Part shown: positions 1 through 64,000 of the stretch, piece after piece
How positions within the stretch are numbered: the first letter of the stretch is position 1
Layout: each line of letters opens with the position of its first letter
Assembly (NCBI GenBank): GCA_041650495.1
Contig: JBAZLB010000004.1
Span: 39,281 to 103,280, forward strand
DNA length: 64,000 bases
From: Candidatus Omnitrophota bacterium
Lineage (GTDB): Bacteria > Omnitrophota > Gorgyraeia > Gygaellales > Profunditerraquicolaceae
Direction of reading: 5' to 3'
The notes under the pieces: model-generated
Seen by the model: the letters and a program-made list of their open reading frames with translations, nothing else
Databases searched by the model: none
Told to the model about the DNA's origin: nothing
Made by a program: the position numbers and the translations under genes

Positions 1-1194
1 TTGATTATTGATAAGGAATTCATTGCCTTTTCTTTGCAATAACGGCCCCTGCTTCATGGCAAGAGGATTGATTATCACAAAGCCATTTGATTCTTCATCA
101 TATAAATTTCCCCCCTTGTTTAACTTTACCCTGAGTGTATAAAAATCACTTTTAAAAATACCAGGATCCCAAATTCCACTTACGGTTATCTTTTGATTAG
201 GGATAAGCGCAACGAATTTATTTTTTGCATATACTAAGCGGTCATTCTTATCTAGCAGTTCAAATGTCAACTTGCCTGTTTCCCTATTTTTACCTGAATT
301 AATGACTTTAACTGAGAATCTTACTTTCTCTCTCTGGTAATATGCGGCAAATTCCGTATTCACATCGTATAAAACAAGGCCATATGAAAGATAATCTATG
401 ACCCGGCGTATAGTTTTTTGAGCAATATCAGACTGCGGATCCAATGGATGGAGCCTGCCTGAAGCTCCTATAAGACACCATTTATTGGGTATGTCTTTTA
501 TATTATTTATGTATGGATTTAGCCAGCTTTTTACTAGGCATATAGATGGGTTATTCTTTTTATCGGATATATTTCTTAAATAAAAAAAATCGCGCGCCGG
601 AATCCTATAGGGGAATACGTTCCCCTTCGAAGGTATAAGAGGGGATACGCCCATACTCGTCGTAACGGTTAAGCCCACGGTTGCTAAATCAGGGGTTTCG
701 TAATACTTAATCCCTAAAGGGGCTAGAAATTCTTTGTATGAATTTATCGTATCTATTACCTCCCACCGGCCGGAGATCTTAACTACGGGTTTCCAAAACG
801 GCTTGCCAGCCACATTGAATAATCCTCCCCCATTAAAAAGATAGTCCTTTATTGCGCCAGCCGCTTCATAGGGGAAAGTTTCACCATAGGGCAAGATTAA
901 AACATCAAAATTATGCGGATTAAAATATTCTTTATTGTTTAAATCAGATATCGTTAAAAACTTTATAGAAGCACAGGGCGTAAGAAGCTGGGATAGCCAT
1001 TCTGGAGTGAAAGAATCCGGGATGCCACAAGCAGGGAATCCTTCTTCTTTAAATATCCCGATTATATATTTTGATTCACCAAAAAGAGGGCGTCGATCAT
1101 CAGCGTATACCGTATTGCCATCAAACTGAAAGACAGCAATGAAATAACCCGCTAAAAGAATAACCCGGAGAAAATTAAATATCATTTTCTGCAT
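1..1194 (-). CDS. Secreted hypothetical protein, partial (start in window, C-terminus beyond the left edge)
   Basis: My own translation of the minus strand gives an open frame from the ATG at 1194-1192 to position 1 with no stop (MQKMIFNFLRVILLAGYFIAVFQFDGNTVYADD...). The N-terminus is hydrophobic and signal-peptide-like. The ORF is absent from the track because it runs off the edge. It sits tightly packed in front of the GT4 gene. Confidence 0.5.
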   Translation of the reverse strand, partial: MQKMIFNFLRVILLAGYFIAVFQFDGNTVYADDRRPLFGESKYIIGIFKEEGFPACGIPDSFTPEWLSQLLTPCASIKFLTISDLNNKEYFNPHNFDVLILPYGETFPYEAAGAIKDYLFNGGGLFNVAGKPFWKPVVKISGRWEVIDTINSYKEFLAPLGIKYYETPDLATVGLTVTTSMGVSPLIPSKGNVFPYRIPARDFFYLRNISDKKNNPSICLVKSWLNPYINNIKDIPNKWCLIGASGRLHPLDPQSDIAQKTIRRVIDYLSYGLVLYDVNTEFAAYYQREKVRFSVKVINSGKNRETGKLTFELLDKNDRLVYAKNKFVALIPNQKITVSGIWDPGIFKSDFYTLRVKLNKGGNLYDEESNGFVIINPLAMKQGPLLQRKGNEFLINNQ

Positions 1195-1207
1195 ACAGGA
1201 TCAACCG

Positions 1208-2389
1208 TTACCGTTTCTGTTGTATCCTTATTGCTTCGTTATATGCCTTTAATAAATTAGCGGCGGTGACATCCCAGTTATATTCTTCTTCAGCACGTTT
1301 ACGTGCCAACTTGCCTAATTCATTACGTAGTCTTTCGTTATCAAGCAATGTAACAATCCCCGCCGCTAACGAATCTGCATCCCCTGGGATGGTCAATAAA
1401 CCGGCCCCTTTCAACATATGCGCAGCCTCTCCAACGTCACTGGCGACAATAGCCTTACCGGAAGCCATATACTCGGCAATTTTAAGAGGACTCTTACATA
1501 AGACCGCTTCATTCCTTTCAAAACATGCAACACATATATCTGCAGATCCGACATAATGCGGAACTTCCTCATGTGGGACTGGCCCCGTAAAGATTATCCG
1601 GTCTTCTAACTTCAACTGAGAAACAAACTTCTTTAAAACCGGTGCCTGATAGCCGTCGCCTACGATCATAAAAAATACTTCCCGCTTATGCTTATACACA
1701 AGATTATATGCTGCCCGTATAAAAAGGTCTACATATTGGCCTCCGTGGAGCTGGCCTAAATATAAAACCAACGGTTTTCTAATAGAGAACCGTTTTTTTA
1801 TACTATCCCCGTATAAAGCAGGATTGAATTTCTCACCGTCTGCTCCTACCCGTGCCTTAAAAATGCGTTTCTCATCAATGCCTCTTTTTTTACATTCCTG
1901 CTCAAGGCGTACACTTGCTACCGATATAGTATCGACAACCTTTGGGATCATTATCTCTAAAAAATTTATGTACGCGCGTATGAAATTCCTAAATATACCG
2001 CCGGATGTAGAAAGTTCAAATATCTTTGTTTCCCAATCATCCCAATCATAATGCAAAGGTTTACTGGCAAGTCTGGCCGATACTATTGCCGGTACAGCCG
2101 CATGATAAAAGCATTTTTGAATATGGATAATCTCAGCCCATCGCGCTATATCCCATAACTTGATTATATTAAAAATCAAATGGTGGATACCCGCCCTCCT
2201 GCAGAAAGGAATAGCCACCACGCGCGGGCATATTTCCTTAAGAGAAGCCGGCTCTCTTGAAAGGGGAAAATATATTATTTTTACCGTATGGCCTTTTTGC
2301 GCAAACGTCTTCGCAAGGGCAACAACGCGCACAGTCCATGGCTCAAAAGAAGAATATATATCATGGGGATGGACCATCGCAATATTCAT
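1208..2389 (-). CDS. Glycosyltransferase family 4 (GT-B, retaining type)
   Basis: 393 aa. The C-terminal region IAEYMASGKAIVASDVGE...LLTIPGDADSLAAGIVTLL is a typical GT4 nucleotide-sugar-binding block (E-x7-E neighbourhood). Confidence 0.7.
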   Translation of the reverse strand: MNIAMVHPHDIYSSFEPWTVRVVALAKTFAQKGHTVKIIYFPLSREPASLKEICPRVVAIPFCRRAGIHHLIFNIIKLWDIARWAEIIHIQKCFYHAAVPAIVSARLASKPLHYDWDDWETKIFELSTSGGIFRNFIRAYINFLEIMIPKVVDTISVASVRLEQECKKRGIDEKRIFKARVGADGEKFNPALYGDSIKKRFSIRKPLVLYLGQLHGGQYVDLFIRAAYNLVYKHKREVFFMIVGDGYQAPVLKKFVSQLKLEDRIIFTGPVPHEEVPHYVGSADICVACFERNEAVLCKSPLKIAEYMASGKAIVASDVGEAAHMLKGAGLLTIPGDADSLAAGIVTLLDNERLRNELGKLARKRAEEEYNWDVTAANLLKAYNEAIRIQQKR

Positions 2390-2501
2390 TTAGCCCCCGG
2401 GAAATATGACTATCTTTCTAATTTTTTTCATTAAAAAAAGGCATACATCTACGGGAATTACAACCAATACCAAAATGACCGTAAAGAAAATCTTAGAACG
2501 G

Positions 2502-3458
2502 CTATAGAGAGAGCGCATCGATTATCTTCCTGATCTGTTTTGCCATGACTTTATTAAAACGCGGCCCCGGGTGCCCGTCCAGGGTTCTATCATTAAGCGC
2601 ATCGTTATCAAGCAATTCATAGGCGTTAAAATAGTAGACATTCTTCTGGAAACAATACTGCTTTAACCAAAGGGCATATTTTTCAATACGGTAATCAACA
2701 TCGTAAACGATTACAATTATTTTTGTTTTGTCCTGAGAGATACCCGAAAGAAGCTTATCCAAAGGATACTGTATATATTCCCGGAAGCGGGTTTGTGATA
2801 AATCCCGATATATCCGCGCATATACCTGGCTAAGGGCATACTGAATAATTCTGTTTTTGCTAAAAATCCCGGTAAACGGCCACACAACATAACGATAATC
2901 CGCTTCTATTTGCATTTTTATTTTACGTTCAATAATTGCAGAGGCACAAATATCATTTTTTAAAAAAATCTCAAAAATGATTAACCGGGGCTGGTTTATT
3001 TCGGAAGATTTTAGAAAATACCTACTTACGGAATCACAAACATTATTCCCTGGTAATGAGAGATTTATATAACGCCTTTTTAAATCGCCCTGGTTTAAGA
3101 AATAGGAAATTGTTTCGGCATCACCCGCTCCTACACCGAAAAAGAATGAATCCCCCAATAAAACGACTGGATTCTTATCTTTCTTTGATACTTCAAATAT
3201 ATCCCGTGCACCCAAGGCATTAATATGAGCGTAGAAACGACGGCCAGATGTATCTGTATACGGTATTTCTCCCCCCGGAGAAAACCCCGCCACACAAAAG
3301 TCGTCTTTATTTGGAGTGTAATGAATAGGTTCGATTTTTTTTAAATCGGGAAATCTATATTTTATAAGAAGTTGACATATCAACAGAACCTGGAGTAATA
3401 CACATCCCCCTATGCCTACCAATATAAAAAACCCTATTCTTCTTACAAATGCACTCAT
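2502..3458 (-). CDS. SGNH/GDSL-family hydrolase with N-terminal membrane anchor
   Basis: N-terminal TM helix. Block I is VVLLGDSFFFG and C-terminal block V is LDGHPGPRFNKVMAKQI (DxxH). 318 aa. Confidence 0.6.
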   Translation of the reverse strand: MSAFVRRIGFFILVGIGGCVLLQVLLICQLLIKYRFPDLKKIEPIHYTPNKDDFCVAGFSPGGEIPYTDTSGRRFYAHINALGARDIFEVSKKDKNPVVLLGDSFFFGVGAGDAETISYFLNQGDLKRRYINLSLPGNNVCDSVSRYFLKSSEINQPRLIIFEIFLKNDICASAIIERKIKMQIEADYRYVVWPFTGIFSKNRIIQYALSQVYARIYRDLSQTRFREYIQYPLDKLLSGISQDKTKIIVIVYDVDYRIEKYALWLKQYCFQKNVYYFNAYELLDNDALNDRTLDGHPGPRFNKVMAKQIRKIIDALSL

Positions 3459-3533
3459 TGTACTTGCTAACTCGCTTATTGCTAATCAGCTATTCGATCG
3501 CCATATGGCAGATTTATTTTATTGCCAGGCATG

Positions 3534-5261
3534 TTAACGCAAAAATCTGTAAAGCCCGAACCGGTAGAGATTATCAAGATTTGTTATCAATGTTTGATGA
3601 TTATCGCAATGCTCACAATGTTCATCGTATAATTTAACACCGTTTAAAAAAGTATATCCTTTATTTTCTTTAAGAAATTTTGCTTTTATCCTATACCTGC
3701 GATATTCCCGGGAATTCCAGAGTTCTTTAAAAGACTGCTTGTTCAAATCGCCAACAGTCCTTAAATGACAGCACATACTCACGTCATAGAGGGCCGGTAT
3801 AAGACAAAAATACCATCCTATCGTACATCCCTCTTGAAGAAAAATATCCTTCGACCATGCCCCCGTGTCTTTGTCGTAATGCTCAAGTTGAAACATAATA
3901 TTATCAACGAAATCTATGCCATTCTCCATGAATATTTTAGTCGCAATCGGTAAGTCCTTCTTAATAACTTCTATTTCCCGTTCGCTCAGTTTAAGGGATT
4001 GATTATTATCGTCTAGCCTAATAAGATAGAAGCGGGCAGCATCCGCTCCTATTTCCGCATCAACCTTAGCCATTTCAATAAGTTCGTGATAATTAAGGGC
4101 ATGGATAACATGCGTCATTTTCAGGCGGGGCTCTAATTTACCCTGTTCCTTTCTGATCCGCACCAATGTTTTAAGATTTACTATTATAGTATTAAATGTC
4201 GCCTCGGTGCCGATTGTGGTCACCTGGGCATATGTAGCAGACGTGCCGGATGGAAAGCTGCAATAAATTTCCTTTACCCCCAAATCTATTAATTCCCTTG
4301 ATTCTTTTTCATGAATCAATGAACCGTTTGTAAAAAAAAGTACACCAATATCCTTACTCCGAGCGTATCTAAGCATATCAAAGAATTTATCATAAAGAAG
4401 CGGTTCCCCGTCTCCTTGCAAGATAATACCATCGACCTTAAGCTCTGCAGAATCGTCAATAATGCTTTTAAACTTTTCTAGGCTAAATTTTCGCTCCAAG
4501 AATCCTTCTCTGTGCTGTATAGCTGGGTTATGCACAAAACAATGCCTGCATTGTATATTGCAGCGATGATAAGGATCAAAGACTATTGTCTGCGGCCCTA
4601 TAAAGGCATGCTCGGCGATGACCCCTAATAATCTTACCAGGTCTCTATCTGAAACTTTTTCTCTTTGCATGTGAAACTGAATGATCTGTAAGATTTCAAT
4701 TAACTCCTCATCGCATAAAAATAACTCGATGGAGGCGTTTTCTATTGCCTCCTGTATCCCCCGAATATATTCTATGAAATTGTGGATTATTTTATCAACC
4801 GGAAAGACATTAAAAGACTCCTCCAGAGACCGACAATCAACCCCTTTAAGACGCATACACAGTTTTACCATCTCATTGATACAGAAGAAGTTATGGCGAG
4901 TTACGCCTATCTTAAAAACAACATTTTTATCTAGCACCGCCATTGATTCCAATCGTTTTATTGTCTCATCGAAGGTACCGTCTTTTCCAATTATTCTTTC
5001 ATGCAGTTCATCAAAATGACCAAAGATACATTCATTATCCTGTTTCAACCCGGGATCAAAAGGCAAAAGATTCATTAATATTTCTAACTCGGTGCGATTT
5101 GCCATTATTATATTCATGTATTCATTGAGTCTTTTAGGGTCATTCAGGCGGACAACCACATCATCCAGTCTTTTCAAGATAGTCCGCAGGCTAAGCCTCC
5201 TGGTTCTTATGGATTCTTTACCCCGCACTGTAATCTTTCTCTCCCAAACATTCTTCCTCAT
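3534..5261 (-). CDS. Radical SAM protein, family B (SPASM-like C-terminus) with ~230-aa N-terminal extension
   Basis: CxxxCxxC at HRCNIQCRHCF. The GDGEPLL SAM motif is present. The C-terminal Cys-rich block GCTIGWYFCLIPALYDVSMCCHL...EHCEHCDNHQ matches the paralogs at 21179..22636 and 17294..18502. Confidence 0.75.
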   Translation of the reverse strand: MRKNVWERKITVRGKESIRTRRLSLRTILKRLDDVVVRLNDPKRLNEYMNIIMANRTELEILMNLLPFDPGLKQDNECIFGHFDELHERIIGKDGTFDETIKRLESMAVLDKNVVFKIGVTRHNFFCINEMVKLCMRLKGVDCRSLEESFNVFPVDKIIHNFIEYIRGIQEAIENASIELFLCDEELIEILQIIQFHMQREKVSDRDLVRLLGVIAEHAFIGPQTIVFDPYHRCNIQCRHCFVHNPAIQHREGFLERKFSLEKFKSIIDDSAELKVDGIILQGDGEPLLYDKFFDMLRYARSKDIGVLFFTNGSLIHEKESRELIDLGVKEIYCSFPSGTSATYAQVTTIGTEATFNTIIVNLKTLVRIRKEQGKLEPRLKMTHVIHALNYHELIEMAKVDAEIGADAARFYLIRLDDNNQSLKLSEREIEVIKKDLPIATKIFMENGIDFVDNIMFQLEHYDKDTGAWSKDIFLQEGCTIGWYFCLIPALYDVSMCCHLRTVGDLNKQSFKELWNSREYRRYRIKAKFLKENKGYTFLNGVKLYDEHCEHCDNHQTLITNLDNLYRFGLYRFLR

Positions 5262-7806
5262 AACAACAATTAATAATCTGATGGCAATTTTTATTACATT
5301 TTTTCACTTCTTCCCTGATTTTCTCCGCTGTCTCGGAAAACCATATGTCATAAATATCCCTCTCAAGAACATTCCCGATTGAATCCATCTCTTCGCAGAA
5401 CGTAACATTACCTTTCTCATTGATGCTCAGGAATGAATATCCCATATTGCAGGTGATATGCTTACGGATATATTGATTCGGGTCCGCATAGTACTTTTTA
5501 TAATTCACCAGTTGAGAAACGGGATTGCCTAACTTGTGGTATCCGGACATCTTCATTTCAATTAATTTATCAATGATGTCGTGTAACTGCTGCTTGTCCT
5601 GAGGCCATAACGTTTTACTTCCCGGCCTTTTATACCACCCTGCATCTTTTTCATACCCGCGCGGCTGGATCAAGCCTAAGAAATTTATAAGATTAATCTT
5701 TTTATTCCCTTGGACCCATGTTAAGAGCGGAATAACATCATCCAAATTCTCTTGCAGTATTATCATAAGTAAATTTATTTCTGTTTGCGGGGCATAGCGA
5801 TGCAACAATTCTATTGCCTCCATGACTTTAACATAAGACCCGTCTACGCCCCTTATGAAATCATGCCGCTCCTTATTGAGACTATCTAAAGAAAGCGCGA
5901 TTGTCCGTAACCCCGATTCCCCTATAGATTGCGCCTGCTTTTTATCAATTAAATAGCCATTAGAACATACCGCGGTCAAAAACCCGTTATCATTAGCAAA
6001 TCTAATTAAGTCAGTTAAGCCTTCTTTTAAAAACGGTTCTCCGCCGGCAAAATTTATCTGGCAATGGTTATCGGCTACGCGTTTAAAAGCAAGCAAAAAA
6101 TCTTTCCATTGCCCTGATGTAAGTTCTTCATTGCTATCCTGCTTCCAGATTTGACACATCTTACATCTAAAATTACACCTATATACTATTCCTAATGCAC
6201 AAAAACGCGGCCTTATGATTTCCAGGGCTTCTTGGCGGGATAAATGCTTACTATAAGAACCGGAAGACACGCACGCCAGATCGTAACGGCGCTTCTCCCG
6301 CATCGCTTTATCTAGCTCTCTTTTAAGTTCTTCCCGACGGGGGGCCATCTTTAGGGCTTCCTTCAATTCTCTTATAGCTTCATCAAATTGATGCTGTTTT
6401 AAGAATATGCCGCTTAAGCCGATATACGAATCTATTGATCCGGAGGCTATCTGCCTGAAATCTAAATACAGCTGCTTTGCCTCTTCATACCGATTATATT
6501 GTTTATATATACTCGCTAAGCCGTTCAACGCGCTGATATCTCCGGGATCAATATCCGACATTCTCTTATAGGCTGCTTCAGCTCTATCATAGTCTTTTCT
6601 CTCATAACAAAGTTCCGCTAAACAACCTAACGCTGGCTTACTTCTGCTGTCTATCTTAAGAATATCTTCACATAGCTGTTCTGAGGAATCGTATAGTTTG
6701 TTTTCTTTATAGCAGGCCGCAAGCAGTTCCATTGTTTTTATATCTCCGGGAGAGAGGACTAATATTCTTTCATATAAACCTGCGGCTTTGCCGGGTAGCG
6801 TTTGGCTATAATATAAATCAGCGAGCTGCTTAAGCAATGTTATACAAGCAGGCTCTAAACGTAATCCATGATGATAAAGTGCGATTGCTTTATCGTAACC
6901 GCCGTGTCTCTGATAGGCCTGAGCTAATTTCTCCAGCCATACCAATCTCTCCCCGCCCTTGTTAAAGAACGCCTTAATTAATCTTTCGGCTTCTTTAAGC
7001 CGCTGCTGCTGCAATAAATAATTACCTACTGCAGAGATACCCTCGGTAGTGCTCCTGTCAAGCCTCAACCCTTTGCGATAAACCTTGATGCCTTGGCTTG
7101 TCTTGCCCATTTTCACTAAGGCACCGCCGTGTCTCTGATAGGCCTGAGCTAATTTCTCCAGCCATACCAATCTCTCCCCGCCCTTGTTAAAGAACGCCTT
7201 AATTAATCTTTCGGCTTCTTTAAGCCGCTGCTGCTCTAATAAATAATTACCTACTGTAGAGATACCCTCGGTAGTGCTCCTGTCAAGCCTCAACCCTTTG
7301 CGATAAACCTTGATGCCTTGGCTTGTCTTGCCCATTTTCACTAAGGCACCGGCTAACCCTTTATACACAGGACTTCCTGATGGCATGGTCTTTAATGCCT
7401 TGCGAAACATGTTTTTAGCTTCTTTATATTGCCCAGCCATATCGAGTAAAACCCCTAAATTATACTGGGCCCACCCATGATTTTTGTTTATTAGCAATAT
7501 TTCCTGGCTTAAACGTAGAGAATCGGAATATTGTCCTGTTTGTCTGGAAATATCTGCCAAGCCATACAAGGCTGTTTCGTTTTTCGTATCAAGTGCAATG
7601 GCTTCCTTAAAATACTCTGCGGCCTCTGTATATCTGCTTTGTTCTCTTAAAGTTTGCCCCATAAAAATAAAAACATCGGGATCAGAAGATCCTTTGCTAA
7701 GGATTTCTTTAAAACATTTAACGGCCTCAGTATACTCTCCGGCAAAAAAATGCGACCTACCTCTTGTTTTAAGATCGGAATGGGTTGTTTTGGTTTCTAG
7801 TGGCAT
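5218..7806 (-). CDS. TPR-repeat (~520 aa) fused to family-A radical SAM domain
   Basis: 862 aa. The N-terminal half is TPR-like helical repeats with a duplicated 75-aa segment. The C-terminal half carries FCALGIVYRCNFRCKMCQIW (CxxxCxxC), FAGGEPFL and the terminal motif CNKNCHQIINC shared with the five stand-alone family-A paralogs. Confidence 0.8.
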   Translation of the reverse strand: MPLETKTTHSDLKTRGRSHFFAGEYTEAVKCFKEILSKGSSDPDVFIFMGQTLREQSRYTEAAEYFKEAIALDTKNETALYGLADISRQTGQYSDSLRLSQEILLINKNHGWAQYNLGVLLDMAGQYKEAKNMFRKALKTMPSGSPVYKGLAGALVKMGKTSQGIKVYRKGLRLDRSTTEGISTVGNYLLEQQRLKEAERLIKAFFNKGGERLVWLEKLAQAYQRHGGALVKMGKTSQGIKVYRKGLRLDRSTTEGISAVGNYLLQQQRLKEAERLIKAFFNKGGERLVWLEKLAQAYQRHGGYDKAIALYHHGLRLEPACITLLKQLADLYYSQTLPGKAAGLYERILVLSPGDIKTMELLAACYKENKLYDSSEQLCEDILKIDSRSKPALGCLAELCYERKDYDRAEAAYKRMSDIDPGDISALNGLASIYKQYNRYEEAKQLYLDFRQIASGSIDSYIGLSGIFLKQHQFDEAIRELKEALKMAPRREELKRELDKAMREKRRYDLACVSSGSYSKHLSRQEALEIIRPRFCALGIVYRCNFRCKMCQIWKQDSNEELTSGQWKDFLLAFKRVADNHCQINFAGGEPFLKEGLTDLIRFANDNGFLTAVCSNGYLIDKKQAQSIGESGLRTIALSLDSLNKERHDFIRGVDGSYVKVMEAIELLHRYAPQTEINLLMIILQENLDDVIPLLTWVQGNKKINLINFLGLIQPRGYEKDAGWYKRPGSKTLWPQDKQQLHDIIDKLIEMKMSGYHKLGNPVSQLVNYKKYYADPNQYIRKHITCNMGYSFLSINEKGNVTFCEEMDSIGNVLERDIYDIWFSETAEKIREEVKKCNKNCHQIINCCYEEECLGEKDYSAG
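6901..7350. repeat. Direct tandem duplication, 2 x 225 bp, in-frame, inside the TPR region of the TPR-rSAM gene
   Basis: Sequence 6901-7125 is repeated at 7126-7350 with only about 2 mismatches (ctgcaataaa/ctctaataaa; ctgcagag/ctgtagag). In the protein, ...GGALVKMGKTSQGIKVYRKGLRLDRSTTEGIS.VGNYLL.QQRLKEAERLIKAFFNKGGERLVWLEKLAQAYQRHGG appears twice. Confidence 0.85.
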
Positions 7807-7820
7807 ATAAACAGCCTAAA

Positions 7821-8828
7821 TTAATAAATGTACACTTCTGAAGGGTCAAAATTACAATTGACCATGGATTGACAATTCCGTTTGCACTGCGCTATCTTTT
7901 CCCGTATCATTTCCGCTTTTGAGGAATTCCACACGGTGTTAATATCGTCATATTTAATGTTTCCGATCGGTTCCATGTAAAAACATATCCTTATTTCTCC
8001 CGTAGGAGTTATGTTAATGGCCTGGGTGTCAATATGGCACTTTTTCTGCTTAACAAAGTCATTGGGATTATGAAAATATGCTTTAAATACCTGCAGTTGG
8101 GGCAAAGAATTTCCAAGCTTGTTAAACCCGGATTCTTTCATCTTGATAAGCCCGTTCATAATTTTGTCAACTTTTTTAAGGTCTATAGGCCATAAGGAAC
8201 TATACCGGCTGTCAGTATACCAGTGCAAATCTTCTGGTGTACTAAACGGTTGTGTGATAGCCTGAAATCCCATTCCGTCTATCTTGTCATTCTCCTGTAT
8301 CCACCTGACAATATCCACAAGTTCATCAAGGTTTTCATTAGAAATAACGGTGCATATGCCTATCTTTACATCGCTGCTGTATTTATCCAGAAGCTCGATA
8401 GCCCTCATAACCTTCTGATATGCCCCTCTAACACCGCGGAGAGAATCATGGCGGTCTTCCCTGAGACTGTCTAAAGATATATTCACAGTGGTAACGCCTG
8501 AAGCCGCTATGTTCTCTGCCATTGTCTCATCGATAAGGAAGGCGTTAGTAGCAAGTAACGTAACAAAGCCATGTTTATGGGCATAGTTGATTAATTCCAA
8601 TGTTTCCGCACGTGCCAATGGCTCTCCTCCTGCAAAGTTTATTTGGGATTTATCTTTCATAAGAGAACGTAACGAATCAATAAAATACCTCCAGCGCTCT
8701 ATCGTTGGCTCAAGAGGATCCCGGGCCTTGATATCAGATTTCCACTTATAACACATACGACATCGCAAGAAGCAGCTTTCCAATAACGCTATACAGCAAT
8801 AAACAGGAGCTGATATATTTTTTTGCAT
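7821..8828 (-). CDS. Radical SAM protein, family A (MoaA/twitch-like, ~335 aa)
   Basis: N-terminal LLESCFLRCRMCYKW (CxxxCxxC at residues ~17-24), FAGGEPLA, and C-terminal Cys motif CKRNCQSMVNC. Confidence 0.8.
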   Translation of the reverse strand: MQKNISAPVYCCIALLESCFLRCRMCYKWKSDIKARDPLEPTIERWRYFIDSLRSLMKDKSQINFAGGEPLARAETLELINYAHKHGFVTLLATNAFLIDETMAENIAASGVTTVNISLDSLREDRHDSLRGVRGAYQKVMRAIELLDKYSSDVKIGICTVISNENLDELVDIVRWIQENDKIDGMGFQAITQPFSTPEDLHWYTDSRYSSLWPIDLKKVDKIMNGLIKMKESGFNKLGNSLPQLQVFKAYFHNPNDFVKQKKCHIDTQAINITPTGEIRICFYMEPIGNIKYDDINTVWNSSKAEMIREKIAQCKRNCQSMVNCNFDPSEVYIY

Positions 8829-8881
8829 AGGCCCTACGATACCGTCCTTACCATGCAGTGCATTGATAAATACTAACCTAC

Positions 8882-9877
8882 CTACTCAGAGTCTCCATGG
8901 TAATAACAATTGACAAGAAAATGGCAATTTTTATCACACGCCGCAATACGTCTTTTTACCGTATCTGCTTTCTCTGAAAGCCATATATTCTGCATGGTAT
9001 CATCTTTTATGTTTCCTATGTCCCCCATTTCATCGCATAAGGAAACATGGCCATCCCAAGTGATCCTTATGGCATTGTCACCAAGATGGCACCTGCGTGG
9101 TTTTATGAATCCTTGCGGGTTCATTAAGTATAACTTAAATAATTCGAGCTGATATATCGGATTGCCTATTTTGAAGCCATCATGGTGTGACTGTCTTAAC
9201 GCAATCAACTCATCTATAACAAGGTTTGCCGCATTATTATCACTGGGCCATAAACCGGCGTATTCATCCAGAATATGCCACTCCTCAGGCACATGGGCAT
9301 TAAACGGTTTCTGTATTACCTGAAAGATTACGCCGTCTAACTTAGGATGGTTGTAAACCCATTTTGTGAAATATATTATTTCTGAGATGTTAATACCCAT
9401 GATTATCGTAAGGATATTTATGATAGAATCGGGGCAATAACGGTCAATAAGGTCTATTGCCCGCATAGCCCGATCCCAACAGCCTTGCTTGCCTCTCAGA
9501 TAATCATGCGTATACTTATCAAGGCTATCAAGAGAAATACCGATAGTGTTAACCCCTGCCTGCGATATTTCCCTGACCTTATCCTCATCCAATAAATAGG
9601 CATTGGTGGATAGGCAACTTTTAAATCCTAAGTCTTGACAAATCTTAAGGATCCCCAAAAAATTGTGGTTAAGCAGTGGTTCCCCTCCCCCAAAACTAAC
9701 AAAAAACGGGTCTTCTACAAAATCCCGCAGTTCATATAAGAATTTTTTATAGGCCTTAAGATCAAGCCAGTTTGTTTCATGGAATGAACGGGTATCCTGC
9801 CAGATATGGCACATTTTACACCGCAACATACACTGGTGGGATATCGCTATATCGCAATGTCTTGGCTTATATATCAT
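8882..9877 (-). CDS. Radical SAM protein, family A
   Basis: ISHQCMLRCKMCHIW, FGGGEPLL, C-terminal CDKNCHFLVNC. Its start overlaps the upstream gene stop by 4 nt (ATGA coupling). Confidence 0.8.
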   Translation of the reverse strand: MIYKPRHCDIAISHQCMLRCKMCHIWQDTRSFHETNWLDLKAYKKFLYELRDFVEDPFFVSFGGGEPLLNHNFLGILKICQDLGFKSCLSTNAYLLDEDKVREISQAGVNTIGISLDSLDKYTHDYLRGKQGCWDRAMRAIDLIDRYCPDSIINILTIIMGINISEIIYFTKWVYNHPKLDGVIFQVIQKPFNAHVPEEWHILDEYAGLWPSDNNAANLVIDELIALRQSHHDGFKIGNPIYQLELFKLYLMNPQGFIKPRRCHLGDNAIRITWDGHVSLCDEMGDIGNIKDDTMQNIWLSEKADTVKRRIAACDKNCHFLVNCYYHGDSE

Positions 9878-11364
9878 GGATATAGTTGATTAACGTCAGT
9901 GCGTTCAGGAGGAGCATCCTCTTCAAATATTTCAAGATCTAAACATGCATAGACCGGGATACCTAAATCCTCACAGTATTTCACTGCGGTGGTATACCTT
10001 TTCTTCCTGACCTTGTAGGTATTTGTACCATCCAAGGTCATCCAATCAGTATATCCGCGTCCATGAAACATGTACTTGTATTTTAACGGCTCCGCCCTGA
10101 GAGCTGAACCAACAGGTGCCCCGCAAATATTCATACTGCATACCCTATCAATATAGGCAACATTTCTCTTGATATACGCTAACGTTTCCTGGAAATCTTC
10201 CTCTGTTTCTCCCGGATACCCGACAATCAATGCAATATCGTTTCTTATCCCCGCCTCTTTACTGAACCTAAGAAATCTTTCAGCCTCAAAGGCGGTATAT
10301 CCTTTGCCCATAAGTGATAAGACATGGTCAGAAAAACTTTCAAGGCCCAGCGAGAACTCCGTACAGCCCGCTTTTCTTAATTTCAGGAATAACTGCGCAT
10401 CAATTTCTGGCCTTATTTGTGCCTGTCCATACCACTTAACCTGCAATCCCTCATCTACAATACAATCACAAAGCTCTTCAAGAAACTTCAGGTCCGCATT
10501 AAATGCTAAATCATTAAGCCTAAAACAGCTATTATTATACCGACTCTGGTTTAAAACCATTTCTCTTAAAACATGGCCTGCCTTCCGGCAACGATAAGGA
10601 TGTGACAATATTCTATCGCTGCAGAATGTGCAGTTTCGAGTACATCCCTTGCTAAATATGAGCGGGAGCGTAAAATCACAACACAGCATTCCTTCCGTAT
10701 ATAAAGATAAATCAAACCCCTCAAATGTAGGAAATGGGACTGCATCAAGGTCAGTAGGAAGCATGGACTTAATGCAGACTGCCCTGTCCCCCGCGTGGTC
10801 CTTCCACACTCTAAAGATACCCCGATCGGATAACCGCAACTTCCCTTTATCCCTTAGGCCGTTCAATATCTCCAGTAATGCAAATTCTCCGTCTCCTATG
10901 ACAAAATAATCTACGTATCCTTTCACAAAGTCATTTTTTCTTATCTCGTCAAAAAATGTTGCCGGCCCGCCGATGACGATTATTTTATCAGGGGCTTTAT
11001 TCTTTAAAATCCTAAGGATTTGATTTAAAAACGGTATGGAGTCCATTGTAGCCGAAAACCCGATAACCGGCATATCATATGATGCTATTGTATCGCCCAT
11101 GCCTTCAAACAACGGCATATGCCCGTTGCTGGACCGACCCGCCTTCCACCAATGGCTATCATTACCGTTCCACCCCCTTTGCAAAACTCCCGAGTTATAC
11201 AGCTCAATATTTAAATCGCGCACCTCTACCATTATGCCCCTTGATTTTAAAAAGGTAGCCAGATACGCTATACCCAAAGGCGCCACCCGATGATCCCAGG
11301 GGGGCAATTGGATCAACAAGATACCGGGTAATTCTTGCCTCCTTTTCTTAAACAGATTCAGCAT
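9874..11364 (-). CDS. B12-binding domain radical SAM protein (class B)
   Basis: 496 aa. The N-terminal Rossmann-like B12-binding region (VIGFSATMD...IIVIGGPATF) is followed by the rSAM core FSKGCTRNCTFCSD (CxxxCxxC). Confidence 0.75.
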   Translation of the reverse strand: MLNLFKKRRQELPGILLIQLPPWDHRVAPLGIAYLATFLKSRGIMVEVRDLNIELYNSGVLQRGWNGNDSHWWKAGRSSNGHMPLFEGMGDTIASYDMPVIGFSATMDSIPFLNQILRILKNKAPDKIIVIGGPATFFDEIRKNDFVKGYVDYFVIGDGEFALLEILNGLRDKGKLRLSDRGIFRVWKDHAGDRAVCIKSMLPTDLDAVPFPTFEGFDLSLYTEGMLCCDFTLPLIFSKGCTRNCTFCSDRILSHPYRCRKAGHVLREMVLNQSRYNNSCFRLNDLAFNADLKFLEELCDCIVDEGLQVKWYGQAQIRPEIDAQLFLKLRKAGCTEFSLGLESFSDHVLSLMGKGYTAFEAERFLRFSKEAGIRNDIALIVGYPGETEEDFQETLAYIKRNVAYIDRVCSMNICGAPVGSALRAEPLKYKYMFHGRGYTDWMTLDGTNTYKVRKKRYTTAVKYCEDLGIPVYACLDLEIFEEDAPPERTDVNQLYP

Positions 11365-11373
11365 GTCTTATTA

Positions 11374-12381
11374 CTATGTGACAGGTTCACAAATTTTAGG
11401 GAAATCTTTTTGGAATTCATCAAAACAATTTATCAGGTGGTGGCAATTCTTTGTACAGCCGGCGATATCATTTCTTACCTTACCTGCTTTTTCTGAGTAC
11501 CAAACGTCTATAAGGCGGTCGCTCTTAATGTTGCCTATGCGTTCAAAATCATAACATAAATAGATATCCCCGACGGAACTGACCAAAACGCACCTATCAA
11601 GATTACACTGCCTTCTTTTCAAGAACTTCTTGGGATTTCTGTAATATGACTGAAAGGCCAGCAGTTGGCTAACGGGATTCCCGATCTTAAAGCCTTTGTT
11701 TTTTAGACGGATAAGCTCTGCGATGATCTGTATAGTCCTGGCTGGATTCTTAGGCCAGATAAACCCTAAATCACCATCCCACCAATTATCTTCGGGAAAA
11801 GTATTATTTGGCTGCATCGCTGCCATAAAATTTATCGAACCGATCCTTTTATCCTGATGAGCCCATTCAACCAAATCTAAGATCGTGTCTTGATTAATTT
11901 CATAAAATACGCAACACAGGTTTATATAGAGACCCTCGCAATAGGTATGAAGATAGGCAATGGCATCCATGGCCCTGCGATACACGCCAGTAACTCCCCT
12001 TAAATGATCGTGGACCTCTTCTTTTATACTATCCAGCGATATGCTTATCGACTTTAGGCCTGAGCCTGCTATCTTGCGAGCCATCTCTTCATCAATAAGA
12101 TACCCGTTGGAAGCTATCGAGGTATTAAAGCCCTTATCGACACTAAAACGGATAACATCTAATATCCCGTCAAACATTAACGCCTCCCCGCCTCCAAGAT
12201 CCAATTCAAATGGAAAATCAACCATCTGAGCTAGATCAGAAATACATTGCTTCCAATGTACAAGAGAGGGGGCCTGAGAGTAGTTCTTGACATAAATGTC
12301 ATCTTTCCATTTATAGCACATTTTACATCGCAGCATACATTTGTCGGTAATACCAAAACAACAAAACCCCGGTTTAATCAT
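11374..12381 (-). CDS. Radical SAM protein, family A
   Basis: FCCFGITDKCMLRCKMCYKW, LGGGEALM, C-terminal CTKNCHHLINC. Confidence 0.8.
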   Translation of the reverse strand: MIKPGFCCFGITDKCMLRCKMCYKWKDDIYVKNYSQAPSLVHWKQCISDLAQMVDFPFELDLGGGEALMFDGILDVIRFSVDKGFNTSIASNGYLIDEEMARKIAGSGLKSISISLDSIKEEVHDHLRGVTGVYRRAMDAIAYLHTYCEGLYINLCCVFYEINQDTILDLVEWAHQDKRIGSINFMAAMQPNNTFPEDNWWDGDLGFIWPKNPARTIQIIAELIRLKNKGFKIGNPVSQLLAFQSYYRNPKKFLKRRQCNLDRCVLVSSVGDIYLCYDFERIGNIKSDRLIDVWYSEKAGKVRNDIAGCTKNCHHLINCFDEFQKDFPKICEPVT

Positions 12382-12410
12382 ACTGACCCCCTCCTAAACA
12401 CATAGCCATG

Positions 12411-13457
12411 CTATATGGAGAATGGCAGATCCCCTTCAAAGAAACAATTGAGAAGAAAATGGCAATTCTGCCTGCAGTTTCTCACCGCTTCACGCGCCAG
12501 TTTAGCTTTATGAGAATACCACAAATATTCTATGCTATCTTTCGTTATATTGCCTAATTTATCTTGTTGGAAACAGATAAACACATCACCGACAGAGCTA
12601 ACATGGATCGCCCTGGATAAATTACACTCTGAAATTTTTATAAACCGCTCAGGGCATATAAAATACCTCCTGAAAGCCTTAAGCTGCGACAGATGATTAA
12701 CGATTTTCCATCCCTTTCTTTTAAGCTCTATCAAACGGCCTATCAGATCATAAACCTGTTTTATCTCCTGGGGCCAGAGATGACTGAAATCTTTTTGATA
12801 CCACCTGGAATCCATACCGGTATTATTCGGCTGCATCACTGCCATAAAATAAATCCAGTCCAAGCGGTTATCTCTTTGCACGCGCTCAGTTAATTCCAGG
12901 ATATCCCCGGCACTTAGGCTGCTTATCACACAACAGATTCCTTTTTGCAGCTCAGGACAGTATGTATCTAAATAGTCGACCGCCAGCATAACTCTTTTAT
13001 AAACCCCCTCAACGCCCCTTAAGTAATCATGGGTTGTATCTTTAAAGCTGTCTAAAGATAAATTTATGGTTGTAAGCCCCGATTCGGCTATTGCCTTTGC
13101 AAGCGGCTCGTCAATCAAGTAGGCATTTGTAGCAATATTGGTCTTCAACCCTATGTTACCGGCAAATCTTACTAGTTCTAACAACTCTTCCATTAAAAAA
13201 GGCTCACCCCCGCCGAAATTAACCGTAAAACCACTGCCCGCTAATTTACGGATAGAGGCGATTGCATTTCTCCAGTCAGTAACCGTAGGATGGTTATTTC
13301 TCGGGGGCAACGCTGACACATCATCTTTCCATTTAAAGCACATCCGGCACTTTAAAGTGCACCGTTCAGTTACGCTCAGGCAGCAAAAATTTGGCCTTGT
13401 CTGCTGACCGGGGAGATTTTCTAGCCATTTAACCGTATTTATGAATAACTTTCGCAC
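12411..13457 (-). CDS. Radical SAM protein, family A
   Basis: CCLSVTERCTLKCRMCFKW, FGGGEPFLM, C-terminal CRQNCHFLLNCFFEGD. Confidence 0.8.
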   Translation of the reverse strand: MRKLFINTVKWLENLPGQQTRPNFCCLSVTERCTLKCRMCFKWKDDVSALPPRNNHPTVTDWRNAIASIRKLAGSGFTVNFGGGEPFLMEELLELVRFAGNIGLKTNIATNAYLIDEPLAKAIAESGLTTINLSLDSFKDTTHDYLRGVEGVYKRVMLAVDYLDTYCPELQKGICCVISSLSAGDILELTERVQRDNRLDWIYFMAVMQPNNTGMDSRWYQKDFSHLWPQEIKQVYDLIGRLIELKRKGWKIVNHLSQLKAFRRYFICPERFIKISECNLSRAIHVSSVGDVFICFQQDKLGNITKDSIEYLWYSHKAKLAREAVRNCRQNCHFLLNCFFEGDLPFSI

Positions 13458-13460
13458 GGG

Positions 13461-14456
13461 CTATTCCTTTTGAATACCGGACGGCAACAAATTTCGTTTG
13501 AACATCTCTTTCAGAATTACGTTTGCAGCTAATTCATGCCCCTTCACATTAGGATGCAAGCCGTCTCCTATGCTTAATTCACCTACCGTAACTTTGGCAT
13601 TGAGAAAAGTAGGAGTCAAATCCAGAGAAGTTATATGCAAGTCTCTGATGATTTCGCGTATATAAGCATACCTGGTATTATCCTGTTCATTATACGGATC
13701 TTTCATGTAGGGGAATACCGCAACAAAAAATGATACCCCTCTTTCGGCTAAAAGGTCCCGCATTCGAGTTAATGATTCCTTGACTATCCGATAGCACTTT
13801 TCCTTCTCATCGAAATTTTCCCGAAAATATAGGAAGAAAATGATGCGCCGGTAAAGATAAGAATATTTAAACAACAATGGATTGATAAAACCAGCCGCAT
13901 CGTTTCGCGGCCAATAGACTACCGGCCTTCCCTTGTCCTTAATCACCACTGGAGTTACCTGAAAATCGTTTAAGCAAAATTGAAGAAGGACTAAGTCGGG
14001 CTTAAAATTAATACACCTCTGCTGTAAAAACGCTAATTCCTGCGCCGTATTATACCCCGGGACCCCGCAATTCCATATCTCAATATGCCCTGTTTTATCC
14101 TTTAAGGCATCTTCGATAAATTTCACATAAGTCATACCGCCGCCGCCGGTAATAGAATCACCTAATGCTATGATCCTGAATTCAGAGGCCTTTTTTTCTA
14201 TAGTTCGTTCCCTGTCAAATATGCCCAATGAATTTACTTTATATCCCCCGCTGCCTCTGCGGGGAATTAACTCATACCCCATAGCTCTAGACGCCTTTAT
14301 AAGAGTTGGAAGATCGGCGCTGTCATGTTTCCATTCTTCACTTGAAGTATCAAAAAATGGTTGGTAACCAATAGGCTGCAGTATCCGGGCACCCGCCTCT
14401 ATAAGCAGAAGCGAGAGAAAAACTGATACCACCGACAATGCAATATTTTGTTTCAC
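13461..14456 (-). CDS. SGNH/GDSL-family hydrolase (secreted or membrane-anchored)
   Basis: Signal-like N-terminus, block I IIALGDSITGGGG, block V IGDGLHPNVKGHELAANVI. The stop lies 4 nt before the upstream rSAM start. Confidence 0.65.
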   Translation of the reverse strand: MKQNIALSVVSVFLSLLLIEAGARILQPIGYQPFFDTSSEEWKHDSADLPTLIKASRAMGYELIPRRGSGGYKVNSLGIFDRERTIEKKASEFRIIALGDSITGGGGMTYVKFIEDALKDKTGHIEIWNCGVPGYNTAQELAFLQQRCINFKPDLVLLQFCLNDFQVTPVVIKDKGRPVVYWPRNDAAGFINPLLFKYSYLYRRIIFFLYFRENFDEKEKCYRIVKESLTRMRDLLAERGVSFFVAVFPYMKDPYNEQDNTRYAYIREIIRDLHITSLDLTPTFLNAKVTVGELSIGDGLHPNVKGHELAANVILKEMFKRNLLPSGIQKE

Positions 14457-14465
14457 GTCTTATCC

Positions 14466-16199
14466 TTATCGTAATATCTTCAACAAAGAGATAAAAGCCC
14501 GCTGCGCCAAATCACTCTCATACTTCAATTGAACTTCCGGGACAGATTTTATTGCACCCGTATCTGCAAAAAGATACTGTAGATCGCCTTTTAATCTCTG
14601 CCGGGTTATTACAATAAGATAATCGTTTTTAGTTACCGCTTGGAGAAAATCCGGGGATGATCTCCAAAAAGTCTCTACCCGGTATTTTTTCTGCAAGAAA
14701 ACCCTGATTAAATGCCCCATACGCATACTCATATCAGCGACCCACATCCCACGGAACCGCGGCGACTCTCCATCAAAAATAATTATACCCGGGACATAGT
14801 TTAAACCGGAATTATTATCATAATCTATGGTTTCGGCAATATGCCTAGCTGCCTCAATAAAATTTGATTTGACAGGCCGATGTGCGATAATCCCTTCTTC
14901 TAAATTCTCAAGGTAATGACGCCGAGAATAAGAAAAATACGAATAAAACAGTACAGTTATTATGCCCAAGGTCACTATGCTGTATTCCTTCCATTGCTGC
15001 TGTTTTAAAAAACGCTCAAGAAAAAAACCTGAACTTAAGGCAAAAAGAGGCAAAAGCGGCACTATAAAACTTCCCCATTTGATATGAAACAGCGTCAAAA
15101 GTATATAGCTCACACAAAACCATACCCCAAAAGATAACCGGGTTTGAAAGGATAACGCCCTGTCCTTCAATAGCCAAACTAAAGATAAGGCCCCGAGCAG
15201 GAAAAATAACGGGGAGGTGTAGTACATTATTTCCATGATGTAGAACAAAAAAGTATTTATGTTTATCCCCGCGTTAATTGTCTGGGTGCACGGACAAAAG
15301 GCATCTTGTGAGGCAAAAAGAAAAAGCTCTTTCCTCCCGTCAGCGACACTGCCGACCCAATTGCTTGATTTGAATACCAGGCTTTTACATGCCTCTATAA
15401 ATCCGTCCTTAAGATTCAAAAAAACATGCGCATAATTATTATCAAAATAAAGACCGAAAAATATCGCTGCAAGAAATAAAAAAATTACCGCATCCAATAT
15501 ATGCCTTGCCCTTAACTTAGGATCCAACAAAACAATCCCCGCGTGTAAACAGAATAAAGGGATAAAGAATACCAGATAAAGTCCTCCCGATAACACGCCG
15601 CAGATAAAAATAAAAGCTAAGAACACGGAGCGCAATACGGCCGGCATATACTTCCAGCGGAGAAAAATAAGTATAGAAATAAGCACAAAGAACGTAACAA
15701 GCAATGCAGAGTTTGTTTTCCGGGAAAGGCCGACCATGCCGGGGTAAAATGATAAGATAAGGGCTGACCTTATTCCTATTTGCTCACTAAAAATAACCTT
15801 GCCGAATATATATGTTGCAACAAGTACCAGCATAAACTGCAAAAATAAAACAATATTGATTAAAAATAATTTATGGCCGCCCGAAAGAGGCGCCATAATA
15901 GGAAAGGCAACGGCTAAAGATGCCAAATTAAAGTTAATTGCGGAGAAGGCATAGCCAAAATGGCTTACTTTTAGGAAATCCATGGTCTTAAATAATTTTT
16001 CCGCCGCAGACAAACGGTCATTAGCGATCATATCGCTATATTCAAATGCATTCTCTTCATGCCATACCGAATAACAGCCGTGCTGTATATAACCATCTTT
16101 TGAAAACCAGAAGATGTTATTGCAGAAAAGAAATAATATGAAAACAGCTGCGCTGATTCTTCTGTCGTGCAGGATTTGCTTAACGCTATTATGCGGCAT
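14466..16199 (-). CDS. Polytopic integral membrane protein; possible GT-C-type (ArnT/PMT-like) glycosyltransferase or polymerase
   Basis: 577 aa with 10 or more hydrophobic helices throughout and a C-terminal soluble region. No catalytic motif was recognised. The call rests only on architecture and context (glycan genes). Confidence 0.35.
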   Translation of the reverse strand: MPHNSVKQILHDRRISAAVFILFLFCNNIFWFSKDGYIQHGCYSVWHEENAFEYSDMIANDRLSAAEKLFKTMDFLKVSHFGYAFSAINFNLASLAVAFPIMAPLSGGHKLFLINIVLFLQFMLVLVATYIFGKVIFSEQIGIRSALILSFYPGMVGLSRKTNSALLVTFFVLISILIFLRWKYMPAVLRSVFLAFIFICGVLSGGLYLVFFIPLFCLHAGIVLLDPKLRARHILDAVIFLFLAAIFFGLYFDNNYAHVFLNLKDGFIEACKSLVFKSSNWVGSVADGRKELFLFASQDAFCPCTQTINAGININTFLFYIMEIMYYTSPLFFLLGALSLVWLLKDRALSFQTRLSFGVWFCVSYILLTLFHIKWGSFIVPLLPLFALSSGFFLERFLKQQQWKEYSIVTLGIITVLFYSYFSYSRRHYLENLEEGIIAHRPVKSNFIEAARHIAETIDYDNNSGLNYVPGIIIFDGESPRFRGMWVADMSMRMGHLIRVFLQKKYRVETFWRSSPDFLQAVTKNDYLIVITRQRLKGDLQYLFADTGAIKSVPEVQLKYESDLAQRAFISLLKILR

Positions 16200-16231
16200 G
16201 GATCGGCCTACTGCGAAGTATGATTATCGTT

Positions 16232-17278
16232 TCATATAACCTGGAACGGATAATCACCTTCAAAAAAACAATTTAAAAGATGATGGCAGTTTCTTTTGCA
16301 ATTTATTATATTATTTCTAACGGCGCATGCCTTCTTAGAATACCAGGCCATAGCCAGGTCATCATGCATGATATTGCCTATCCTTTCCCACTCATAGCAT
16401 ATGTATATATTGCCAATTGCATCCACATGGACTGCGCGATCCAAATTACAGGCTGTCTTCTTTACGAATCTATCGGGGGAATCAAAATATTGTTTAAACG
16501 CTTCCAGCTGACAAAATTGGTTATTTATCTTAGACCCCTGTTTTTTCATCCCGATTAAACGATCTATAACGGTTGTTATCCGTGCGGTATCGTCAGGCCA
16601 TAAATACTGGAATTCTTCCCGGTACCAGCGAGGATTAGGCCTGGTATTATTCGGCTGCATCGCCGCCATAAAATAAACCCATTTAATCCGCGGATGCTTA
16701 TTCACCCATTCCGCAACCGATACAACTTCATCCATATTAATCTTGTATATGACACAACAGATAATAATTTCAAACTCTCCCGGGCAATACTTATCGAGAT
16801 ACTCAATGGCATCCATGACTTTATGGTATACCCCCGGCACTCCACGTAAATAATCATGCGTAGACGGATTCATGCTATCCAGCGAAATATTAATGCTCGA
16901 CAGCCCGGACCTTCCTATTCTGCGAGCCATAGGTTCATCAATCAAGCAAGCGTTGCTGGCGATGTTAGTACGCAAACCGTTCTCTGCAGCAAAATGCACG
17001 ATATCCAATAGCCCTTCTAATAGAAGCGCTTCCCCCCCGCCAAAGTTTATAAGAAAATCCCTGCCCGCTATTGAGCGCAACGACGATATAGCTCTTTTCC
17101 ATAAGGTTATATCCGGTTTCGGTATGTCCCTGGGGACATTAAGGTCGGGTCTCCACTTTTGACACATTTTGCAGCGTAAAAAACACTCATCGACTACGCC
17201 AAAACAACAGAAACCAGGCCTTAATGTAGCCCGGAAATCCATCTTGACATCCTCGCTGCTATTGATTTGTCCGCTCAT
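16232..17278 (-). CDS. Radical SAM protein, family A
   Basis: FCCFGVVDECFLRCKMCQKW, FGGGEALLL, C-terminal CKRNCHHLLNCFFEGD. This is the closest paralog of 12411..13457. Confidence 0.8.
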   Translation of the reverse strand: MSGQINSSEDVKMDFRATLRPGFCCFGVVDECFLRCKMCQKWRPDLNVPRDIPKPDITLWKRAISSLRSIAGRDFLINFGGGEALLLEGLLDIVHFAAENGLRTNIASNACLIDEPMARRIGRSGLSSINISLDSMNPSTHDYLRGVPGVYHKVMDAIEYLDKYCPGEFEIIICCVIYKINMDEVVSVAEWVNKHPRIKWVYFMAAMQPNNTRPNPRWYREEFQYLWPDDTARITTVIDRLIGMKKQGSKINNQFCQLEAFKQYFDSPDRFVKKTACNLDRAVHVDAIGNIYICYEWERIGNIMHDDLAMAWYSKKACAVRNNIINCKRNCHHLLNCFFEGDYPFQVI

Positions 17279-17293
17279 GGAAGATATATTATC

Positions 17294-18502
17294 CTAAAAC
17301 CACTCCACCGTGGCTAAGGTTTTCAACAGCCTGACTTGTACTGGGCTGAGTTTATTTATCTTTTGATGCATGATCATATTCCTTCCTAAGTCATCGCAAC
17401 TTTTATAACAACCGATTTTCTTACCGGGGTCATTGCCTATAAAAGAAAGTAAATCATGGTCTTTTACTTTCGACTGCATGCATCTGCGGAACATCCGCTG
17501 TTTTGCATTATTCCATATTTTATCAAAATTATCTTTGTATAAATTCCCTATCGGGATCCTATGTGATTTAAGGCAGGAATTGACATTGCCATCAGCCAAA
17601 ACCCGGGCAAAAAGCCACCCAACATAACAGGGGATACTATCAATAAAACCGCGGTCATACTCTGCGGCACCTGCGTATTCGCTCTCTACGCGCCTCATAA
17701 ATTGTTCAAAATTAGAAATAATCAGCCGGCCTTTCTGAGTACAATATTCCTTATTCTCTTTCATAAGCCTGCACATCGCCAAGACATCATCAGCTTGGCC
17801 CTGCTGAAATAATAACGTATCGGTACACCCGGGGATAGTATCAACTACAGTAAATTCAACTTCTTCAGAAGCTGTTTCCAAGCAAAACTCGGCCATTTTA
17901 AGCAATTCTTGGTAATTTAAGTTAGAGATGACATTATAGATCTTTACTTTAGGAAAACACCCCTTGGTTCTATTGAGCAAGGTGAGTAGCTGCCTTATGC
18001 GTATAAAGTCATCCTGCGTTTTATTAGGATGTGTTTTTACATAAGTTTCCGCTGTAGCCGCCCATAAGCTTACAACAAGATAATCGAGTTTTATCCGTTT
18101 GAATGCCGCTAACATATCTTCGTCCACTAAAGTAAAATTTGTATGTAGGTGACACTTAAATCCCCGTTTCTTAGCATAAGAGATTATCTCTATGGCCGCC
18201 GGGTGCATTAAAGGTTCCCCTCCCCCGCTGAAATATAATTCCGCAGTATGCATTTTCTTAAGGGTATCTATCAAGCGTTTAGCCACTCGGTAATCAATAC
18301 TCTGCCGTTTAACGGCTTGGGGGGTCGCTTTATCTTTCAGTAATGGCGAGTTACACCAACAGGCAATGCAATTATTGTTGCAGTCATTCGTTAAATCAAT
18401 CTGGACGCAATCCGGCCCTTTATACGCATATTCGCCATTAAATATGCCCATAATAGTCATGGCGTTTCTTAGTGTCTTGCCGCAAATGAGGCTTTTATTC
18501 AT
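17294..18502 (-). CDS. Radical SAM protein, family B-like (402 aa, SPASM-like C-terminus)
   Basis: DLTNDCNNNCIACW (CxxxCxxC), FSGGGEPLMHP. The C-terminus IPCYVGWLFARVLADGNVNSC...GCYKSCDD is alignable to the C-termini of 3534..5261 and 21179..22636. Confidence 0.7.
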   Translation of the reverse strand: MNKSLICGKTLRNAMTIMGIFNGEYAYKGPDCVQIDLTNDCNNNCIACWCNSPLLKDKATPQAVKRQSIDYRVAKRLIDTLKKMHTAELYFSGGGEPLMHPAAIEIISYAKKRGFKCHLHTNFTLVDEDMLAAFKRIKLDYLVVSLWAATAETYVKTHPNKTQDDFIRIRQLLTLLNRTKGCFPKVKIYNVISNLNYQELLKMAEFCLETASEEVEFTVVDTIPGCTDTLLFQQGQADDVLAMCRLMKENKEYCTQKGRLIISNFEQFMRRVESEYAGAAEYDRGFIDSIPCYVGWLFARVLADGNVNSCLKSHRIPIGNLYKDNFDKIWNNAKQRMFRRCMQSKVKDHDLLSFIGNDPGKKIGCYKSCDDLGRNMIMHQKINKLSPVQVRLLKTLATVEWF

Positions 18503-18518
18503 GCCATCAGGGATACTT

Positions 18519-20981
18519 TTATTGTTGAATATTCAGTAAATACTTTATGCTTTTTATGACGGTACGCACAAAACCTTTTGATTTTATATTATTCCTAAAG
18601 GCAACCCGTAATTCCCGGTCAAACGGTATATTATAGAAAGAGCGCCGCGAGCGCATATAGTATTTCCACTTCTTCAATGCTTCGTCTTTGGCATGTTCTA
18701 AATCTTCCGGAGAAAGAAATTCGGTTCTGATGACGCTTCTTGATGCCCCGTCATAACAAGACCAGTCTTTCGAGATAATATGCCCCTTCTTTTCCAGCGC
18801 CTCATAATATTCTGTCCCCGGGTAAGGAGTCATAATGGAGAACTGCAGGGAATCAGGCTTAAAACTTAACGCGTAGTCTATTGTCCTTTTTATGGTATCC
18901 TGTGTTTCCCCGGGCAGGCCAAAGGCAAAAGTGAGGTGTATCTTTATCCCTAAGGCTTGAGTCGCATATATCATACGTTCCGCATGCCGCAAATCCATGC
19001 CCTTCTTCGCGTTATCAAGCAGCTTCTGTTCTGCGGACTCTAATCCATACTTTACTGCGTATAATCCGGATTGTTTCATCGCAAGAAGCATTTCTTCATC
19101 CATAGTATCCGCGCGGGCCATAATCGCCCAAGGCACAACCAAGTTTCTCTCCCGGATCTCCCCGCAAAACTTTAATACATTTTCTTTGTCAATATTGAAG
19201 GTATCATCGTCAAAATAAATCGACTTAAAATTACGTTCTTTTACCAGGTATTCCATCTCATCGACAACAGCGGCGGGACTGCGGACCCGGTAGCGGTTGC
19301 TATTATACATGAGCTGCGGCCAGGCGCAAAAAATGCATTGGAAAGGACACCCCCGGCTTGCAACCATCTGAACACTAGGAAAAGCGATCTTCCCGGGCGC
19401 ATCTTTATACCGTTCCATACATAATTGTTCTCTTAATGGCCATGGCAAATCATCCAAATCCTCAAGTAAGGCTCGCGCAGGGGTGATCCTGACAGTATTG
19501 TTTTCCCGATAAAGGATTCCTGATACGCCCTGCAGACTTCTGCCGTTCTGTATGGCTTGGAATAATTCAAATGCCGCGTATTCATATTCACCGACAATAA
19601 CAAAATCTATAAAATTGTTCTCGGCCAGGAAAGATGGCTGCCTGATATTAAAGTCTAGCCCGCAAACAGCTATTTTTGTATGTTTTCCTGATATTTGCTT
19701 TAAGATTTCCAGGTCATTCTTCAAAGAGGGGGTAGAGACCTCCGCAACCAACAGTTCCGGCTCAAGCTCATTCACCAGCCTTACAAATTCTCCTTCTTCG
19801 ATCTGCTCAGCTATGGCGTCAATTATTCTTACGCTAACGCCTCTTTCCAAAAAGACAGCTGCGGAATAAGCCAAAAAGAACGGGAAAGGAAGATACGCCT
19901 CTTCGCCAGCGTCTTTTATATGCGGCCATCGAGACCCTGCCCTGACTCCCCATCTATTCCCCTGTTTCCAAGGCAGGTTTATTAACACTACCTTCACAGG
20001 CTTTAGGACATTCGTTAAATATTTCTTATTCATCTTCTCTTCTATGAATGGCAGCCGTTGGCGGTATAATCTCTTCTTGGAATCAAGCATATGTTGATCG
20101 ATTATTTTTTCATCTTGAATTATGTGTATGCTATTTGACAAAATATTCCGGCTCATGCCAGCCGCATAAAAATCCCGCGGACTATGCGGCTTAACCTGAA
20201 TTAATAATGCGCGTAAATTCGCGCTATAATCACTATTCCTGATAATAGGCCTTATGTCTTCCTTTGGGCTATCCGCCTCCAAAATAATCGCTGGTTTATA
20301 CTCATTATTGCAAAACGTGCTCCGCACTCCCAAAGAACGCGAGGAAAGATTCCAAAAATTTATATCCTGCCATCCTTCTTGCGTAGGTTTTATCGGTGGA
20401 AATGTCCCCCCTTCATAAGAACTTATCCAGCCGGTATAATCTGAAGATACCAAAAGAGCCGCTTCCTTTTCTCCGAGAGAAATATTTCTTTTAGGGGTTA
20501 TGTCTATCTTCCAATCGATAAGCCTCTCTCCTTGCACCGTAATCTGCCAAGACTGTTTAAGCGCAAAGAAAGGCCAGGTGAGTATTATTTCCGTATAACA
20601 AGGCAAAACACGTAGTACCTCCCAGCGCGCCTGATTCGAATATAGCCTGCCGCGCATAAAACGCTTATCATTCAGCACAGTTACAAAACCCGGGGCTTGA
20701 GTAAGCTTTATGTCATTCCAAAATAAATCTATACACCTACGCGCAGGATGAATCGATAACTTTAATCTACCGGCAATTAATAATATTGTCCGGGCGTCTT
20801 CTTGGCAACCAAGCTTAGAACTAATAAACCGCGAGAATATATACCGCAGGCCACCATTACCTATGGTATAGACGATAAACGCAAAGGCGCGATAAAAAGC
20901 ATAGAACACCCCCTTATGGCGAAGGTAATATAAGAATCTTCCGGCTATAAAATTGATAAATCCTTGTTTATGTATTTTCAT
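18519..20981 (-). CDS. B12-binding radical SAM protein (class B) with ~330-aa N-terminal domain of unknown function
   Basis: 820 aa. A B12-binding-like region (VLINLPW...IAVCGLDFN) is followed by ASRGCPFQCIFCAWP (CxxxCxxC). The N-terminal third has no recognisable motif. Confidence 0.7.
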   Translation of the reverse strand: MKIHKQGFINFIAGRFLYYLRHKGVFYAFYRAFAFIVYTIGNGGLRYIFSRFISSKLGCQEDARTILLIAGRLKLSIHPARRCIDLFWNDIKLTQAPGFVTVLNDKRFMRGRLYSNQARWEVLRVLPCYTEIILTWPFFALKQSWQITVQGERLIDWKIDITPKRNISLGEKEAALLVSSDYTGWISSYEGGTFPPIKPTQEGWQDINFWNLSSRSLGVRSTFCNNEYKPAIILEADSPKEDIRPIIRNSDYSANLRALLIQVKPHSPRDFYAAGMSRNILSNSIHIIQDEKIIDQHMLDSKKRLYRQRLPFIEEKMNKKYLTNVLKPVKVVLINLPWKQGNRWGVRAGSRWPHIKDAGEEAYLPFPFFLAYSAAVFLERGVSVRIIDAIAEQIEEGEFVRLVNELEPELLVAEVSTPSLKNDLEILKQISGKHTKIAVCGLDFNIRQPSFLAENNFIDFVIVGEYEYAAFELFQAIQNGRSLQGVSGILYRENNTVRITPARALLEDLDDLPWPLREQLCMERYKDAPGKIAFPSVQMVASRGCPFQCIFCAWPQLMYNSNRYRVRSPAAVVDEMEYLVKERNFKSIYFDDDTFNIDKENVLKFCGEIRERNLVVPWAIMARADTMDEEMLLAMKQSGLYAVKYGLESAEQKLLDNAKKGMDLRHAERMIYATQALGIKIHLTFAFGLPGETQDTIKRTIDYALSFKPDSLQFSIMTPYPGTEYYEALEKKGHIISKDWSCYDGASRSVIRTEFLSPEDLEHAKDEALKKWKYYMRSRRSFYNIPFDRELRVAFRNNIKSKGFVRTVIKSIKYLLNIQQ

Positions 20982-21044
20982 TATGATAAAAAGGCGGTGT
21001 CTATGTTTAACTTTTTGCAGATTCTTTGTGCTTTATCTTATCTT

Positions 21045-21107
21045 TCAACCCACAAGAACCCTATCCGCCACATAATATACTTTAAGCCCCGGTAAAAAGA
21101 GTAACAT
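21045..21107 (-). CDS. Candidate 20-aa small ORF (MLLFLPGLKVYYVADRVLVG) in the only sizeable intergenic gap of the rSAM array
   Basis: ATG preceded by GAGGG at -6 to -10. It lies in the 197-bp gap between the family-B rSAM and the class-B rSAM. There is no Cys and no homolog support. It is a speculative precursor-peptide or leader candidate. Confidence 0.15.
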   Translation of the reverse strand: MLLFLPGLKVYYVADRVLVG

Positions 21108-21178
21108 AAGCCGCCCTCTTTATAATGCTTTTTCCATCTCTGCAATAGTGTTTCTCGCATGGTAAGTATATTTATTTA

Positions 21179-22636
21179 TTACAGGAACTTCTCCAGCGAG
21201 TATCTTTTAATAATCTTGAGCATATGAAGATGCTGATTAATGTTCTCGCAGGAATGGCATTTGTCATCAAATAACTCTTCTCCGCGGACAAACCTAGTCC
21301 CTCCTTCCTGTTCTAAACGTTTTGCTGCAATTCGATACGAATTGTACTCATCAGAGAACCATATAGTATCAAAATCAGATCTTTGCAAGCTGCCGACCAT
21401 TTTGTTTCCGCAGCAAAAAAGAACCTCCCCTGCCGCCTGGATGTTACAGAATACCCACCCTGTTAAGCACCCGTTATCTTTAAAAAAATCCTTCGTCCTT
21501 AACCCATCGCGGTTGTTATAGTAATCCAAATAAATAGTGGATAAATGATCTGTCCTGATCCCGTGGTTTTCTAATTTTTTTATTGACGCTGGCAAGTTAG
21601 TCTTGAGATAATCAACCTGCGGTTCGGTTAATTTAAGATAAGCATTGTGTCCTTCAATCTGAATTGGTTTAAATGTCACCGCATCGACCCCAAGGTCAAT
21701 ATCCATATCCACAAAGCTTGACAAATCGTAACAATTAAGACTATGTATGACATGGGTTATCTGAATCTGGGTCGTCCCTTTTGAGGTGTTTTTATATTCT
21801 ACAAGCGACCTTATATTATGCCTGATCTTTTCAAAATCGCTCATTGGGCTCATTGGGCAGATTTGATGGTATCGCAGCCTAGAGGCAGCAGGAAGGCTAA
21901 CCGTAACAATAGCTATTCCGGAATCAACCATCAGTTTTGAAAGCGCATCATTCATAAAAACCCCGTTGGTCACTGTCTCAAACCCCAAGCCATTATCCCG
22001 GCAGATACGGATAGCATCTTTTATATTCGGGTGCATCAGCGGTTCGCCGTTGGCAAGCAGGCTTATCTGTCGTGTACCTATTTTCTTCGCCCTCACTGCA
22101 ATATTTCTAAACATATCGATACCCATCGTCTGCCGGAGATAGGCGATATCTTTCTCCTGGGTACTCGGCGCATGAATCCAACAATGCAAACAATTAGTAT
22201 TGCATCTATGCAACAAGTCAACGACAACTAAAGACGGGCCGATAAACGTATCTTCACAAATAGCGCCTAGCGCCATTAAAACATCCTGCCTGGTATCGTC
22301 ATCAGTCTCTTTTATCTTGCTTAGACCTAAAAGCAGCTGCGCCAATTCCCGGTCATCCAATAGAATTTGGATACAAAATTTGGAAAGCCTGGCATTCATT
22401 GTACTGATATATTCCATCCAACGCATTAGTATATTATCCGTAGGAAAGACTGAGAAAGGATCGACCTCCTCCACTGCGGGCATTCTTTCGCGTAACAAGC
22501 AATCCAGTCTTAAGAAATTGTATTTATTCGCTCGCAATAATCCTGCCGCTGTTTTGTAAAAACCGCCCTTACTATTAAGGGTACAATGAGAACGCTCTGC
22601 AAATTTGAGGTATCGTGCGGATAAACCAGGCAACAT
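21179..22636 (-). CDS. Radical SAM protein, family B (SPASM-like) with N-terminal extension
   Basis: LHRCNTNCLHCW (CxxxCxxC), ANGEPLMHP. The C-terminus is GCLTGWVFCNIQAAGEVLFCCGN...DDKCHSCEN. Its N-terminal region is alignable to the N-terminus of 3534..5261 (AEHAFIGPQT / CEDTFIGPSL). Confidence 0.75.
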   Translation of the reverse strand: MLPGLSARYLKFAERSHCTLNSKGGFYKTAAGLLRANKYNFLRLDCLLRERMPAVEEVDPFSVFPTDNILMRWMEYISTMNARLSKFCIQILLDDRELAQLLLGLSKIKETDDDTRQDVLMALGAICEDTFIGPSLVVVDLLHRCNTNCLHCWIHAPSTQEKDIAYLRQTMGIDMFRNIAVRAKKIGTRQISLLANGEPLMHPNIKDAIRICRDNGLGFETVTNGVFMNDALSKLMVDSGIAIVTVSLPAASRLRYHQICPMSPMSDFEKIRHNIRSLVEYKNTSKGTTQIQITHVIHSLNCYDLSSFVDMDIDLGVDAVTFKPIQIEGHNAYLKLTEPQVDYLKTNLPASIKKLENHGIRTDHLSTIYLDYYNNRDGLRTKDFFKDNGCLTGWVFCNIQAAGEVLFCCGNKMVGSLQRSDFDTIWFSDEYNSYRIAAKRLEQEGGTRFVRGEELFDDKCHSCENINQHLHMLKIIKRYSLEKFL

Positions 22637-25518
22637 TATGAGCAGTCTCCAAGCATTATTTCACCGTGAAAATAGTGATACTTACCTTCTGCCAGTTTTT
22701 GCTTATCCGTGGCGTTGATACTCTCAAATCCCAACTTTCTGCTTTTGAAGATACGATTTGTATTCTCCACGGTTGCAGTGATGCCGCCAGGGCCGCTAAA
22801 GCAGGAAAAGGACAGGCCGGGTAAAATATCCGCTCCTTGCCCCTGCTGTTTGATGCCAGCGCTCAAGCGGTCAATCTCATCCCGGGCATAAAGAATATCC
22901 CACCGCGATACAGCATAACTATCCGGGAATGATCCGGACATATTATCAGCCGCACGCCAATGGTTATAGATACCGGAAAGCATAATATTAGCCTGTTGTT
23001 TTATTATTGTGGTTGATTCAAAAATCTCCATTTCGACATCCCAAATGAAACCATTTGTTTTATTTTTAACCTCCCATACCTGCACCAAAGGGATATATGG
23101 CCACGTCCCTCGCAGTAACAAACTGTCCTTACGGGAAGCGATTATCTCCCAGCTGGCATCCAAAGAAACGTACCACTGGCCCTGGTTGTTATGTCCTTTC
23201 GAGTAAACCGAGGTATAGAGACCAAAGGCGCTGGTAATTTCTTCGTTGCGATGCTTTATTCTCCCGTTCCCCCGGTCAAAAATAAATATATACGGACCAT
23301 TCTCAATGGTTGATCTTTTACGTACGGACGGGGCAAGACACGAAGATAATTCAACGCCTCTTTTCTCTATAATATACCCCTTCAGATCGGGCTCCGTGCC
23401 AATGGTTATTGAGAAATCCCCGGCTAAATATGAACCTTTAAAATAATTTATTGATTCTTTTGAATCTATACTCATAAAATAAAGGTGGTTTGCTAACTCA
23501 GTATTTCCTGAGGCATCTGCGAATACAGTCGCATTCCAGTCTAACTTTCTTTCCAGAGAATTAAATTTAGGGGGCCGGGAAGCGTCATGTATCAATACCG
23601 CCGGTAAAGCTGCGTTATCCTGCCCTGATGATGTCAAACCAAGGATATGCAGCAAATCATTCTTCATGAGCGTACTCTTAAAATCCTGACCGGTTATATC
23701 TTCACCTGTATCACCGGACTCACTACTGGTAAACCATCCCCGGTAATCCGCAGAAAACATTACTCGAAATTCATTGTTTCTAATTACCGTGTCTTCTAAA
23801 ATCACTAAGCGGACCTGGCAAGTAATGGTATTGTTACCTGCGATTTTAAAATCCCATATTTGTTGTATAGGTAACCCCGGCCATCTGATATAAACCGAAA
23901 GGCGGGCTGCAGAGACCCGGTGTATCATCCAGAAGGCATCGGAACTCTGGTATTCCTTACCTTGGTAATAAAAACTGGTTTTAAACCCCTTTCCGGCGGT
24001 TATCTTTGCCCCTCTCCAGTATAAATGGATCATCTTGTCATTATATGCATGTAACAATACAGTATCGTCCTTGCCTTGAATAATCTTAGGCAACATTAAT
24101 TTAGGAAAATTCTGGAGCCTATGAGTAAGTAAACGTTTGTTTCCAACCATAATTTTCAAGTGAAACAACGTACTTTTTCCGGATTCAAGACTCAAAGATT
24201 GCGCATCAGGATTGATAATACGGGATTGCAAAGCCCGGGCCATAAATACCTGGTTGGTATTATGGACTTCTAATAATTTAGTATCGGTATACACCTCGTC
24301 TATGAAAGCGATCGATGGTAATTGGGAACTAGGCCCTCCAGGCGCATTCAAGCCGATGAAATTAACAGCCGGTATTTGTTTGTCCGCGCATTGCCAAAAA
24401 ATCTCCTCTCTCAAATCGCTTGTCTCAAAGCACCCATTTATGAAAGGATTGAACCACTGCCTATATTCATCCCTTAACATGATACAGGCCGTAAATTCGT
24501 CAATTACACACGCCTGGCGAATATTCATTTCTATTACACAGTCGATTACACCCGCATCATTATCAAAGTATATTTCCCATACCTGCGAAAGCGGTAAATG
24601 CCACATTGTCCCTTCCACAACTATCTTGCTATCATCCCGTTTTCTTAACAGCCAATCTGCCTGAAAAGAACAGTGCTGGTTACCTGCGCTTAATATGGAT
24701 ATGTACCCTCCCAATCCGGCAGTTATTGTATCCTGGCCGAAACTAAACGAGAGTTTCCCATTATTAAAAATAACGCCCAATGAGTCCTTTTGGAGCATGG
24801 CGATGCCCCGCTTATCACCTACCGTCTCCAGGTAATATGAACAAACCTCCCTGATCCCTCCGTCTTGAACCACCTTTCCGTCTTTAAGTAAGACCCCCCT
24901 GGAACAAAAACGTTTCGCTATTTCTAAATTATGAGTAACCAGGATTATCGATTTCCCTTTCTCCTTGAGTTTAAGCATCCTGTCTATGCATTTACGCTGC
25001 GCATACAAATCACCCACAGCAAAGATGTCATCGATCAATAGGATGTCCGGCTCAATGTGTATCGCTATAGCAAACGCCAAGCGCATATACATGCCTTGTG
25101 AATAACTCTTCACGGGCGCATTAATAAACCTACCGAGGGCGGCAAACTCTACTATATCATTAAACCGTGATTTTATCGCATGCTTAGCAAGGCCGAACAG
25201 TGATGAAATAAGGTAAATATTCTCTTTGCCCGTTAACTCCGCATGGAATCCTGCCCCGATATTAAGAAGCGGGGCGATCGTCCCATTGATAAAAACACTG
25301 CCTGTATCAGGCTTAAACATACCGGCGATTATCTTAAGAAGAGTGGTTTTGCCAGCGCCGTTATCGCCGATAATACATACACTCTCTCCTCTTGGAATAT
25401 CTAACGTTACTCCCTGCAATGCCCAGAAGTCTTCCGGGAAGATTTTGTTATCTTCTTTAAAGTCTATTCTGTATTTTAAACCCACGCCCCTTAAAGATAC
25501 TGCATTCATCGATCTCAT
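22636..25518 (-). CDS. ABC transporter ATP-binding protein, Wzt/TagH-like, with ~700-aa C-terminal triple-repeat domain
   Basis: The N-terminal ~240 aa carry Walker A GDNGAGKTTLLK, the signature-region LSGGMYMR-like block YSQGMYMRLAFA, and Walker B ILLIDD. The remaining ~700 aa hold three divergent ~200-aa repeats each containing a W..P.(L/I).Q(V/I)W(E/D) core. The gene start overlaps the upstream stop by 1 nt. Confidence 0.75.
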   Translation of the reverse strand: MRSMNAVSLRGVGLKYRIDFKEDNKIFPEDFWALQGVTLDIPRGESVCIIGDNGAGKTTLLKIIAGMFKPDTGSVFINGTIAPLLNIGAGFHAELTGKENIYLISSLFGLAKHAIKSRFNDIVEFAALGRFINAPVKSYSQGMYMRLAFAIAIHIEPDILLIDDIFAVGDLYAQRKCIDRMLKLKEKGKSIILVTHNLEIAKRFCSRGVLLKDGKVVQDGGIREVCSYYLETVGDKRGIAMLQKDSLGVIFNNGKLSFSFGQDTITAGLGGYISILSAGNQHCSFQADWLLRKRDDSKIVVEGTMWHLPLSQVWEIYFDNDAGVIDCVIEMNIRQACVIDEFTACIMLRDEYRQWFNPFINGCFETSDLREEIFWQCADKQIPAVNFIGLNAPGGPSSQLPSIAFIDEVYTDTKLLEVHNTNQVFMARALQSRIINPDAQSLSLESGKSTLFHLKIMVGNKRLLTHRLQNFPKLMLPKIIQGKDDTVLLHAYNDKMIHLYWRGAKITAGKGFKTSFYYQGKEYQSSDAFWMIHRVSAARLSVYIRWPGLPIQQIWDFKIAGNNTITCQVRLVILEDTVIRNNEFRVMFSADYRGWFTSSESGDTGEDITGQDFKSTLMKNDLLHILGLTSSGQDNAALPAVLIHDASRPPKFNSLERKLDWNATVFADASGNTELANHLYFMSIDSKESINYFKGSYLAGDFSITIGTEPDLKGYIIEKRGVELSSCLAPSVRKRSTIENGPYIFIFDRGNGRIKHRNEEITSAFGLYTSVYSKGHNNQGQWYVSLDASWEIIASRKDSLLLRGTWPYIPLVQVWEVKNKTNGFIWDVEMEIFESTTIIKQQANIMLSGIYNHWRAADNMSGSFPDSYAVSRWDILYARDEIDRLSAGIKQQGQGADILPGLSFSCFSGPGGITATVENTNRIFKSRKLGFESINATDKQKLAEGKYHYFHGEIMLGDCS

Positions 25519-25534
25519 CCCGTGTGTACGTGCC

Positions 25535-26317
25535 TCAGATTTGTTTTAAAGCATCCTTCTCTTTTTTCGTGAATATGTAATGGCCCAGCCATATGCTCGC
25601 CAAGCTAAATCCAAACGCAAACAACCACATAACGCTGTCTCCTTTTGAGCCGTTATAAAGTATAGCGCGATAAAGAAGGGTATAACAGGTAGCTGGATTT
25701 GCAATCATAATAACCTGATGCCCCTTTGAGATACTTTCTAAAGGGTAAAATATGGGGGTCAACCAAAATAAAAACATTAAACCAATATTCAATAACTGCG
25801 CTAAATCCTTATAATAGAGATTACCGATGCTTACCATGAGCGATATGCCCAATGTAAAAACAAAGTGGAGCAGCAGGACGAGCGGCAATAATGCTAAGGA
25901 ATTTATGATTCTGGTATTACATAGAATAAAAACGGGCAAGAGACCTATAAAACCAACTAAAAAATTTACAAAGTTTGCTAAAACCACCGAGAGGGGTATT
26001 GCCTCATTCATAATAACGAACTGATTTAATACGGCACTATTATTCTTAATGGAAACTGCCGCTTCTGATAATGAGTTTGCAAAGAAAGACCAGGCCAAGA
26101 GAGCACTCAATATAAAAAGGGGGAAATTACTTATCCGGGTAGGCATTATTTGTGTGAAAACGAAGTTAATGGCACACATAATAAGCAGGGGATTAAGAAC
26201 TGCCCAAAAAATACCTATGGTAGAGCCAATATATTTATCACTTAAATTACGCTGCACCAGGCTCTTAATTACGTTTTTCTGTGCGCTTATCTTAACAAGT
26301 TTATCTCGTAGAGTCAT
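25535..26317 (-). CDS. ABC-2 type transporter permease (Wzm/TagG-like)
   Basis: 260 aa with 6 predicted TM helices in the ABC-2 arrangement. It lies directly upstream of the Wzt-like ATPase. Confidence 0.7.
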   Translation of the reverse strand: MTLRDKLVKISAQKNVIKSLVQRNLSDKYIGSTIGIFWAVLNPLLIMCAINFVFTQIMPTRISNFPLFILSALLAWSFFANSLSEAAVSIKNNSAVLNQFVIMNEAIPLSVVLANFVNFLVGFIGLLPVFILCNTRIINSLALLPLVLLLHFVFTLGISLMVSIGNLYYKDLAQLLNIGLMFLFWLTPIFYPLESISKGHQVIMIANPATCYTLLYRAILYNGSKGDSVMWLFAFGFSLASIWLGHYIFTKKEKDALKQI

Positions 26318-27015
26318 TGGTAAATATGAAAATACTCCTTTAAAATAGCGGATGCAATATTCTCCGCTAAAAGCCGATTTCCTTTTTTAGTACAATGCCC
26401 GAAGTTTCCTGCGAACATATCAACAAAATACTCTCTGTAGCTTTCTCTTTTTATTGCCTTCTGAAAGATCCCCTCATTATCTACAAAGATGATACCGTCT
26501 TGCTGTCCAGCAAAGATCCCCTTTAATGATGCCAAACTCCGAAGCGGATACTGGACACAAACCAATTGTATTTTATTTTTACTTAATATTCCCCTGATCT
26601 TATGGTAATTGCTATATGTCTTTGTCGTAATATTATGCCTAAAAAGTTTATCAACTTTTTTGGCATATTTACTCGCTACAGTATCCATCCCCATTTCATT
26701 GTATACTACAGCCAGCCCCCCATACGCATAATCTTGCAACGGATCTACCTTGGCCGCCTGGTTAAATGTCTCTATAGCCAAAGTAAACTTCCTTTCGGAA
26801 ACATAGTTTTCGCCTAATACAACATACGCCCAATAGTCTCTCGGATCCAGCTCTATGGCTTGTTTTAGCGACACCTCGGATGCCGGATATTTCCCCTGGT
26901 ATCTATAACACTGCCCCAACAAAAAATACGCTTTGCCGTTTTCCGGATTTAAGGCAACGGCTTTCTTCAATGCCTCTTCGGCGTCTGGATAATTATAATT
27001 ATAGATAAACGCCAT
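26314..27015 (-). CDS. C-terminal part of a split SGNH-TPR protein (TPR repeats plus SGNH block V)
   Basis: TPR-like repeats (AEEALKKAVALNPENGKAYFLLGQCY...). The C-terminus carries FVDMFAGNFGHCTKKGNRLLAENIA, which resembles SGNH block V (DxxH). The frame stays open for ~19 codons upstream of its ATG into the preceding ORF region. Confidence 0.5.
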   Translation of the reverse strand: MAFIYNYNYPDAEEALKKAVALNPENGKAYFLLGQCYRYQGKYPASEVSLKQAIELDPRDYWAYVVLGENYVSERKFTLAIETFNQAAKVDPLQDYAYGGLAVVYNEMGMDTVASKYAKKVDKLFRHNITTKTYSNYHKIRGILSKNKIQLVCVQYPLRSLASLKGIFAGQQDGIIFVDNEGIFQKAIKRESYREYFVDMFAGNFGHCTKKGNRLLAENIASAILKEYFHIYQ

Positions 27016-27068
27016 CGCTAAACCTATATAGGCCTCATCATTCTGAGGGTTTATCTCTATTTTCTTCT

Positions 27069-28121
27069 TTAATAGGCTTCTATTTCAGTAATCTTGCCTC
27101 TGTCCCTATAAATCCGTACCAGCTCAAGATATGGCCGAGGATCTTCCGGGCCACTCTCTATAGCTTTCTGCAGTGGCTCCTCCGCAGGAAAATATCTGCC
27201 TTGGTCGATATAGCATCTCCCCAATAGAAAATATGCCATATCATTTTTCGGATTCAACACAAGAGCCCTTTTAAGGGCATCCTCCGCTTCACGGTATCGA
27301 CCCTGGGAATGATAAAGTTGAGCTAACTCAATATATATTACATCGTAACCCGGCCTCAGTATTAGAGCTTTTTGCAGCAGCCTTTCATATTGGATATAGT
27401 CTCCTAGGTCGCGATATCCCCGCCCTAAACCAATATATTCTTCTGCCTGCTCTTTGTTGACATCTTGTGCGCCGCGCATAGAATCTCCATAACTAAAATA
27501 ATTGCCGCGCTTAATATAACTCTTACGTGGATCACTGAGGCCGGAAATGGGCGGAAACCCGTTTATCTCTTGCACGCTGGGGATCCGACAAGCCAGTTTT
27601 TTCGCCATAACATGCTCCCTCAACAGTATCAATAATTTATAGACCTTCAAAGACTGCAGATAAGAAATTATTTTATCTTCCGATGTTCGTTGGTTCACAA
27701 TATGCCTGGACCTATCGTTGATACCAAGCATCGCCACCACTATATCTGGTTTATACTTCGCAATGTTTTCTTCTAAATGCAAAGCTACATATGAAGTATC
27801 AATATCAGGAATGCCTTTATTAATTACACTAAATCTTAATCCTTTATTATTTTGATTTAATACAACTTCGAGTTGACTGGGGTAGCAACTTTCGCCGCCT
27901 ATCGCATACGCAGTCGTCGATTCCCCAACGCACATAATGCGATATGAGCTTTTCTGCTGCAGAGAAATCCTGTTTCTTCCTTCCTGTAAAGATGAAAATA
28001 TAAAACCTGCTAAACGCATCCCGGCCTCCAGAAAGACAACGCCAAGGCATATCCCTGCGATAATAAGTGCTGTCTTCTGGCAGAGAGATATAGCGGACGT
28101 ATGAGTATTATTACAGCGCAT
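27069..28121 (-). CDS. N-terminal part of a split SGNH-TPR protein (TM anchor, SGNH blocks I-III, TPR repeats)
   Basis: TM helix. Block I is IMCVGESTTAY, block III is VAMLGINDRS, followed by TPR repeats (YIGLGRGYRDLGDYIQYERLLQKALILRP...). It stops at 27069-27071, whereas the downstream TPR/SGNH-block-V ORF is open in another frame from about 27072. This suggests a frameshift (true pseudogene, sequencing error or recoding). Confidence 0.5.
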   Translation of the reverse strand: MRCNNTHTSAISLCQKTALIIAGICLGVVFLEAGMRLAGFIFSSLQEGRNRISLQQKSSYRIMCVGESTTAYAIGGESCYPSQLEVVLNQNNKGLRFSVINKGIPDIDTSYVALHLEENIAKYKPDIVVAMLGINDRSRHIVNQRTSEDKIISYLQSLKVYKLLILLREHVMAKKLACRIPSVQEINGFPPISGLSDPRKSYIKRGNYFSYGDSMRGAQDVNKEQAEEYIGLGRGYRDLGDYIQYERLLQKALILRPGYDVIYIELAQLYHSQGRYREAEDALKRALVLNPKNDMAYFLLGRCYIDQGRYFPAEEPLQKAIESGPEDPRPYLELVRIYRDRGKITEIEAY

Positions 28122-28277
28122 TGATCGCTCGATATGACAGGTCAGCCATTTGTACCACTAACAAGGCGAGAGAGATTTTCTCTTTTGTAAAGCCGATCTT
28201 ATACAGCCGAGGTCGAATAAAATTTTTGGGATTGTTGCTGTTCGGAAGAATAATGTGTAACCCCATGAAAATATATC

Positions 28278-29100
28278 CTAGCAGGCAATAAAAGGTAAGT
28301 GGAGCAATATGCTGAATAATGATTCGTTCTTAATAATCGTTCGATAGCGGTTTTTTATTAAATCAGCGTACAATTCATTGCTAAGATATCTGCGTGCATA
28401 CGTTTTATTGATGCCCGACGCCGTCCGGACGCTGGCACCACGCATATGGTACGCCACAGCATCAGGTATATAATAAGCCTTCCAGCCCATATTGTAAGCC
28501 CGCCAAGCGATATCTAAATCCTAATAAAAGAATCGAAAGTCACTATCAAAATATTCAACCCCCATTTTGAGGTCTTCCAGCATCGCTCTACGATAAAAAG
28601 CAACTGCTCCGCTTACTCCGAATATATACCCTGCGCGATTGTAAAGTTGCCCTTTTTTAGTGCCGTAGCCCCTTTCCCGGACTGAACGATACAGATTCAA
28701 CGATAATCCGGTACTATCTAACGTTATCCCGTCAAAACGAAAGACTTTGCCATCCACCATGCCAATCTTTGAGCTAACAGTAAAACCAATAATTGCTTTT
28801 TCAATAAATTTTTCATCTAAAATGACATCGTCATTAAGACAAAGAATAAAGTCCCCGTTACTCTGGCTGATTCCACAATTTAACCCTACGCAGTAGGATT
28901 TTTTCTCGGCATCCGTATACACAGTAACTTCCGGATAATGACGGTGTATGCTTTGGCTGACCTCGGGGTTACATGCATTATCAACAACGATGATTTCGTG
29001 AAAAGAGTGTGTCTGGACACATAATGAGTCTCAACATGATTCCCAGCAACGAAATGCTCCGGAGGTAACAACAATACTTACTTTCCTGTTTGAGCCTTCC
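28278..29100 (-). pseudogene. Disrupted GT2-family glycosyltransferase (three or more frame fragments)
   Basis: Three consecutive minus-strand ORF fragments in different frames. The 5-prime piece starts MTQEGSNRKVSIVVTS..., the middle piece has LNCGISQSNGDFILCLNDDVILD (DxD region), and the 3-prime piece has GWKAYYIPDAVAYHMRGAS (GT2 C-terminal motif). Confidence 0.6.
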
Positions 29101-29666
29101 TGTGTCATAGACTATAAATCTTACGATTATGTTTATTGTAGAAATGTACGCAGGCTGATCTCACTTGAAGAATCGCCTCTTCCATAAGCCCTCTGCGGCT
29201 ACCCCCGGTTTAACATATGGATATCGCTATTATCAGTAATATGCAAAAACCATGCGCTGAGAAACGTTTATGCGTTTCCGCCCCCTTCAGGATATAATCT
29301 GCCGGGAGTTGATGCTTCAGAACAAGATAAAATAAGCAGCAATATTTCAACGGGCTTACGATTATTTTACCACCAAAAACTGCATTATTAAATTAAAAAC
29401 TTTACTGAAAAGACGAGGGCACGGGAAAAATCAGAGGATTTTTACCGGAAGGGCTCAAACCGGTCCGAACTGATGAGAGGGATTATAACTACTTGCAATT
29501 ACACAAGATACATCGCTTTAAAATGAGATTGACAATAAAGAGAAAATTTTGCAGCGATCACGAAACAGGATTGTCCGTCTTGTCAGTATTTTTCTTTCTA
29601 AAATCACGTAGCTCTTTAATATGTAAACAGTAACACATTGTCTACCGCAAAAAACGGACATTTAAC

Positions 29667-30938
29667 TCATTTACTCCAAATCAACCAAACAAACAAAGAA
29701 GCAGTTATAACGGCAACAAGGGTAAACGGCAAGCCTATCTTAAGAAACTGGTTGAATTTAACAATATGCCCTTCTTTTTTTAAAATACCGCATGCGACTA
29801 TATTGGCTGAAGCGCCAATCGGCGTTATATTTCCCCCTACGCTTGCGCCGATAAGAAGACCAAATAATAAAAGCGAAGGATTAATCGCCAACCGGCTAGA
29901 CATGGAAAGAGCTACCGGGAGCATCGCGGCGAGAAAGGGGACATTGTCTATAAAGGCAGAAAAAAGAACAGCAAAAAAAACAAACATGACATAGCCGAGT
30001 AATAGGTTTATCCCCACTAAACCAGACAAAAACTTTGAAAAATAACTAACCCAGCCATTAACAGTAAGCGCCCCCACAATAACAAATACTCCCACCAAAA
30101 ACAAACTCGTATCCCAATCTAATGATCTGATACTTTTTAATATAAATCCCCGTTTGAAAAACTTCTCGTAGGATAACGATGCTATCCCAAATAGCATACA
30201 AATCAATCCCCCCATATAACTGAATCCGGTATCAAAAAAAGATGAAATTGCCAAAGAAAAAATCATAAGAAGTAAAATAAACGTAGGGACCCATGATTTC
30301 ACCTGCTCTGTTTTAAGCAGCTGCGTTCTTTCCTTGTGGCGCCTAAATATAAAATACAACACAACAAAAGATGCTATCGCGCCTAATTCAACGGCAAAAA
30401 AGATACTTGGTCTTCCCCTATAGACAAAAAAATCCATAAAATTCATTTTGGCAAAACCACCCAGAAGCATACTTGGGGGGTCCCCGATCAACGTAGCCGC
30501 ACCCTGAAGATTGCTCGAAATAGCAACCCCGATCATTATATTCATAGGATTGATCTTTAGCTTATGAGATAAAGTAAGCGCAATAGGAGCAACGATTAAA
30601 ACTGTCGCCACATTTTCTACAAAAGCAGAAATAAAACTAGTGAGCACGCATATAGCTACCATAGCCCAGGCGGTATTTCTTGCACGGTTAACAATTATTT
30701 CTGCAATATACGCCGGTACTCTGCTTTCCATAAAAGTATCCGCAACAACCAATGTGCCAATAAATATCCCCATGACGTTCCAATTAATCGCCCCCAAGGC
30801 TTCTTGGAAAGTAACGGCCGTGGTTACCACAAGTAGGATACTTGCCCCAAAAGCAACAAAAGACCTTCGGGCAGGGAATACCACAAATAAAATGTAAGCT
30901 GTCAGGAAGACTGCTAATGTAAGGATACTTTTATCCAT
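29667..30938 (-). CDS. ArsB/NhaD-superfamily anion permease (CitMHS/ArsB-like transporter)
   Basis: 423 aa with about 11-12 TM helices. Internal motifs ISSNLQGAATLIGDPPSMLLGG and GASVGGNITPIGASANIV are typical of the ArsB/NhaD permease fold. Confidence 0.6.
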   Translation of the reverse strand: MDKSILTLAVFLTAYILFVVFPARRSFVAFGASILLVVTTAVTFQEALGAINWNVMGIFIGTLVVADTFMESRVPAYIAEIIVNRARNTAWAMVAICVLTSFISAFVENVATVLIVAPIALTLSHKLKINPMNIMIGVAISSNLQGAATLIGDPPSMLLGGFAKMNFMDFFVYRGRPSIFFAVELGAIASFVVLYFIFRRHKERTQLLKTEQVKSWVPTFILLLMIFSLAISSFFDTGFSYMGGLICMLFGIASLSYEKFFKRGFILKSIRSLDWDTSLFLVGVFVIVGALTVNGWVSYFSKFLSGLVGINLLLGYVMFVFFAVLFSAFIDNVPFLAAMLPVALSMSSRLAINPSLLLFGLLIGASVGGNITPIGASANIVACGILKKEGHIVKFNQFLKIGLPFTLVAVITASLFVWLIWSK

Positions 30939-30949
30939 AATACTGTCAA

Positions 30950-31096
30950 TTACTGGTTTGTTTCGGAAGGTTTATTTTGCTCTTTCTTATTCTTCTTATC
31001 CTGCATATTACCTTTTACAATTACATACCCAAAAAAGAATACTATAACACCTAAAAACACATACACCGGCCAATCCTGCCATAAGTTTCCAGTCAT
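30950..31096 (-). CDS. Small membrane protein, 48 aa (MTGNLWQDWPVYVFLGVIVFFFGYVIVKGNMQDKKNKKEQNKPSETNQ)
   Basis: Not in the ORF track (<60 aa). Strong RBS (GAGGAGG 8 nt upstream of ATG). One TM helix plus a Lys-rich tail. It sits between rnfA and the permease and ends 12 nt before the permease start. Confidence 0.4.
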   Translation of the reverse strand: MTGNLWQDWPVYVFLGVIVFFFGYVIVKGNMQDKKNKKEQNKPSETNQ

Positions 31097-31131
31097 ACTT
31101 AAAACCTCCTCATTAGTCTAGTCCGCTTGAA

Positions 31132-31740
31132 CTAAAATTTGAAACCATTAAACCCCATAAATGCAAGGCTCATTATAGAAGCAATGATAAATGCCAAAGG
31201 TAAAATCTTGAATGCCTTGGGCGGATTACAAAGCTCAAGCCGCTCCCTAATACCTGACATCAAAAGCATGGCCAGGGTATAGCCTATCCCAACGCATAAT
31301 CCCTGGAATACCGAAAATATGAAGCCCCCGGATACTGTCTTACTGTTTACAAAGAACATATCGACATTGAGAACCGCTACGCCTAATACGGCGCAGTTCG
31401 TAGTAATCAAAACAAGATAAATACCGAAGGCGCGATAAAGAGCGGGGCTCGTCTTTCTTATTATCATTTCCACCAGTTGCACAAAAGCAGCAATGATTAG
31501 GATAAAGACTAAGGTACGCAAATATGTCAATTGAAACGGGATCAAAAGAAACTTGTAGACTAACCACGTTATAGCAGAAGATATTGTGGTTACAAACGTA
31601 ACTGCCATACTCATCGCAAACGCCTGCCTTGTGTCTTTAGATATGGCGACAAAAGGACACAGTCCCAAGAAACGCGACAGAATAACATTGTTAATAAAAA
31701 CTGCTGAAATAAAAATAGTTAAAAGCTGCGCAGAATTCAT
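31132..31740 (-). CDS. rnfA: Rnf/Nqr family membrane subunit, RnfA/RsxA-like
   Basis: 202 aa. FLGLCPFVAISKDT...TNCAVLGVAVLN...SLAFMGFNG closely follows the RnfA/NqrE consensus (FLGLCPF, TNCAVLG, LAFMGF). No other rnf genes are in the window. Confidence 0.8.
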   Translation of the reverse strand: MNSAQLLTIFISAVFINNVILSRFLGLCPFVAISKDTRQAFAMSMAVTFVTTISSAITWLVYKFLLIPFQLTYLRTLVFILIIAAFVQLVEMIIRKTSPALYRAFGIYLVLITTNCAVLGVAVLNVDMFFVNSKTVSGGFIFSVFQGLCVGIGYTLAMLLMSGIRERLELCNPPKAFKILPLAFIIASIMSLAFMGFNGFKF

Positions 31741-31744
31741 TTTC

Positions 31745-31873
31745 TTACTTTTTCATGCCATTTAATCTTGCTTTTTCATTTCTTGCCTTTATATTGTTCC
31801 TAGTAGTAAACAGCAGTGAGAATAAAATCGCAAGAACAATAACCCCTAACTGTTCTAATATGCTCGTTGACAC
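31745..31873 (-). CDS. Small membrane protein, 42 aa, GTG start (VSTSILEQLGVIVLAILFSLLFTTRNNIKARNEKARLNGMKK)
   Basis: AGGAGGGG RBS 5 nt upstream of GTG. One TM helix. The stop lies 4 nt before the rnfA ATG. It is missed by the ATG-only ORF track. The overlapping plus-strand ORF 31755..32048 is rejected. Confidence 0.35.
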   Translation of the reverse strand: MSTSILEQLGVIVLAILFSLLFTTRNNIKARNEKARLNGMKK

Positions 31874-32147
31874 AGGCCCCTCCTATTTTCTAAGTCGATT
31901 TAATGTCTTGGAATCTTTCCCGCCCAGGCCTTTTCTAAATATCCTGCTGAAACAAAATATCAGCATACTCAAAATAAATGTCCACGAGATTATCATGAAT
32001 ATCCATCCGCTTAATTTCAATCCACACCCCCTTCATCGGATATTATGAGTAATCGCAAAAGCCACACACAATATCCCAGTTGAAATACAGACTTCCATTA
32101 TAATAAATATAACCGCCTTCCTTTATCCATGCCTCTCCTTTATTAAT

Positions 32148-32228
32148 AAAAAACCGCCACCTGACTTTAAAAGCCAGATGGCGGCCCGACCATCCAAGTC
32201 CTCCGGAAATATACCCTTCCGGACCCTT
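32148..32228 (-). terminator. Conserved two-hairpin element, copy A; distal hairpin plus U6 is an intrinsic terminator for treT
   Basis: Minus-strand RNA: hairpin UCCGGAA-GGGUAUA-UUCCGGA, then conserved core GAUGGUCGGGCCGCCAUCU, then hairpin CCGCCAUCUG/CAGGUGGCGG (10 bp with 1 G-U) followed by UUUUUUAUU. Confidence 0.7.
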
Positions 32229-32313
32229 GCATTAACAAGAAAACCGCTATGTGATAACTTTTAAACGATTTTCAGCGGTTGGAATTCCAGTTTTTGAAAT
32301 TCCATGCTATGAA

Positions 32314-33528
32314 TTAACAGAGATGAACGATATCTTCAGGATGATATAACGAAAGAAACAATAACATATAATCTCTTAAATGACGCGTAATCAGAAAATT
32401 ATTTTTTATATGCTCCCGACCGTTCTCTCCCAGTTTCTTGGCGTATTCGGGACTACTTAACAGCTGTTTTATGGCAAAACTGGCCCCCTCAACAGAATGG
32501 CACAATAATCCTGAATATTTATGTTTTATTTGCAAAGGGATGCCTCCCACATTTGAAGCAATAACTGGTTTTGCTTTCCATAAGGCCTCTGCTACGGTTA
32601 AACCAAAGCCCTCCCGAAGAGACTTTTGGATAATTACATCCGAAGACCTTTGCAACGCATTAACCTCTATATCATTATGAGGTAATAGTAAAATATGGAT
32701 ACCGGGGTCGTTCTTAGCTTTTTCTCTGACTTCACCGAGGACCTTGAATCCTTCCGGGTCATCCCCTGCGGTGCCGCCAGCCAACACCAGCTGGCAATCA
32801 GTATATTTTTTTACCTGCAGGTATGCTTCAATTACGCCTATCGGATCCTTTAGACGGTCAAAGCGGGATACTTGGGTGATGATCGGCTTATCTTTTTTGA
32901 TATTATATTTTTTCAAGACCGCATCTATTGTTTCCTGAGGCAATTCTTTGTTTTTATCGCTTAAGGGGTCAATGGAAGGAGAAATTAGAAATTGCCTAAT
33001 GGGTAATTTCCGGGAAAAGGCAGGGGCAGAAAACACTGCGGAATCGTATTGAGTGATAAAATCCATAAGAAATCCCCAGACCCTTTCATCAGGATTAGAT
33101 ACGTCAATATGGCAGCGCCAAAGCCATTTGTTAGCGGCTTTCTTTTTTATCAGGGCTATTGGCTGCGGGTCATGGACAAAAACTATATCTCCATAGGTAT
33201 CAACATTATCGATATTCTCCCGGCTTGTCTGCATAAATATCTCAAAATCTCTTTGAGTTATTTCTTCGGCCTTGCCGTGTAAGGCGTTATGAAACTTCTT
33301 TGTCACATCAAAGAACTGCTCTCCGCCTTTTATGACGTCCCATTTCGTATCTACGCCTAATTCCACGAGCAGCGGGACCATACGGTTCAATATCTCGGCA
33401 ACTCCACCACCTACAGGAGTAGAATTTATATGCTGGATAACCTTGCCTTTTAACCGCTCGCCAAGCAATCTTAAATCGTCAATAATAGACTGCCCTACCA
33501 AAGGAATATATTTTTCTATCTCTGTCAT
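32314..33528 (-). CDS. treT: Trehalose synthase (nucleotide-sugar:glucose trehalose glycosyltransferring synthase, GT4)
   Basis: 404 aa. HINSTPVGGGVAEILNRMVPLLVELGVDTKWDVIKGGEQFFDVTKKFHNALHG matches the conserved TreT N-terminal block. The C-terminus has the GT4 E-x7-E region. Confidence 0.7.
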   Translation of the reverse strand: MTEIEKYIPLVGQSIIDDLRLLGERLKGKVIQHINSTPVGGGVAEILNRMVPLLVELGVDTKWDVIKGGEQFFDVTKKFHNALHGKAEEITQRDFEIFMQTSRENIDNVDTYGDIVFVHDPQPIALIKKKAANKWLWRCHIDVSNPDERVWGFLMDFITQYDSAVFSAPAFSRKLPIRQFLISPSIDPLSDKNKELPQETIDAVLKKYNIKKDKPIITQVSRFDRLKDPIGVIEAYLQVKKYTDCQLVLAGGTAGDDPEGFKVLGEVREKAKNDPGIHILLLPHNDIEVNALQRSSDVIIQKSLREGFGLTVAEALWKAKPVIASNVGGIPLQIKHKYSGLLCHSVEGASFAIKQLLSSPEYAKKLGENGREHIKNNFLITRHLRDYMLLFLSLYHPEDIVHLC

Positions 33529-33529
33529 T

Positions 33530-34201
33530 TTATTGCGAAATTCTTCTTTCGATTATTTGGATAATCGTTTTCCTTAAATCCTCTAAAGTGCGCGTATAGG
33601 GGTCAAAGCCGGCAATAGCATCTCCCAATTCTTTATCGCCTAAAGAATTCTCTATCCAAAACGAGAAGTCATTGGTTGGTTTCTCAAGCCTAAGCCGCGC
33701 CTCAAAAATATGAAAATAAATCGAATCTATGGTGATTTTCTTCAGGATATCCGCAAATTCCTTTAAATCATAGGCAGTATAATTTTTCGGCAGAATAAAA
33801 CTGACTGATTTGATAAAATGGAATTCTTCTCCGGGACGCGCGAATTTTAATTTGGCAAATGAGCTGCCGCTTAAATATTCCTCAATAGTTTGCGCGATCT
33901 TGTCCCGCAGGCTGCGTATAGTTGAATATTGCATAGTGTCAATGCTGGCTAATTTTTCTCCGAGCTCATCTTCTCCCAGGATATCCGTTACCCAATATGC
34001 AAAGTCATTCGGGGGTTCGGGAGAAAGATATTGGTGTTGTTGCAAGAATCTATGGGTGTGGTGATAGATGCATGAACCAGGCACTTCCTTAATAAGAGCC
34101 AACAATTGGCCCAAGGTGGCGGCTCGTAATCCAGTCAGCTCTGACAAGTGCAATCTCGTGCAAAACCTAAATGGCTCTTTGGTTCTTATTAATTCTGTCA
34201 T
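33530..34201 (-). CDS. Hypothetical protein with internal duplication, co-clustered with trehalose genes
   Basis: 223 aa. Two ~90-aa repeats: NDFAYWVTDILGEDELGEKLASIDTMQYSTIRSLRDKIAQTIEE and NDFSFWIENSLGDKELGDAIAGFDPYTRTLEDLRKTIIQIIE. Its stop lies 2 nt from the treT start. Confidence 0.5.
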   Translation of the reverse strand: MTELIRTKEPFRFCTRLHLSELTGLRAATLGQLLALIKEVPGSCIYHHTHRFLQQHQYLSPEPPNDFAYWVTDILGEDELGEKLASIDTMQYSTIRSLRDKIAQTIEEYLSGSSFAKLKFARPGEEFHFIKSVSFILPKNYTAYDLKEFADILKKITIDSIYFHIFEARLRLEKPTNDFSFWIENSLGDKELGDAIAGFDPYTRTLEDLRKTIIQIIERRISQ

Positions 34202-34203
34202 AA

Positions 34204-35073
34204 TTAGTTATGTTTTAAGTCCAATATTAAACGTAAAAACCGAGTTACCTCTTCCGGGCCCTTCAGGTAATAGCCCGCCTTGGAGCTACCCGGCTCTCCC
34301 ACAAATACCGTCAGCCCTTTTCTTTTTAATACCTTAAAAGCGTCTTCATCGGTTACATCGTCTCCTATATACACAGGAAAAACCATTTTTTTCCCCAAGG
34401 CGGATTGCTGCCTTGTCAAAAGCCATAAGACAACCTTACCCTTATCCCATTCAACAGGGGGTTTTATCTCATAAACCTTTTTACCGGGATTAACCTTTAT
34501 CTTATCGCGCACTATATAAGGGGTAGTGACTTCGGCAATGATCTTCTCAAACGCAGGCAGATCTTTTTTGGCGACTAAACGATAGTGGATACTTAAGGTT
34601 AATCCTTTGTCCTCAACCAACGCGCCTTTGATGCCTGAAATCTGCTTTTGTATTTCCGCGGCAATATTCCGCATAATTGATTTTAACCGCGGGGAAACCT
34701 GGCTTTCAAATTTCATCTTTGGACCTTCGATTTCCAGGCCGTGGTTACCCGCATAAATAACGCCTTCTATCCCCATAACATTCTTTATGTCCTCCAAAGA
34801 CCTGCCGCTGATAATGCCTAACTTGCAATAATCACTTCTGGACAGCTTCTGCAATAATTCTTTGGTTTCTTTAGAGATAACTGCCTTCTTAGGGTCTTCT
34901 ACAATCGGGGTTAATGTCCCGTCGTAATCCAACAAAAGTAAAATAAAATTACTACATAATTGTTCATTTATTTTACTAAATTTAGTAAACAAATACTCCA
35001 CGCTTAAACCCCGCTCCTGCCTAACTAAACCTTCTTCAATGCTGTTAATTCCGTGATTATGTTGCCCGCCCAA
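34204..35073 (-). CDS. otsB: Trehalose-6-phosphate phosphatase (HAD family)
   Basis: LLLDYDGTLTPIV (HAD motif I DxDGT), K...GDDVTDEDAF (motif III). 289 aa. Confidence 0.8.
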   Translation of the reverse strand: MGGQHNHGINSIEEGLVRQERGLSVEYLFTKFSKINEQLCSNFILLLLDYDGTLTPIVEDPKKAVISKETKELLQKLSRSDYCKLGIISGRSLEDIKNVMGIEGVIYAGNHGLEIEGPKMKFESQVSPRLKSIMRNIAAEIQKQISGIKGALVEDKGLTLSIHYRLVAKKDLPAFEKIIAEVTTPYIVRDKIKVNPGKKVYEIKPPVEWDKGKVVLWLLTRQQSALGKKMVFPVYIGDDVTDEDAFKVLKRKGLTVFVGEPGSSKAGYYLKGPEEVTRFLRLILDLKHN

Positions 35074-37262
35074 CGATAAATATTATTTTCGGCAATGGTC
35101 TTCCTCATATTCTCCATACGTTTTTTCTTTTCATCCGGGGGCATTTCAACGGATACATTTATAGCATCGGCAAATTCTTCGATTGCATAAGGATTGAACT
35201 GGACCGCATCAGTCAATTCCCGGGCGGCGCCTGTAAACTGGCTTAAAATAAGCACGCCGGATAGATCTTTTTTTGTAGCCACGTATTCTTTAGCAACAAG
35301 ATTCATCCCGTCATCCAGAGAGCTAACCAGACAAAAATCAGCCATTTTGTAAAAAGGGATAATCTCATCGGCAGAAAAATGCTTCTTAAGATAAATGATC
35401 GGTTTCCAGCTCCCGTCCATATGTTTCCAGTTTTTCTTTTCAATCAGCTCATCGATCTCTGCCATAAGGTCGTGGTAACGCTTAATATGGACACGGCTGG
35501 GCGCGGCCATCTGGATAAAAACTACTTTTTTCTTATAGTGGGGGTATTTTTCAAAAAATCTGTCAATGGCAAGCACCCGTTCAATAATGCCTTTTGTATA
35601 ATCAATCCTATCCACCCCAACGCCGATAATCTTGTCTTCTAATTCAAATTCGGTTTTAATCTTCGCTATCTGCTTGTCCAAATCCGGCATCCCAGCTTCC
35701 TTATTCATATATCCGTTAACGCTGATAGGGAATGCCCTGATAAAAGTTTCCTTATTTAACCTGACAACGCTGAATTTTTCCGTGTCTACCCTTGACTCAA
35801 GGAGCCTGTTTGCCGTATCCAAGAAGTTATTGCAGTGGTTCTGCACATGAAATCCCACCAAGTCACAACCAAGCATTCCGTCTAAGATTTCTTTGCGGTA
35901 AGGGCATATGGAAAATGACTCTGGGGTCGGCCAGGGGATATGCCAGAATAAAGCGATAGTGGCATCAGGTCTTTTTTCTTTAATTATCCTGGCTAAGAGC
36001 GTAAAGTGGTAATCCTGAATAAACACAAAAGGGTCCTTAACAGGCAATTCCTCTAACAGGCTATCAGCAAACTTTTGGTTTACTTTTTTGTAGACATTCC
36101 AATCCGCTTCTCTAAAAATAGGACGCGTATGCGTATTGTGACAAAGCGGCCACAGCCCTTCATTGGAAAAACCGTAATAGTAACCATCCTCCTCTTCCTT
36201 ATTCAGCCATACTCTCTTTAAAATATAGCGGTTATCTTCTGGCGGGACACCAAGCTTATTTTTTGAATTTACAAATTTTCTGTCTGCATTACCGGCGCCA
36301 TGGGCTATCCATGTCCCTCCGCAGGCGCATAGAATCGGATGTATAGCAGTGACAACACCGCTTGCCGGTCTTATACACTTAGTTATCCCCGTGACCTCGT
36401 CTATAACATGCATATACGGTTCCCGGTTCGAAACTACAAATAATGCGTTCTCGCCCAACTTTGCATTAACGAGGTCTCTTAATTTTACTTCTGTCCATGT
36501 CTCTTCTTTTTGCAGCCGCGCAGACGCTTCATCAGAAATTGTCCTGCGGGCGACCCTAAGGCTCAATGCCACCTGTTCTACTTCGCTAGCAAGTTTACCA
36601 AGTTCTCCCCTTTCTTTGATCGGATGGAAATCATCGGTTTCTCCTCTTTGAAAATGTTCAAACCAGGCTGTCAAACGCTGCAGGGGAATAGCAAATATCT
36701 GCTGATGCAGAAAAATTGCTATAATAAAGATTATTATCACCAGGACTATGAGCGTTGCACTGATTCTCTTCCATAGCTCTGTCAATCGGGTAAATACGTA
36801 AGAAGTATCATATACAACTTCGACTAATCCCAAAACCTGCCCTTCGTCGTCTGTTATGGGGAGGATATAGCTATAAACGGTATAACCTTTAAATTTCTCC
36901 AGTTCACCTCTGGGGGTCTTGTTTAACAACAAATCTTTCAGATAAGGCTTCTCTTTTTCTTTCCAGTCATTGAAACGTTTAGTAATGGCCATGATGTTTC
37001 CGTCTTTATCGTATAAAACACATCCCTGCAGCCTTTCCCGTGTCTCGAATTTTTCGGCAAGGTAATTGGCATTTCTCATGTCTTTTGCAAAGAAGATACC
37101 CTTCGCCGATAACTCCATGCTTTCTGCGATGTGTTTGGATTTACGCTTCAAATCATCGATGAGCCTCTCTTCTTCAAAGCGGACTTGGAAGTAGCCAAAA
37201 AGGGTAAAGGCCGCGGCAACAACGATGAGGATAGGTAAAATAAATAACAAAATGCGCCTCAT
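35025..37262 (-). CDS. otsA: Membrane sensor-HAMP domain fused to trehalose-6-phosphate synthase (GT20)
   Basis: 745 aa. TM1 (res 5-25), ~140-aa extracytoplasmic region, TM2 (LIVLVIIIFIIAIFL), HAMP-like segment (IPLQRLTAWFEHFQRGETDDF...LASEVEQVALSL), then the OtsA core (NEGLWPLCHNTHTRP, ...ILSQFTGAA...). Confidence 0.75.
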   Translation of the reverse strand: MRRILLFILPILIVVAAAFTLFGYFQVRFEEERLIDDLKRKSKHIAESMELSAKGIFFAKDMRNANYLAEKFETRERLQGCVLYDKDGNIMAITKRFNDWKEKEKPYLKDLLLNKTPRGELEKFKGYTVYSYILPITDDEGQVLGLVEVVYDTSYVFTRLTELWKRISATLIVLVIIIFIIAIFLHQQIFAIPLQRLTAWFEHFQRGETDDFHPIKERGELGKLASEVEQVALSLRVARRTISDEASARLQKEETWTEVKLRDLVNAKLGENALFVVSNREPYMHVIDEVTGITKCIRPASGVVTAIHPILCACGGTWIAHGAGNADRKFVNSKNKLGVPPEDNRYILKRVWLNKEEEDGYYYGFSNEGLWPLCHNTHTRPIFREADWNVYKKVNQKFADSLLEELPVKDPFVFIQDYHFTLLARIIKEKRPDATIALFWHIPWPTPESFSICPYRKEILDGMLGCDLVGFHVQNHCNNFLDTANRLLESRVDTEKFSVVRLNKETFIRAFPISVNGYMNKEAGMPDLDKQIAKIKTEFELEDKIIGVGVDRIDYTKGIIERVLAIDRFFEKYPHYKKKVVFIQMAAPSRVHIKRYHDLMAEIDELIEKKNWKHMDGSWKPIIYLKKHFSADEIIPFYKMADFCLVSSLDDGMNLVAKEYVATKKDLSGVLILSQFTGAARELTDAVQFNPYAIEEFADAINVSVEMPPDEKKKRMENMRKTIAENNIYRWAGNIITELTALKKV

Positions 37263-38317
37263 TTTTCACCTCTTTCCTGGCTGTAATTCATAGCCCTGAT
37301 AGGATAGGGGATAACAATCCCTTCCTTTTTATAGCGCTCCTGAAGCCTCTTGATAAATTCATGCTTAACCAGGTACTGATCCACAAATTCTTTAGCCCTC
37401 AATATTACGGTAAGATTGATACCAGAATCTCCGAAACTGCCATACCTAATAAAAGGCTCGCATTCTGGCACTCCCCCCGGCACATTGTCCATTACTTCTT
37501 TCGCGACTTCGCAGGTAACTTTTTCCACGCGCTTCAGATCGCTCTTATAATGGACGCTTAAATTAACCAGCACTGCCATTGCCTTATCCGGCAAGTAGTA
37601 GTTAGTAACGGTTGCCTTGGTTAACTTCTCATTAGGCACCAAGATAACATTATTAGGCAGCATCTTTATCTTGGTAGTGCGCCAAGTGATATCCGTAATG
37701 TATCCTTCCTCTCCTGAGTCTAGTCTTACATAATCGCCGATTCTAACTTGTTTGGATATAATAATATGAAATCCCGAGAAAAGATTGGAAAGCGTGTTTT
37801 GTAAAGCTAAGGCAACCGCAATGCCGCCTACTCCTAAAGTAGCCAGTATCGGTGTAATAGAAATTCCTAGGCTGTGCAGGATAATTAAGATCCCGATAAT
37901 GAATACAAGTATCCGGCTAATGTTTTGCGTAAGGGAAGTAACTGGTAAAGCAGCCTCGATTTTACTGGAATATACACTAACTAATTTAGCCGAGATATTA
38001 GCCAAGACAAAGGTAATAGAAAGAACGCCCAGGACAAGCAAGAGTTTATCTATTACATGTACTAGATTTTCCGGCAACCTTGAAAACTCGAGAGCAAAAT
38101 AAATACCCAGCATTAAAAACCAGACTATGAACGGCCCTTTTATTGAATCTATAATAACATCGTCAACTTTGGTCTTGGTATGTTTTGACCAGCGGCTAAG
38201 GCGGGCAAAAACAATCTTTCTTACAATAAACCCGCAGAGCAAGGTTATAAGACATACCCCCAGCGGCACTAAGGTTTTAAATAAATTCTCGATAGAAAGG
38301 ATTGAAATAATATTCAC
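37259..38317 (-). CDS. Small-conductance mechanosensitive channel (MscS family)
   Basis: 352 aa. Three N-terminal TM helices plus the conserved MscS pore/beta region (GIAVALALQNTLSNLFSGFHIIISKQVRIGDYV). Confidence 0.75.
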   Translation of the reverse strand: MNIISILSIENLFKTLVPLGVCLITLLCGFIVRKIVFARLSRWSKHTKTKVDDVIIDSIKGPFIVWFLMLGIYFALEFSRLPENLVHVIDKLLLVLGVLSITFVLANISAKLVSVYSSKIEAALPVTSLTQNISRILVFIIGILIILHSLGISITPILATLGVGGIAVALALQNTLSNLFSGFHIIISKQVRIGDYVRLDSGEEGYITDITWRTTKIKMLPNNVILVPNEKLTKATVTNYYLPDKAMAVLVNLSVHYKSDLKRVEKVTCEVAKEVMDNVPGGVPECEPFIRYGSFGDSGINLTVILRAKEFVDQYLVKHEFIKRLQERYKKEGIVIPYPIRAMNYSQERGEK

Positions 38318-38338
38318 TTTATTGTCCCTTCAGAAATC

Positions 38339-38419
38339 AAAAACCACCACCTGCATTCATATGCAAGATGGCGGCCCGACCATCTTAAAAATAACCTCTG
38401 GAGGCAGCTATCTCCAGAC
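38339..38419 (-). terminator. Conserved two-hairpin element, copy B; terminator downstream of the tRNA-Val/tRNA-Asp unit
   Basis: Same architecture as copy A, with an identical 19-nt core (gatggcggcccgaccatc on the plus strand). The flanking hairpins are conserved in structure with compensatory changes (UCUGGAG/CUCCAGA; CCGCCAUCUUGC/GCAGGUGGUGG), followed by UUUUUGAUUU on the minus strand. Confidence 0.65.
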
Positions 38420-38702
38420 CACTTATTATCTTAATCGTTGCAGATATCATTATACATCAAACAGGCACTTTTACAATCTCCTTGTTATCTTAGATTACAA
38501 GGCGTTTGTTTGTTCCTCATCAACCCTGTTATTCTTTGATATCAAAGGGGGTAAGAACTTATTTTCCGATTATTTTCTATAAAATCTTACGGCCAAATTG
38601 TGGCCGGCCGGGGACCAAAAATATGCTAAGATGCCGCCTATCCCCATGATTATCTACAAACAGGAAATCCCCGAAATTGCTTACGGGGATTAGTGTTATA
38701 TA

Positions 38703-38778
38703 CGGGCCCGACGAGATTTGAACTCGCGGTCTTCAGATCGACAATCTGACGTGCTAAACCAGACTGCACCACGGGCCC
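38703..38778 (-). tRNA. tRNA-Asp (anticodon GTC)
   Basis: Manual cloverleaf: GGGCCCG acceptor stem, D-arm GCAGTCTGGTTTAGC, anticodon stem-loop TCAGA-TTGTCGA-TCTGA (GUC), T-arm GCGAGTTCAAATCTCGT, discriminator G. The 3-prime CCA is not encoded. Confidence 0.85.
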
Positions 38779-38862
38779 GAACAGCAGGATATAGATTTTA
38801 AGCTAAAGTCCTGTTTTTTGCAACAGTTATTTACCCCTAGCTTAAACACTCAAAAATTTCTA

Positions 38863-38937
38863 TGGGCGGTACAGGACTTGAACCTGTAAACCTCCTGAAT
38901 GTAAGTCAGGCGCGCTAACCAATTGCGCCAACCGCCC
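38863..38937 (-). tRNA. tRNA-Val (anticodon TAC)
   Basis: Manual cloverleaf: GGGCGGT acceptor, D-arm GCGCAATTGGTTAGCGC, anticodon stem-loop CCTGA-CTTACAT-TCAGG (UAC), T-arm CAGGTTCAAGTCCTG, discriminator A. CCA is not encoded. Confidence 0.85.
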
Positions 38938-38950
38938 GGAAATATTCTAT

Positions 38951-38979
38951 ATTATATACTCAGCCGGTTCGTAAGTCAA
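38951..38979 (-). promoter_or_regulatory. Sigma70-type promoter for the tRNA-Val/tRNA-Asp operon
   Basis: Minus strand: TTGACT (38979-38974), 17-bp spacer, TATAAT (38956-38951). The predicted TSS is about 7 nt downstream, immediately before tRNA-Val. It lies just after the atpD stop codon. Confidence 0.7.
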
Positions 38980-38980
38980 T

Positions 38981-39601
38981 CTAATGGCTGCGGACAATCT
39001 CCTTGACCCGCATCAGGCGCACAAGATTGCCGCGTTCAAATTCATTCAGTTTCTGGGTAATATAGCGGATGGTATCCTGTATGGAGGGAATAAGTATATA
39101 CTCCAGGGCATTCACCCGGCGGCGGGTGCGTTCAATTTCATAAGAGAGAATATCCAGGGTCTTTACAAGCTGCGCCAGTTTTAAGAGTGATTGTATATAA
39201 TCCCTGGCCTGAGCTACTGCCATATCCAGCTGGGCTGAGGCCTTGAAGAAATCATAGCCCTTTTCTATTTTTATCTTCTGTATGTCAAATACAGGGACCT
39301 TGACATTCATAACCCTTCTGGTATCTACTTTAATGTCGATATCGGAATTGATTTTTGCCAAAGAACCCACAAAATCTACGGATGAACTGCTAACACGAAA
39401 ATAAAGCAGGTCCCGGAAAATCCCCCTGGTGCGTGACATAAAATCCTCTTTGGAATAATGGATATCTTTAACCAGAGACAGGAACCGGCGCATCATCTCT
39501 TCAAGTTTATCCTGCAGGAGTTTATGCCCCCTTTGCGCAAGCAGAAGCCTGCGCCTGAGCCGGAGCAATTCCATCCTGTTGGGATTGACACGCAGTATCA
39601 T
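38981..39601 (-). CDS. atpD: A/V-type ATP synthase subunit D
   Basis: 206 aa, coiled-coil rich, [29 protein letters not shown] is typical of V-type D. It is the last gene of the operon and overlaps atpB by 4 nt. Confidence 0.8.
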
Positions 39602-40974
39602 CGTTTTCCTTCATAATATTTATCCAGGTATTCTTCCCTGATACGCTTCAATTCCTGCCGGGGAATTAAACGTAAAAGCCCCCATCCCGTATCCAGGGTC
39701 TGAATGATAGAGCGCTCCTCGGATTCTTCCTGCCGGACGAATTTATCCTCAAAACCGTCGGCGAATTTTAAATAAAGTTTATCCAAATCCGAGAGGGCTG
39801 CCTCACCCAGGATCACCGCCAGTTCCCTGGATTCTTTGCCTTTAGCATAGCAGGCAAAGAGCTGGTTTAAAACATCGGAGTGGTCCTGGCGGGTCTTGTC
39901 TTTACCAATGCCTTTGTCTTTGAGCCGGGAGAGGCTGGGCAAAACATCTACCGGCGGATATACCCCCTTGCGGTGCAATTCGCGGGAGAGCATAATCTGG
40001 CCTTCGGTAATGTATCCGGTCAAATCCGGTATGGGGTGGGTTTTATCATCCTCAGGCATTGTTAATACCGGCAGGAGGGTAATAGAGCCGCTCTTACCTT
40101 TAATGCGGCCCGCCCTTTCATAAAGGGTAGATAAGTCCGTATAAAGATACCCTGGATAACCCCTGCGGCCGGGAATTTCCTTGCGGGCAGCGGAAACCTC
40201 GCGCAAGGATTCACAATAAAATGCCATATCAATAAGTATGACCAAGACATGCATATCCAAATCAAAAGCCAGGTATTCGGCACAGGTAAGCGCAAGGCGG
40301 GGGGTAGAGATTCTCTCTATCGCAGGGTCATTGGCTAAATTTATGAATAAAACGCTTCTCTCAATGGCGCCGGTATTGCGGAAATCACGCATAAAGAAAT
40401 CCGCCTCTTCAAAGGTAATCCCCATAGCCCCGAAGACAACCGCGAAGCCTTCATCTTTACCCAAAACCTTAGCTTGACGGGCAATCTGGGCGGTGAGTTG
40501 CGCATGCGGCAGGCCCGAGGCAGAAAATATAGGAAGTTTCTGCCCGCGGACCAAAGGGTTCATCCCGTCAATGGTAGAGATGCCGGTTTGAATAAACTCC
40601 GAAGGATATGCCCGGGCGCTGGGATTAATGGGGCTGCCGTTGATATCTATCCGTTTATCGGCGATAACCTGCGCCCCGCCGTCGCGGGGACGGCCTGCGC
40701 CGTTAAAGATACGCCCGATTAAATCCCGTGATACGGATAATTCCTGCGTGCGGCCTAAGAAACGCACCTTGGAATCTGCTATATCCATACCGATAGTCCC
40801 CTCAAACATCTGCACCAGGGCCTTATCTTCATAAACCTCAAGGACCTTCCCCCGGCGGGAATGGCCGTCTGAGAATTCAACTTCCACAAGCTCCGCGTAT
40901 TTAATATTCTCGGTTTTCTCCACTATCACCAGGGGCCCGGAAACCGAAGTAACAGTATGGTATTCTCTAATCAT
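39598..40974 (-). CDS. atpB: A/V-type ATP synthase subunit B (regulatory)
   Basis: 458 aa. The P-loop-like region is degenerate, as in B subunits. The [10 protein letters not shown]...[22 protein letters not shown] block is conserved. Confidence 0.9.
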
Positions 40975-42709
40975 ATGCGCTCCTTAACTCTTCTTCTAAC
41001 CTATCGAATTCTCCTGAGGCTTCCTCAGGGATATATTTGACCCGGCTTATCCTTTCCCGCAACGGCATCTTTACGATATCGTCAAACTCCAAGCCCTCTT
41101 TAAGCCTTATTTTAGCGAAGGAATGAAACCCCATGATTATCTTTAACATACGGTATTGCTTGGCCAGAGAGGTATAGGTATCCACTTCATGAAAGGCATT
41201 CTGATGCAGGAAATCCTCACGGATAGATTTGGCAGTCTCTAAAACCAGGCGGTCGTCAAACGAAAGAGACTCCACCCCCACCAGGCGGGCAATTTCCAAT
41301 AACGAAGACTCCTCCTCAAGCAGACGCATTGCCTCCTGCTTTAAAGAAATGAATTCTTCGGCAATATTCTTATTTAAGAACTCTTCCAGGCTGGTGTGGT
41401 AAAGGGAATAGCTCAACAACCAGTTGATGGCCGGGAAATGCCGGGCATTGGCTAATTTATCATCCAGCCCCCAAAAGACCTTGGCTACGCGCAACGTCGC
41501 CTGCACTACCGGATCAGATAAGTCCCCTCCCGGAGGAGAAACCGCCCCCATAATGCTTAATGCGCCCTGACGGTTGTCGCTGCCTAAACAGGTAACTTTT
41601 CCGGAGCGTTCGTAAAATTCCGCCAACCGTGAAGATAAATAGGCAGGGTAGCCTTCCTCCCCCGGCATCTCTTCGAGCCTGCCGGAAATCTCACGCAATG
41701 CCTCTGCCCAACGGGAGGTGGAATCCGCCATCAAGGCAACGGAATAGCCCATATCGCGGAAATACTCAGCAATAGTAATGCCCGTATAGATGGATGCCTC
41801 CCGGGCTGCCACCGGCATATTGGAAGTATTGGCAATGATAACCGTGCGCTCAAGCAGGGGACGGCCGGTGCGCGGGTCCTTCAATTGCGGAAAACTTAAA
41901 AGCAGGTCAGCGCATTCATTGCCTCTTTCTCCGCACGCCACATAAACAATGACCTGCGCGTCAGACCACTTAGCCACCTCATGCATAGTAACCGTCTTGC
42001 CTGCGCCAAAAGGCCCGGGGATACAGGCTGTGCCCCCCTTGGCAATAGGAAAGAAGGTATCAATGACCCTCTGCCCCGTGGTCAACGGCTCATCAGGGGC
42101 GAATTTTTCCTGGATAGGCCTGGCCTTTCTTACTGACCAGCGCTGCGACATAAGAATATCCTTGAATCCCTGGCTTGTCTTGACCCTGGCCACTGCCTCC
42201 CGTATAGTAAAATCACCTGCGCGTATATCCACTACCTCGCCGGTTATCCCGGGGGGGACCATAACCTTGTGTTCAATCAAAGCTGTCTCCTCAACCACTC
42301 CCAGTATATCTCCTGAGACAACTTGCTGACCCATAGAGGCCTTGGGCTTAAAATGCCACTTCTTCAGGGCGTCTAATCCCGCAATATCAATCCCGCGCGG
42401 GATAAAATCACCGCAAGACTGCATAATAACATTCAGGGGGCGTTGTATGCCGTCATAAATAGAATTAATCAAGCCGGGGCCCAATTCCACGCTTAAAGGT
42501 TCGTTAGTCAAATAAACCGGCTCCCCTGGGCCTATGCCAGAGGTCTCTTCATATACCTGTATGTAAGCCAGGTCGTTTTTAAGTTCCACGATTTCACCGA
42601 TTAATTTCTTGGCGGAAACCCGCACCATATCATACATCTTAGCGCCCTTACAGCCGCAGGCGACTACCAAAGGCCCGGATACCTTGATGATCTTAGCTTG
42701 TTTTGTCAT
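40967..42709 (-). CDS. atpA: A/V-type ATP synthase subunit A (catalytic)
   Basis: 580 aa. Walker [31 protein letters not shown], and the non-homologous insert region typical of A subunits. Confidence 0.9.
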
Positions 42710-43038
42710 TATAATGCTCCTGTGGCTCTTATTTGAATGCCCTTAACCATCTTATCCAAAAAATCCGTCCCTCCGTCTTTAGAAAAAGGAATAAAAATCG
42801 GAAGGGGCATTTTTTTATAACTGTTTATCCTCTCTTCCTGCGCCTGGTATATATTATCCTGCACCAGGCATACCCCGGTCTGGTTATTGACTATATCTTC
42901 CAGCGCCTTCTCAAACTGTGGTATTTCCTTGGCGGTATAGACCTTAAAACCCAGGGCAGAAAAACCCAAGACTATATCCTCATCCCCGATAATCGCCAAG
43001 GCATTGCCTACAACAAATCCTTCAGGCATAGACGGCAT
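42709..43038 (-). CDS. atpF: A/V-type ATP synthase subunit F
   Basis: ~109 aa. The start is set at the ATG preceded by AAGGAG (7-nt spacer), internal to the longer track ORF 42709..43065. It lies between atpC and atpA. Confidence 0.7.
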   Translation of the reverse strand: MPSMPEGFVVGNALAIIGDEDIVLGFSALGFKVYTAKEIPQFEKALEDIVNNQTGVCLVQDNIYQAQEERINSYKKMPLPIFIPFSKDGGTDFLDKMVKGIQIRATGAL

Positions 43039-43822
43039 TGATCCGCTCCTTAAGCAGTCCCACATCCAGGTTATTAAGTTTGGCCAATATAGTCATGCGG
43101 ATTAAATTTATCTCATTGGCCCTGGCAAAATAATAAGCCAGCACCGGCTCCGGGCCAAAAGTAAAATACTTAGCGGGCTTAAGGGCCCCTATCAATAAAC
43201 TGCTCATTGCTTTCTCTAAGGCAATGAAGGATTTTTTCTCTACCGCCTGGTTTATACCCCCCCTTAAAACCGAGGCGTAATCCAGGGTCTCATTGCGTTT
43301 ATGCACATATTCCAGCCTATGCATAAAAACCGCTAAGTCCTGGCTGTAAAGCCTAATAAAATCCCCTTTGGGGATGAACCCTGCGCATTGGATAACTTTA
43401 TAAAGTTCATCCAATGGTTCTTTTAAAACATAAAGGCGCAGGAAACTCTTAATATTATGCATGTCTATTACCTGGCTTAAATAGTCTTCCAGAAAGTCAC
43501 TGCGGTAATGCTCTAAGGCGCGTTTTAAACAGGGCAGGTCATTTAATTCCAAAAGCCCCAATAGCCGCTTATCCAAAAGCAGGCTGCCGATGAGGTCCTT
43601 TAAACCGGCTGATTCCTGAGTTAATATCTCTTCCAGGCGGCGGCTGTCCCGGACATGTAAAAGCTCATCGCTATAAAGGCCTGACTCGGCAAAAAGCCTT
43701 AATGCCTCATCCAAAGCGGATTCCACTGCCTCAATAAACACCTCCTGCTTAATCAAAAACCTCTCCAGCGCCCTGATCTTTGCCACGGCAAAGGTATAAT
43801 TTAAAGGCGATATCCCGCTCAT
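43022..43822 (-). CDS. atpC: A/V-type ATP synthase subunit C (d-type central stalk)
   Basis: 266 aa, all-helical, placed between E and F as in the canonical atpHIKECFABD order. Confidence 0.7.
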   Translation of the reverse strand: MSGISPLNYTFAVAKIRALERFLIKQEVFIEAVESALDEALRLFAESGLYSDELLHVRDSRRLEEILTQESAGLKDLIGSLLLDKRLLGLLELNDLPCLKRALEHYRSDFLEDYLSQVIDMHNIKSFLRLYVLKEPLDELYKVIQCAGFIPKGDFIRLYSQDLAVFMHRLEYVHKRNETLDYASVLRGGINQAVEKKSFIALEKAMSSLLIGALKPAKYFTFGPEPVLAYYFARANEINLIRMTILAKLNNLDVGLLKERINAVYA

Positions 43823-44229
43823 TTAAAGAGTATCCCGGCTATTTCGTTTTCGTATTGAAGCCTCAAGCCCGCAAGGTAAAAATCAACCCCCTCAGAAGCC
43901 TCCTGGACTTTGTCCAATGACACTATCTCTTTCTTAATCTTGTTTCTGGCCAGCTGTGGCTTTGCCTTGTCAAAAATAGAGCCGATTATTCCCTGTTTTG
44001 CCTCTAGTATTTTTTTCTTCTGTTTAAGGCGCGCATTGACGACCAACCTCTTCCTTTGGCGTTCTAGCAAGGAATTTTCTTTCTTTAGACTGTCACGGTA
44101 ATAACCTTCTGCCTCAATCCCGGCCTGCTGGATTATCTCCTGGGCCTTAAGCCTCGCCTCTTTTAGTATGCCTTCTTTCCGGGCATCCGCTTCATTCAGG
44201 ATATGCGCTAAAATAGATTCTAGTGACAT
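43819..44229 (-). CDS. atpE: A/V-type ATP synthase subunit E (peripheral stalk)
   Basis: 136 aa, charged coiled-coil N-terminus (EADARKEGILKEARLKAQEII). It is short for subunit E but positionally consistent. Confidence 0.6.
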   Translation of the reverse strand: MSLESILAHILNEADARKEGILKEARLKAQEIIQQAGIEAEGYYRDSLKKENSLLERQRKRLVVNARLKQKKKILEAKQGIIGSIFDKAKPQLARNKIKKEIVSLDKVQEASEGVDFYLAGLRLQYENEIAGILFK

Positions 44230-44233
44230 ATGA

Positions 44234-44707
44234 TTATATCTTTACGCTTAAGAGCAGAAGAAACGCGGCTGCCAGGCCTAATATCGCGTATATCTCCACA
44301 AAAATAGGTAAAACCAGGGCCTTGCCTGCTTCTTCCGGTCTTTTGGCCACGATGTATATAGAGGATACGGAAACCTTGCCCTGCCAAACCGCGGATATGG
44401 ACTCAACCAGGCTGACTACCAGGCATATGGAGAATATCTGCAGGCCCTGATACAGGCTGGGAGACTTGATATCCACCCCTAAAAGGTTCAGTTTATTTAA
44501 CACTAAAAACCCGATGAGAAACCCGTAAAACCCCTGTGTGCCGGACATACCGATAAGCGGTATCATTTTGCCAAACTTCTCCGGATCCTCTGACATTACC
44601 CCGCCGGCAGCCTGGCCTGCCAAGGCTACACCTATAGCCGAACCCACGCCCGATATGGCCATCACTATCGCTGCCCCTGCAACCGCAAAAGCTAAACCCG
44701 CCTCCAT
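44234..44707 (-). CDS. atpK: A/V-type ATP synthase proteolipid subunit K (c-subunit)
   Basis: The start is set at the internal Met (MEAGLAFAVAGAAIVMAISGVG...) preceded by AAGGAGGG, giving ~157 aa with two helical hairpins. This avoids the 89-nt overlap with atpI implied by the longer track ORF. Confidence 0.75.
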   Translation of the reverse strand: MEAGLAFAVAGAAIVMAISGVGSAIGVALAGQAAGGVMSEDPEKFGKMIPLIGMSGTQGFYGFLIGFLVLNKLNLLGVDIKSPSLYQGLQIFSICLVVSLVESISAVWQGKVSVSSIYIVAKRPEEAGKALVLPIFVEIYAILGLAAAFLLLLSVKI

Positions 44708-44720
44708 ATCACCCTCCTTC

Positions 44721-46742
44721 TTATTCCAGATTAATATATTTGGTTTCCACTTTAAAAGGCCTAAAAGGCCTGCCTCCGCTCTTAAAAAACTTGGAGAAAA
44801 ACTCCACAAACTGCAGCCTCACGGGGTGAACAAAGGCACCCAGGAGATTCATAAAAAAAGCAACCGTATGCCCCAGGATAAAAACAGACAAGATGATCGC
44901 AGCCCCCAGCACAACCCGTACTGAATTTATGCGCCCAAGGAAGGCAAAGGTAGAAAAGAATATCGCGCTAAACTGCACGCTGATAAGGTTAATAGTATTG
45001 GCCATAACCCCTGTGACCAGTCCCAGCGCCCAGAGACGGCTGTAAGAGAGGACGTCGCTGAGATAACCGGACAGGCCGCTGTAAAGACTATAGGCGCCGA
45101 AGAAAAGTTTCGCCCCTAAGCCATTTTCCGAGCGGCCCTGGGTTAAAACCAAGGAGACTGAACCGGCCAACGCCAAATATTTAAATAAGGCGGCGTTGCG
45201 CGCATCCCCTAATTTCAAGAATATCAACCCCAGACCGGTCAGGCCGGATAAAAAGACAAGTGTGACAATCTGGTCTAAAACTATGGCCAGGTAACGTTTA
45301 TTCTTAAAGTTTCCTATCGCCGCCACGATATTGCCGAACCATACCTGAAATATGCCCAAACAAAGCGCAACCCCCAGGAGCCTGGTCGGCTGCTTTAAGG
45401 GGTCCAGTATAACCAGGGAATCCTTAAGGCGTTTAATAGAAAACATAAACTTATTGTTTTGGCTGGCCATATCCAGCAGGTTACCGAACCAGCTTCCGGT
45501 AAGGGCGCCTGCTATTACCGTAGATATGCCGCAGAACAAAAACAGCCTGAAAAACCTCACCCCCTGCGGCCCGAGATGGATTTTTTTCAGCACAAAGAAA
45601 CACATAAGGATAATAAGCAGGCCGTAGCCGGCATCCGATACGCAGAAGCCGAAATACACAAAAAAGAAGGGGGCGAGAAAAGGGGTAGGGTCCAATTCAT
45701 TATATTTAGGCAACCCGTATATCTTGGTGATAAACTCAAACGGTTGTATTAAAAAATTATTCTCCAGGGCAACCGGTATCTCATCCGGCCCTTCTACAGG
45801 TTCAGTGATAAATAAAACGATGCCCTCAAAACCGCTGACTGCTTTCTCTAAAATCGCGATGTCCCTGGCTTTGATCCATCCAGCCAGGCTAAAAGTAAAC
45901 TGCTGTTTGGCCAAATGCCCGTCTGCCTGGCGTATCCCCCGGATATTGGCCAGATAATCATAAATAAGGGCGAGTTTAAACTGTTCCTGTGCCAAACCCT
46001 TTATTTTATATTTTATATTCTCCGCTTCATCATCGGCAATAAGGACTGCGAAATTTATCTCCAGGAGCCTGTCTCTTACAGCCTGATTGTGACGGGGCAG
46101 GGTAACAAAATTAAAATGATGACCTTTAAACACAGCCTCCAGTTGCTCAAAATCCTGCTTAAGGTATATGACTGAAAGAAAGATACTGGCCTGATCTTGA
46201 TGGACGATGTCTGAAAAAAAAGCGATTTCCTTTTGCCGGCATTCCTCCTCTAATGCCGTGTAACCTCCTGTATTCAATACCCCTAGAAAAACACCGCAAT
46301 TATGCGTGGCCTTAACCTGATCCAGGGAAAGAGATAACTTACGCCAGGGCGAAAGCAGCTGCCTTTCCTGGATTAATTTCTCCTTATGCTGATGGAGTTC
46401 CCTCAAATGGCTGCGTAATTCAGAAATCCCCTGTAATAATTTTACATAATCAAAATTGTCCAGGACGCCCTTCAGCTGCTCGTTGTACACCAGGGGCTTG
46501 AATTTAACCATACCCTCCCAGAACCCGGACTTTTCTTTGAAGCTGTTTAAATAGGAAATAGCCTCTTCAATTTCCAGGAGATTTATTTCCTTCTCATCCG
46601 GCGCCTGTATCTGGATCCCCGGGCCTTGGGCAGAGGAAGAAATAAGCTCTACCATTTCTAATTTCTGCAGGCAGGCTAAGAGCCTCTCCTTATCTTGCTT
46701 TAAACCCAAAATCTCTACCTTATTTATCCTGGCAACGCCCAT
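44721..46742 (-). CDS. atpI: A/V-type ATP synthase subunit I (a-subunit, membrane stator)
   Basis: 673 aa. A hydrophilic N-terminal half is followed by a multi-TM C-terminal half with conserved Arg-containing helices. Confidence 0.85.
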   Translation of the reverse strand: MGVARINKVEILGLKQDKERLLACLQKLEMVELISSSAQGPGIQIQAPDEKEINLLEIEEAISYLNSFKEKSGFWEGMVKFKPLVYNEQLKGVLDNFDYVKLLQGISELRSHLRELHQHKEKLIQERQLLSPWRKLSLSLDQVKATHNCGVFLGVLNTGGYTALEEECRQKEIAFFSDIVHQDQASIFLSVIYLKQDFEQLEAVFKGHHFNFVTLPRHNQAVRDRLLEINFAVLIADDEAENIKYKIKGLAQEQFKLALIYDYLANIRGIRQADGHLAKQQFTFSLAGWIKARDIAILEKAVSGFEGIVLFITEPVEGPDEIPVALENNFLIQPFEFITKIYGLPKYNELDPTPFLAPFFFVYFGFCVSDAGYGLLIILMCFFVLKKIHLGPQGVRFFRLFLFCGISTVIAGALTGSWFGNLLDMASQNNKFMFSIKRLKDSLVILDPLKQPTRLLGVALCLGIFQVWFGNIVAAIGNFKNKRYLAIVLDQIVTLVFLSGLTGLGLIFLKLGDARNAALFKYLALAGSVSLVLTQGRSENGLGAKLFFGAYSLYSGLSGYLSDVLSYSRLWALGLVTGVMANTINLISVQFSAIFFSTFAFLGRINSVRVVLGAAIILSVFILGHTVAFFMNLLGAFVHPVRLQFVEFFSKFFKSGGRPFRPFKVETKYINLE

Positions 46743-46751
46743 AGCACCCCA

Positions 46752-47069
46752 TTAATCCTGGCCGATTTTACCCCTGATAAATTCTAGCGCCTCTTCCATC
46801 TTAAGGAGCGATTTCTCCTCTAACGCCGCTATATCTTTTTGGCCCTGCCCTTCAATCAAAGACACCTCTTGATTGGTTTCATTGTCTATACGAGCTTTCA
46901 TTTTCTGCGCTTCTGTCCTTGCTTCTTCAGCGCGCTTTTTGATAATGCGTTCCTTCTCTGCCGTAGCCTGAGCTATGATACCCTGCGCCTGCCTTTGGGC
47001 CTCCTCTACTATTTGCTTTGCCCTGGCTTCTGCCGACTGAATTTCACCTAATGCCGCCTTCGCGTCCAT
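46752..47069 (-). CDS. atpH: A/V-type ATP synthase subunit H/G-like (small coiled-coil stalk protein)
   Basis: 105 aa, entirely charged coiled coil (AEARAKQIVEEAQRQAQGIIAQATAEKERIIKKRAEEARTEAQ). It is the first gene of the ATPase operon and starts 5 nt after the pyrF stop. Confidence 0.6.
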   Translation of the reverse strand: MDAKAALGEIQSAEARAKQIVEEAQRQAQGIIAQATAEKERIIKKRAEEARTEAQKMKARIDNETNQEVSLIEGQGQKDIAALEEKSLLKMEEALEFIRGKIGQD

Positions 47070-47073
47070 AGTC

Positions 47074-47742
47074 TTACCTAAAACCCCTTAATGCATCAAG
47101 CGGATGAGCGGCTTCTAATATGGGCCTGCCCACCACCAGAAAATCGCTTCCTGCCTTTACGGCATCCCTGGCCGTGGCATGCCTCTTCTGATCATCCTTA
47201 GCGCAAACACGCGGCCTGATACCCGGAGTAACAATAAGAAATCTTTTATTCTTTATGCGCTTTCTTAAAAACGCCGCTTCCTTTACTGAACATACTATTC
47301 CGTCTAAGCCGCACCCCAGGCCTTTTTTTGCCAGCGCTAAAACCTCTTCCCGTTTCGCCTCTTTGCTGGTTAAGACCGTAACCCCGATCAATAACGGCCT
47401 TTGAGTATGGGCCTTTGCCGCCTCCTCTTTCCCTGCCTCAACCGCAGCCTTAAGCATCTCTTGCCCTCCCAAGATATGGAGCGTAAGCATCTTTACCCTC
47501 TGCCTTAATGCCATACGCACAGCCTGGGCTGTAGTGTTAGGTATATCAAAGAATTTCAAATCCAAGAACACCTCAGCGCCTTTCTGGCGCACCATTTCAA
47601 TAGCCTTGGGGCCACAGGCGGTAAAAAGTTGAGGGCCGATCTTGAAGACCTTTACCCGGGGATAAAGCTTATCCAGGAAATACCTGGCCTTCTTGAGGTT
47701 ATCCACATCTAAGGCAAGGATTATTTCTGTTTTGCGTTTCAT
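47074..47742 (-). CDS. pyrF: Orotidine 5-prime-phosphate decarboxylase
   Basis: 222 aa. IILALDVDN...KVFKIGPQLF (catalytic D-x-K-x-x-D region) and C-terminal PGIRP...VVGRPI. Confidence 0.85.
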   Translation of the reverse strand: MKRKTEIILALDVDNLKKARYFLDKLYPRVKVFKIGPQLFTACGPKAIEMVRQKGAEVFLDLKFFDIPNTTAQAVRMALRQRVKMLTLHILGGQEMLKAAVEAGKEEAAKAHTQRPLLIGVTVLTSKEAKREEVLALAKKGLGCGLDGIVCSVKEAAFLRKRIKNKRFLIVTPGIRPRVCAKDDQKRHATARDAVKAGSDFLVVGRPILEAAHPLDALRGFR

Positions 47743-48695
47743 ATCTTCAGGCTGCCTGTAATCCTTTTGATATCGTTTATCTTATTCTTCATTAAATACC
47801 TCCTGATGCCATGAATGATCTCCCTGGTAACCGCAGGGTTAATAAAATTAGCCGTGCCGACACTTACAGCAGAGGCTCCTGCGATAATGAATTCCATGGC
47901 GCTGGAAGTATCCATTATACCACCCATGCCGATAATGGGAATCGTAATATTACGGTATACCTCCCAGACCGCCCTGATTGCCAGGGGCCTGATCGCAGGT
48001 CCGCTTAAGCCGGCGGTTACCGCGGCCACCCGCGGCCTCCTTTTTTCTACATCTATACTCATACCGATAAACGTATTCACCAGTGACACCGCATCGCTCC
48101 CGCCTGCCTCAGCTGCCAGGGCGATCTCGGAAATAGAGGTAACATTCGGGGAGAGTTTGGTAATAATAGTTTTACCGGTTTCCCTGCGCACTGCCTTAAC
48201 CAAATTATAGGTTGCCTCAATATCCTGGGATATCAAGCCGCAGCCTCCCCTGTCTATCACCGAAAATCCGTCTGCCGAATTACGCCTCCTGATATTGGGG
48301 CAGGATATATTCAATTCTATTGCCATTACTTCCTTTATTGTATCCAGCCTCCTGGCCAAGGCCATAAATTCAGCCGGGTCATCTTCTGAAGCAATACTGA
48401 CAATAATAGGGATACCTAACCCGCACAAGAAGGGAATTTTCTGAGAGATAAAGTTATCAATCCCGGGGTTTTCTAAACCAATGGAGTTAAGCAGGCCTGC
48501 CGGGGTCTCGCAGGTCCGGGGCGCAGGATTGCCTTTCCTGGGGTTTAAGGTTATGGTTTTAGTCACTATGGCCCCCAGCTCTTTAAGATTCATAAAATCC
48601 CGGTATTCATCGCCATAGCCGAAAGTGCCGGAGGCAACCATGACCGGATTTTTCAGGATGAGTTTTCCTATCTTTACGCTGAGCCTAAGCGCCAT
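47739..48695 (-). CDS. pyrD: Dihydroorotate dehydrogenase catalytic subunit (class 1B)
   Basis: 318 aa. KNPVMVASGTFGYG, GAIVTKTITL, ELNISCPN (catalytic Cys), GGI...DA.EFIIAGASAV. It is paired with pyrK in the window. Confidence 0.85.
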   Translation of the reverse strand: MALRLSVKIGKLILKNPVMVASGTFGYGDEYRDFMNLKELGAIVTKTITLNPRKGNPAPRTCETPAGLLNSIGLENPGIDNFISQKIPFLCGLGIPIIVSIASEDDPAEFMALARRLDTIKEVMAIELNISCPNIRRRNSADGFSVIDRGGCGLISQDIEATYNLVKAVRRETGKTIITKLSPNVTSISEIALAAEAGGSDAVSLVNTFIGMSIDVEKRRPRVAAVTAGLSGPAIRPLAIRAVWEVYRNITIPIIGMGGIMDTSSAMEFIIAGASAVSVGTANFINPAVTREIIHGIRRYLMKNKINDIKRITGSLKI

Positions 48696-48708
48696 ATGAC
48701 CCTTCTGT

Positions 48709-49074
48709 TTATTTTGCCAGTATCATCTGCATGGAAACAACGAGTAAAAAAACCCCGAACAGCTTTTTTAGGATAGGCCCGGGGACATTCTGCACGAGGT
48801 GCGCGCCAACTAAGCCACCTGCGATAAATCCGAGGCAGATAAAACCGGCTGCCCCCAGTTTCACATTCCCGCTATAATAATAACGCAGCGCCGCCAATAA
48901 GCCTATGGGAGGCACCATTGCTGCCAGGGTTGTCCCCTGGGCCTGGTGCTGAGTGAGGCCGCATAAATATACCAGCGCCGGTACTAAAATAGCGCCGCCT
49001 CCGATGCCAAACATCCCGCCAAGAATACCGGCGGATAAACCTATAATAACATATAACCATGGGCCCATCTTCAC
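48709..49074 (-). CDS. TauE/SafE-family (DUF81) membrane protein, short form
   Basis: 121 aa with 4 TM helices. GMFGIGGGAILVPALVY is the TauE/SafE signature. It is about half the usual length, possibly one half of a split duplication. Confidence 0.5.
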   Translation of the reverse strand: MKMGPWLYVIIGLSAGILGGMFGIGGGAILVPALVYLCGLTQHQAQGTTLAAMVPPIGLLAALRYYYSGNVKLGAAGFICLGFIAGGLVGAHLVQNVPGPILKKLFGVFLLVVSMQMILAK

Positions 49075-49115
49075 CCCCTCCTAAAAATAATAAAAGCTTA
49101 AGCCGTAAAAACAAG

Positions 49116-50267
49116 TTAAAAACTAGGCTCAATACAAAGTATCTTGTATTTGGAAAATTCTTTCAATCCGCCCTTGATAAAACTGAGGTTAGTCAGGTAT
49201 TTCATCTTAAACCAAACCCAGAATTTGTCTTTAGGCTCCATGCCGAAATTCCATCTCACATATTGATACGCAAAATAAGAAAACGCCCCCAGGGACAAGA
49301 GGTTAAAAATCATTATTCCTGTGCCGGAAACAAAAAAATTCACCGCAACACCCGCAAGAAAAAGCAGGGCAAAAAAATGCATCAGATGAAAGTTGCCTAT
49401 ATAGACAAAGCCCCTGATAGGAAAAGGCAGAATAAAAGAAGGCGTTGCTTTTAAAAACTGCAATATTACCTCTAGCCCCCTTTTCCGCACATACTTATCA
49501 ATCAAGGGCAGATGGGCCTGCCCATAGCTCACCCAGACCTTAAGCAGGGCCTTTAAGTCTGCCCGGTGCATATGGTCCACCTTGGCCCGGGGGGCAAAAT
49601 AAAACTTAAAGCCGCGGCTACGGTGTTGATAACTTAAATCCATATCCTCCCCCGTCGGCCGTTCCCAGAACCTTGCGCCTATATCCTGCATAGCGCTCCT
49701 GCGGTAAGCGACATTACAGGTGCCGAAGAAATATGCCTTGTGCCCGCCTATATCTGAGGGGCGCGGGTCTTTCGGAAAATCCGGATAATAGCCTTCCCGG
49801 ATAAACCCATAGCGGGGAGAAACCATATTAAAACGGAAGTGTTCACACCAGGCCTCCACTAAATTATCCGGGTCAACCTTTAAGGTAAAAACTTCCCCCC
49901 CTACCGCAGCTATCCTGGGCTCATCCTGGAAGTGCCTGAGCATCTCTGTTATCCATCCCCTGCAGGGCGCGCAATCAGCGTCAGTGAAAAAAAGATACTC
50001 CCCTTCAACCGCCTCCAGCGCTTTATTACGGGCATAACCCGGAGAAGGACAATCAGGTATCTCTACTAGTTTAATAAAACGGTATTTTTTCTGCCAGTTT
50101 CTTATAATCTCAACAGTCCTGTCGTTGGAGCCTCCGTCAGCAATTACCCATTCCCAGGAGTCATGCGGATAGTCTACCTGCAATAAATATTCAAATGTCT
50201 TTTCGATAGTGCGCTCAAAATTTTTCACCGGGATAATCACGGATACTAAAGGCATACTGCCCATCAT
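49116..50267 (-). CDS. Glycosyltransferase family 2 with C-terminal TM helices
   Basis: VSVIIPVKNFERTIEK..., ADGGSNDRT, FFTDADC (DxD). The C-terminal ~100 aa are hydrophobic. Confidence 0.7.
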   Translation of the reverse strand: MMGSMPLVSVIIPVKNFERTIEKTFEYLLQVDYPHDSWEWVIADGGSNDRTVEIIRNWQKKYRFIKLVEIPDCPSPGYARNKALEAVEGEYLFFTDADCAPCRGWITEMLRHFQDEPRIAAVGGEVFTLKVDPDNLVEAWCEHFRFNMVSPRYGFIREGYYPDFPKDPRPSDIGGHKAYFFGTCNVAYRRSAMQDIGARFWERPTGEDMDLSYQHRSRGFKFYFAPRAKVDHMHRADLKALLKVWVSYGQAHLPLIDKYVRKRGLEVILQFLKATPSFILPFPIRGFVYIGNFHLMHFFALLFLAGVAVNFFVSGTGIMIFNLLSLGAFSYFAYQYVRWNFGMEPKDKFWVWFKMKYLTNLSFIKGGLKEFSKYKILCIEPSF

Positions 50268-50292
50268 TACCTCCTGTAAATAATCATCCTCA

Positions 50293-51105
50293 TCAATCCC
50301 AGATTATCTCTCCTGCCTTGAATACCGGGCCCTCTTTACAGGCCCTCTTTAAACCCTGGGTTGTTGCTACCGCGCACCCCATACAGGCGCCTATCCCGCA
50401 GGCCATATGCCTTTCCAAGGATATCTGAGCCGGTATGCGGTAAACCCGGCAAAGCCCGCTGACCGCCTCCAGCATAGGGCGCGGGCCGCAACTGTAAACC
50501 GCAAGCGGCATAAACCTGCCCTTGCCCCTGATTGATTTTCCACGGGATAAAATACGCTTTAATAAATCCGTGGCCCTACCTTTAAATCCTTTTGAGCCGT
50601 TATCCGTGGCTATATTGACCTTACAACCTAATGCCCGAAATTCCTTTTCGCAAAGGACTTGTTTTTTGTTCCTGGCCCCTATTAATACCAACGGCCTCTC
50701 TGATACCCCCGGACAGTTAACCAGCCTTTCTGCGAGGAATAATAAAGGAGCGGCCCCCATGCCGCCTGCCACCAAAACAGAGACACAAGGCCCAGACCCC
50801 TGGGGGCTGAAATCAAAGCCTTTGCCTAAGGGGCCGATAATATCTAAATATTCACCGCATCGTCTGCGGGATAAAATTTCAGTACCCCTGCCTACTACTT
50901 CATAGAGAACTTTTATTACTGAGCCATTTATTTGATGTATACTAAAAGGCCTTCTTAAAAACGGGGTGTTATCTGGGCCTATTTTTATTTCCAGAAATTG
51001 ACCGGGAGAGGCGCTTCTGGCAATAGGAGAAGATCTCACTTCCAGGCAATAGCATTTGTCTGTAACCTGCTTATTATCAATTATTTTTGTTTCTGTCTGA
51101 ATCAT
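50293..51105 (-). CDS. pyrK: Dihydroorotate dehydrogenase electron-transfer subunit (FAD plus 2Fe-2S)
   Basis: FNR-like fold (RPFSI...), C-terminal cluster ligands MACGIGACMGCAV. The start is set at the internal Met (MIQTETK...) to avoid a 77-nt overlap with the upstream gene. The track ORF extends to 51153. Confidence 0.75.
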   Translation of the reverse strand: MIQTETKIIDNKQVTDKCYCLEVRSSPIARSASPGQFLEIKIGPDNTPFLRRPFSIHQINGSVIKVLYEVVGRGTEILSRRRCGEYLDIIGPLGKGFDFSPQGSGPCVSVLVAGGMGAAPLLFLAERLVNCPGVSERPLVLIGARNKKQVLCEKEFRALGCKVNIATDNGSKGFKGRATDLLKRILSRGKSIRGKGRFMPLAVYSCGPRPMLEAVSGLCRVYRIPAQISLERHMACGIGACMGCAVATTQGLKRACKEGPVFKAGEIIWD

Positions 51106-51790
51106 TTTTATATAAATACTTTGTCCGTCTGATGAGATAAATAACCAGGACAATAAATAATAACAGTACGCCGATTATTGCCGCCGCTTCATGCAGATAA
51201 ACCCTAAGGCCTGTATTAAGGCTGCTTGAGGACCTTAAAAAGAAAACAATAAAAAGCACGGCAAATATTGAGCCGATTTCCTTTTTGATCCAAGGCAGCT
51301 GAATAGGCAGGTATTCCCCGATATTTTTAGACAATAGCACCTGCCAAGAAGGCAGCATCCGATGCACCCTGGACTCATATTGACGGTATTCCTGCGGGAA
51401 TATTTTCCTCAATTTCTTTTCCTCTTCAAAAGTAAGCGGGAGGTAGCGCAAAACGAAAATAATCATCAATACGGCTGCGACCCATAATTTAAAAAGTACC
51501 AAGGTGATCCCTGAACCGATCAAAAATATACCTAAATACATGGGGTTACGCACCAGGAGATAAGGCCCTCCCACAATCAGGAGGCTGCCTTCGCGGGAGT
51601 GTTGAGCCTTGTAACCGCGCGCAGAGACCCGCAGTACCTGGCCTAAAAGGATCAGGGAAATACCGAATATTTTCAGTATTTCTGCCGGCCAACCCCAAGA
51701 ATTAACGCGTATAAACACGCGGGGGAAGAAGACAACCAACAAAACAGTTACACTGATCAGGATCCCGTTTATCTTCAGGCGCACTTTCAT
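51077..51790 (-). CDS. Isoprenylcysteine carboxyl methyltransferase (ICMT)/phospholipid methyltransferase-family membrane protein
   Basis: 237 aa, multi-TM. VRNPMYLGIFLIGSGITLV matches the ICMT/PEMT family core motif. Confidence 0.55.
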   Translation of the reverse strand: MKVRLKINGILISVTVLLVVFFPRVFIRVNSWGWPAEILKIFGISLILLGQVLRVSARGYKAQHSREGSLLIVGGPYLLVRNPMYLGIFLIGSGITLVLFKLWVAAVLMIIFVLRYLPLTFEEEKKLRKIFPQEYRQYESRVHRMLPSWQVLLSKNIGEYLPIQLPWIKKEIGSIFAVLFIVFFLRSSSSLNTGLRVYLHEAAAIIGVLLLFIVLVIYLIRRTKYLYKNDSDRNKNN

Positions 51791-51797
51791 TATATTC

Positions 51798-52598
51798 CTA
51801 TTTCTGGCAAAGGGGGCAAAAATAAGTGCCCCGGCCGGCCAGAGAGGACCGTTGTATTATAGAGCCGCAGGCAAAGCAAGGTTTACCCTCTCTGCCATAA
51901 ACCTTATGATACCGCAGGTAATCTCCTGGCCCGCCGCTTAAGCGCACATACTGGTCAATCGATGAGCCTTTATGCGCTATGGCTTCCTTCAAGGTAGCCT
52001 TGATGTTGCGAAAGAGGCTTGTTTTTTCTTTATCGCTTAAACTCGAGCCCGCCCGCCAGGGGTTGATCCTTGCCCGGAATAAAATCTCTGCGGCATAAAG
52101 ATTCCCTATGCCAGAGATAAATGACTGGTCCATTAACAGAGACTTTATTTTACTCTTTTTACCGGCCAACATACCTTTAAACTCATTTAAGGTCAAATCA
52201 AAAGGCTCAGGACCCAGCCTCTGGATGAACCTTAAATTGCGCCAGTCATCTAAGAGCCTTAGTTCCGCAAAAAGGCGCTGGTCATTAAAATCCAGGACCC
52301 TGCCGCCGGATAGAAGAAAACTTACCCTGCTCTTTCTACCGTCCCCGGGATAAACCAGCTGCCCGGTCATCTTCAGATGAATCACCAGGGATTTGCCGTT
52401 AGATAGCTCCAGTATTAACACCTTGGCCTTGCGCAGTATGCGCTGAAAAGTTGCGCCCTCCAGGCCTTTCCTAAACTTATCAGGGGTGATCCCCCGCACC
52501 ACCGCAGGATGATGGATAGAGACCTTGATTATTTTCCTGCCCGGCAGTGTTTTTTCTAATTCCCTTTTTATCGTCTCGACTTCCGGTAGTTCAGGCAT
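51798..52598 (-). CDS. mutM: Formamidopyrimidine-DNA glycosylase
   Basis: N-terminal MPELPEVETIKRELEK (catalytic Pro2/Glu3), C-terminal zinc finger CFACGSIIQRSSLAGRGTYFCPLCQ. 266 aa. Confidence 0.9.
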   Translation of the reverse strand: MPELPEVETIKRELEKTLPGRKIIKVSIHHPAVVRGITPDKFRKGLEGATFQRILRKAKVLILELSNGKSLVIHLKMTGQLVYPGDGRKSRVSFLLSGGRVLDFNDQRLFAELRLLDDWRNLRFIQRLGPEPFDLTLNEFKGMLAGKKSKIKSLLMDQSFISGIGNLYAAEILFRARINPWRAGSSLSDKEKTSLFRNIKATLKEAIAHKGSSIDQYVRLSGGPGDYLRYHKVYGREGKPCFACGSIIQRSSLAGRGTYFCPLCQK

Positions 52599-52615
52599 AT
52601 CTTATTTAAAAACGG

Positions 52616-55600
52616 CTATTTACGGTTAGGTTTATCTTTTCGGCCTTGCTTTTTGTGCCTTGATCTTAACCTTGGCCGAAGGGCCCCTCTCGCCCGCTGC
52701 GTAGTTTTATGGTATTCTTGCAGAGACTTGACCCCCAAATCTTCCTTAATCAAAACCTCAATGCCGTTTACAGTGGCCTGCGCTCCGGCGATAGTAGTAG
52801 TGTAAGGTATGTTGTACAATATGACCTGGGAGCGGATTTTTATCTCATCCTGACGCGGTATCCTGCCGGTAGGGGTATTGATTACCAGCTGGATCTTGCC
52901 GTCTTTCATCAAGTCTATTATATTGGGCCTGCCTTCGGCGATCTTCGGCAAGACCTTTACCTGAATCCTGCTCTTCTGTAGGCTAGCGGCGGTACCTGAG
53001 GTGGCATAAACATGAAACCCTAGGTCCTTTAGTTTTTTGGCGATAAAGACTACTGCGGCCTTATCCCGGTCGCGCACAGAAATAAAAACATTTCCTTTAC
53101 GGGGCAGGTTTTGACCGGCAGCAATCTGGCTTTTTATGTAGGCCCGGGCAAAGTCCTTATCAATACCCATAACCTCTCCGGTAGATTTCATTTCCGGGCC
53201 CAGGATTATATCCACCCCCGGAAAGCGGTTAAAGGGAAAGACTGACTCCTTGACCGCAACGTGTTTGGGTATAATCTCCTGGGTAAAACCTAAGTCCTTT
53301 AGTTTCTCACCCAGCATAATTTTAGTAGCCAGTTTCGCCAGTTGCACGCCTATTACCTTTGAAACAAAAGGCACTGTGCGGGAGGCCCTGGGGTTTACCT
53401 CCAGCACATAGACCTTGCCGTCTTTTACCGCATACTGCACATTCATTAAGCCTGCCACGTTTAACTCGCGGGCCATTTTGTAAGTCGCCCCCCGTATTTC
53501 ATTGAGAATATCCGCGGACAGGGTGTAGGTAGGCAAGGCCATGGCTGAGTCTCCGGAATGAATGCCCGCCTCTTCAATATGCTCCATGATACCTCCGATT
53601 ACAAAGGATTCCCCGTCACCTATTAAGTCCACATCCACCTCAATAGCATCCTCCAGGAACTTATCTATAAGTATGGGGTGATCCCCTGAAACACTGGCTG
53701 CCTCGGTAATGAACTTTTCAAGCGTAGTTTCATCATAGACAATCTCCATCGCCCTGCCACCCAAGACATAGGACGGCCTGACCAGGACGGGGTACCCTAT
53801 TTTTTTTGCCACCTGTTCTGCCTCTTGAAAATTAAAGGCCGTGCCGTTTTCCGGCTGAAACAGGCTTAGTTTATCCAGCATCTGTTTGAAACGCTTCCTG
53901 TCTTCGGCTATATCGATATTATCGGCGCTTGTGCCTAATATAGATACCCCGGCTTTCAACAGAGGCAACGCCAGATTAAGCGGGGTCTGCCCGCCGAATT
54001 GGACAATGACACCTATGGGCTTTTCCACCTCAATTATATTCATGATGTCTTCCATGGTCAGCGGCTCAAAATAAAGCCTATCCGAAGTATCGTAATCAGT
54101 CGAAACTGTCTCTGGATTACAATTCACCATAATGCTGTCTATGCCTTCTTCCTTCAAGGCATAGGCGGCGTGGCAACAGCAATAGTCGAACTCAATCCCC
54201 TGGCCGATACGGTTGGGCCCGCCCCCCAAAATAATCACTTTTTTGTTATTGCTTGGCCTGGCCTCCTGGGCGCTTTCATATGTGGAATAGAAATAAGGCT
54301 GTCTGGCATTAAACTCTCCGGCGCAGGTATCCACCAGTTTATACACCGGTTTTAACCCTTTTTTCTTACGTAAGTTACGCACAGCTTCCTCCTTAACACC
54401 CAGCAGATAAGAAAGCTGCCGGTCAGAAAAACCAGCTTCTTTAGCCTCAATGAGCAAATCTGCCGGGATCTTTATTTCTTCTTCTATGTTATGCTCAAAT
54501 TTCTTTATCCGTTCTTCCAATTCAACCAGCTGTTTCATATTGTCGATAAACCAATGGTCTATATGAGAAAGGCCGTATATCTCATCTATAGATAACCCCG
54601 CCTTAAGCCCGTAGCGGATATAAAATATCCTCTCGTCATTAGGAAGGCGTATCTTATCCTTGATTGCCTTCATCAGGCCGTTACTTGGGGCTTTAAGCAT
54701 CTCGTCGGTAATCTTATCTTTGCCGTCTGCGCCAAAACCAAAACGCGCGGTCTCAATAGAACGCAGGCCCTTTTGCAGCGCCTCTTTAAAATTCCTGCCT
54801 ATGGCCATGGCCTCCCCTACGGCTTTCATAGAAGTATTAAGGATGCGCTCGGCCCGGGGAAATTTTTCAAAAGTGAAACGGCAGATTTTAAAAACGCAGT
54901 AATCCACCGTGGGCTCAAAGAAAGAGGTAGTCTTTCCGGTAATCTGATTCATCACCTCAGGTAAGGTCAAGCCCACTGCCAACTTTGTGGCTACCCGGGC
55001 AATGGGAAAACCCGTGGCCTTAGATGCCAGGGCAGAGGAGCGGGAAAGCCGGGGATTTACTTCAATAATGACTATGCCCCCGTCGCGGGGGTTCTGGGCA
55101 AACTGTATATTCGCTCCTCCCCCGGAAATGCCTATCCTGCGGATTATCCTTTTAGATAAATTCACAAAGTTAGTATATTCCTCGCAGGTCAAGGTCTGGG
55201 CAGGGGCTACCACCATACTGTCTCCGGTGTGTACGCCCATGGGGTCAACGTTTTCCATAGAAGTAATCATAATCACATTATCCGCACAATCGCGCATCAC
55301 CTCAAATTCAATCTCCTTCCAGCCCAATACGGACTGCTCAACCAAGATCTGATGCACGGGGCTGGTTTCCAGGCCTTTAGCCAGAGATTTTTCCAATTCT
55401 TCCTTATTATAGACAATCGCCCCTCCGCTTCCGCCCAGGCAATAGGCAGGCCGTAGAATAAGAGGAAAACCTATATCCATGCCAATCTTCATCCCCTGCT
55501 TAAGGCTGTTGGCTATACCGCTTTTAGGCACGCCTACGCCTATTTCCTGCATTGCCTTTTTAAAAAGCTCCCTGTCCTCGGCACAAGATATAGCCTCTAC

Positions 55601-55957
55601 GGAAGCACCGATGGATTCCACAGAATATTTCTTCAAAATACCCTGTTTCATCAGGAAAAAAACCAAATTTAAACCGGTCTGTCCCCCTAAAGTAGGCAGG
55701 ATAGCATCAGGGCGTTCTTTAGCGATAATTTTAGTAATCATCTCAACAGATAAAGGCTCTATATAAGTAACATCCGCGAGATTAGGGTCAGTCATAATGG
55801 TGGCCGGATTGGAATTAACCAGTATGGTAAAATAACCTTCTTCTTTCAGGGCCTTACAGGCCTGTGATCCGGAATAGTCAAATTCGCAGGCCTGCCCGAT
55901 AATAATGGGCCCTGAGCCGACCATCAGCACCCGCGTGATATCTTTTCTTTTAGGCAT
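52616..55957 (-). CDS. carB: Carbamoyl-phosphate synthase large subunit
   Basis: 1113 aa. Duplicated ATP-grasp halves ([13 protein letters not shown] / [13 protein letters not shown]), an oligomerisation domain and a C-terminal MGS-like domain. Confidence 0.95.
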
Positions 55958-55980
55958 TGTGTATCCTCCTAAAAATTCCG

Positions 55981-57051
55981 TTATAGTAGTTTGCTGAACC
56001 TTGTAAAAACGCTATGGACCTCGTTGAACCCGGGGCTTACAGGATAATACTGCACCCCGATAAACCTGCGCCGCCTGCTTTCTATCTCCTCAACGCTGTG
56101 GTCATTCAAATTATAGGCGGTAATCCGCACATCTTTTATTTTATTGAGGGATTCGATATCTACTACATAGGAATGATTCTGCACGGTGATCTCCCCCTTA
56201 TAAGAAACAGGGCTATGGATAGGATAGTTTACGCCGTGGTGGCCTACCTTCATTTTAGACACCTTCGCACCCAACGCCAAAGACAACACCTGACAGCCCG
56301 TAGAAATCGCAAGTATAGGCAGCTCACCCAGTAAGGGCTTGATATTATCCGCTACCTCTTTTAAGGCGGGATCCTGCTCTGGGCCATTGGATATGACCAG
56401 GGCATCCGGTTTAATCTTGCGGATTTTATCCGCAGGCGTATTATAAGGAAATAAAACCATGGAAAAACCTAAAGATTTAATCTGCCTTATTATGCTTCTG
56501 GTTATACCTAAATCCAATACCGCCAACTTCCTGCCCCGGGCCTTGCCTAAAGACACGGGCTTAGATACGCACACCCTGGGTAGCTGACTTTCAGCAGGCT
56601 TATTGCGTAAGGCGGCTATCTTATCCCGTAACTGTTTAACATCAAAACAGCGTGTTGAGATAACCCCTAACATCCGGCCTTTCTGCCGCAAATGCACCGC
56701 GAGAGTGCGCGTGTCCAACGCGCTGATAACCGGCAGGGAAGATGCCTTGGCGAAATCCCCAAAGCCTTCCTTGGCCTGCCAGTTGGAAAATATACGGGAC
56801 TTCTCCTTAATAACCATACCCGCAAGCCAAACCCTTGATGACTCATTAAATTTCTGGGCACAACCATAGTTTCCGATCAAAGGATAAGTCAAGATAAGGA
56901 TCTTGCCTATATTGGCAGGGTCAGTCATCATCTCTTGATATCCGACCACCGCGGTATTGGGCATCAATTCGCCTATCGCTTCTCCTTGAGCACCCGAAGA
57001 TTCACCTTCAAAAATACGCCCGTCTTCCAATACCAGAATTGCCTTCATCAA
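55981..57051 (-). CDS. carA: Carbamoyl-phosphate synthase small subunit (glutaminase)
   Basis: 356 aa. A class-I glutamine amidotransferase C-terminal domain with the GxCxG nucleophile elbow (STGCQVL-type) and the HxxE region. Confidence 0.9.
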
Positions 57052-57088
57052 ATGCTCCTTTTTAAAATAGCGCCTGCGTTTATCTGCA

Positions 57089-57547
57089 TCAAGGTGCCGA
57101 CAAAAATGCCTTTACTTTTTTTACCGCCCCCTCAACTGTCTTGACCTTAATTACCCCCTCTATATCCCAGGACCCCAGGCTAATCACCGGTATGCCAAAC
57201 TGCAGGCAATAAGCAATCTCAGAAAGCGTGCCGGATTCACCAGGCAAGGCTACTACTATATCCGCACTTTTTACCACCAATACATTCCTGGCCAGGCCTA
57301 AGCCTGTGGGTATAACAATATCCACAAAAGGATTGGCGTCTTCTTTATGATATCCAGGAATAATCCCGATGGTCAAGCCTCCTGCAGAATGAAAACCCTG
57401 GCATACCGCCTTCATTGTCCCACTCAACCCTCCAGAAACTAATATATTCACCACTTTAGCCAGTTTTTTGCCTAATTTTTGGGCTAATTGCTCCACTCTA
57501 CCTGAACAATCATGCCCGCCAATCACACTTACTATCTTCTTACGCAT
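57089..57547 (-). CDS. TIGR00725/LOG-family Rossmann-fold nucleotide-binding protein
   Basis: 152 aa. VSVIGGHDCSG...VSGGLSGTMKAVCQGF...ALPGESGTLSEI matches the LOG/TIGR00725 PGGxGTxxE motif family. Confidence 0.6.
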   Translation of the reverse strand: MRKKIVSVIGGHDCSGRVEQLAQKLGKKLAKVVNILVSGGLSGTMKAVCQGFHSAGGLTIGIIPGYHKEDANPFVDIVIPTGLGLARNVLVVKSADIVVALPGESGTLSEIAYCLQFGIPVISLGSWDIEGVIKVKTVEGAVKKVKAFLSAP

Positions 57548-57584
57548 ATGGTAACTTTTTATCTGGTTAATTTATGCGCCTGGG

Positions 57585-57656
57585 CCGAATCGAACGGCCA
57601 CACATGGCTCCGGAGGCCATTGCGCTATCCGTTGCGCTACAGGCGCATCAATATCC
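57585..57656 (-). tRNA. tRNA-Arg (anticodon CCG)
   Basis: Manual cloverleaf: GCGCCTG acceptor, D-arm GCGCAACGGATAGCGC, anticodon stem-loop ATGGC-CTCCGGA-GCCAT (CCG), T-arm GGCCGTTCGATTCGGCC, discriminator A. CCA is not encoded. 72 nt. Confidence 0.8.
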
Positions 57657-57926
57657 GGCTTCAAACAGAATCTCATATCGAAATATAGTATGCACTATCT
57701 TATAGTCTATATTTTCCAACACCGTATCAAAGGCGCGGGTGGACCTGGCTTCAAAATCATGTATCCGGATAAAACCGCTGCCCAAACACTGGGAACGGTC
57801 AAAAACCACGATTTTAAAAATCGTACACCGGTAACTCTTACCGGTAGGATTTGTTATTTCTCCCATCGCTGTTACTGAGCCTTGGGGCCCTTTTTTAAAA
57901 GTAACGTTGTAAACGGGGAATGTCAT
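57648..57926 (-). CDS. Hypothetical protein (92 aa)
   Basis: An ORF with no recognisable motif. Its 3-prime end overlaps the 5-prime end of tRNA-Arg by 9 nt, which lowers confidence. Confidence 0.25.
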   Translation of the reverse strand: MTFPVYNVTFKKGPQGSVTAMGEITNPTGKSYRCTIFKIVVFDRSQCLGSGFIRIHDFEARSTRAFDTVLENIDYKIVHTIFRYEILFEAGY

Positions 57927-57983
57927 TTAATATGTAACCAGTATTCATCATCCAGCTTAAACGTCTAAAGGTGCCTACGGGGG

Positions 57984-59222
57984 TCAAAAAAGGCTAAGCT
58001 GTTTTTCTTCCTTGTCCTTTGAGTTCTCATCCCCAAAGATAGAAATTTTGCCGTATTCACCGTCAAAACCGGGATCAATATGAACCCTGCCCTGGCGCAC
58101 CCTGATTATTGCCTCCGCCAGCTTGTGCGGAAGGTGTTTGCATAAATCTTCCTGGGAAAGCCGCATCAAAATATCAAACTCATTACCCATGTTAGCCAGA
58201 TAACCGCGGTAATCCCTTTCCACGGTCACAGAAACCTTATTAACCCCTTTTACTTCGGCGATAATCTCTTCCAAAGGGATAAGGCTGCGGTAAGGTATGG
58301 CGCCTGAAGGTTTATACCCTTCGGGCCTATCCGCTATTGCCTCCACCCGATTAAGCACCCCCACTGTTACCGGCTTTGCGCATTTAGGGCACCTGCCCTG
58401 ATATTTCCTGGTCTCCTGAGGGGAAAGCCTAACATCACAAAGGCGGTGCCCGTCAAAATGGTATTTTCCTTCCTCGGGGAAGAATTCTATCGTATACAAA
58501 AACCTCTTTCTATCCTTAGTCTTTAACACCTCCCGGATAGAACGATAATCCAGTTCACAATCAAAGACATTCGCCTCCCGCCCTATTTTGGAAGGAGAAT
58601 GAGAGTCAGAATTAGAGATAAGGCTGAAATTATCCAGGGCGCTCAAACGCCAATTCATCGCCGGGTCACTGGAAAGCCCTGTCTCCAGGGCAAATATTTT
58701 CGGGGTCTGCTCTTCAAAACAGTCGCTAATCCGGTCGAACCCGGACATAGAACCGAATAAAGAAAACCAGGGTGTCCATATATGCCCGGGCACTACCATG
58801 CAGTTTTCATCTATATCAAAGATAATCCGCGCCAACTCTTTGGCATCCAGGCCTAAGATGGGGCGGCCATCGCTGGCCAGATTACCGCAACGGCTGAGCG
58901 TCTCATTGATTTTATCCGTGGTCTTAAAAGACGGGCTAAAGACCATATTATGGATGCGGTACGTCCTGCCTTTTTTGGAGTAAATACTGCTGATCTCGCT
59001 GGTAAGAATGAAATATACCTCCTGGTATTTAAACAAACCGTTCCCCAGGTCCTGGAGGTTATGTTTTAATTCCTCCAGCCACAGGTGGTGGGTAAAATCT
59101 CCCGTGCCCATTAAGGTTACGCCTTTCAATTTTGCCCACTCGGCAATATGGCGTATGTCCATATCCTTACTGGTAGCCCGGCTGTATTTGGAATGTATAT
59201 GAAAATCGGCTATAAATTCCAT
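57984..59222 (-). CDS. PHP-domain protein, endonuclease Q-like (COG1379) with C-terminal zinc finger
   Basis: 412 aa. N-terminal PHP metal motif ADFHIHSKYS, GTGDFTHH. The zinc-finger-like CPKCAKP follows the PHP core. Confidence 0.6.
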   Translation of the reverse strand: MEFIADFHIHSKYSRATSKDMDIRHIAEWAKLKGVTLMGTGDFTHHLWLEELKHNLQDLGNGLFKYQEVYFILTSEISSIYSKKGRTYRIHNMVFSPSFKTTDKINETLSRCGNLASDGRPILGLDAKELARIIFDIDENCMVVPGHIWTPWFSLFGSMSGFDRISDCFEEQTPKIFALETGLSSDPAMNWRLSALDNFSLISNSDSHSPSKIGREANVFDCELDYRSIREVLKTKDRKRFLYTIEFFPEEGKYHFDGHRLCDVRLSPQETRKYQGRCPKCAKPVTVGVLNRVEAIADRPEGYKPSGAIPYRSLIPLEEIIAEVKGVNKVSVTVERDYRGYLANMGNEFDILMRLSQEDLCKHLPHKLAEAIIRVRQGRVHIDPGFDGEYGKISIFGDENSKDKEEKQLSLF

Positions 59223-59233
59223 CTCGCTCCTCT

Positions 59234-60508
59234 TTATGCCTTATAGGCGATCTTACCACCCAAGAAGGTATATTCTACTTTTCCTTTTAATTTCCGGCCC
59301 AGGAAAGGACAATTGCGGGATTTAGAGATTAGGCCTTCCCTCTCCACCAGCCACTCTTTCTCTTTGTCTATAATCACCAGGTCAGCATCTTTACCGGGTG
59401 AAAGTGTACCTTTGTCTATGCCCAGGATCCGCGCCGGGTTAAGCGCCAGTTTTTCTACTAAAGACGGCCAGTCCAAAAATCCGGGTTCCACCAGCTCTGT
59501 AATACCCACTGCCAGTATCGTCTCCAGCCCTATCACCCCGAACTCGGCGCGTTCAAACTCAATTTCTTTTTCGTTTTCCGTATGCGGGGCATGGTCTGAG
59601 GCGATAACGTCTATAATGCCCTCCTTCAGGCCCTTTTTAAGCGCCTGGACATCTTCTTTGCTCCTCAAGGGCGGATTCATTTTAAAATTCGTGTCGTAAC
59701 CTAAGACCGCTTCTTCGTTTAAAGACAGGTGATGGGGTGTTGCCTCGGCAGTAATCCGCACGCCTTTTTTCTTGGCCAGAGAAATAATCTTAACCGACTC
59801 CTGAGAGCTGATATGGGCTAGGTGCAGCGGGCAGCTGTATTCTTTAGCCAGTTCTACATCGCGCGCTACCCTTTTGTATTCCGCCTCATCCGCCATACCC
59901 CGCAACCCCATACGGGTAGAAATAATGCCCAGGTTGACCATGCCGCCAGAGGACAGTGCCTTGTCTTCGCTGTGGCATATCACCAACACCTTATTCAGCC
60001 CGGCTTTTTTCAAGGCCTCTGCCATAACCTCTTTATCATCCACCGATGAGCCGTCGTCAGAAACAGCCACTACGCCTTCCTGTTGTAATCCGGATATATC
60101 GCTAACCTCTTTCCCCTGGCGGCCCTTGGTAATAGCGGCGCATATAAATACATTGGCCTGTGCATCTTTTTTCAGGATCCCTTTCAGTAATTTAATATTA
60201 ACCGCCGAGTCCATGGGAGGCTGGGTATTGGGCATGGCCAGGAGGCTGGTAACGCCCCCTTTTAAAGCAGCCTTTGTGCCGCTATAAATGGTCTCCTTAT
60301 CTTCCCTGCCCGGCTGCCTTAAATGCACATGCATATCCACCAGCCCGGGCATAACTATCCTGCCGCTGGCATCTATGGTAACATCTGCCGCAGACCGGAT
60401 ATTTTCAGATACCTTCGATATCACCTTGCCGTCTATCAATATATCCCTGATGCCGCAAATACCATTAGCCGGGTCTATGACATAGCCGTTTTTAATGAGC
60501 GTCTTCAT
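59234..60508 (-). CDS. pyrC: Dihydroorotase
   Basis: 424 aa. PGLVDMHVHLRQPG (HxH metal site), ...ASDHAPH.... It overlaps pyrB by 17 nt. Confidence 0.9.
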   Translation of the reverse strand: MKTLIKNGYVIDPANGICGIRDILIDGKVISKVSENIRSAADVTIDASGRIVMPGLVDMHVHLRQPGREDKETIYSGTKAALKGGVTSLLAMPNTQPPMDSAVNIKLLKGILKKDAQANVFICAAITKGRQGKEVSDISGLQQEGVVAVSDDGSSVDDKEVMAEALKKAGLNKVLVICHSEDKALSSGGMVNLGIISTRMGLRGMADEAEYKRVARDVELAKEYSCPLHLAHISSQESVKIISLAKKKGVRITAEATPHHLSLNEEAVLGYDTNFKMNPPLRSKEDVQALKKGLKEGIIDVIASDHAPHTENEKEIEFERAEFGVIGLETILAVGITELVEPGFLDWPSLVEKLALNPARILGIDKGTLSPGKDADLVIIDKEKEWLVEREGLISKSRNCPFLGRKLKGKVEYTFLGGKIAYKA

Positions 60509-61442
60509 TATTCTTTATCCTGTCGTTGGCCTGGGCTACTAAAAATAGGACCGCCATCCTTACGGCAATACCGTTAGTTACCTGTTCTAAAATCACGGAG
60601 CTCATCCCATCGGCGACTTCGCTGGACATCTCAATGCCGCGGTTAATAGGCCCGGGGTGCATTACAATAATATCTTTTTTGGCCTTCTTGAGCCTTTCCT
60701 GCGTTATGCCGAAATTGCTAAAATAATCCAGCTGCCGGGGAAAGGCGTTTTCTCCGTCGCGCTCAAACTGCATCCGTAAGACATTGACCGCATCAGCCCC
60801 TGATAATGCCAGGTCTATATCCTCAGTCACTCCAACCCCCATTTCTTCAATAGCAGCGGGTATGAGCATTTTAGGCGCACAAACAGTAACCTGAGCGCCC
60901 AATTTAACCAACCCCCATATATTGGAACGGGCCACCCGCGAATGCGCTATATCACCGACTATACTTACCTTCAAGCCCTGGATACGGCCAAGTTTTTCTC
61001 TTAATGTGAACATATCCAGGAGGGCCTGGGTGGGATGTTCATGCCAGCCATCCCCGGCATTGACTACGCTTGCCTTGAGGTGCCGTGCCAGCATCTGTGC
61101 TGCCCCGGAGTAATTATGCCTTATCACTATAATATCTACTTTCAGGGCCTCGATATTCCTGCCGGTATCTACCAGGGTCTCCCCCTTGCGCACGCTAGAG
61201 GTCTCTGAGGCGATATTGATGACATCCGCCGAAAGCCTCTTGGCCGCTATCTCAAAAGATACACGGGTGCGGGTAGAGGGCTCGTAAAAAAGATTGACCA
61301 CGGTCTTGCCGCGTAAGGCAGGGACTTTTTTTATTTCCCGGCTGGAGACCTCTTTAAAAGAAGAGGCGGTATCCAGGATAAACTCAATCTCTTCCCTGCT
61401 TAACCCCTCCAGCCCCAACAAATCTTTACTTGACCAAACCAT
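60492..61442 (-). CDS. pyrB: Aspartate carbamoyltransferase catalytic subunit
   Basis: 316 aa. STRTRVSFE (carbamoyl-phosphate site), HPTQAL, ...MHPGP... (HxLP-type). Confidence 0.9.
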   Translation of the reverse strand: MVWSSKDLLGLEGLSREEIEFILDTASSFKEVSSREIKKVPALRGKTVVNLFYEPSTRTRVSFEIAAKRLSADVINIASETSSVRKGETLVDTGRNIEALKVDIIVIRHNYSGAAQMLARHLKASVVNAGDGWHEHPTQALLDMFTLREKLGRIQGLKVSIVGDIAHSRVARSNIWGLVKLGAQVTVCAPKMLIPAAIEEMGVGVTEDIDLALSGADAVNVLRMQFERDGENAFPRQLDYFSNFGITQERLKKAKKDIIVMHPGPINRGIEMSSEVADGMSSVILEQVTNGIAVRMAVLFLVAQANDRIKNNEDAH

Positions 61443-61467
61443 TTTATCTTTATCTATCCCCTATATA

Positions 61468-62004
<537 letters not shown>

Positions 62005-62030
62005 CTAAAAACAGCCCCAAATGCGCATAA

Positions 62031-62072
62031 ACAAAAAACCCGACCGCTTTCTTTGCTTAAAGCAGCCGGGTT
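62031..62072 (-). terminator. Intrinsic terminator in the pyrR leader (attenuator)
   Basis: Minus RNA: CCCGGCUGCUUU-AAGCAAAG-AAAGCGGUCGGG (12-bp stem including 2 G-U) followed by UUUUUUGUUU, ending about 27 nt upstream of the pyrR ATG. Confidence 0.7.
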
Positions 62073-62151
62073 CGTTTTCTGGTCAATAATTAAGTGCATG
62101 TTTTATCCTTACTAGTTTCTCGCGAACTAGTTTAAAGGTTATATTCAATAT

Positions 62152-62180
62152 AATATACCATCGCTATCGCGCCTTGTCAA
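62152..62180 (-). promoter_or_regulatory. Sigma70-type promoter for the pyr operon
   Basis: Minus strand: TTGACA (62180-62175), 17-bp spacer, TATATT (62157-62152), about 110 nt upstream of the leader terminator. An ACUAGU...ACUAGU inverted repeat (possible antiterminator or PyrR-binding hairpin) lies between the promoter and the terminator. Confidence 0.6.
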
Positions 62181-62187
62181 GATTAAA

Positions 62188-62586
62188 TTAGGCAGGGGGA
62201 TGAGCCTTGGATGTTCCTTCAAGCAGTTCGATAATATTATTGACCCTATTGACCAGAGGATGGATGATATCGTTCTTCCTGATAACCAGGCGCTGGGAAT
62301 AATCGCCTGCGATAACCTTATCCAGCACGCCTTCTATGCGCGGCATGAGACCGAGGCTACGGTTTAAAATAACCATCAGGCTGGCTAAAAAAGCAAATAT
62401 GATGCCTACAAAACACATCTGGACTATGATCAGATTCACCCGCCAAAGCAGTGAATATTGCGTTTCCGTAACTACCTTCACAAGGGCATAGAAGTTGATC
62501 AGGGCAAAAAGTGTAGATATTACCAAGGTTATATTAAGAAAACGAAAGGTAACATTTACCTTCCATATCTTTCTTCTCTGTTTCAT
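62188..62586 (-). CDS. Small membrane protein with stand-alone HAMP domain
   Basis: 132 aa. Two TM helices, then the HAMP-like segment LGLMPRIEGVLDKVIAGDYSQRLVIRKNDIIHPLVNRVNNIIELL. No output domain. Confidence 0.5.
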   Translation of the reverse strand: MKQRRKIWKVNVTFRFLNITLVISTLFALINFYALVKVVTETQYSLLWRVNLIIVQMCFVGIIFAFLASLMVILNRSLGLMPRIEGVLDKVIAGDYSQRLVIRKNDIIHPLVNRVNNIIELLEGTSKAHPPA

Positions 62587-62687
62587 AACCCCTCCTTTTT
62601 GGGCCCCTTTAAGCCTAAAACCGCAGGTGTCTACTCTAGGTTAACATACATCCTTTTATGCCGCAAGCCTTATTTAACCACCTGCCT

Positions 62688-63350
62688 TTATATCACTACC
62701 ACAAATTCCCCCCTTGGCCTTTGCTGAATAAACCCTGCGATCAGCCTGCTGACCTTGTCCCGTTTGACCTCTTCAAACTTCTTGGTTAATTCCCGGCACA
62801 GGGCGATGTCAATATCCCCAAAAACCTCTTGAATATCCGCCAGGGTAGCGGCAATCCGGTGGGGAGACTCGTAAAAAACAAGGGTGGTTGCAAGTTTTCT
62901 TAATTCCTGAAGACGGCGCCTGCGGCTTAACGGCTTTGCGGGAAGGAATCCGCAAAATACAAATTTATGCGCCGGCTTTCCGGAAGAAACCAGACCCAAG
63001 ACAAAGGCAGCCGGCCCGGGGATTACAGTAAGAGGGATATTTTCTTTGATGGCTGAATTAATAATATGGTAGCCCGGGTCGAGTATCCCGGGCGTGCCTG
63101 CATCGGAAACCAGGGCAACGGACTTGCCTTCTTTTAAGAGGCGCAAAAGGTATTGGCCCTTAACGGCTTTATTGTGCTGGAAATAACTGGTAGTGGGAGT
63201 AGTTATTCCGTAATGCAGAAGCAATATCCTGGTATGCCGCGTGTCTTCGCAGGCAATCATATCTACCGATTTCAGGACTTCGATAGCCCGCAAGGTAATA
63301 TCCTTAAGGTTCCCTATGGGGGTAGCTACGATATAAAGCATCCTACTCAT
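62688..63350 (-). CDS. rsmI: 16S rRNA (cytidine1402-2-prime-O)-methyltransferase
   Basis: LYIVATPIGNLKDITLRAIEVLK...IACEDTRHT...VSDAGTPGI are the RsmI/tetrapyrrole-methylase-fold signature motifs. 220 aa. Confidence 0.8.
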   Translation of the reverse strand: MSRMLYIVATPIGNLKDITLRAIEVLKSVDMIACEDTRHTRILLLHYGITTPTTSYFQHNKAVKGQYLLRLLKEGKSVALVSDAGTPGILDPGYHIINSAIKENIPLTVIPGPAAFVLGLVSSGKPAHKFVFCGFLPAKPLSRRRRLQELRKLATTLVFYESPHRIAATLADIQEVFGDIDIALCRELTKKFEEVKRDKVSRLIAGFIQQRPRGEFVVVI

Positions 63351-63600
63351 CCTTTACCCGGCATATCTTCACTTCAGGGTGGTGCGGCCATGGCCATGTC
63401 CCCCAGGGACTCGCATAGGCGGTCAAATTAAAAATCCGGGGCTTAAAAATACCGGCGTCTAAATAATGCCGGCTTTGCAGAATGCTGGATTGCTCGCCAG
63501 GATGCAGGCTGCCGCAAGGCAGGCCAAAACCTAACCCCGGGCCCCCGAATGAAAATGCCGTCAAGAAAATCAATATAAATATTAGCCGCAACCCGGACAC
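63343..63600 (-). CDS. Hypothetical small protein (85 aa), signal-like N-terminus
   Basis: ORF only. Hydrophobic N-terminus. Overlaps the rsmI start by 8 nt. Confidence 0.3.
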   Translation of the reverse strand: MSGLRLIFILIFLTAFSFGGPGLGFGLPCGSLHPGEQSSILQSRHYLDAGIFKPRIFNLTAYASPWGTWPWPHHPEVKICRVKDE

Positions 63601-63617
63601 TGATATGACGGGGAGGG

Positions 63618-63998
63618 TTAAAAACTGGTTATATTACCGTCTTGATCAATAAAAAAACCGGTGTTTTTAGTCCGACGGGTTGCCCGCACGCGAAGCGTCA
63701 AGGCGGTTGCTTCTTCCACCTCATACCCATACCAATTATCCTTATTGGGGTCGTCTATGGACAAAGCCGTTAAATCGTTGGTATATCTGTTTTTCCAGGT
63801 AAAGTAGTTCGTCTCTGCCTGCAGTATGACTTTTAAGGCACTCTGGGCATTACGGGCATATTCCTTTTCTACTTGCGCCTGCCAGCCCATGCCGGCGATG
63901 CCGGCCATAATGCCGATAATAATAATGACCAGGAGCAGTTCAAAAAGAGTAACGCCTTTATTTTTCAATACCTTACATCCCGCTTGAAAAGTGCACAT
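63618..63998 (-). CDS. Prepilin-type N-terminal cleavage/methylation domain protein (type IV pilin/pseudopilin-like)
   Basis: KGVTLFELLLVIIIIGIMAGIA is the class III signal peptide/N-methylation motif (G-F/V-T-L-x-E plus hydrophobic helix). 126 aa. Confidence 0.7.
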   Translation of the reverse strand: MCTFQAGCKVLKNKGVTLFELLLVIIIIGIMAGIAGMGWQAQVEKEYARNAQSALKVILQAETNYFTWKNRYTNDLTALSIDDPNKDNWYGYEVEEATALTLRVRATRRTKNTGFFIDQDGNITSF

Positions 63999-64000
63999 GG

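Follow-up and report, generated by a model that had tools for sequence, protein, structure and literature searches.

Is the trehalose-6-phosphate synthase OtsA, in some bacteria, the output of a membrane receptor? Known OtsA enzymes are soluble and cytoplasmic, carry no membrane or sensor module, and are controlled transcriptionally or allosterically. More broadly, control of bacterial trehalose synthesis is understood to lie mainly with transcription (e.g. through RpoS), with ionic or allosteric influences on the soluble OtsA, or with partner proteins, of which T. tenax and yeast offer examples. The window analyzed here, a 64,000-nucleotide stretch of DNA from a Candidatus Omnitrophota bacterium, contains an otsA gene whose product shares the GT20 family GT-B fold and a following otsB with soluble bacterial OtsA (E. 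coli, 1gz5 and 1uqu; Mycolicibacterium thermoresistibile, 5jij and 5jio). In contrast to these enzymes, it has 272 extra residues, arranged as TM-sensor-TM-HAMP-stalk, ahead of strand 1.

The fusion gene, its relatives and its operon

The start of the fusion gene overlaps the stop of mscS by 4 nt (ATGA), and a Shine-Dalgarno-like sequence, AGAGGTGA, is situated just 5' of its ATG. Contigs in ENA, Logan, JGI and NCBI (MFA5090212.1), from independent samples and assemblers, encode the exact 745-aa protein. By tblastn, the N-terminal module is immediately followed by GT20 in at least 79 of 80 related loci; 75 of these yielded an unbroken ORF that covers the two. The independent assemblies and the contiguous related loci refute a mis-join of two genes, and the claim of the preliminary description that the N-terminal region belongs to the same ORF is upheld. 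The same fusion, which it had proposed to look for in relatives, is present in hundreds of species. More than 120 homologue clusters are full length (745 aa) at 76–92% identity, and relatives occur in at least 406 GTDB species genomes from Omnitrophota, Acidobacteriota, Elusimicrobiota, Syntrophales and others. Across these genomes and several phyla, the N-terminal module falls to ~25% identity yet is kept at full length. The fusion family is common in soil Acidobacteriota and among the uncultured phyla of groundwater and sediment. A literature search for the sensor-HAMP-OtsA architecture found no report of it.

Table 1. Features of the fusion locus, with positions in the window
Feature	Position	Strand	Basis
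Promoter-like site 5' of mscS, 10/12 match	38449..38476	-	Consensus scan only
MscS-family mechanosensitive channel, upstream	37259..38317	-	Pfam MS_channel 1st/2nd/3rd domains
Sensor-HAMP-OtsA fusion gene	35025..37262	-	Single intact ORF, 745 aa, ATG start
TM1, aa ~4-26, after cytoplasmic MRR	37185..37253	-	Kyte-Doolittle 19-mer mean up to 2.99
Periplasmic PAS/sCache-like sensor domain, aa ~28-165	36768..37181	-	Sub-threshold Cache matches, profile search, AF2 fold
TM2, aa ~167-190	36693..36764	-	Kyte-Doolittle mean up to 3.34
HAMP, aa ~191-238	36549..36692	-	AS1 from P193, connector 206-219, AS2 from ~220 (ELGKL...)
Helical stalk and pre-catalytic helix, aa 239-272	36447..36548	-	AF2, conservation
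GT20 trehalose-6-phosphate synthase domain, aa 273-745	35028..36446	-	Catalytic residues intact
otsB, trehalose-6-phosphate phosphatase	34204..35001	-	Trehalose_PPase E 3.5e-48, TIGR00685
DUF5752 / OrfY-like protein	33530..34201	-	Pfam DUF5752 E 2e-67
TreT-like GT4 trehalose synthase	32314..33528	-	TreT_GT1 E 1e-54 and Glycos_transf_1
Terminator-like hairpin, 17-bp stem plus T-run, unit end	32151..32187	-	Consensus scan only

The fusion gene is the second of a five-gene unit in the order mscS, sensor-otsA, otsB, orfY-like and treT (Table 1). In the consensus scan, the number of promoter-like sites was not above the shuffled expectation. In ~20 of ~45 Omnitrophota-type loci, an MscS homologue either directly precedes the fusion or separates otsA from otsB; the neighborhood comparison shows it to be missing near the fusion in distant clades, e.g. 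Acidobacteriota. The fusion is followed by otsB in most loci, and otsB, orfY-like and treT are kept downstream of it across phyla. The OrfY-like protein matches T. tenax OrfY (PDB 4cso, E 2e-20), and the NCBIfam TreT model matches the TreT-like protein at E 4e-110, under its equivalog cut-off. The two genes are paired across phyla, and an operon of treT and orfY is reportedly found in T. tenax as well, a finding attributed to Kouril et al. in 2008.

The preliminary description had otsA and otsB co-transcribed with a 49-nt overlap. Their shared orientation and tight packing stand, but the overlap is doubtful: it rests on the longest otsB ORF, which starts at TTG 35073 without a ribosome-binding site. 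On an identical contig, gene callers use GTG 35001, which has an upstream AGGAG, lies 23 nt past the otsA stop and gives a protein of 265 aa. This is probably the true otsB start.

A related gene grouping has been described in T. tenax, where the msc-gt-tpsp operon brings together a mechanosensitive channel, a GT20 synthase, a trehalose-6-phosphate phosphatase and a GT4 enzyme. Its synthase undergoes post-translational activation, and a stress-response model has been proposed (PMC3634074). The T. tenax synthase is fused to the phosphatase and activated through a complex with the soluble GT4 enzyme, whereas at the locus studied here a membrane sensor is joined to the synthase, and the phosphatase has a gene of its own. 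The five-gene operon fits an osmotic-stress module, and the link to osmotic stress is strengthened because the neighborhood of mscS, otsB, orfY-like and treT is conserved.

Architecture of the N-terminal module

Kyte-Doolittle analysis reveals exactly two strongly hydrophobic 19-mer regions in the fusion protein, TM1 and TM2. The TM1 region lies within an AF2 helix covering residues 2–48, and TM2 is part of an unbroken AF2 helix, 154–205, that starts out in the sensor and continues as HAMP helix 1. Hydrophobicity and AF2 thus agree with the order given in the preliminary description, TM1, an outside loop of ~140 aa and TM2 before a GT20 core, and the core itself is confirmed by its Pfam match and fold (see below).

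The outside loop gives sub-threshold Pfam matches to the Cache families. The scores stay under the gathering values for dCache_1 (E 1e-5, 22–26 versus 45 bits), sCache_3_2 (E 5e-4, 17–21 versus 28.4 bits) and dCache_3 (15–19 versus 25.7 bits), and some homologues carry precomputed PF17203, PF14827 or PF02743 annotation. A search of the PDB with the family profile gave matches to WalK (extracellular domain, 5is1; E 6.6e-6) and to DcuS (0.011). The AF2 model of the sensor consists of a long N-terminal helix and a five-stranded antiparallel sheet (pLDDT ~85–92). Its Foldseek matches are S. aureus WalK (5is1, 4ywz and 7dud; E ~1e-6, TMt 0.68–0.77), followed by KinD, CitA and DcuS at ~1e-4. Few polar residues of the periplasmic domain are invariant (E76, Y84 and D152 among 76 fusion sequences), so a defined ligand pocket is not evident.

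The HAMP domain claimed by the preliminary description falls short when the single sequence is compared with the Pfam model: PF00672 scores 14–17 bits (E 0.009–0.05) against a cut-off of 25, in an alignment that covers profile positions 9–52 of 53 (aa ~193–236). Among 15 diverse family members, two match Pfam HAMP at E ≤ 0.01. However, the domain is supported by profile-profile homology, homologues that pass the cut-off, motifs and the AlphaFold model. With hhalign, the fusion family aligns to HAMP-positive kinases at 99.9% and E 2.9e-32 over 279 columns that include HAMP, and weak profile matches are seen to Tsr TM2-HAMP (E 0.03) and Af1503 HAMP (E 0.13). The fused homologue P0224 scores 26.5 bits, and several close fragments carry precomputed PF00672 annotation. 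The layout is that of a canonical HAMP of ~50 aa, with a Pro opening AS1, a Gly closing AS1 and E-[LI]-G-x-L opening AS2. Across the 76 sequences P193, W200 and E227 are invariant and G207 is conserved at 93%. In the fusion protein itself, ELGKL occupies positions 221–225. AF2 places a helix up to residue 205, a loop at 206–219 and a second helix from 220. The best Foldseek match of the AF2 N-terminal model is the TM-sensor-TM-HAMP part of WalK (9a5d_A, E 4e-12, 260 columns).

In the AF2 model, a helix continuous with AS2 extends from residue 220 to 250/252. After a break at 251–257, a helix at 258–268 leads into GT20 strand 1. The stalk residues A246, W256 and L261 are invariant, as is the neighboring A238 at the HAMP end. 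The fully conserved residues cluster in HAMP and stalk with heptad spacing, and conserved positions recur every seven residues (A232-R239-A246 and R249-W256). In the same 76 sequences, which share only ~25% identity, the distance D152–P193 is 41 aa in all, E227–W256 is 29 aa in 74, and W256–N279 is 23 aa in all. Length variation is confined to the HAMP connector. At such low identity, the distance between the sensor and HAMP across TM2 hardly varies, nor does that between HAMP helix 2 and the catalytic loop, which points to mechanical coupling. Pairwise identities of the N-terminal module and of GT20 co-vary, with r = 0.94.

The nearest relatives of the N-terminal module are all signaling proteins. 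Those without GT20 are classical HAMP-HisKA-HATPase kinases and GGDEF cyclases, such as P0147 and P0154, with HAMP at the same position. The TM1-PAS/Cache-TM2-HAMP module is shared with WalK (YycG) and related HAMP histidine kinases, and the NCBIfam WalK model covers aa 4–245 at E 1e-8. In contrast to WalK, the fusion has no DHp/HisKA, HATPase or phosphorelay; in the hhalign alignment, the position of the kinase DHp helix is taken by the stalk leading into the glycosyltransferase. Searches with Pfam and NCBIfam found no HisKA/DHp or HATPase_c match in the fusion protein, and its identification as a histidine kinase was ruled out, as kinase models align with no more than its N-terminal ~245 aa. 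By its domain map, the protein has the architecture of a one-component receptor-enzyme, a sensor domain joined to an effector domain with no histidine kinase or receiver domains.

The GT20 output domain

Pfam Glyco_transf_20 (PF00982) matches aa 274–740 at E 9e-121, with 404 bits against a cut-off of 32.5, over profile positions 3–472 of 473. The NCBIfam OtsA equivalog models match strongly but below their cut-offs (TIGR02400, 418 versus 565). The sequence matches M. thermoresistibile OtsA (PDB 5jij) at E 4.5e-81, and the AF2 model adopts the two-Rossmann GT-B fold, with a Foldseek match to 5jio at E 7e-33 and TMt 0.86.

We take the key residues of E. coli OtsA to be R9, the Gly loop, W40, Y76, W85, D130, H154, R262, K267, R300, D361 and E369. 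Compared with the E. coli enzyme, the fusion protein has kept the VSNR Arg, the Gly loop, YY/W, DYH, HIP, RxDYxKG, SR and DGMNLVAKE. In a pairwise alignment with E. coli K-12 OtsA all of these key columns are identical, their counterparts being R280, G302, W318, Y361/362, W371, D417, H441, R552, K557, R590, D651 and E659. Where E. coli has the first Gly of its GG loop, the fusion protein has a Ser. With all catalytic residues present, the GT20 domain is, as judged from its sequence, a catalytically competent OtsA. The intact fused ORF and the support for HAMP together argue for the architecture of a transmembrane receptor with a predicted catalytically competent OtsA output.

Proposed signal transmission and alternative explanations

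We consider it fairly probable that the fusion is an inner-membrane receptor-enzyme in which trehalose-6-phosphate synthesis is switched post-translationally by an extracytoplasmic or membrane stimulus. The retention of the fusion in hundreds of mostly uncultured species suggests such direct switching by an outside signal. The receptor-enzyme would probably be a homodimer with a cytoplasmic N terminus and a short coiled coil as its stalk. A stimulus, most likely osmotic, desiccation or envelope stress, would be perceived at the periplasmic domain or in the membrane, and the signal would pass along the unbroken helix from the sensor through TM2 to HAMP helix 1. HAMP would convert it, and helix 2 and the stalk would carry it on to the conserved W256-T257...L261 helix, which is placed 23 residues ahead of the catalytic VSNR Arg and the Gly loop in the GT20 N-domain. 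Movement of this helix may then alter OtsA activity through acceptor binding, closure of the GT-B domains or the arrangement of the two catalytic domains. OtsB would yield trehalose from the trehalose-6-phosphate formed, the MscS of the operon would be placed to release solutes on downshock, and the OrfY-like and TreT-like pair would provide a second trehalose route. Several observations weigh against this reading: the sub-threshold Pfam HAMP score, the break at 251–257 where the AF2 monomer might have had a single helix running into GT20, the few invariant polar residues of the periplasmic domain, and the missing MscS in distant clades. Signal transfer into a globular GT-B fold has, moreover, no precedent known to us.

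An unlikely alternative, which nevertheless fares best among those considered, is that the sensor is gated in the manner of a chemoreceptor by a periplasmic small molecule (a sugar, an organic acid, or a host or partner cue) and not by osmotic conditions, with trehalose serving as a carbon store or signal. The sCache/PDC fold class (CitA, DcuS, KinD and Tlp3) typically binds small ligands, and the absence of the MscS linkage in distant clades agrees with such a cue, as do the host-dependent lifestyles that have been proposed for Omnitrophota (PMC10066038). Against it, the extracellular domain of the closest match, WalK, is not a classical small-ligand binder, and the operon places a mechanosensitive channel beside two trehalose routes, a pattern tied to stress protection in T. 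tenax.

Somewhat less likely again is a passive role, in which the N-terminal module only tethers and dimerizes a constitutively active OtsA at the inner membrane, for example beside MscS or transporters, without any signal and under purely transcriptional regulation. Such an anchor would agree with the scarcity of invariant polar residues that could mark a ligand site in the periplasmic domain and with the AF2 hinge between stalk and GT20. To our knowledge, moreover, there is no precedent for a HAMP-regulated GT-B enzyme, and the literature searched yielded none. A mere tether, however, would need neither a folded sensor domain of 140 aa with a HAMP, nor the invariant P193, W200, E227, A238, A246, W256 and L261, nor the exact spacings kept across phyla, and the kinship of the module to signaling proteins also speaks against it.

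It is very improbable that GT20 is a non-catalytic, sugar-phosphate-binding regulatory domain, like plant class II TPS, or that the protein signals from the inside out. Nothing specific favors either beyond the Ser in the GG loop, whereas the remaining donor, acceptor and catalytic positions are all conserved, otsB comes directly next in most loci, and GT20 identity stays at 50–58% even for distant clades, as for an enzyme. An assembly or annotation artifact has next to no chance of explaining the fusion, as the few split versions in databases are a pseudogene with a deletion plus a frameshift (L084/L085) and an error-prone long-read contig (L086).

Returning to the receptor-enzyme, its combination of input, HAMP and enzyme output has parallels in HAMP-GGDEF cyclases, HAMP class III adenylate cyclases (M. 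tuberculosis Rv3645) and HAMP-PP2C phosphatases. The outputs of those cyclases and phosphatases make or destroy signaling molecules and are obligate dimers across a helical interface. In contrast, the output of the fusion is a GT-B enzyme of primary metabolism, whose product is the precursor of a compatible solute. The chances are even that this is the first described class of HAMP receptors with a GT-B glycosyltransferase output, forming with MscS a self-contained operon for turgor control (an osmostat) that is widespread in Omnitrophota, soil Acidobacteriota, Elusimicrobiota and Syntrophales.

If this reading is correct, a GT-B metabolic enzyme would join the kinases, chemoreceptors, cyclases and phosphatases among the known HAMP outputs, which raises the structural question of how the rearrangement of a helical bundle controls a two-Rossmann-domain glycosyltransferase. 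The output enzyme is easily assayed, so the fusion can be tested by heterologous expression and could be a convenient reporter of HAMP mechanics. With a transmembrane sensor wired into OtsA, the synthesis of a compatible solute would be regulated on a new principle, allowing a fast trehalose response without transcription or second messengers. Tolerance of desiccation and osmotic stress is ecologically relevant in the habitats of the phyla that carry the fusion.

The sensor-OtsA fusion and its distribution

The fusion gene is a single uninterrupted 745-aa ORF in the ORF list of the window, with an ATG start codon preceded by AGAGGTGA. The identical protein is encoded on a 172-kb ENA contig and in an independent Logan assembly, and its NCBI record (MFA5090212.1) reads [quoted passage not shown]. 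A search for full-length homologues yielded over 120 clusters, each of 745 aa, with 76–92% identity and 100% query coverage throughout. When residues 1–272 alone were compared with 1.8 billion representatives, 578 relatives were found, and nearly all of the matches reaching beyond the module run on into GT20. The same fusion, which the preliminary description had proposed to seek in relatives, is indeed present there: with each GTDB species represented by one genome, at least 406 genomes encode a relative. The best 80 of these loci come from Omnitrophota, Acidobacteriota (Terriglobia and Acidoferrales), Elusimicrobiota, Syntrophus/Syntrophaceae, Nitrospirales, Ignavibacteriaceae, and Gemmatimonadota bins. 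In at least 79 of them the N-terminal match runs straight on into the GT20 match, and 75 yielded an uninterrupted ORF that spans both. The sensor-OtsA fusion is real. The identical protein in independent assemblies and the contiguity of the two halves dispose of the concern that the N-terminal region is a mis-joined separate ORF, and we give virtually no weight to an assembly or annotation artefact in which two genes were wrongly joined.

Two genes on long contigs, P0122 and P0323, seemed to encode the sensor alone; they were considered as a natural split system and rejected. One apparent split, seen in one Omnitrophota lineage (locus L084/L085, 5001..6994), has lost residues 248–322, and with them the stalk and the catalytic N-terminal strands, and also carries a frameshift. 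Independent ENA and JGI samples share exactly this lesion, pointing to a pseudogene that has become fixed and away from an error of assembly. The second apparent split comes from an error-prone contig of long reads, on which otsB is broken up as well. Separately, a 913-aa sensor-OtsA relative on a Logan contig (P0140) contains a tandem-duplicated periplasmic domain before TM2, HAMP and GT20, seen as two copies of ERL...RER...Y.Y..P...HDASYI.

Identity of the sensor and enzyme domains

A Kyte-Doolittle scan of the fusion revealed exactly two strongly hydrophobic segments, at residues ~4–26 and ~167–190, and the extreme N terminus reads MRR. The predicted topology places the N terminus inside, ~140 aa outside, and the remainder inside, which bears out the two-TM arrangement described earlier.

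HMM support for the HAMP domain, also claimed earlier, is divided. Pfam HAMP gave no match at E ≤ 0.1 on the full fusion protein and only sub-threshold matches on excised segments, and all Pfam Cache models scored below their gathering scores. Transitive and profile evidence was used instead, and this does favor HAMP. The nearest non-GT20 relatives of the module are sensor kinases with a Pfam-significant HAMP at the equivalent position (residues ~186–238), followed by HisKA and HATPase_c, as well as two GGDEF cyclases. A profile built from 15 diverse fusion N termini (A1) matched a profile of the HAMP kinases with 99.9% probability (E = 2.9e-32, 279 columns), through TM2 and HAMP. The fused homologue P0224 scores above the Pfam HAMP cut-off, and PF00672 is among the precomputed annotations of several close fragments. 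The A1 homologue search returned mostly contig-end fragments instead of diverse proteins of full length, and was used solely for such precomputed HAMP/Cache annotations and for AF2 alignment rows. HAMP motifs are also conserved, namely P193 (100%), G207 (93%), E227 (100%), and the ELGKL that opens helix 2.

The AF2 model of residues 1–272 has a mean pLDDT of 84.9. A long helix comprises TM1 and a periplasmic N-helix and is followed by a five-stranded PAS-like sheet. A single unbroken helix, 154–205, links the sensor to HAMP helix 1 and includes TM2, and a 14-residue connector leads to helix 220–252. The best match in the Protein Data Bank is the full-length Bacillus subtilis WalK model (9a5d_A; E = 4e-12, 260 aligned columns), followed by Staphylococcus aureus WalK extracellular domains (TMt 0.68–0.77) and then KinD, CitA, and DcuS. 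The family profile matches the WalK extracellular domain in sequence too (E = 6.6e-6). A kinase core is absent from the fusion according to Pfam and NCBIfam. Because the relatives, the profile comparison, the homologues and motifs, and the predicted fold agree, the N-terminal module is a WalK-like unit of TM1, sCache/PAS, TM2, and HAMP that does not include the kinase core.

The GT20 domain is complete in Pfam (residues 274–740, E = 9e-121) and is closest to OtsA from M. thermoresistibile (E = 4.5e-81; Foldseek TMt 0.86). It was compared with Escherichia coli K-12 OtsA at positions that we take to be G6P-binding, UDP-glucose-binding, or catalytic. The VSNR Arg, Gly loop, W, YY, W, DYH, HIP, RxDYxKG, SR, and DGMNLVAKE are identical, and the sole change is the first Gly of the GG loop to Ser. 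With these positions retained, the domain looks like an active synthase rather than a degenerate regulatory domain, and a non-catalytic GT20 is very improbable.

The trehalose operon and its surroundings

The fusion belongs to a co-directional, tightly packed unit of mscS, the fusion gene, otsB, a DUF5752 protein, and a TreT-like GT4. Coordinates are collected in the table. The downstream boundary of the unit is a terminator-like hairpin with a 17-bp stem (a consensus match only), and promoter-like sites in a consensus scan were not enriched over shuffles. The mscS stop and the fusion start overlap by 4 nt (ATGA), which suggests translational coupling. The 49-nt overlap previously assigned to otsA and otsB is doubtful: it needs TTG 35073, which is unsupported, and on the identical contig the otsB start chosen by gene callers is GTG 35001, which has AGGAG upstream and lies 23 nt past the otsA stop. 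Co-transcription of the two genes is likely.

Features of the trehalose unit and other parts of the window
Feature	Coordinates	Strand	Remarks
Radical-SAM run	7821..20981	-	eight genes in tandem, three with SPASM and two with B12-binding domains; broken by a GDSL lipase and by an ORF of 577 aa lacking any Pfam match
DUF5752 (OrfY-like) protein	33530..34201	-	
Sensor-OtsA fusion	35025..37262	-	
MscS homologue, 352 aa	37259..38317	-	Pfam channel core only at residues 132–336
tRNA-Asp(GTC) and tRNA-Val(TAC)	38702..38937	-	between V/A-type ATPase operon and mscS; upstream boundary of trehalose unit
V/A-type ATPase operon, complete (I, c, E, C/AC39, F, A, B, D)	38981..~46742	-	directly upstream of trehalose unit

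Downstream of the fusion, most Omnitrophota loci carry otsB, DUF5752, and treT, as do Syntrophus, Elusimicrobiota, and many Acidobacteriota loci. In many Omnitrophota the mscS gene adjoins the fusion, lying upstream of it or separating otsA from otsB; the distant clades do not show this arrangement. The ~130-aa N-terminal extension of the MscS homologue presumably forms extra TM helices. The DUF5752 protein has a homologue in Thermoproteus tenax OrfY (Protein Data Bank code 4cso, labelled "transcription factor"; E = 2e-20) and contains an internal duplication in which the motif NDF[AS][YF]W...LG[ED].ELG occurs twice. Across phyla, most related loci have its gene beside the one for the TreT-like GT4, and the protein may be a TreT partner or regulator; full-text literature searches returned no mention of DUF5752. 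The closest published parallel to this operon context is the T. tenax msc-gt-tpsp operon, where synthase activity requires activation by a partner protein; in the model of its authors, trehalose is made on stress and let out via the channel on relief (PMC3634074).

Elsewhere in the window, the radical-SAM run could serve to modify peptides, lipids, or glycans. Of 48 ORFs in 1..64000 that reach 150 aa or more, the minus strand carries 46, an extreme strand bias over 64 kb; the remaining two, on the plus strand, overlap genes of the opposite strand and look spurious. GC skew is negative all along the profiled 30–42 kb stretch.

Proposed coupling of the sensor to trehalose-6-phosphate synthesis

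We infer that the fusion is probably a dimeric receptor whose sensor, HAMP, and stalk switch trehalose-6-phosphate (T6P) synthesis post-translationally. The cue would be perceived in the periplasm or the membrane, and the operon content makes osmotic, desiccation, or envelope stress the most plausible one. A sensor gated by a particular chemical ligand with no link to osmotic stress has a modest chance of being correct. In the receptor model, HAMP would convert the signal, and the stalk with the W256/L261 helix would shift the GT20 N-domain or the two catalytic domains, so that T6P synthesis is switched.

Coupling statistics were obtained from 76 full-length fusion sequences, in which identity between the two main clades is only ~25% for the N-terminal module and ~53% for GT20. 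Twelve HAMP and stalk residues (P193, W200, G207, E227, A232, A238, R239, A246, R249, W256, T257, and L261) are conserved to at least 93%, some at 7-residue spacing (A232-R239-A246 and R249-W256). D152, which closes the last sensor strand, lies 41 residues from P193 in all 76 sequences; from E227 to W256 the distance is 29 residues in 74, and from W256 to N279 in the catalytic loop it is 23 residues, again in every sequence. The HAMP connector is the only variable spacing, at 33 to 39 residues. This pattern of conservation and fixed spacing is as would be expected of a rigid signal transmitter. A passive anchor, in which the N-terminal module merely tethers OtsA, is hard to square with such conservation and exact spacings at ~25% identity, and we consider it unlikely. 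Pairwise identities of the N-terminal and GT20 halves correlate with r = 0.94; the halves therefore evolve as one unit, which suggests a single fusion origin. In the AF2 model there is a break at residues 251–257, followed by a short helix (258–268) into strand 1, so the last transmission step is not clear.

Public annotation calls the fusion proteins simply "trehalose-6-phosphate synthase"; in one case, P0076, the automatic IMG name is [quoted passage not shown]. Full-text searches of 8 million papers and preprints returned nothing that describes OtsA/TPS fused with HAMP, Cache, or a transmembrane sensor, and other literature and InterPro architecture tables may differ; a Ramlibacter match was irrelevant to this architecture. 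To our knowledge, a GT-B metabolic enzyme as the output of HAMP is unprecedented. The fusion is a HAMP receptor-enzyme combined with OtsA, so it is not a new kind of system; the sensor-OtsA combination is new, widespread, and uncharacterised.
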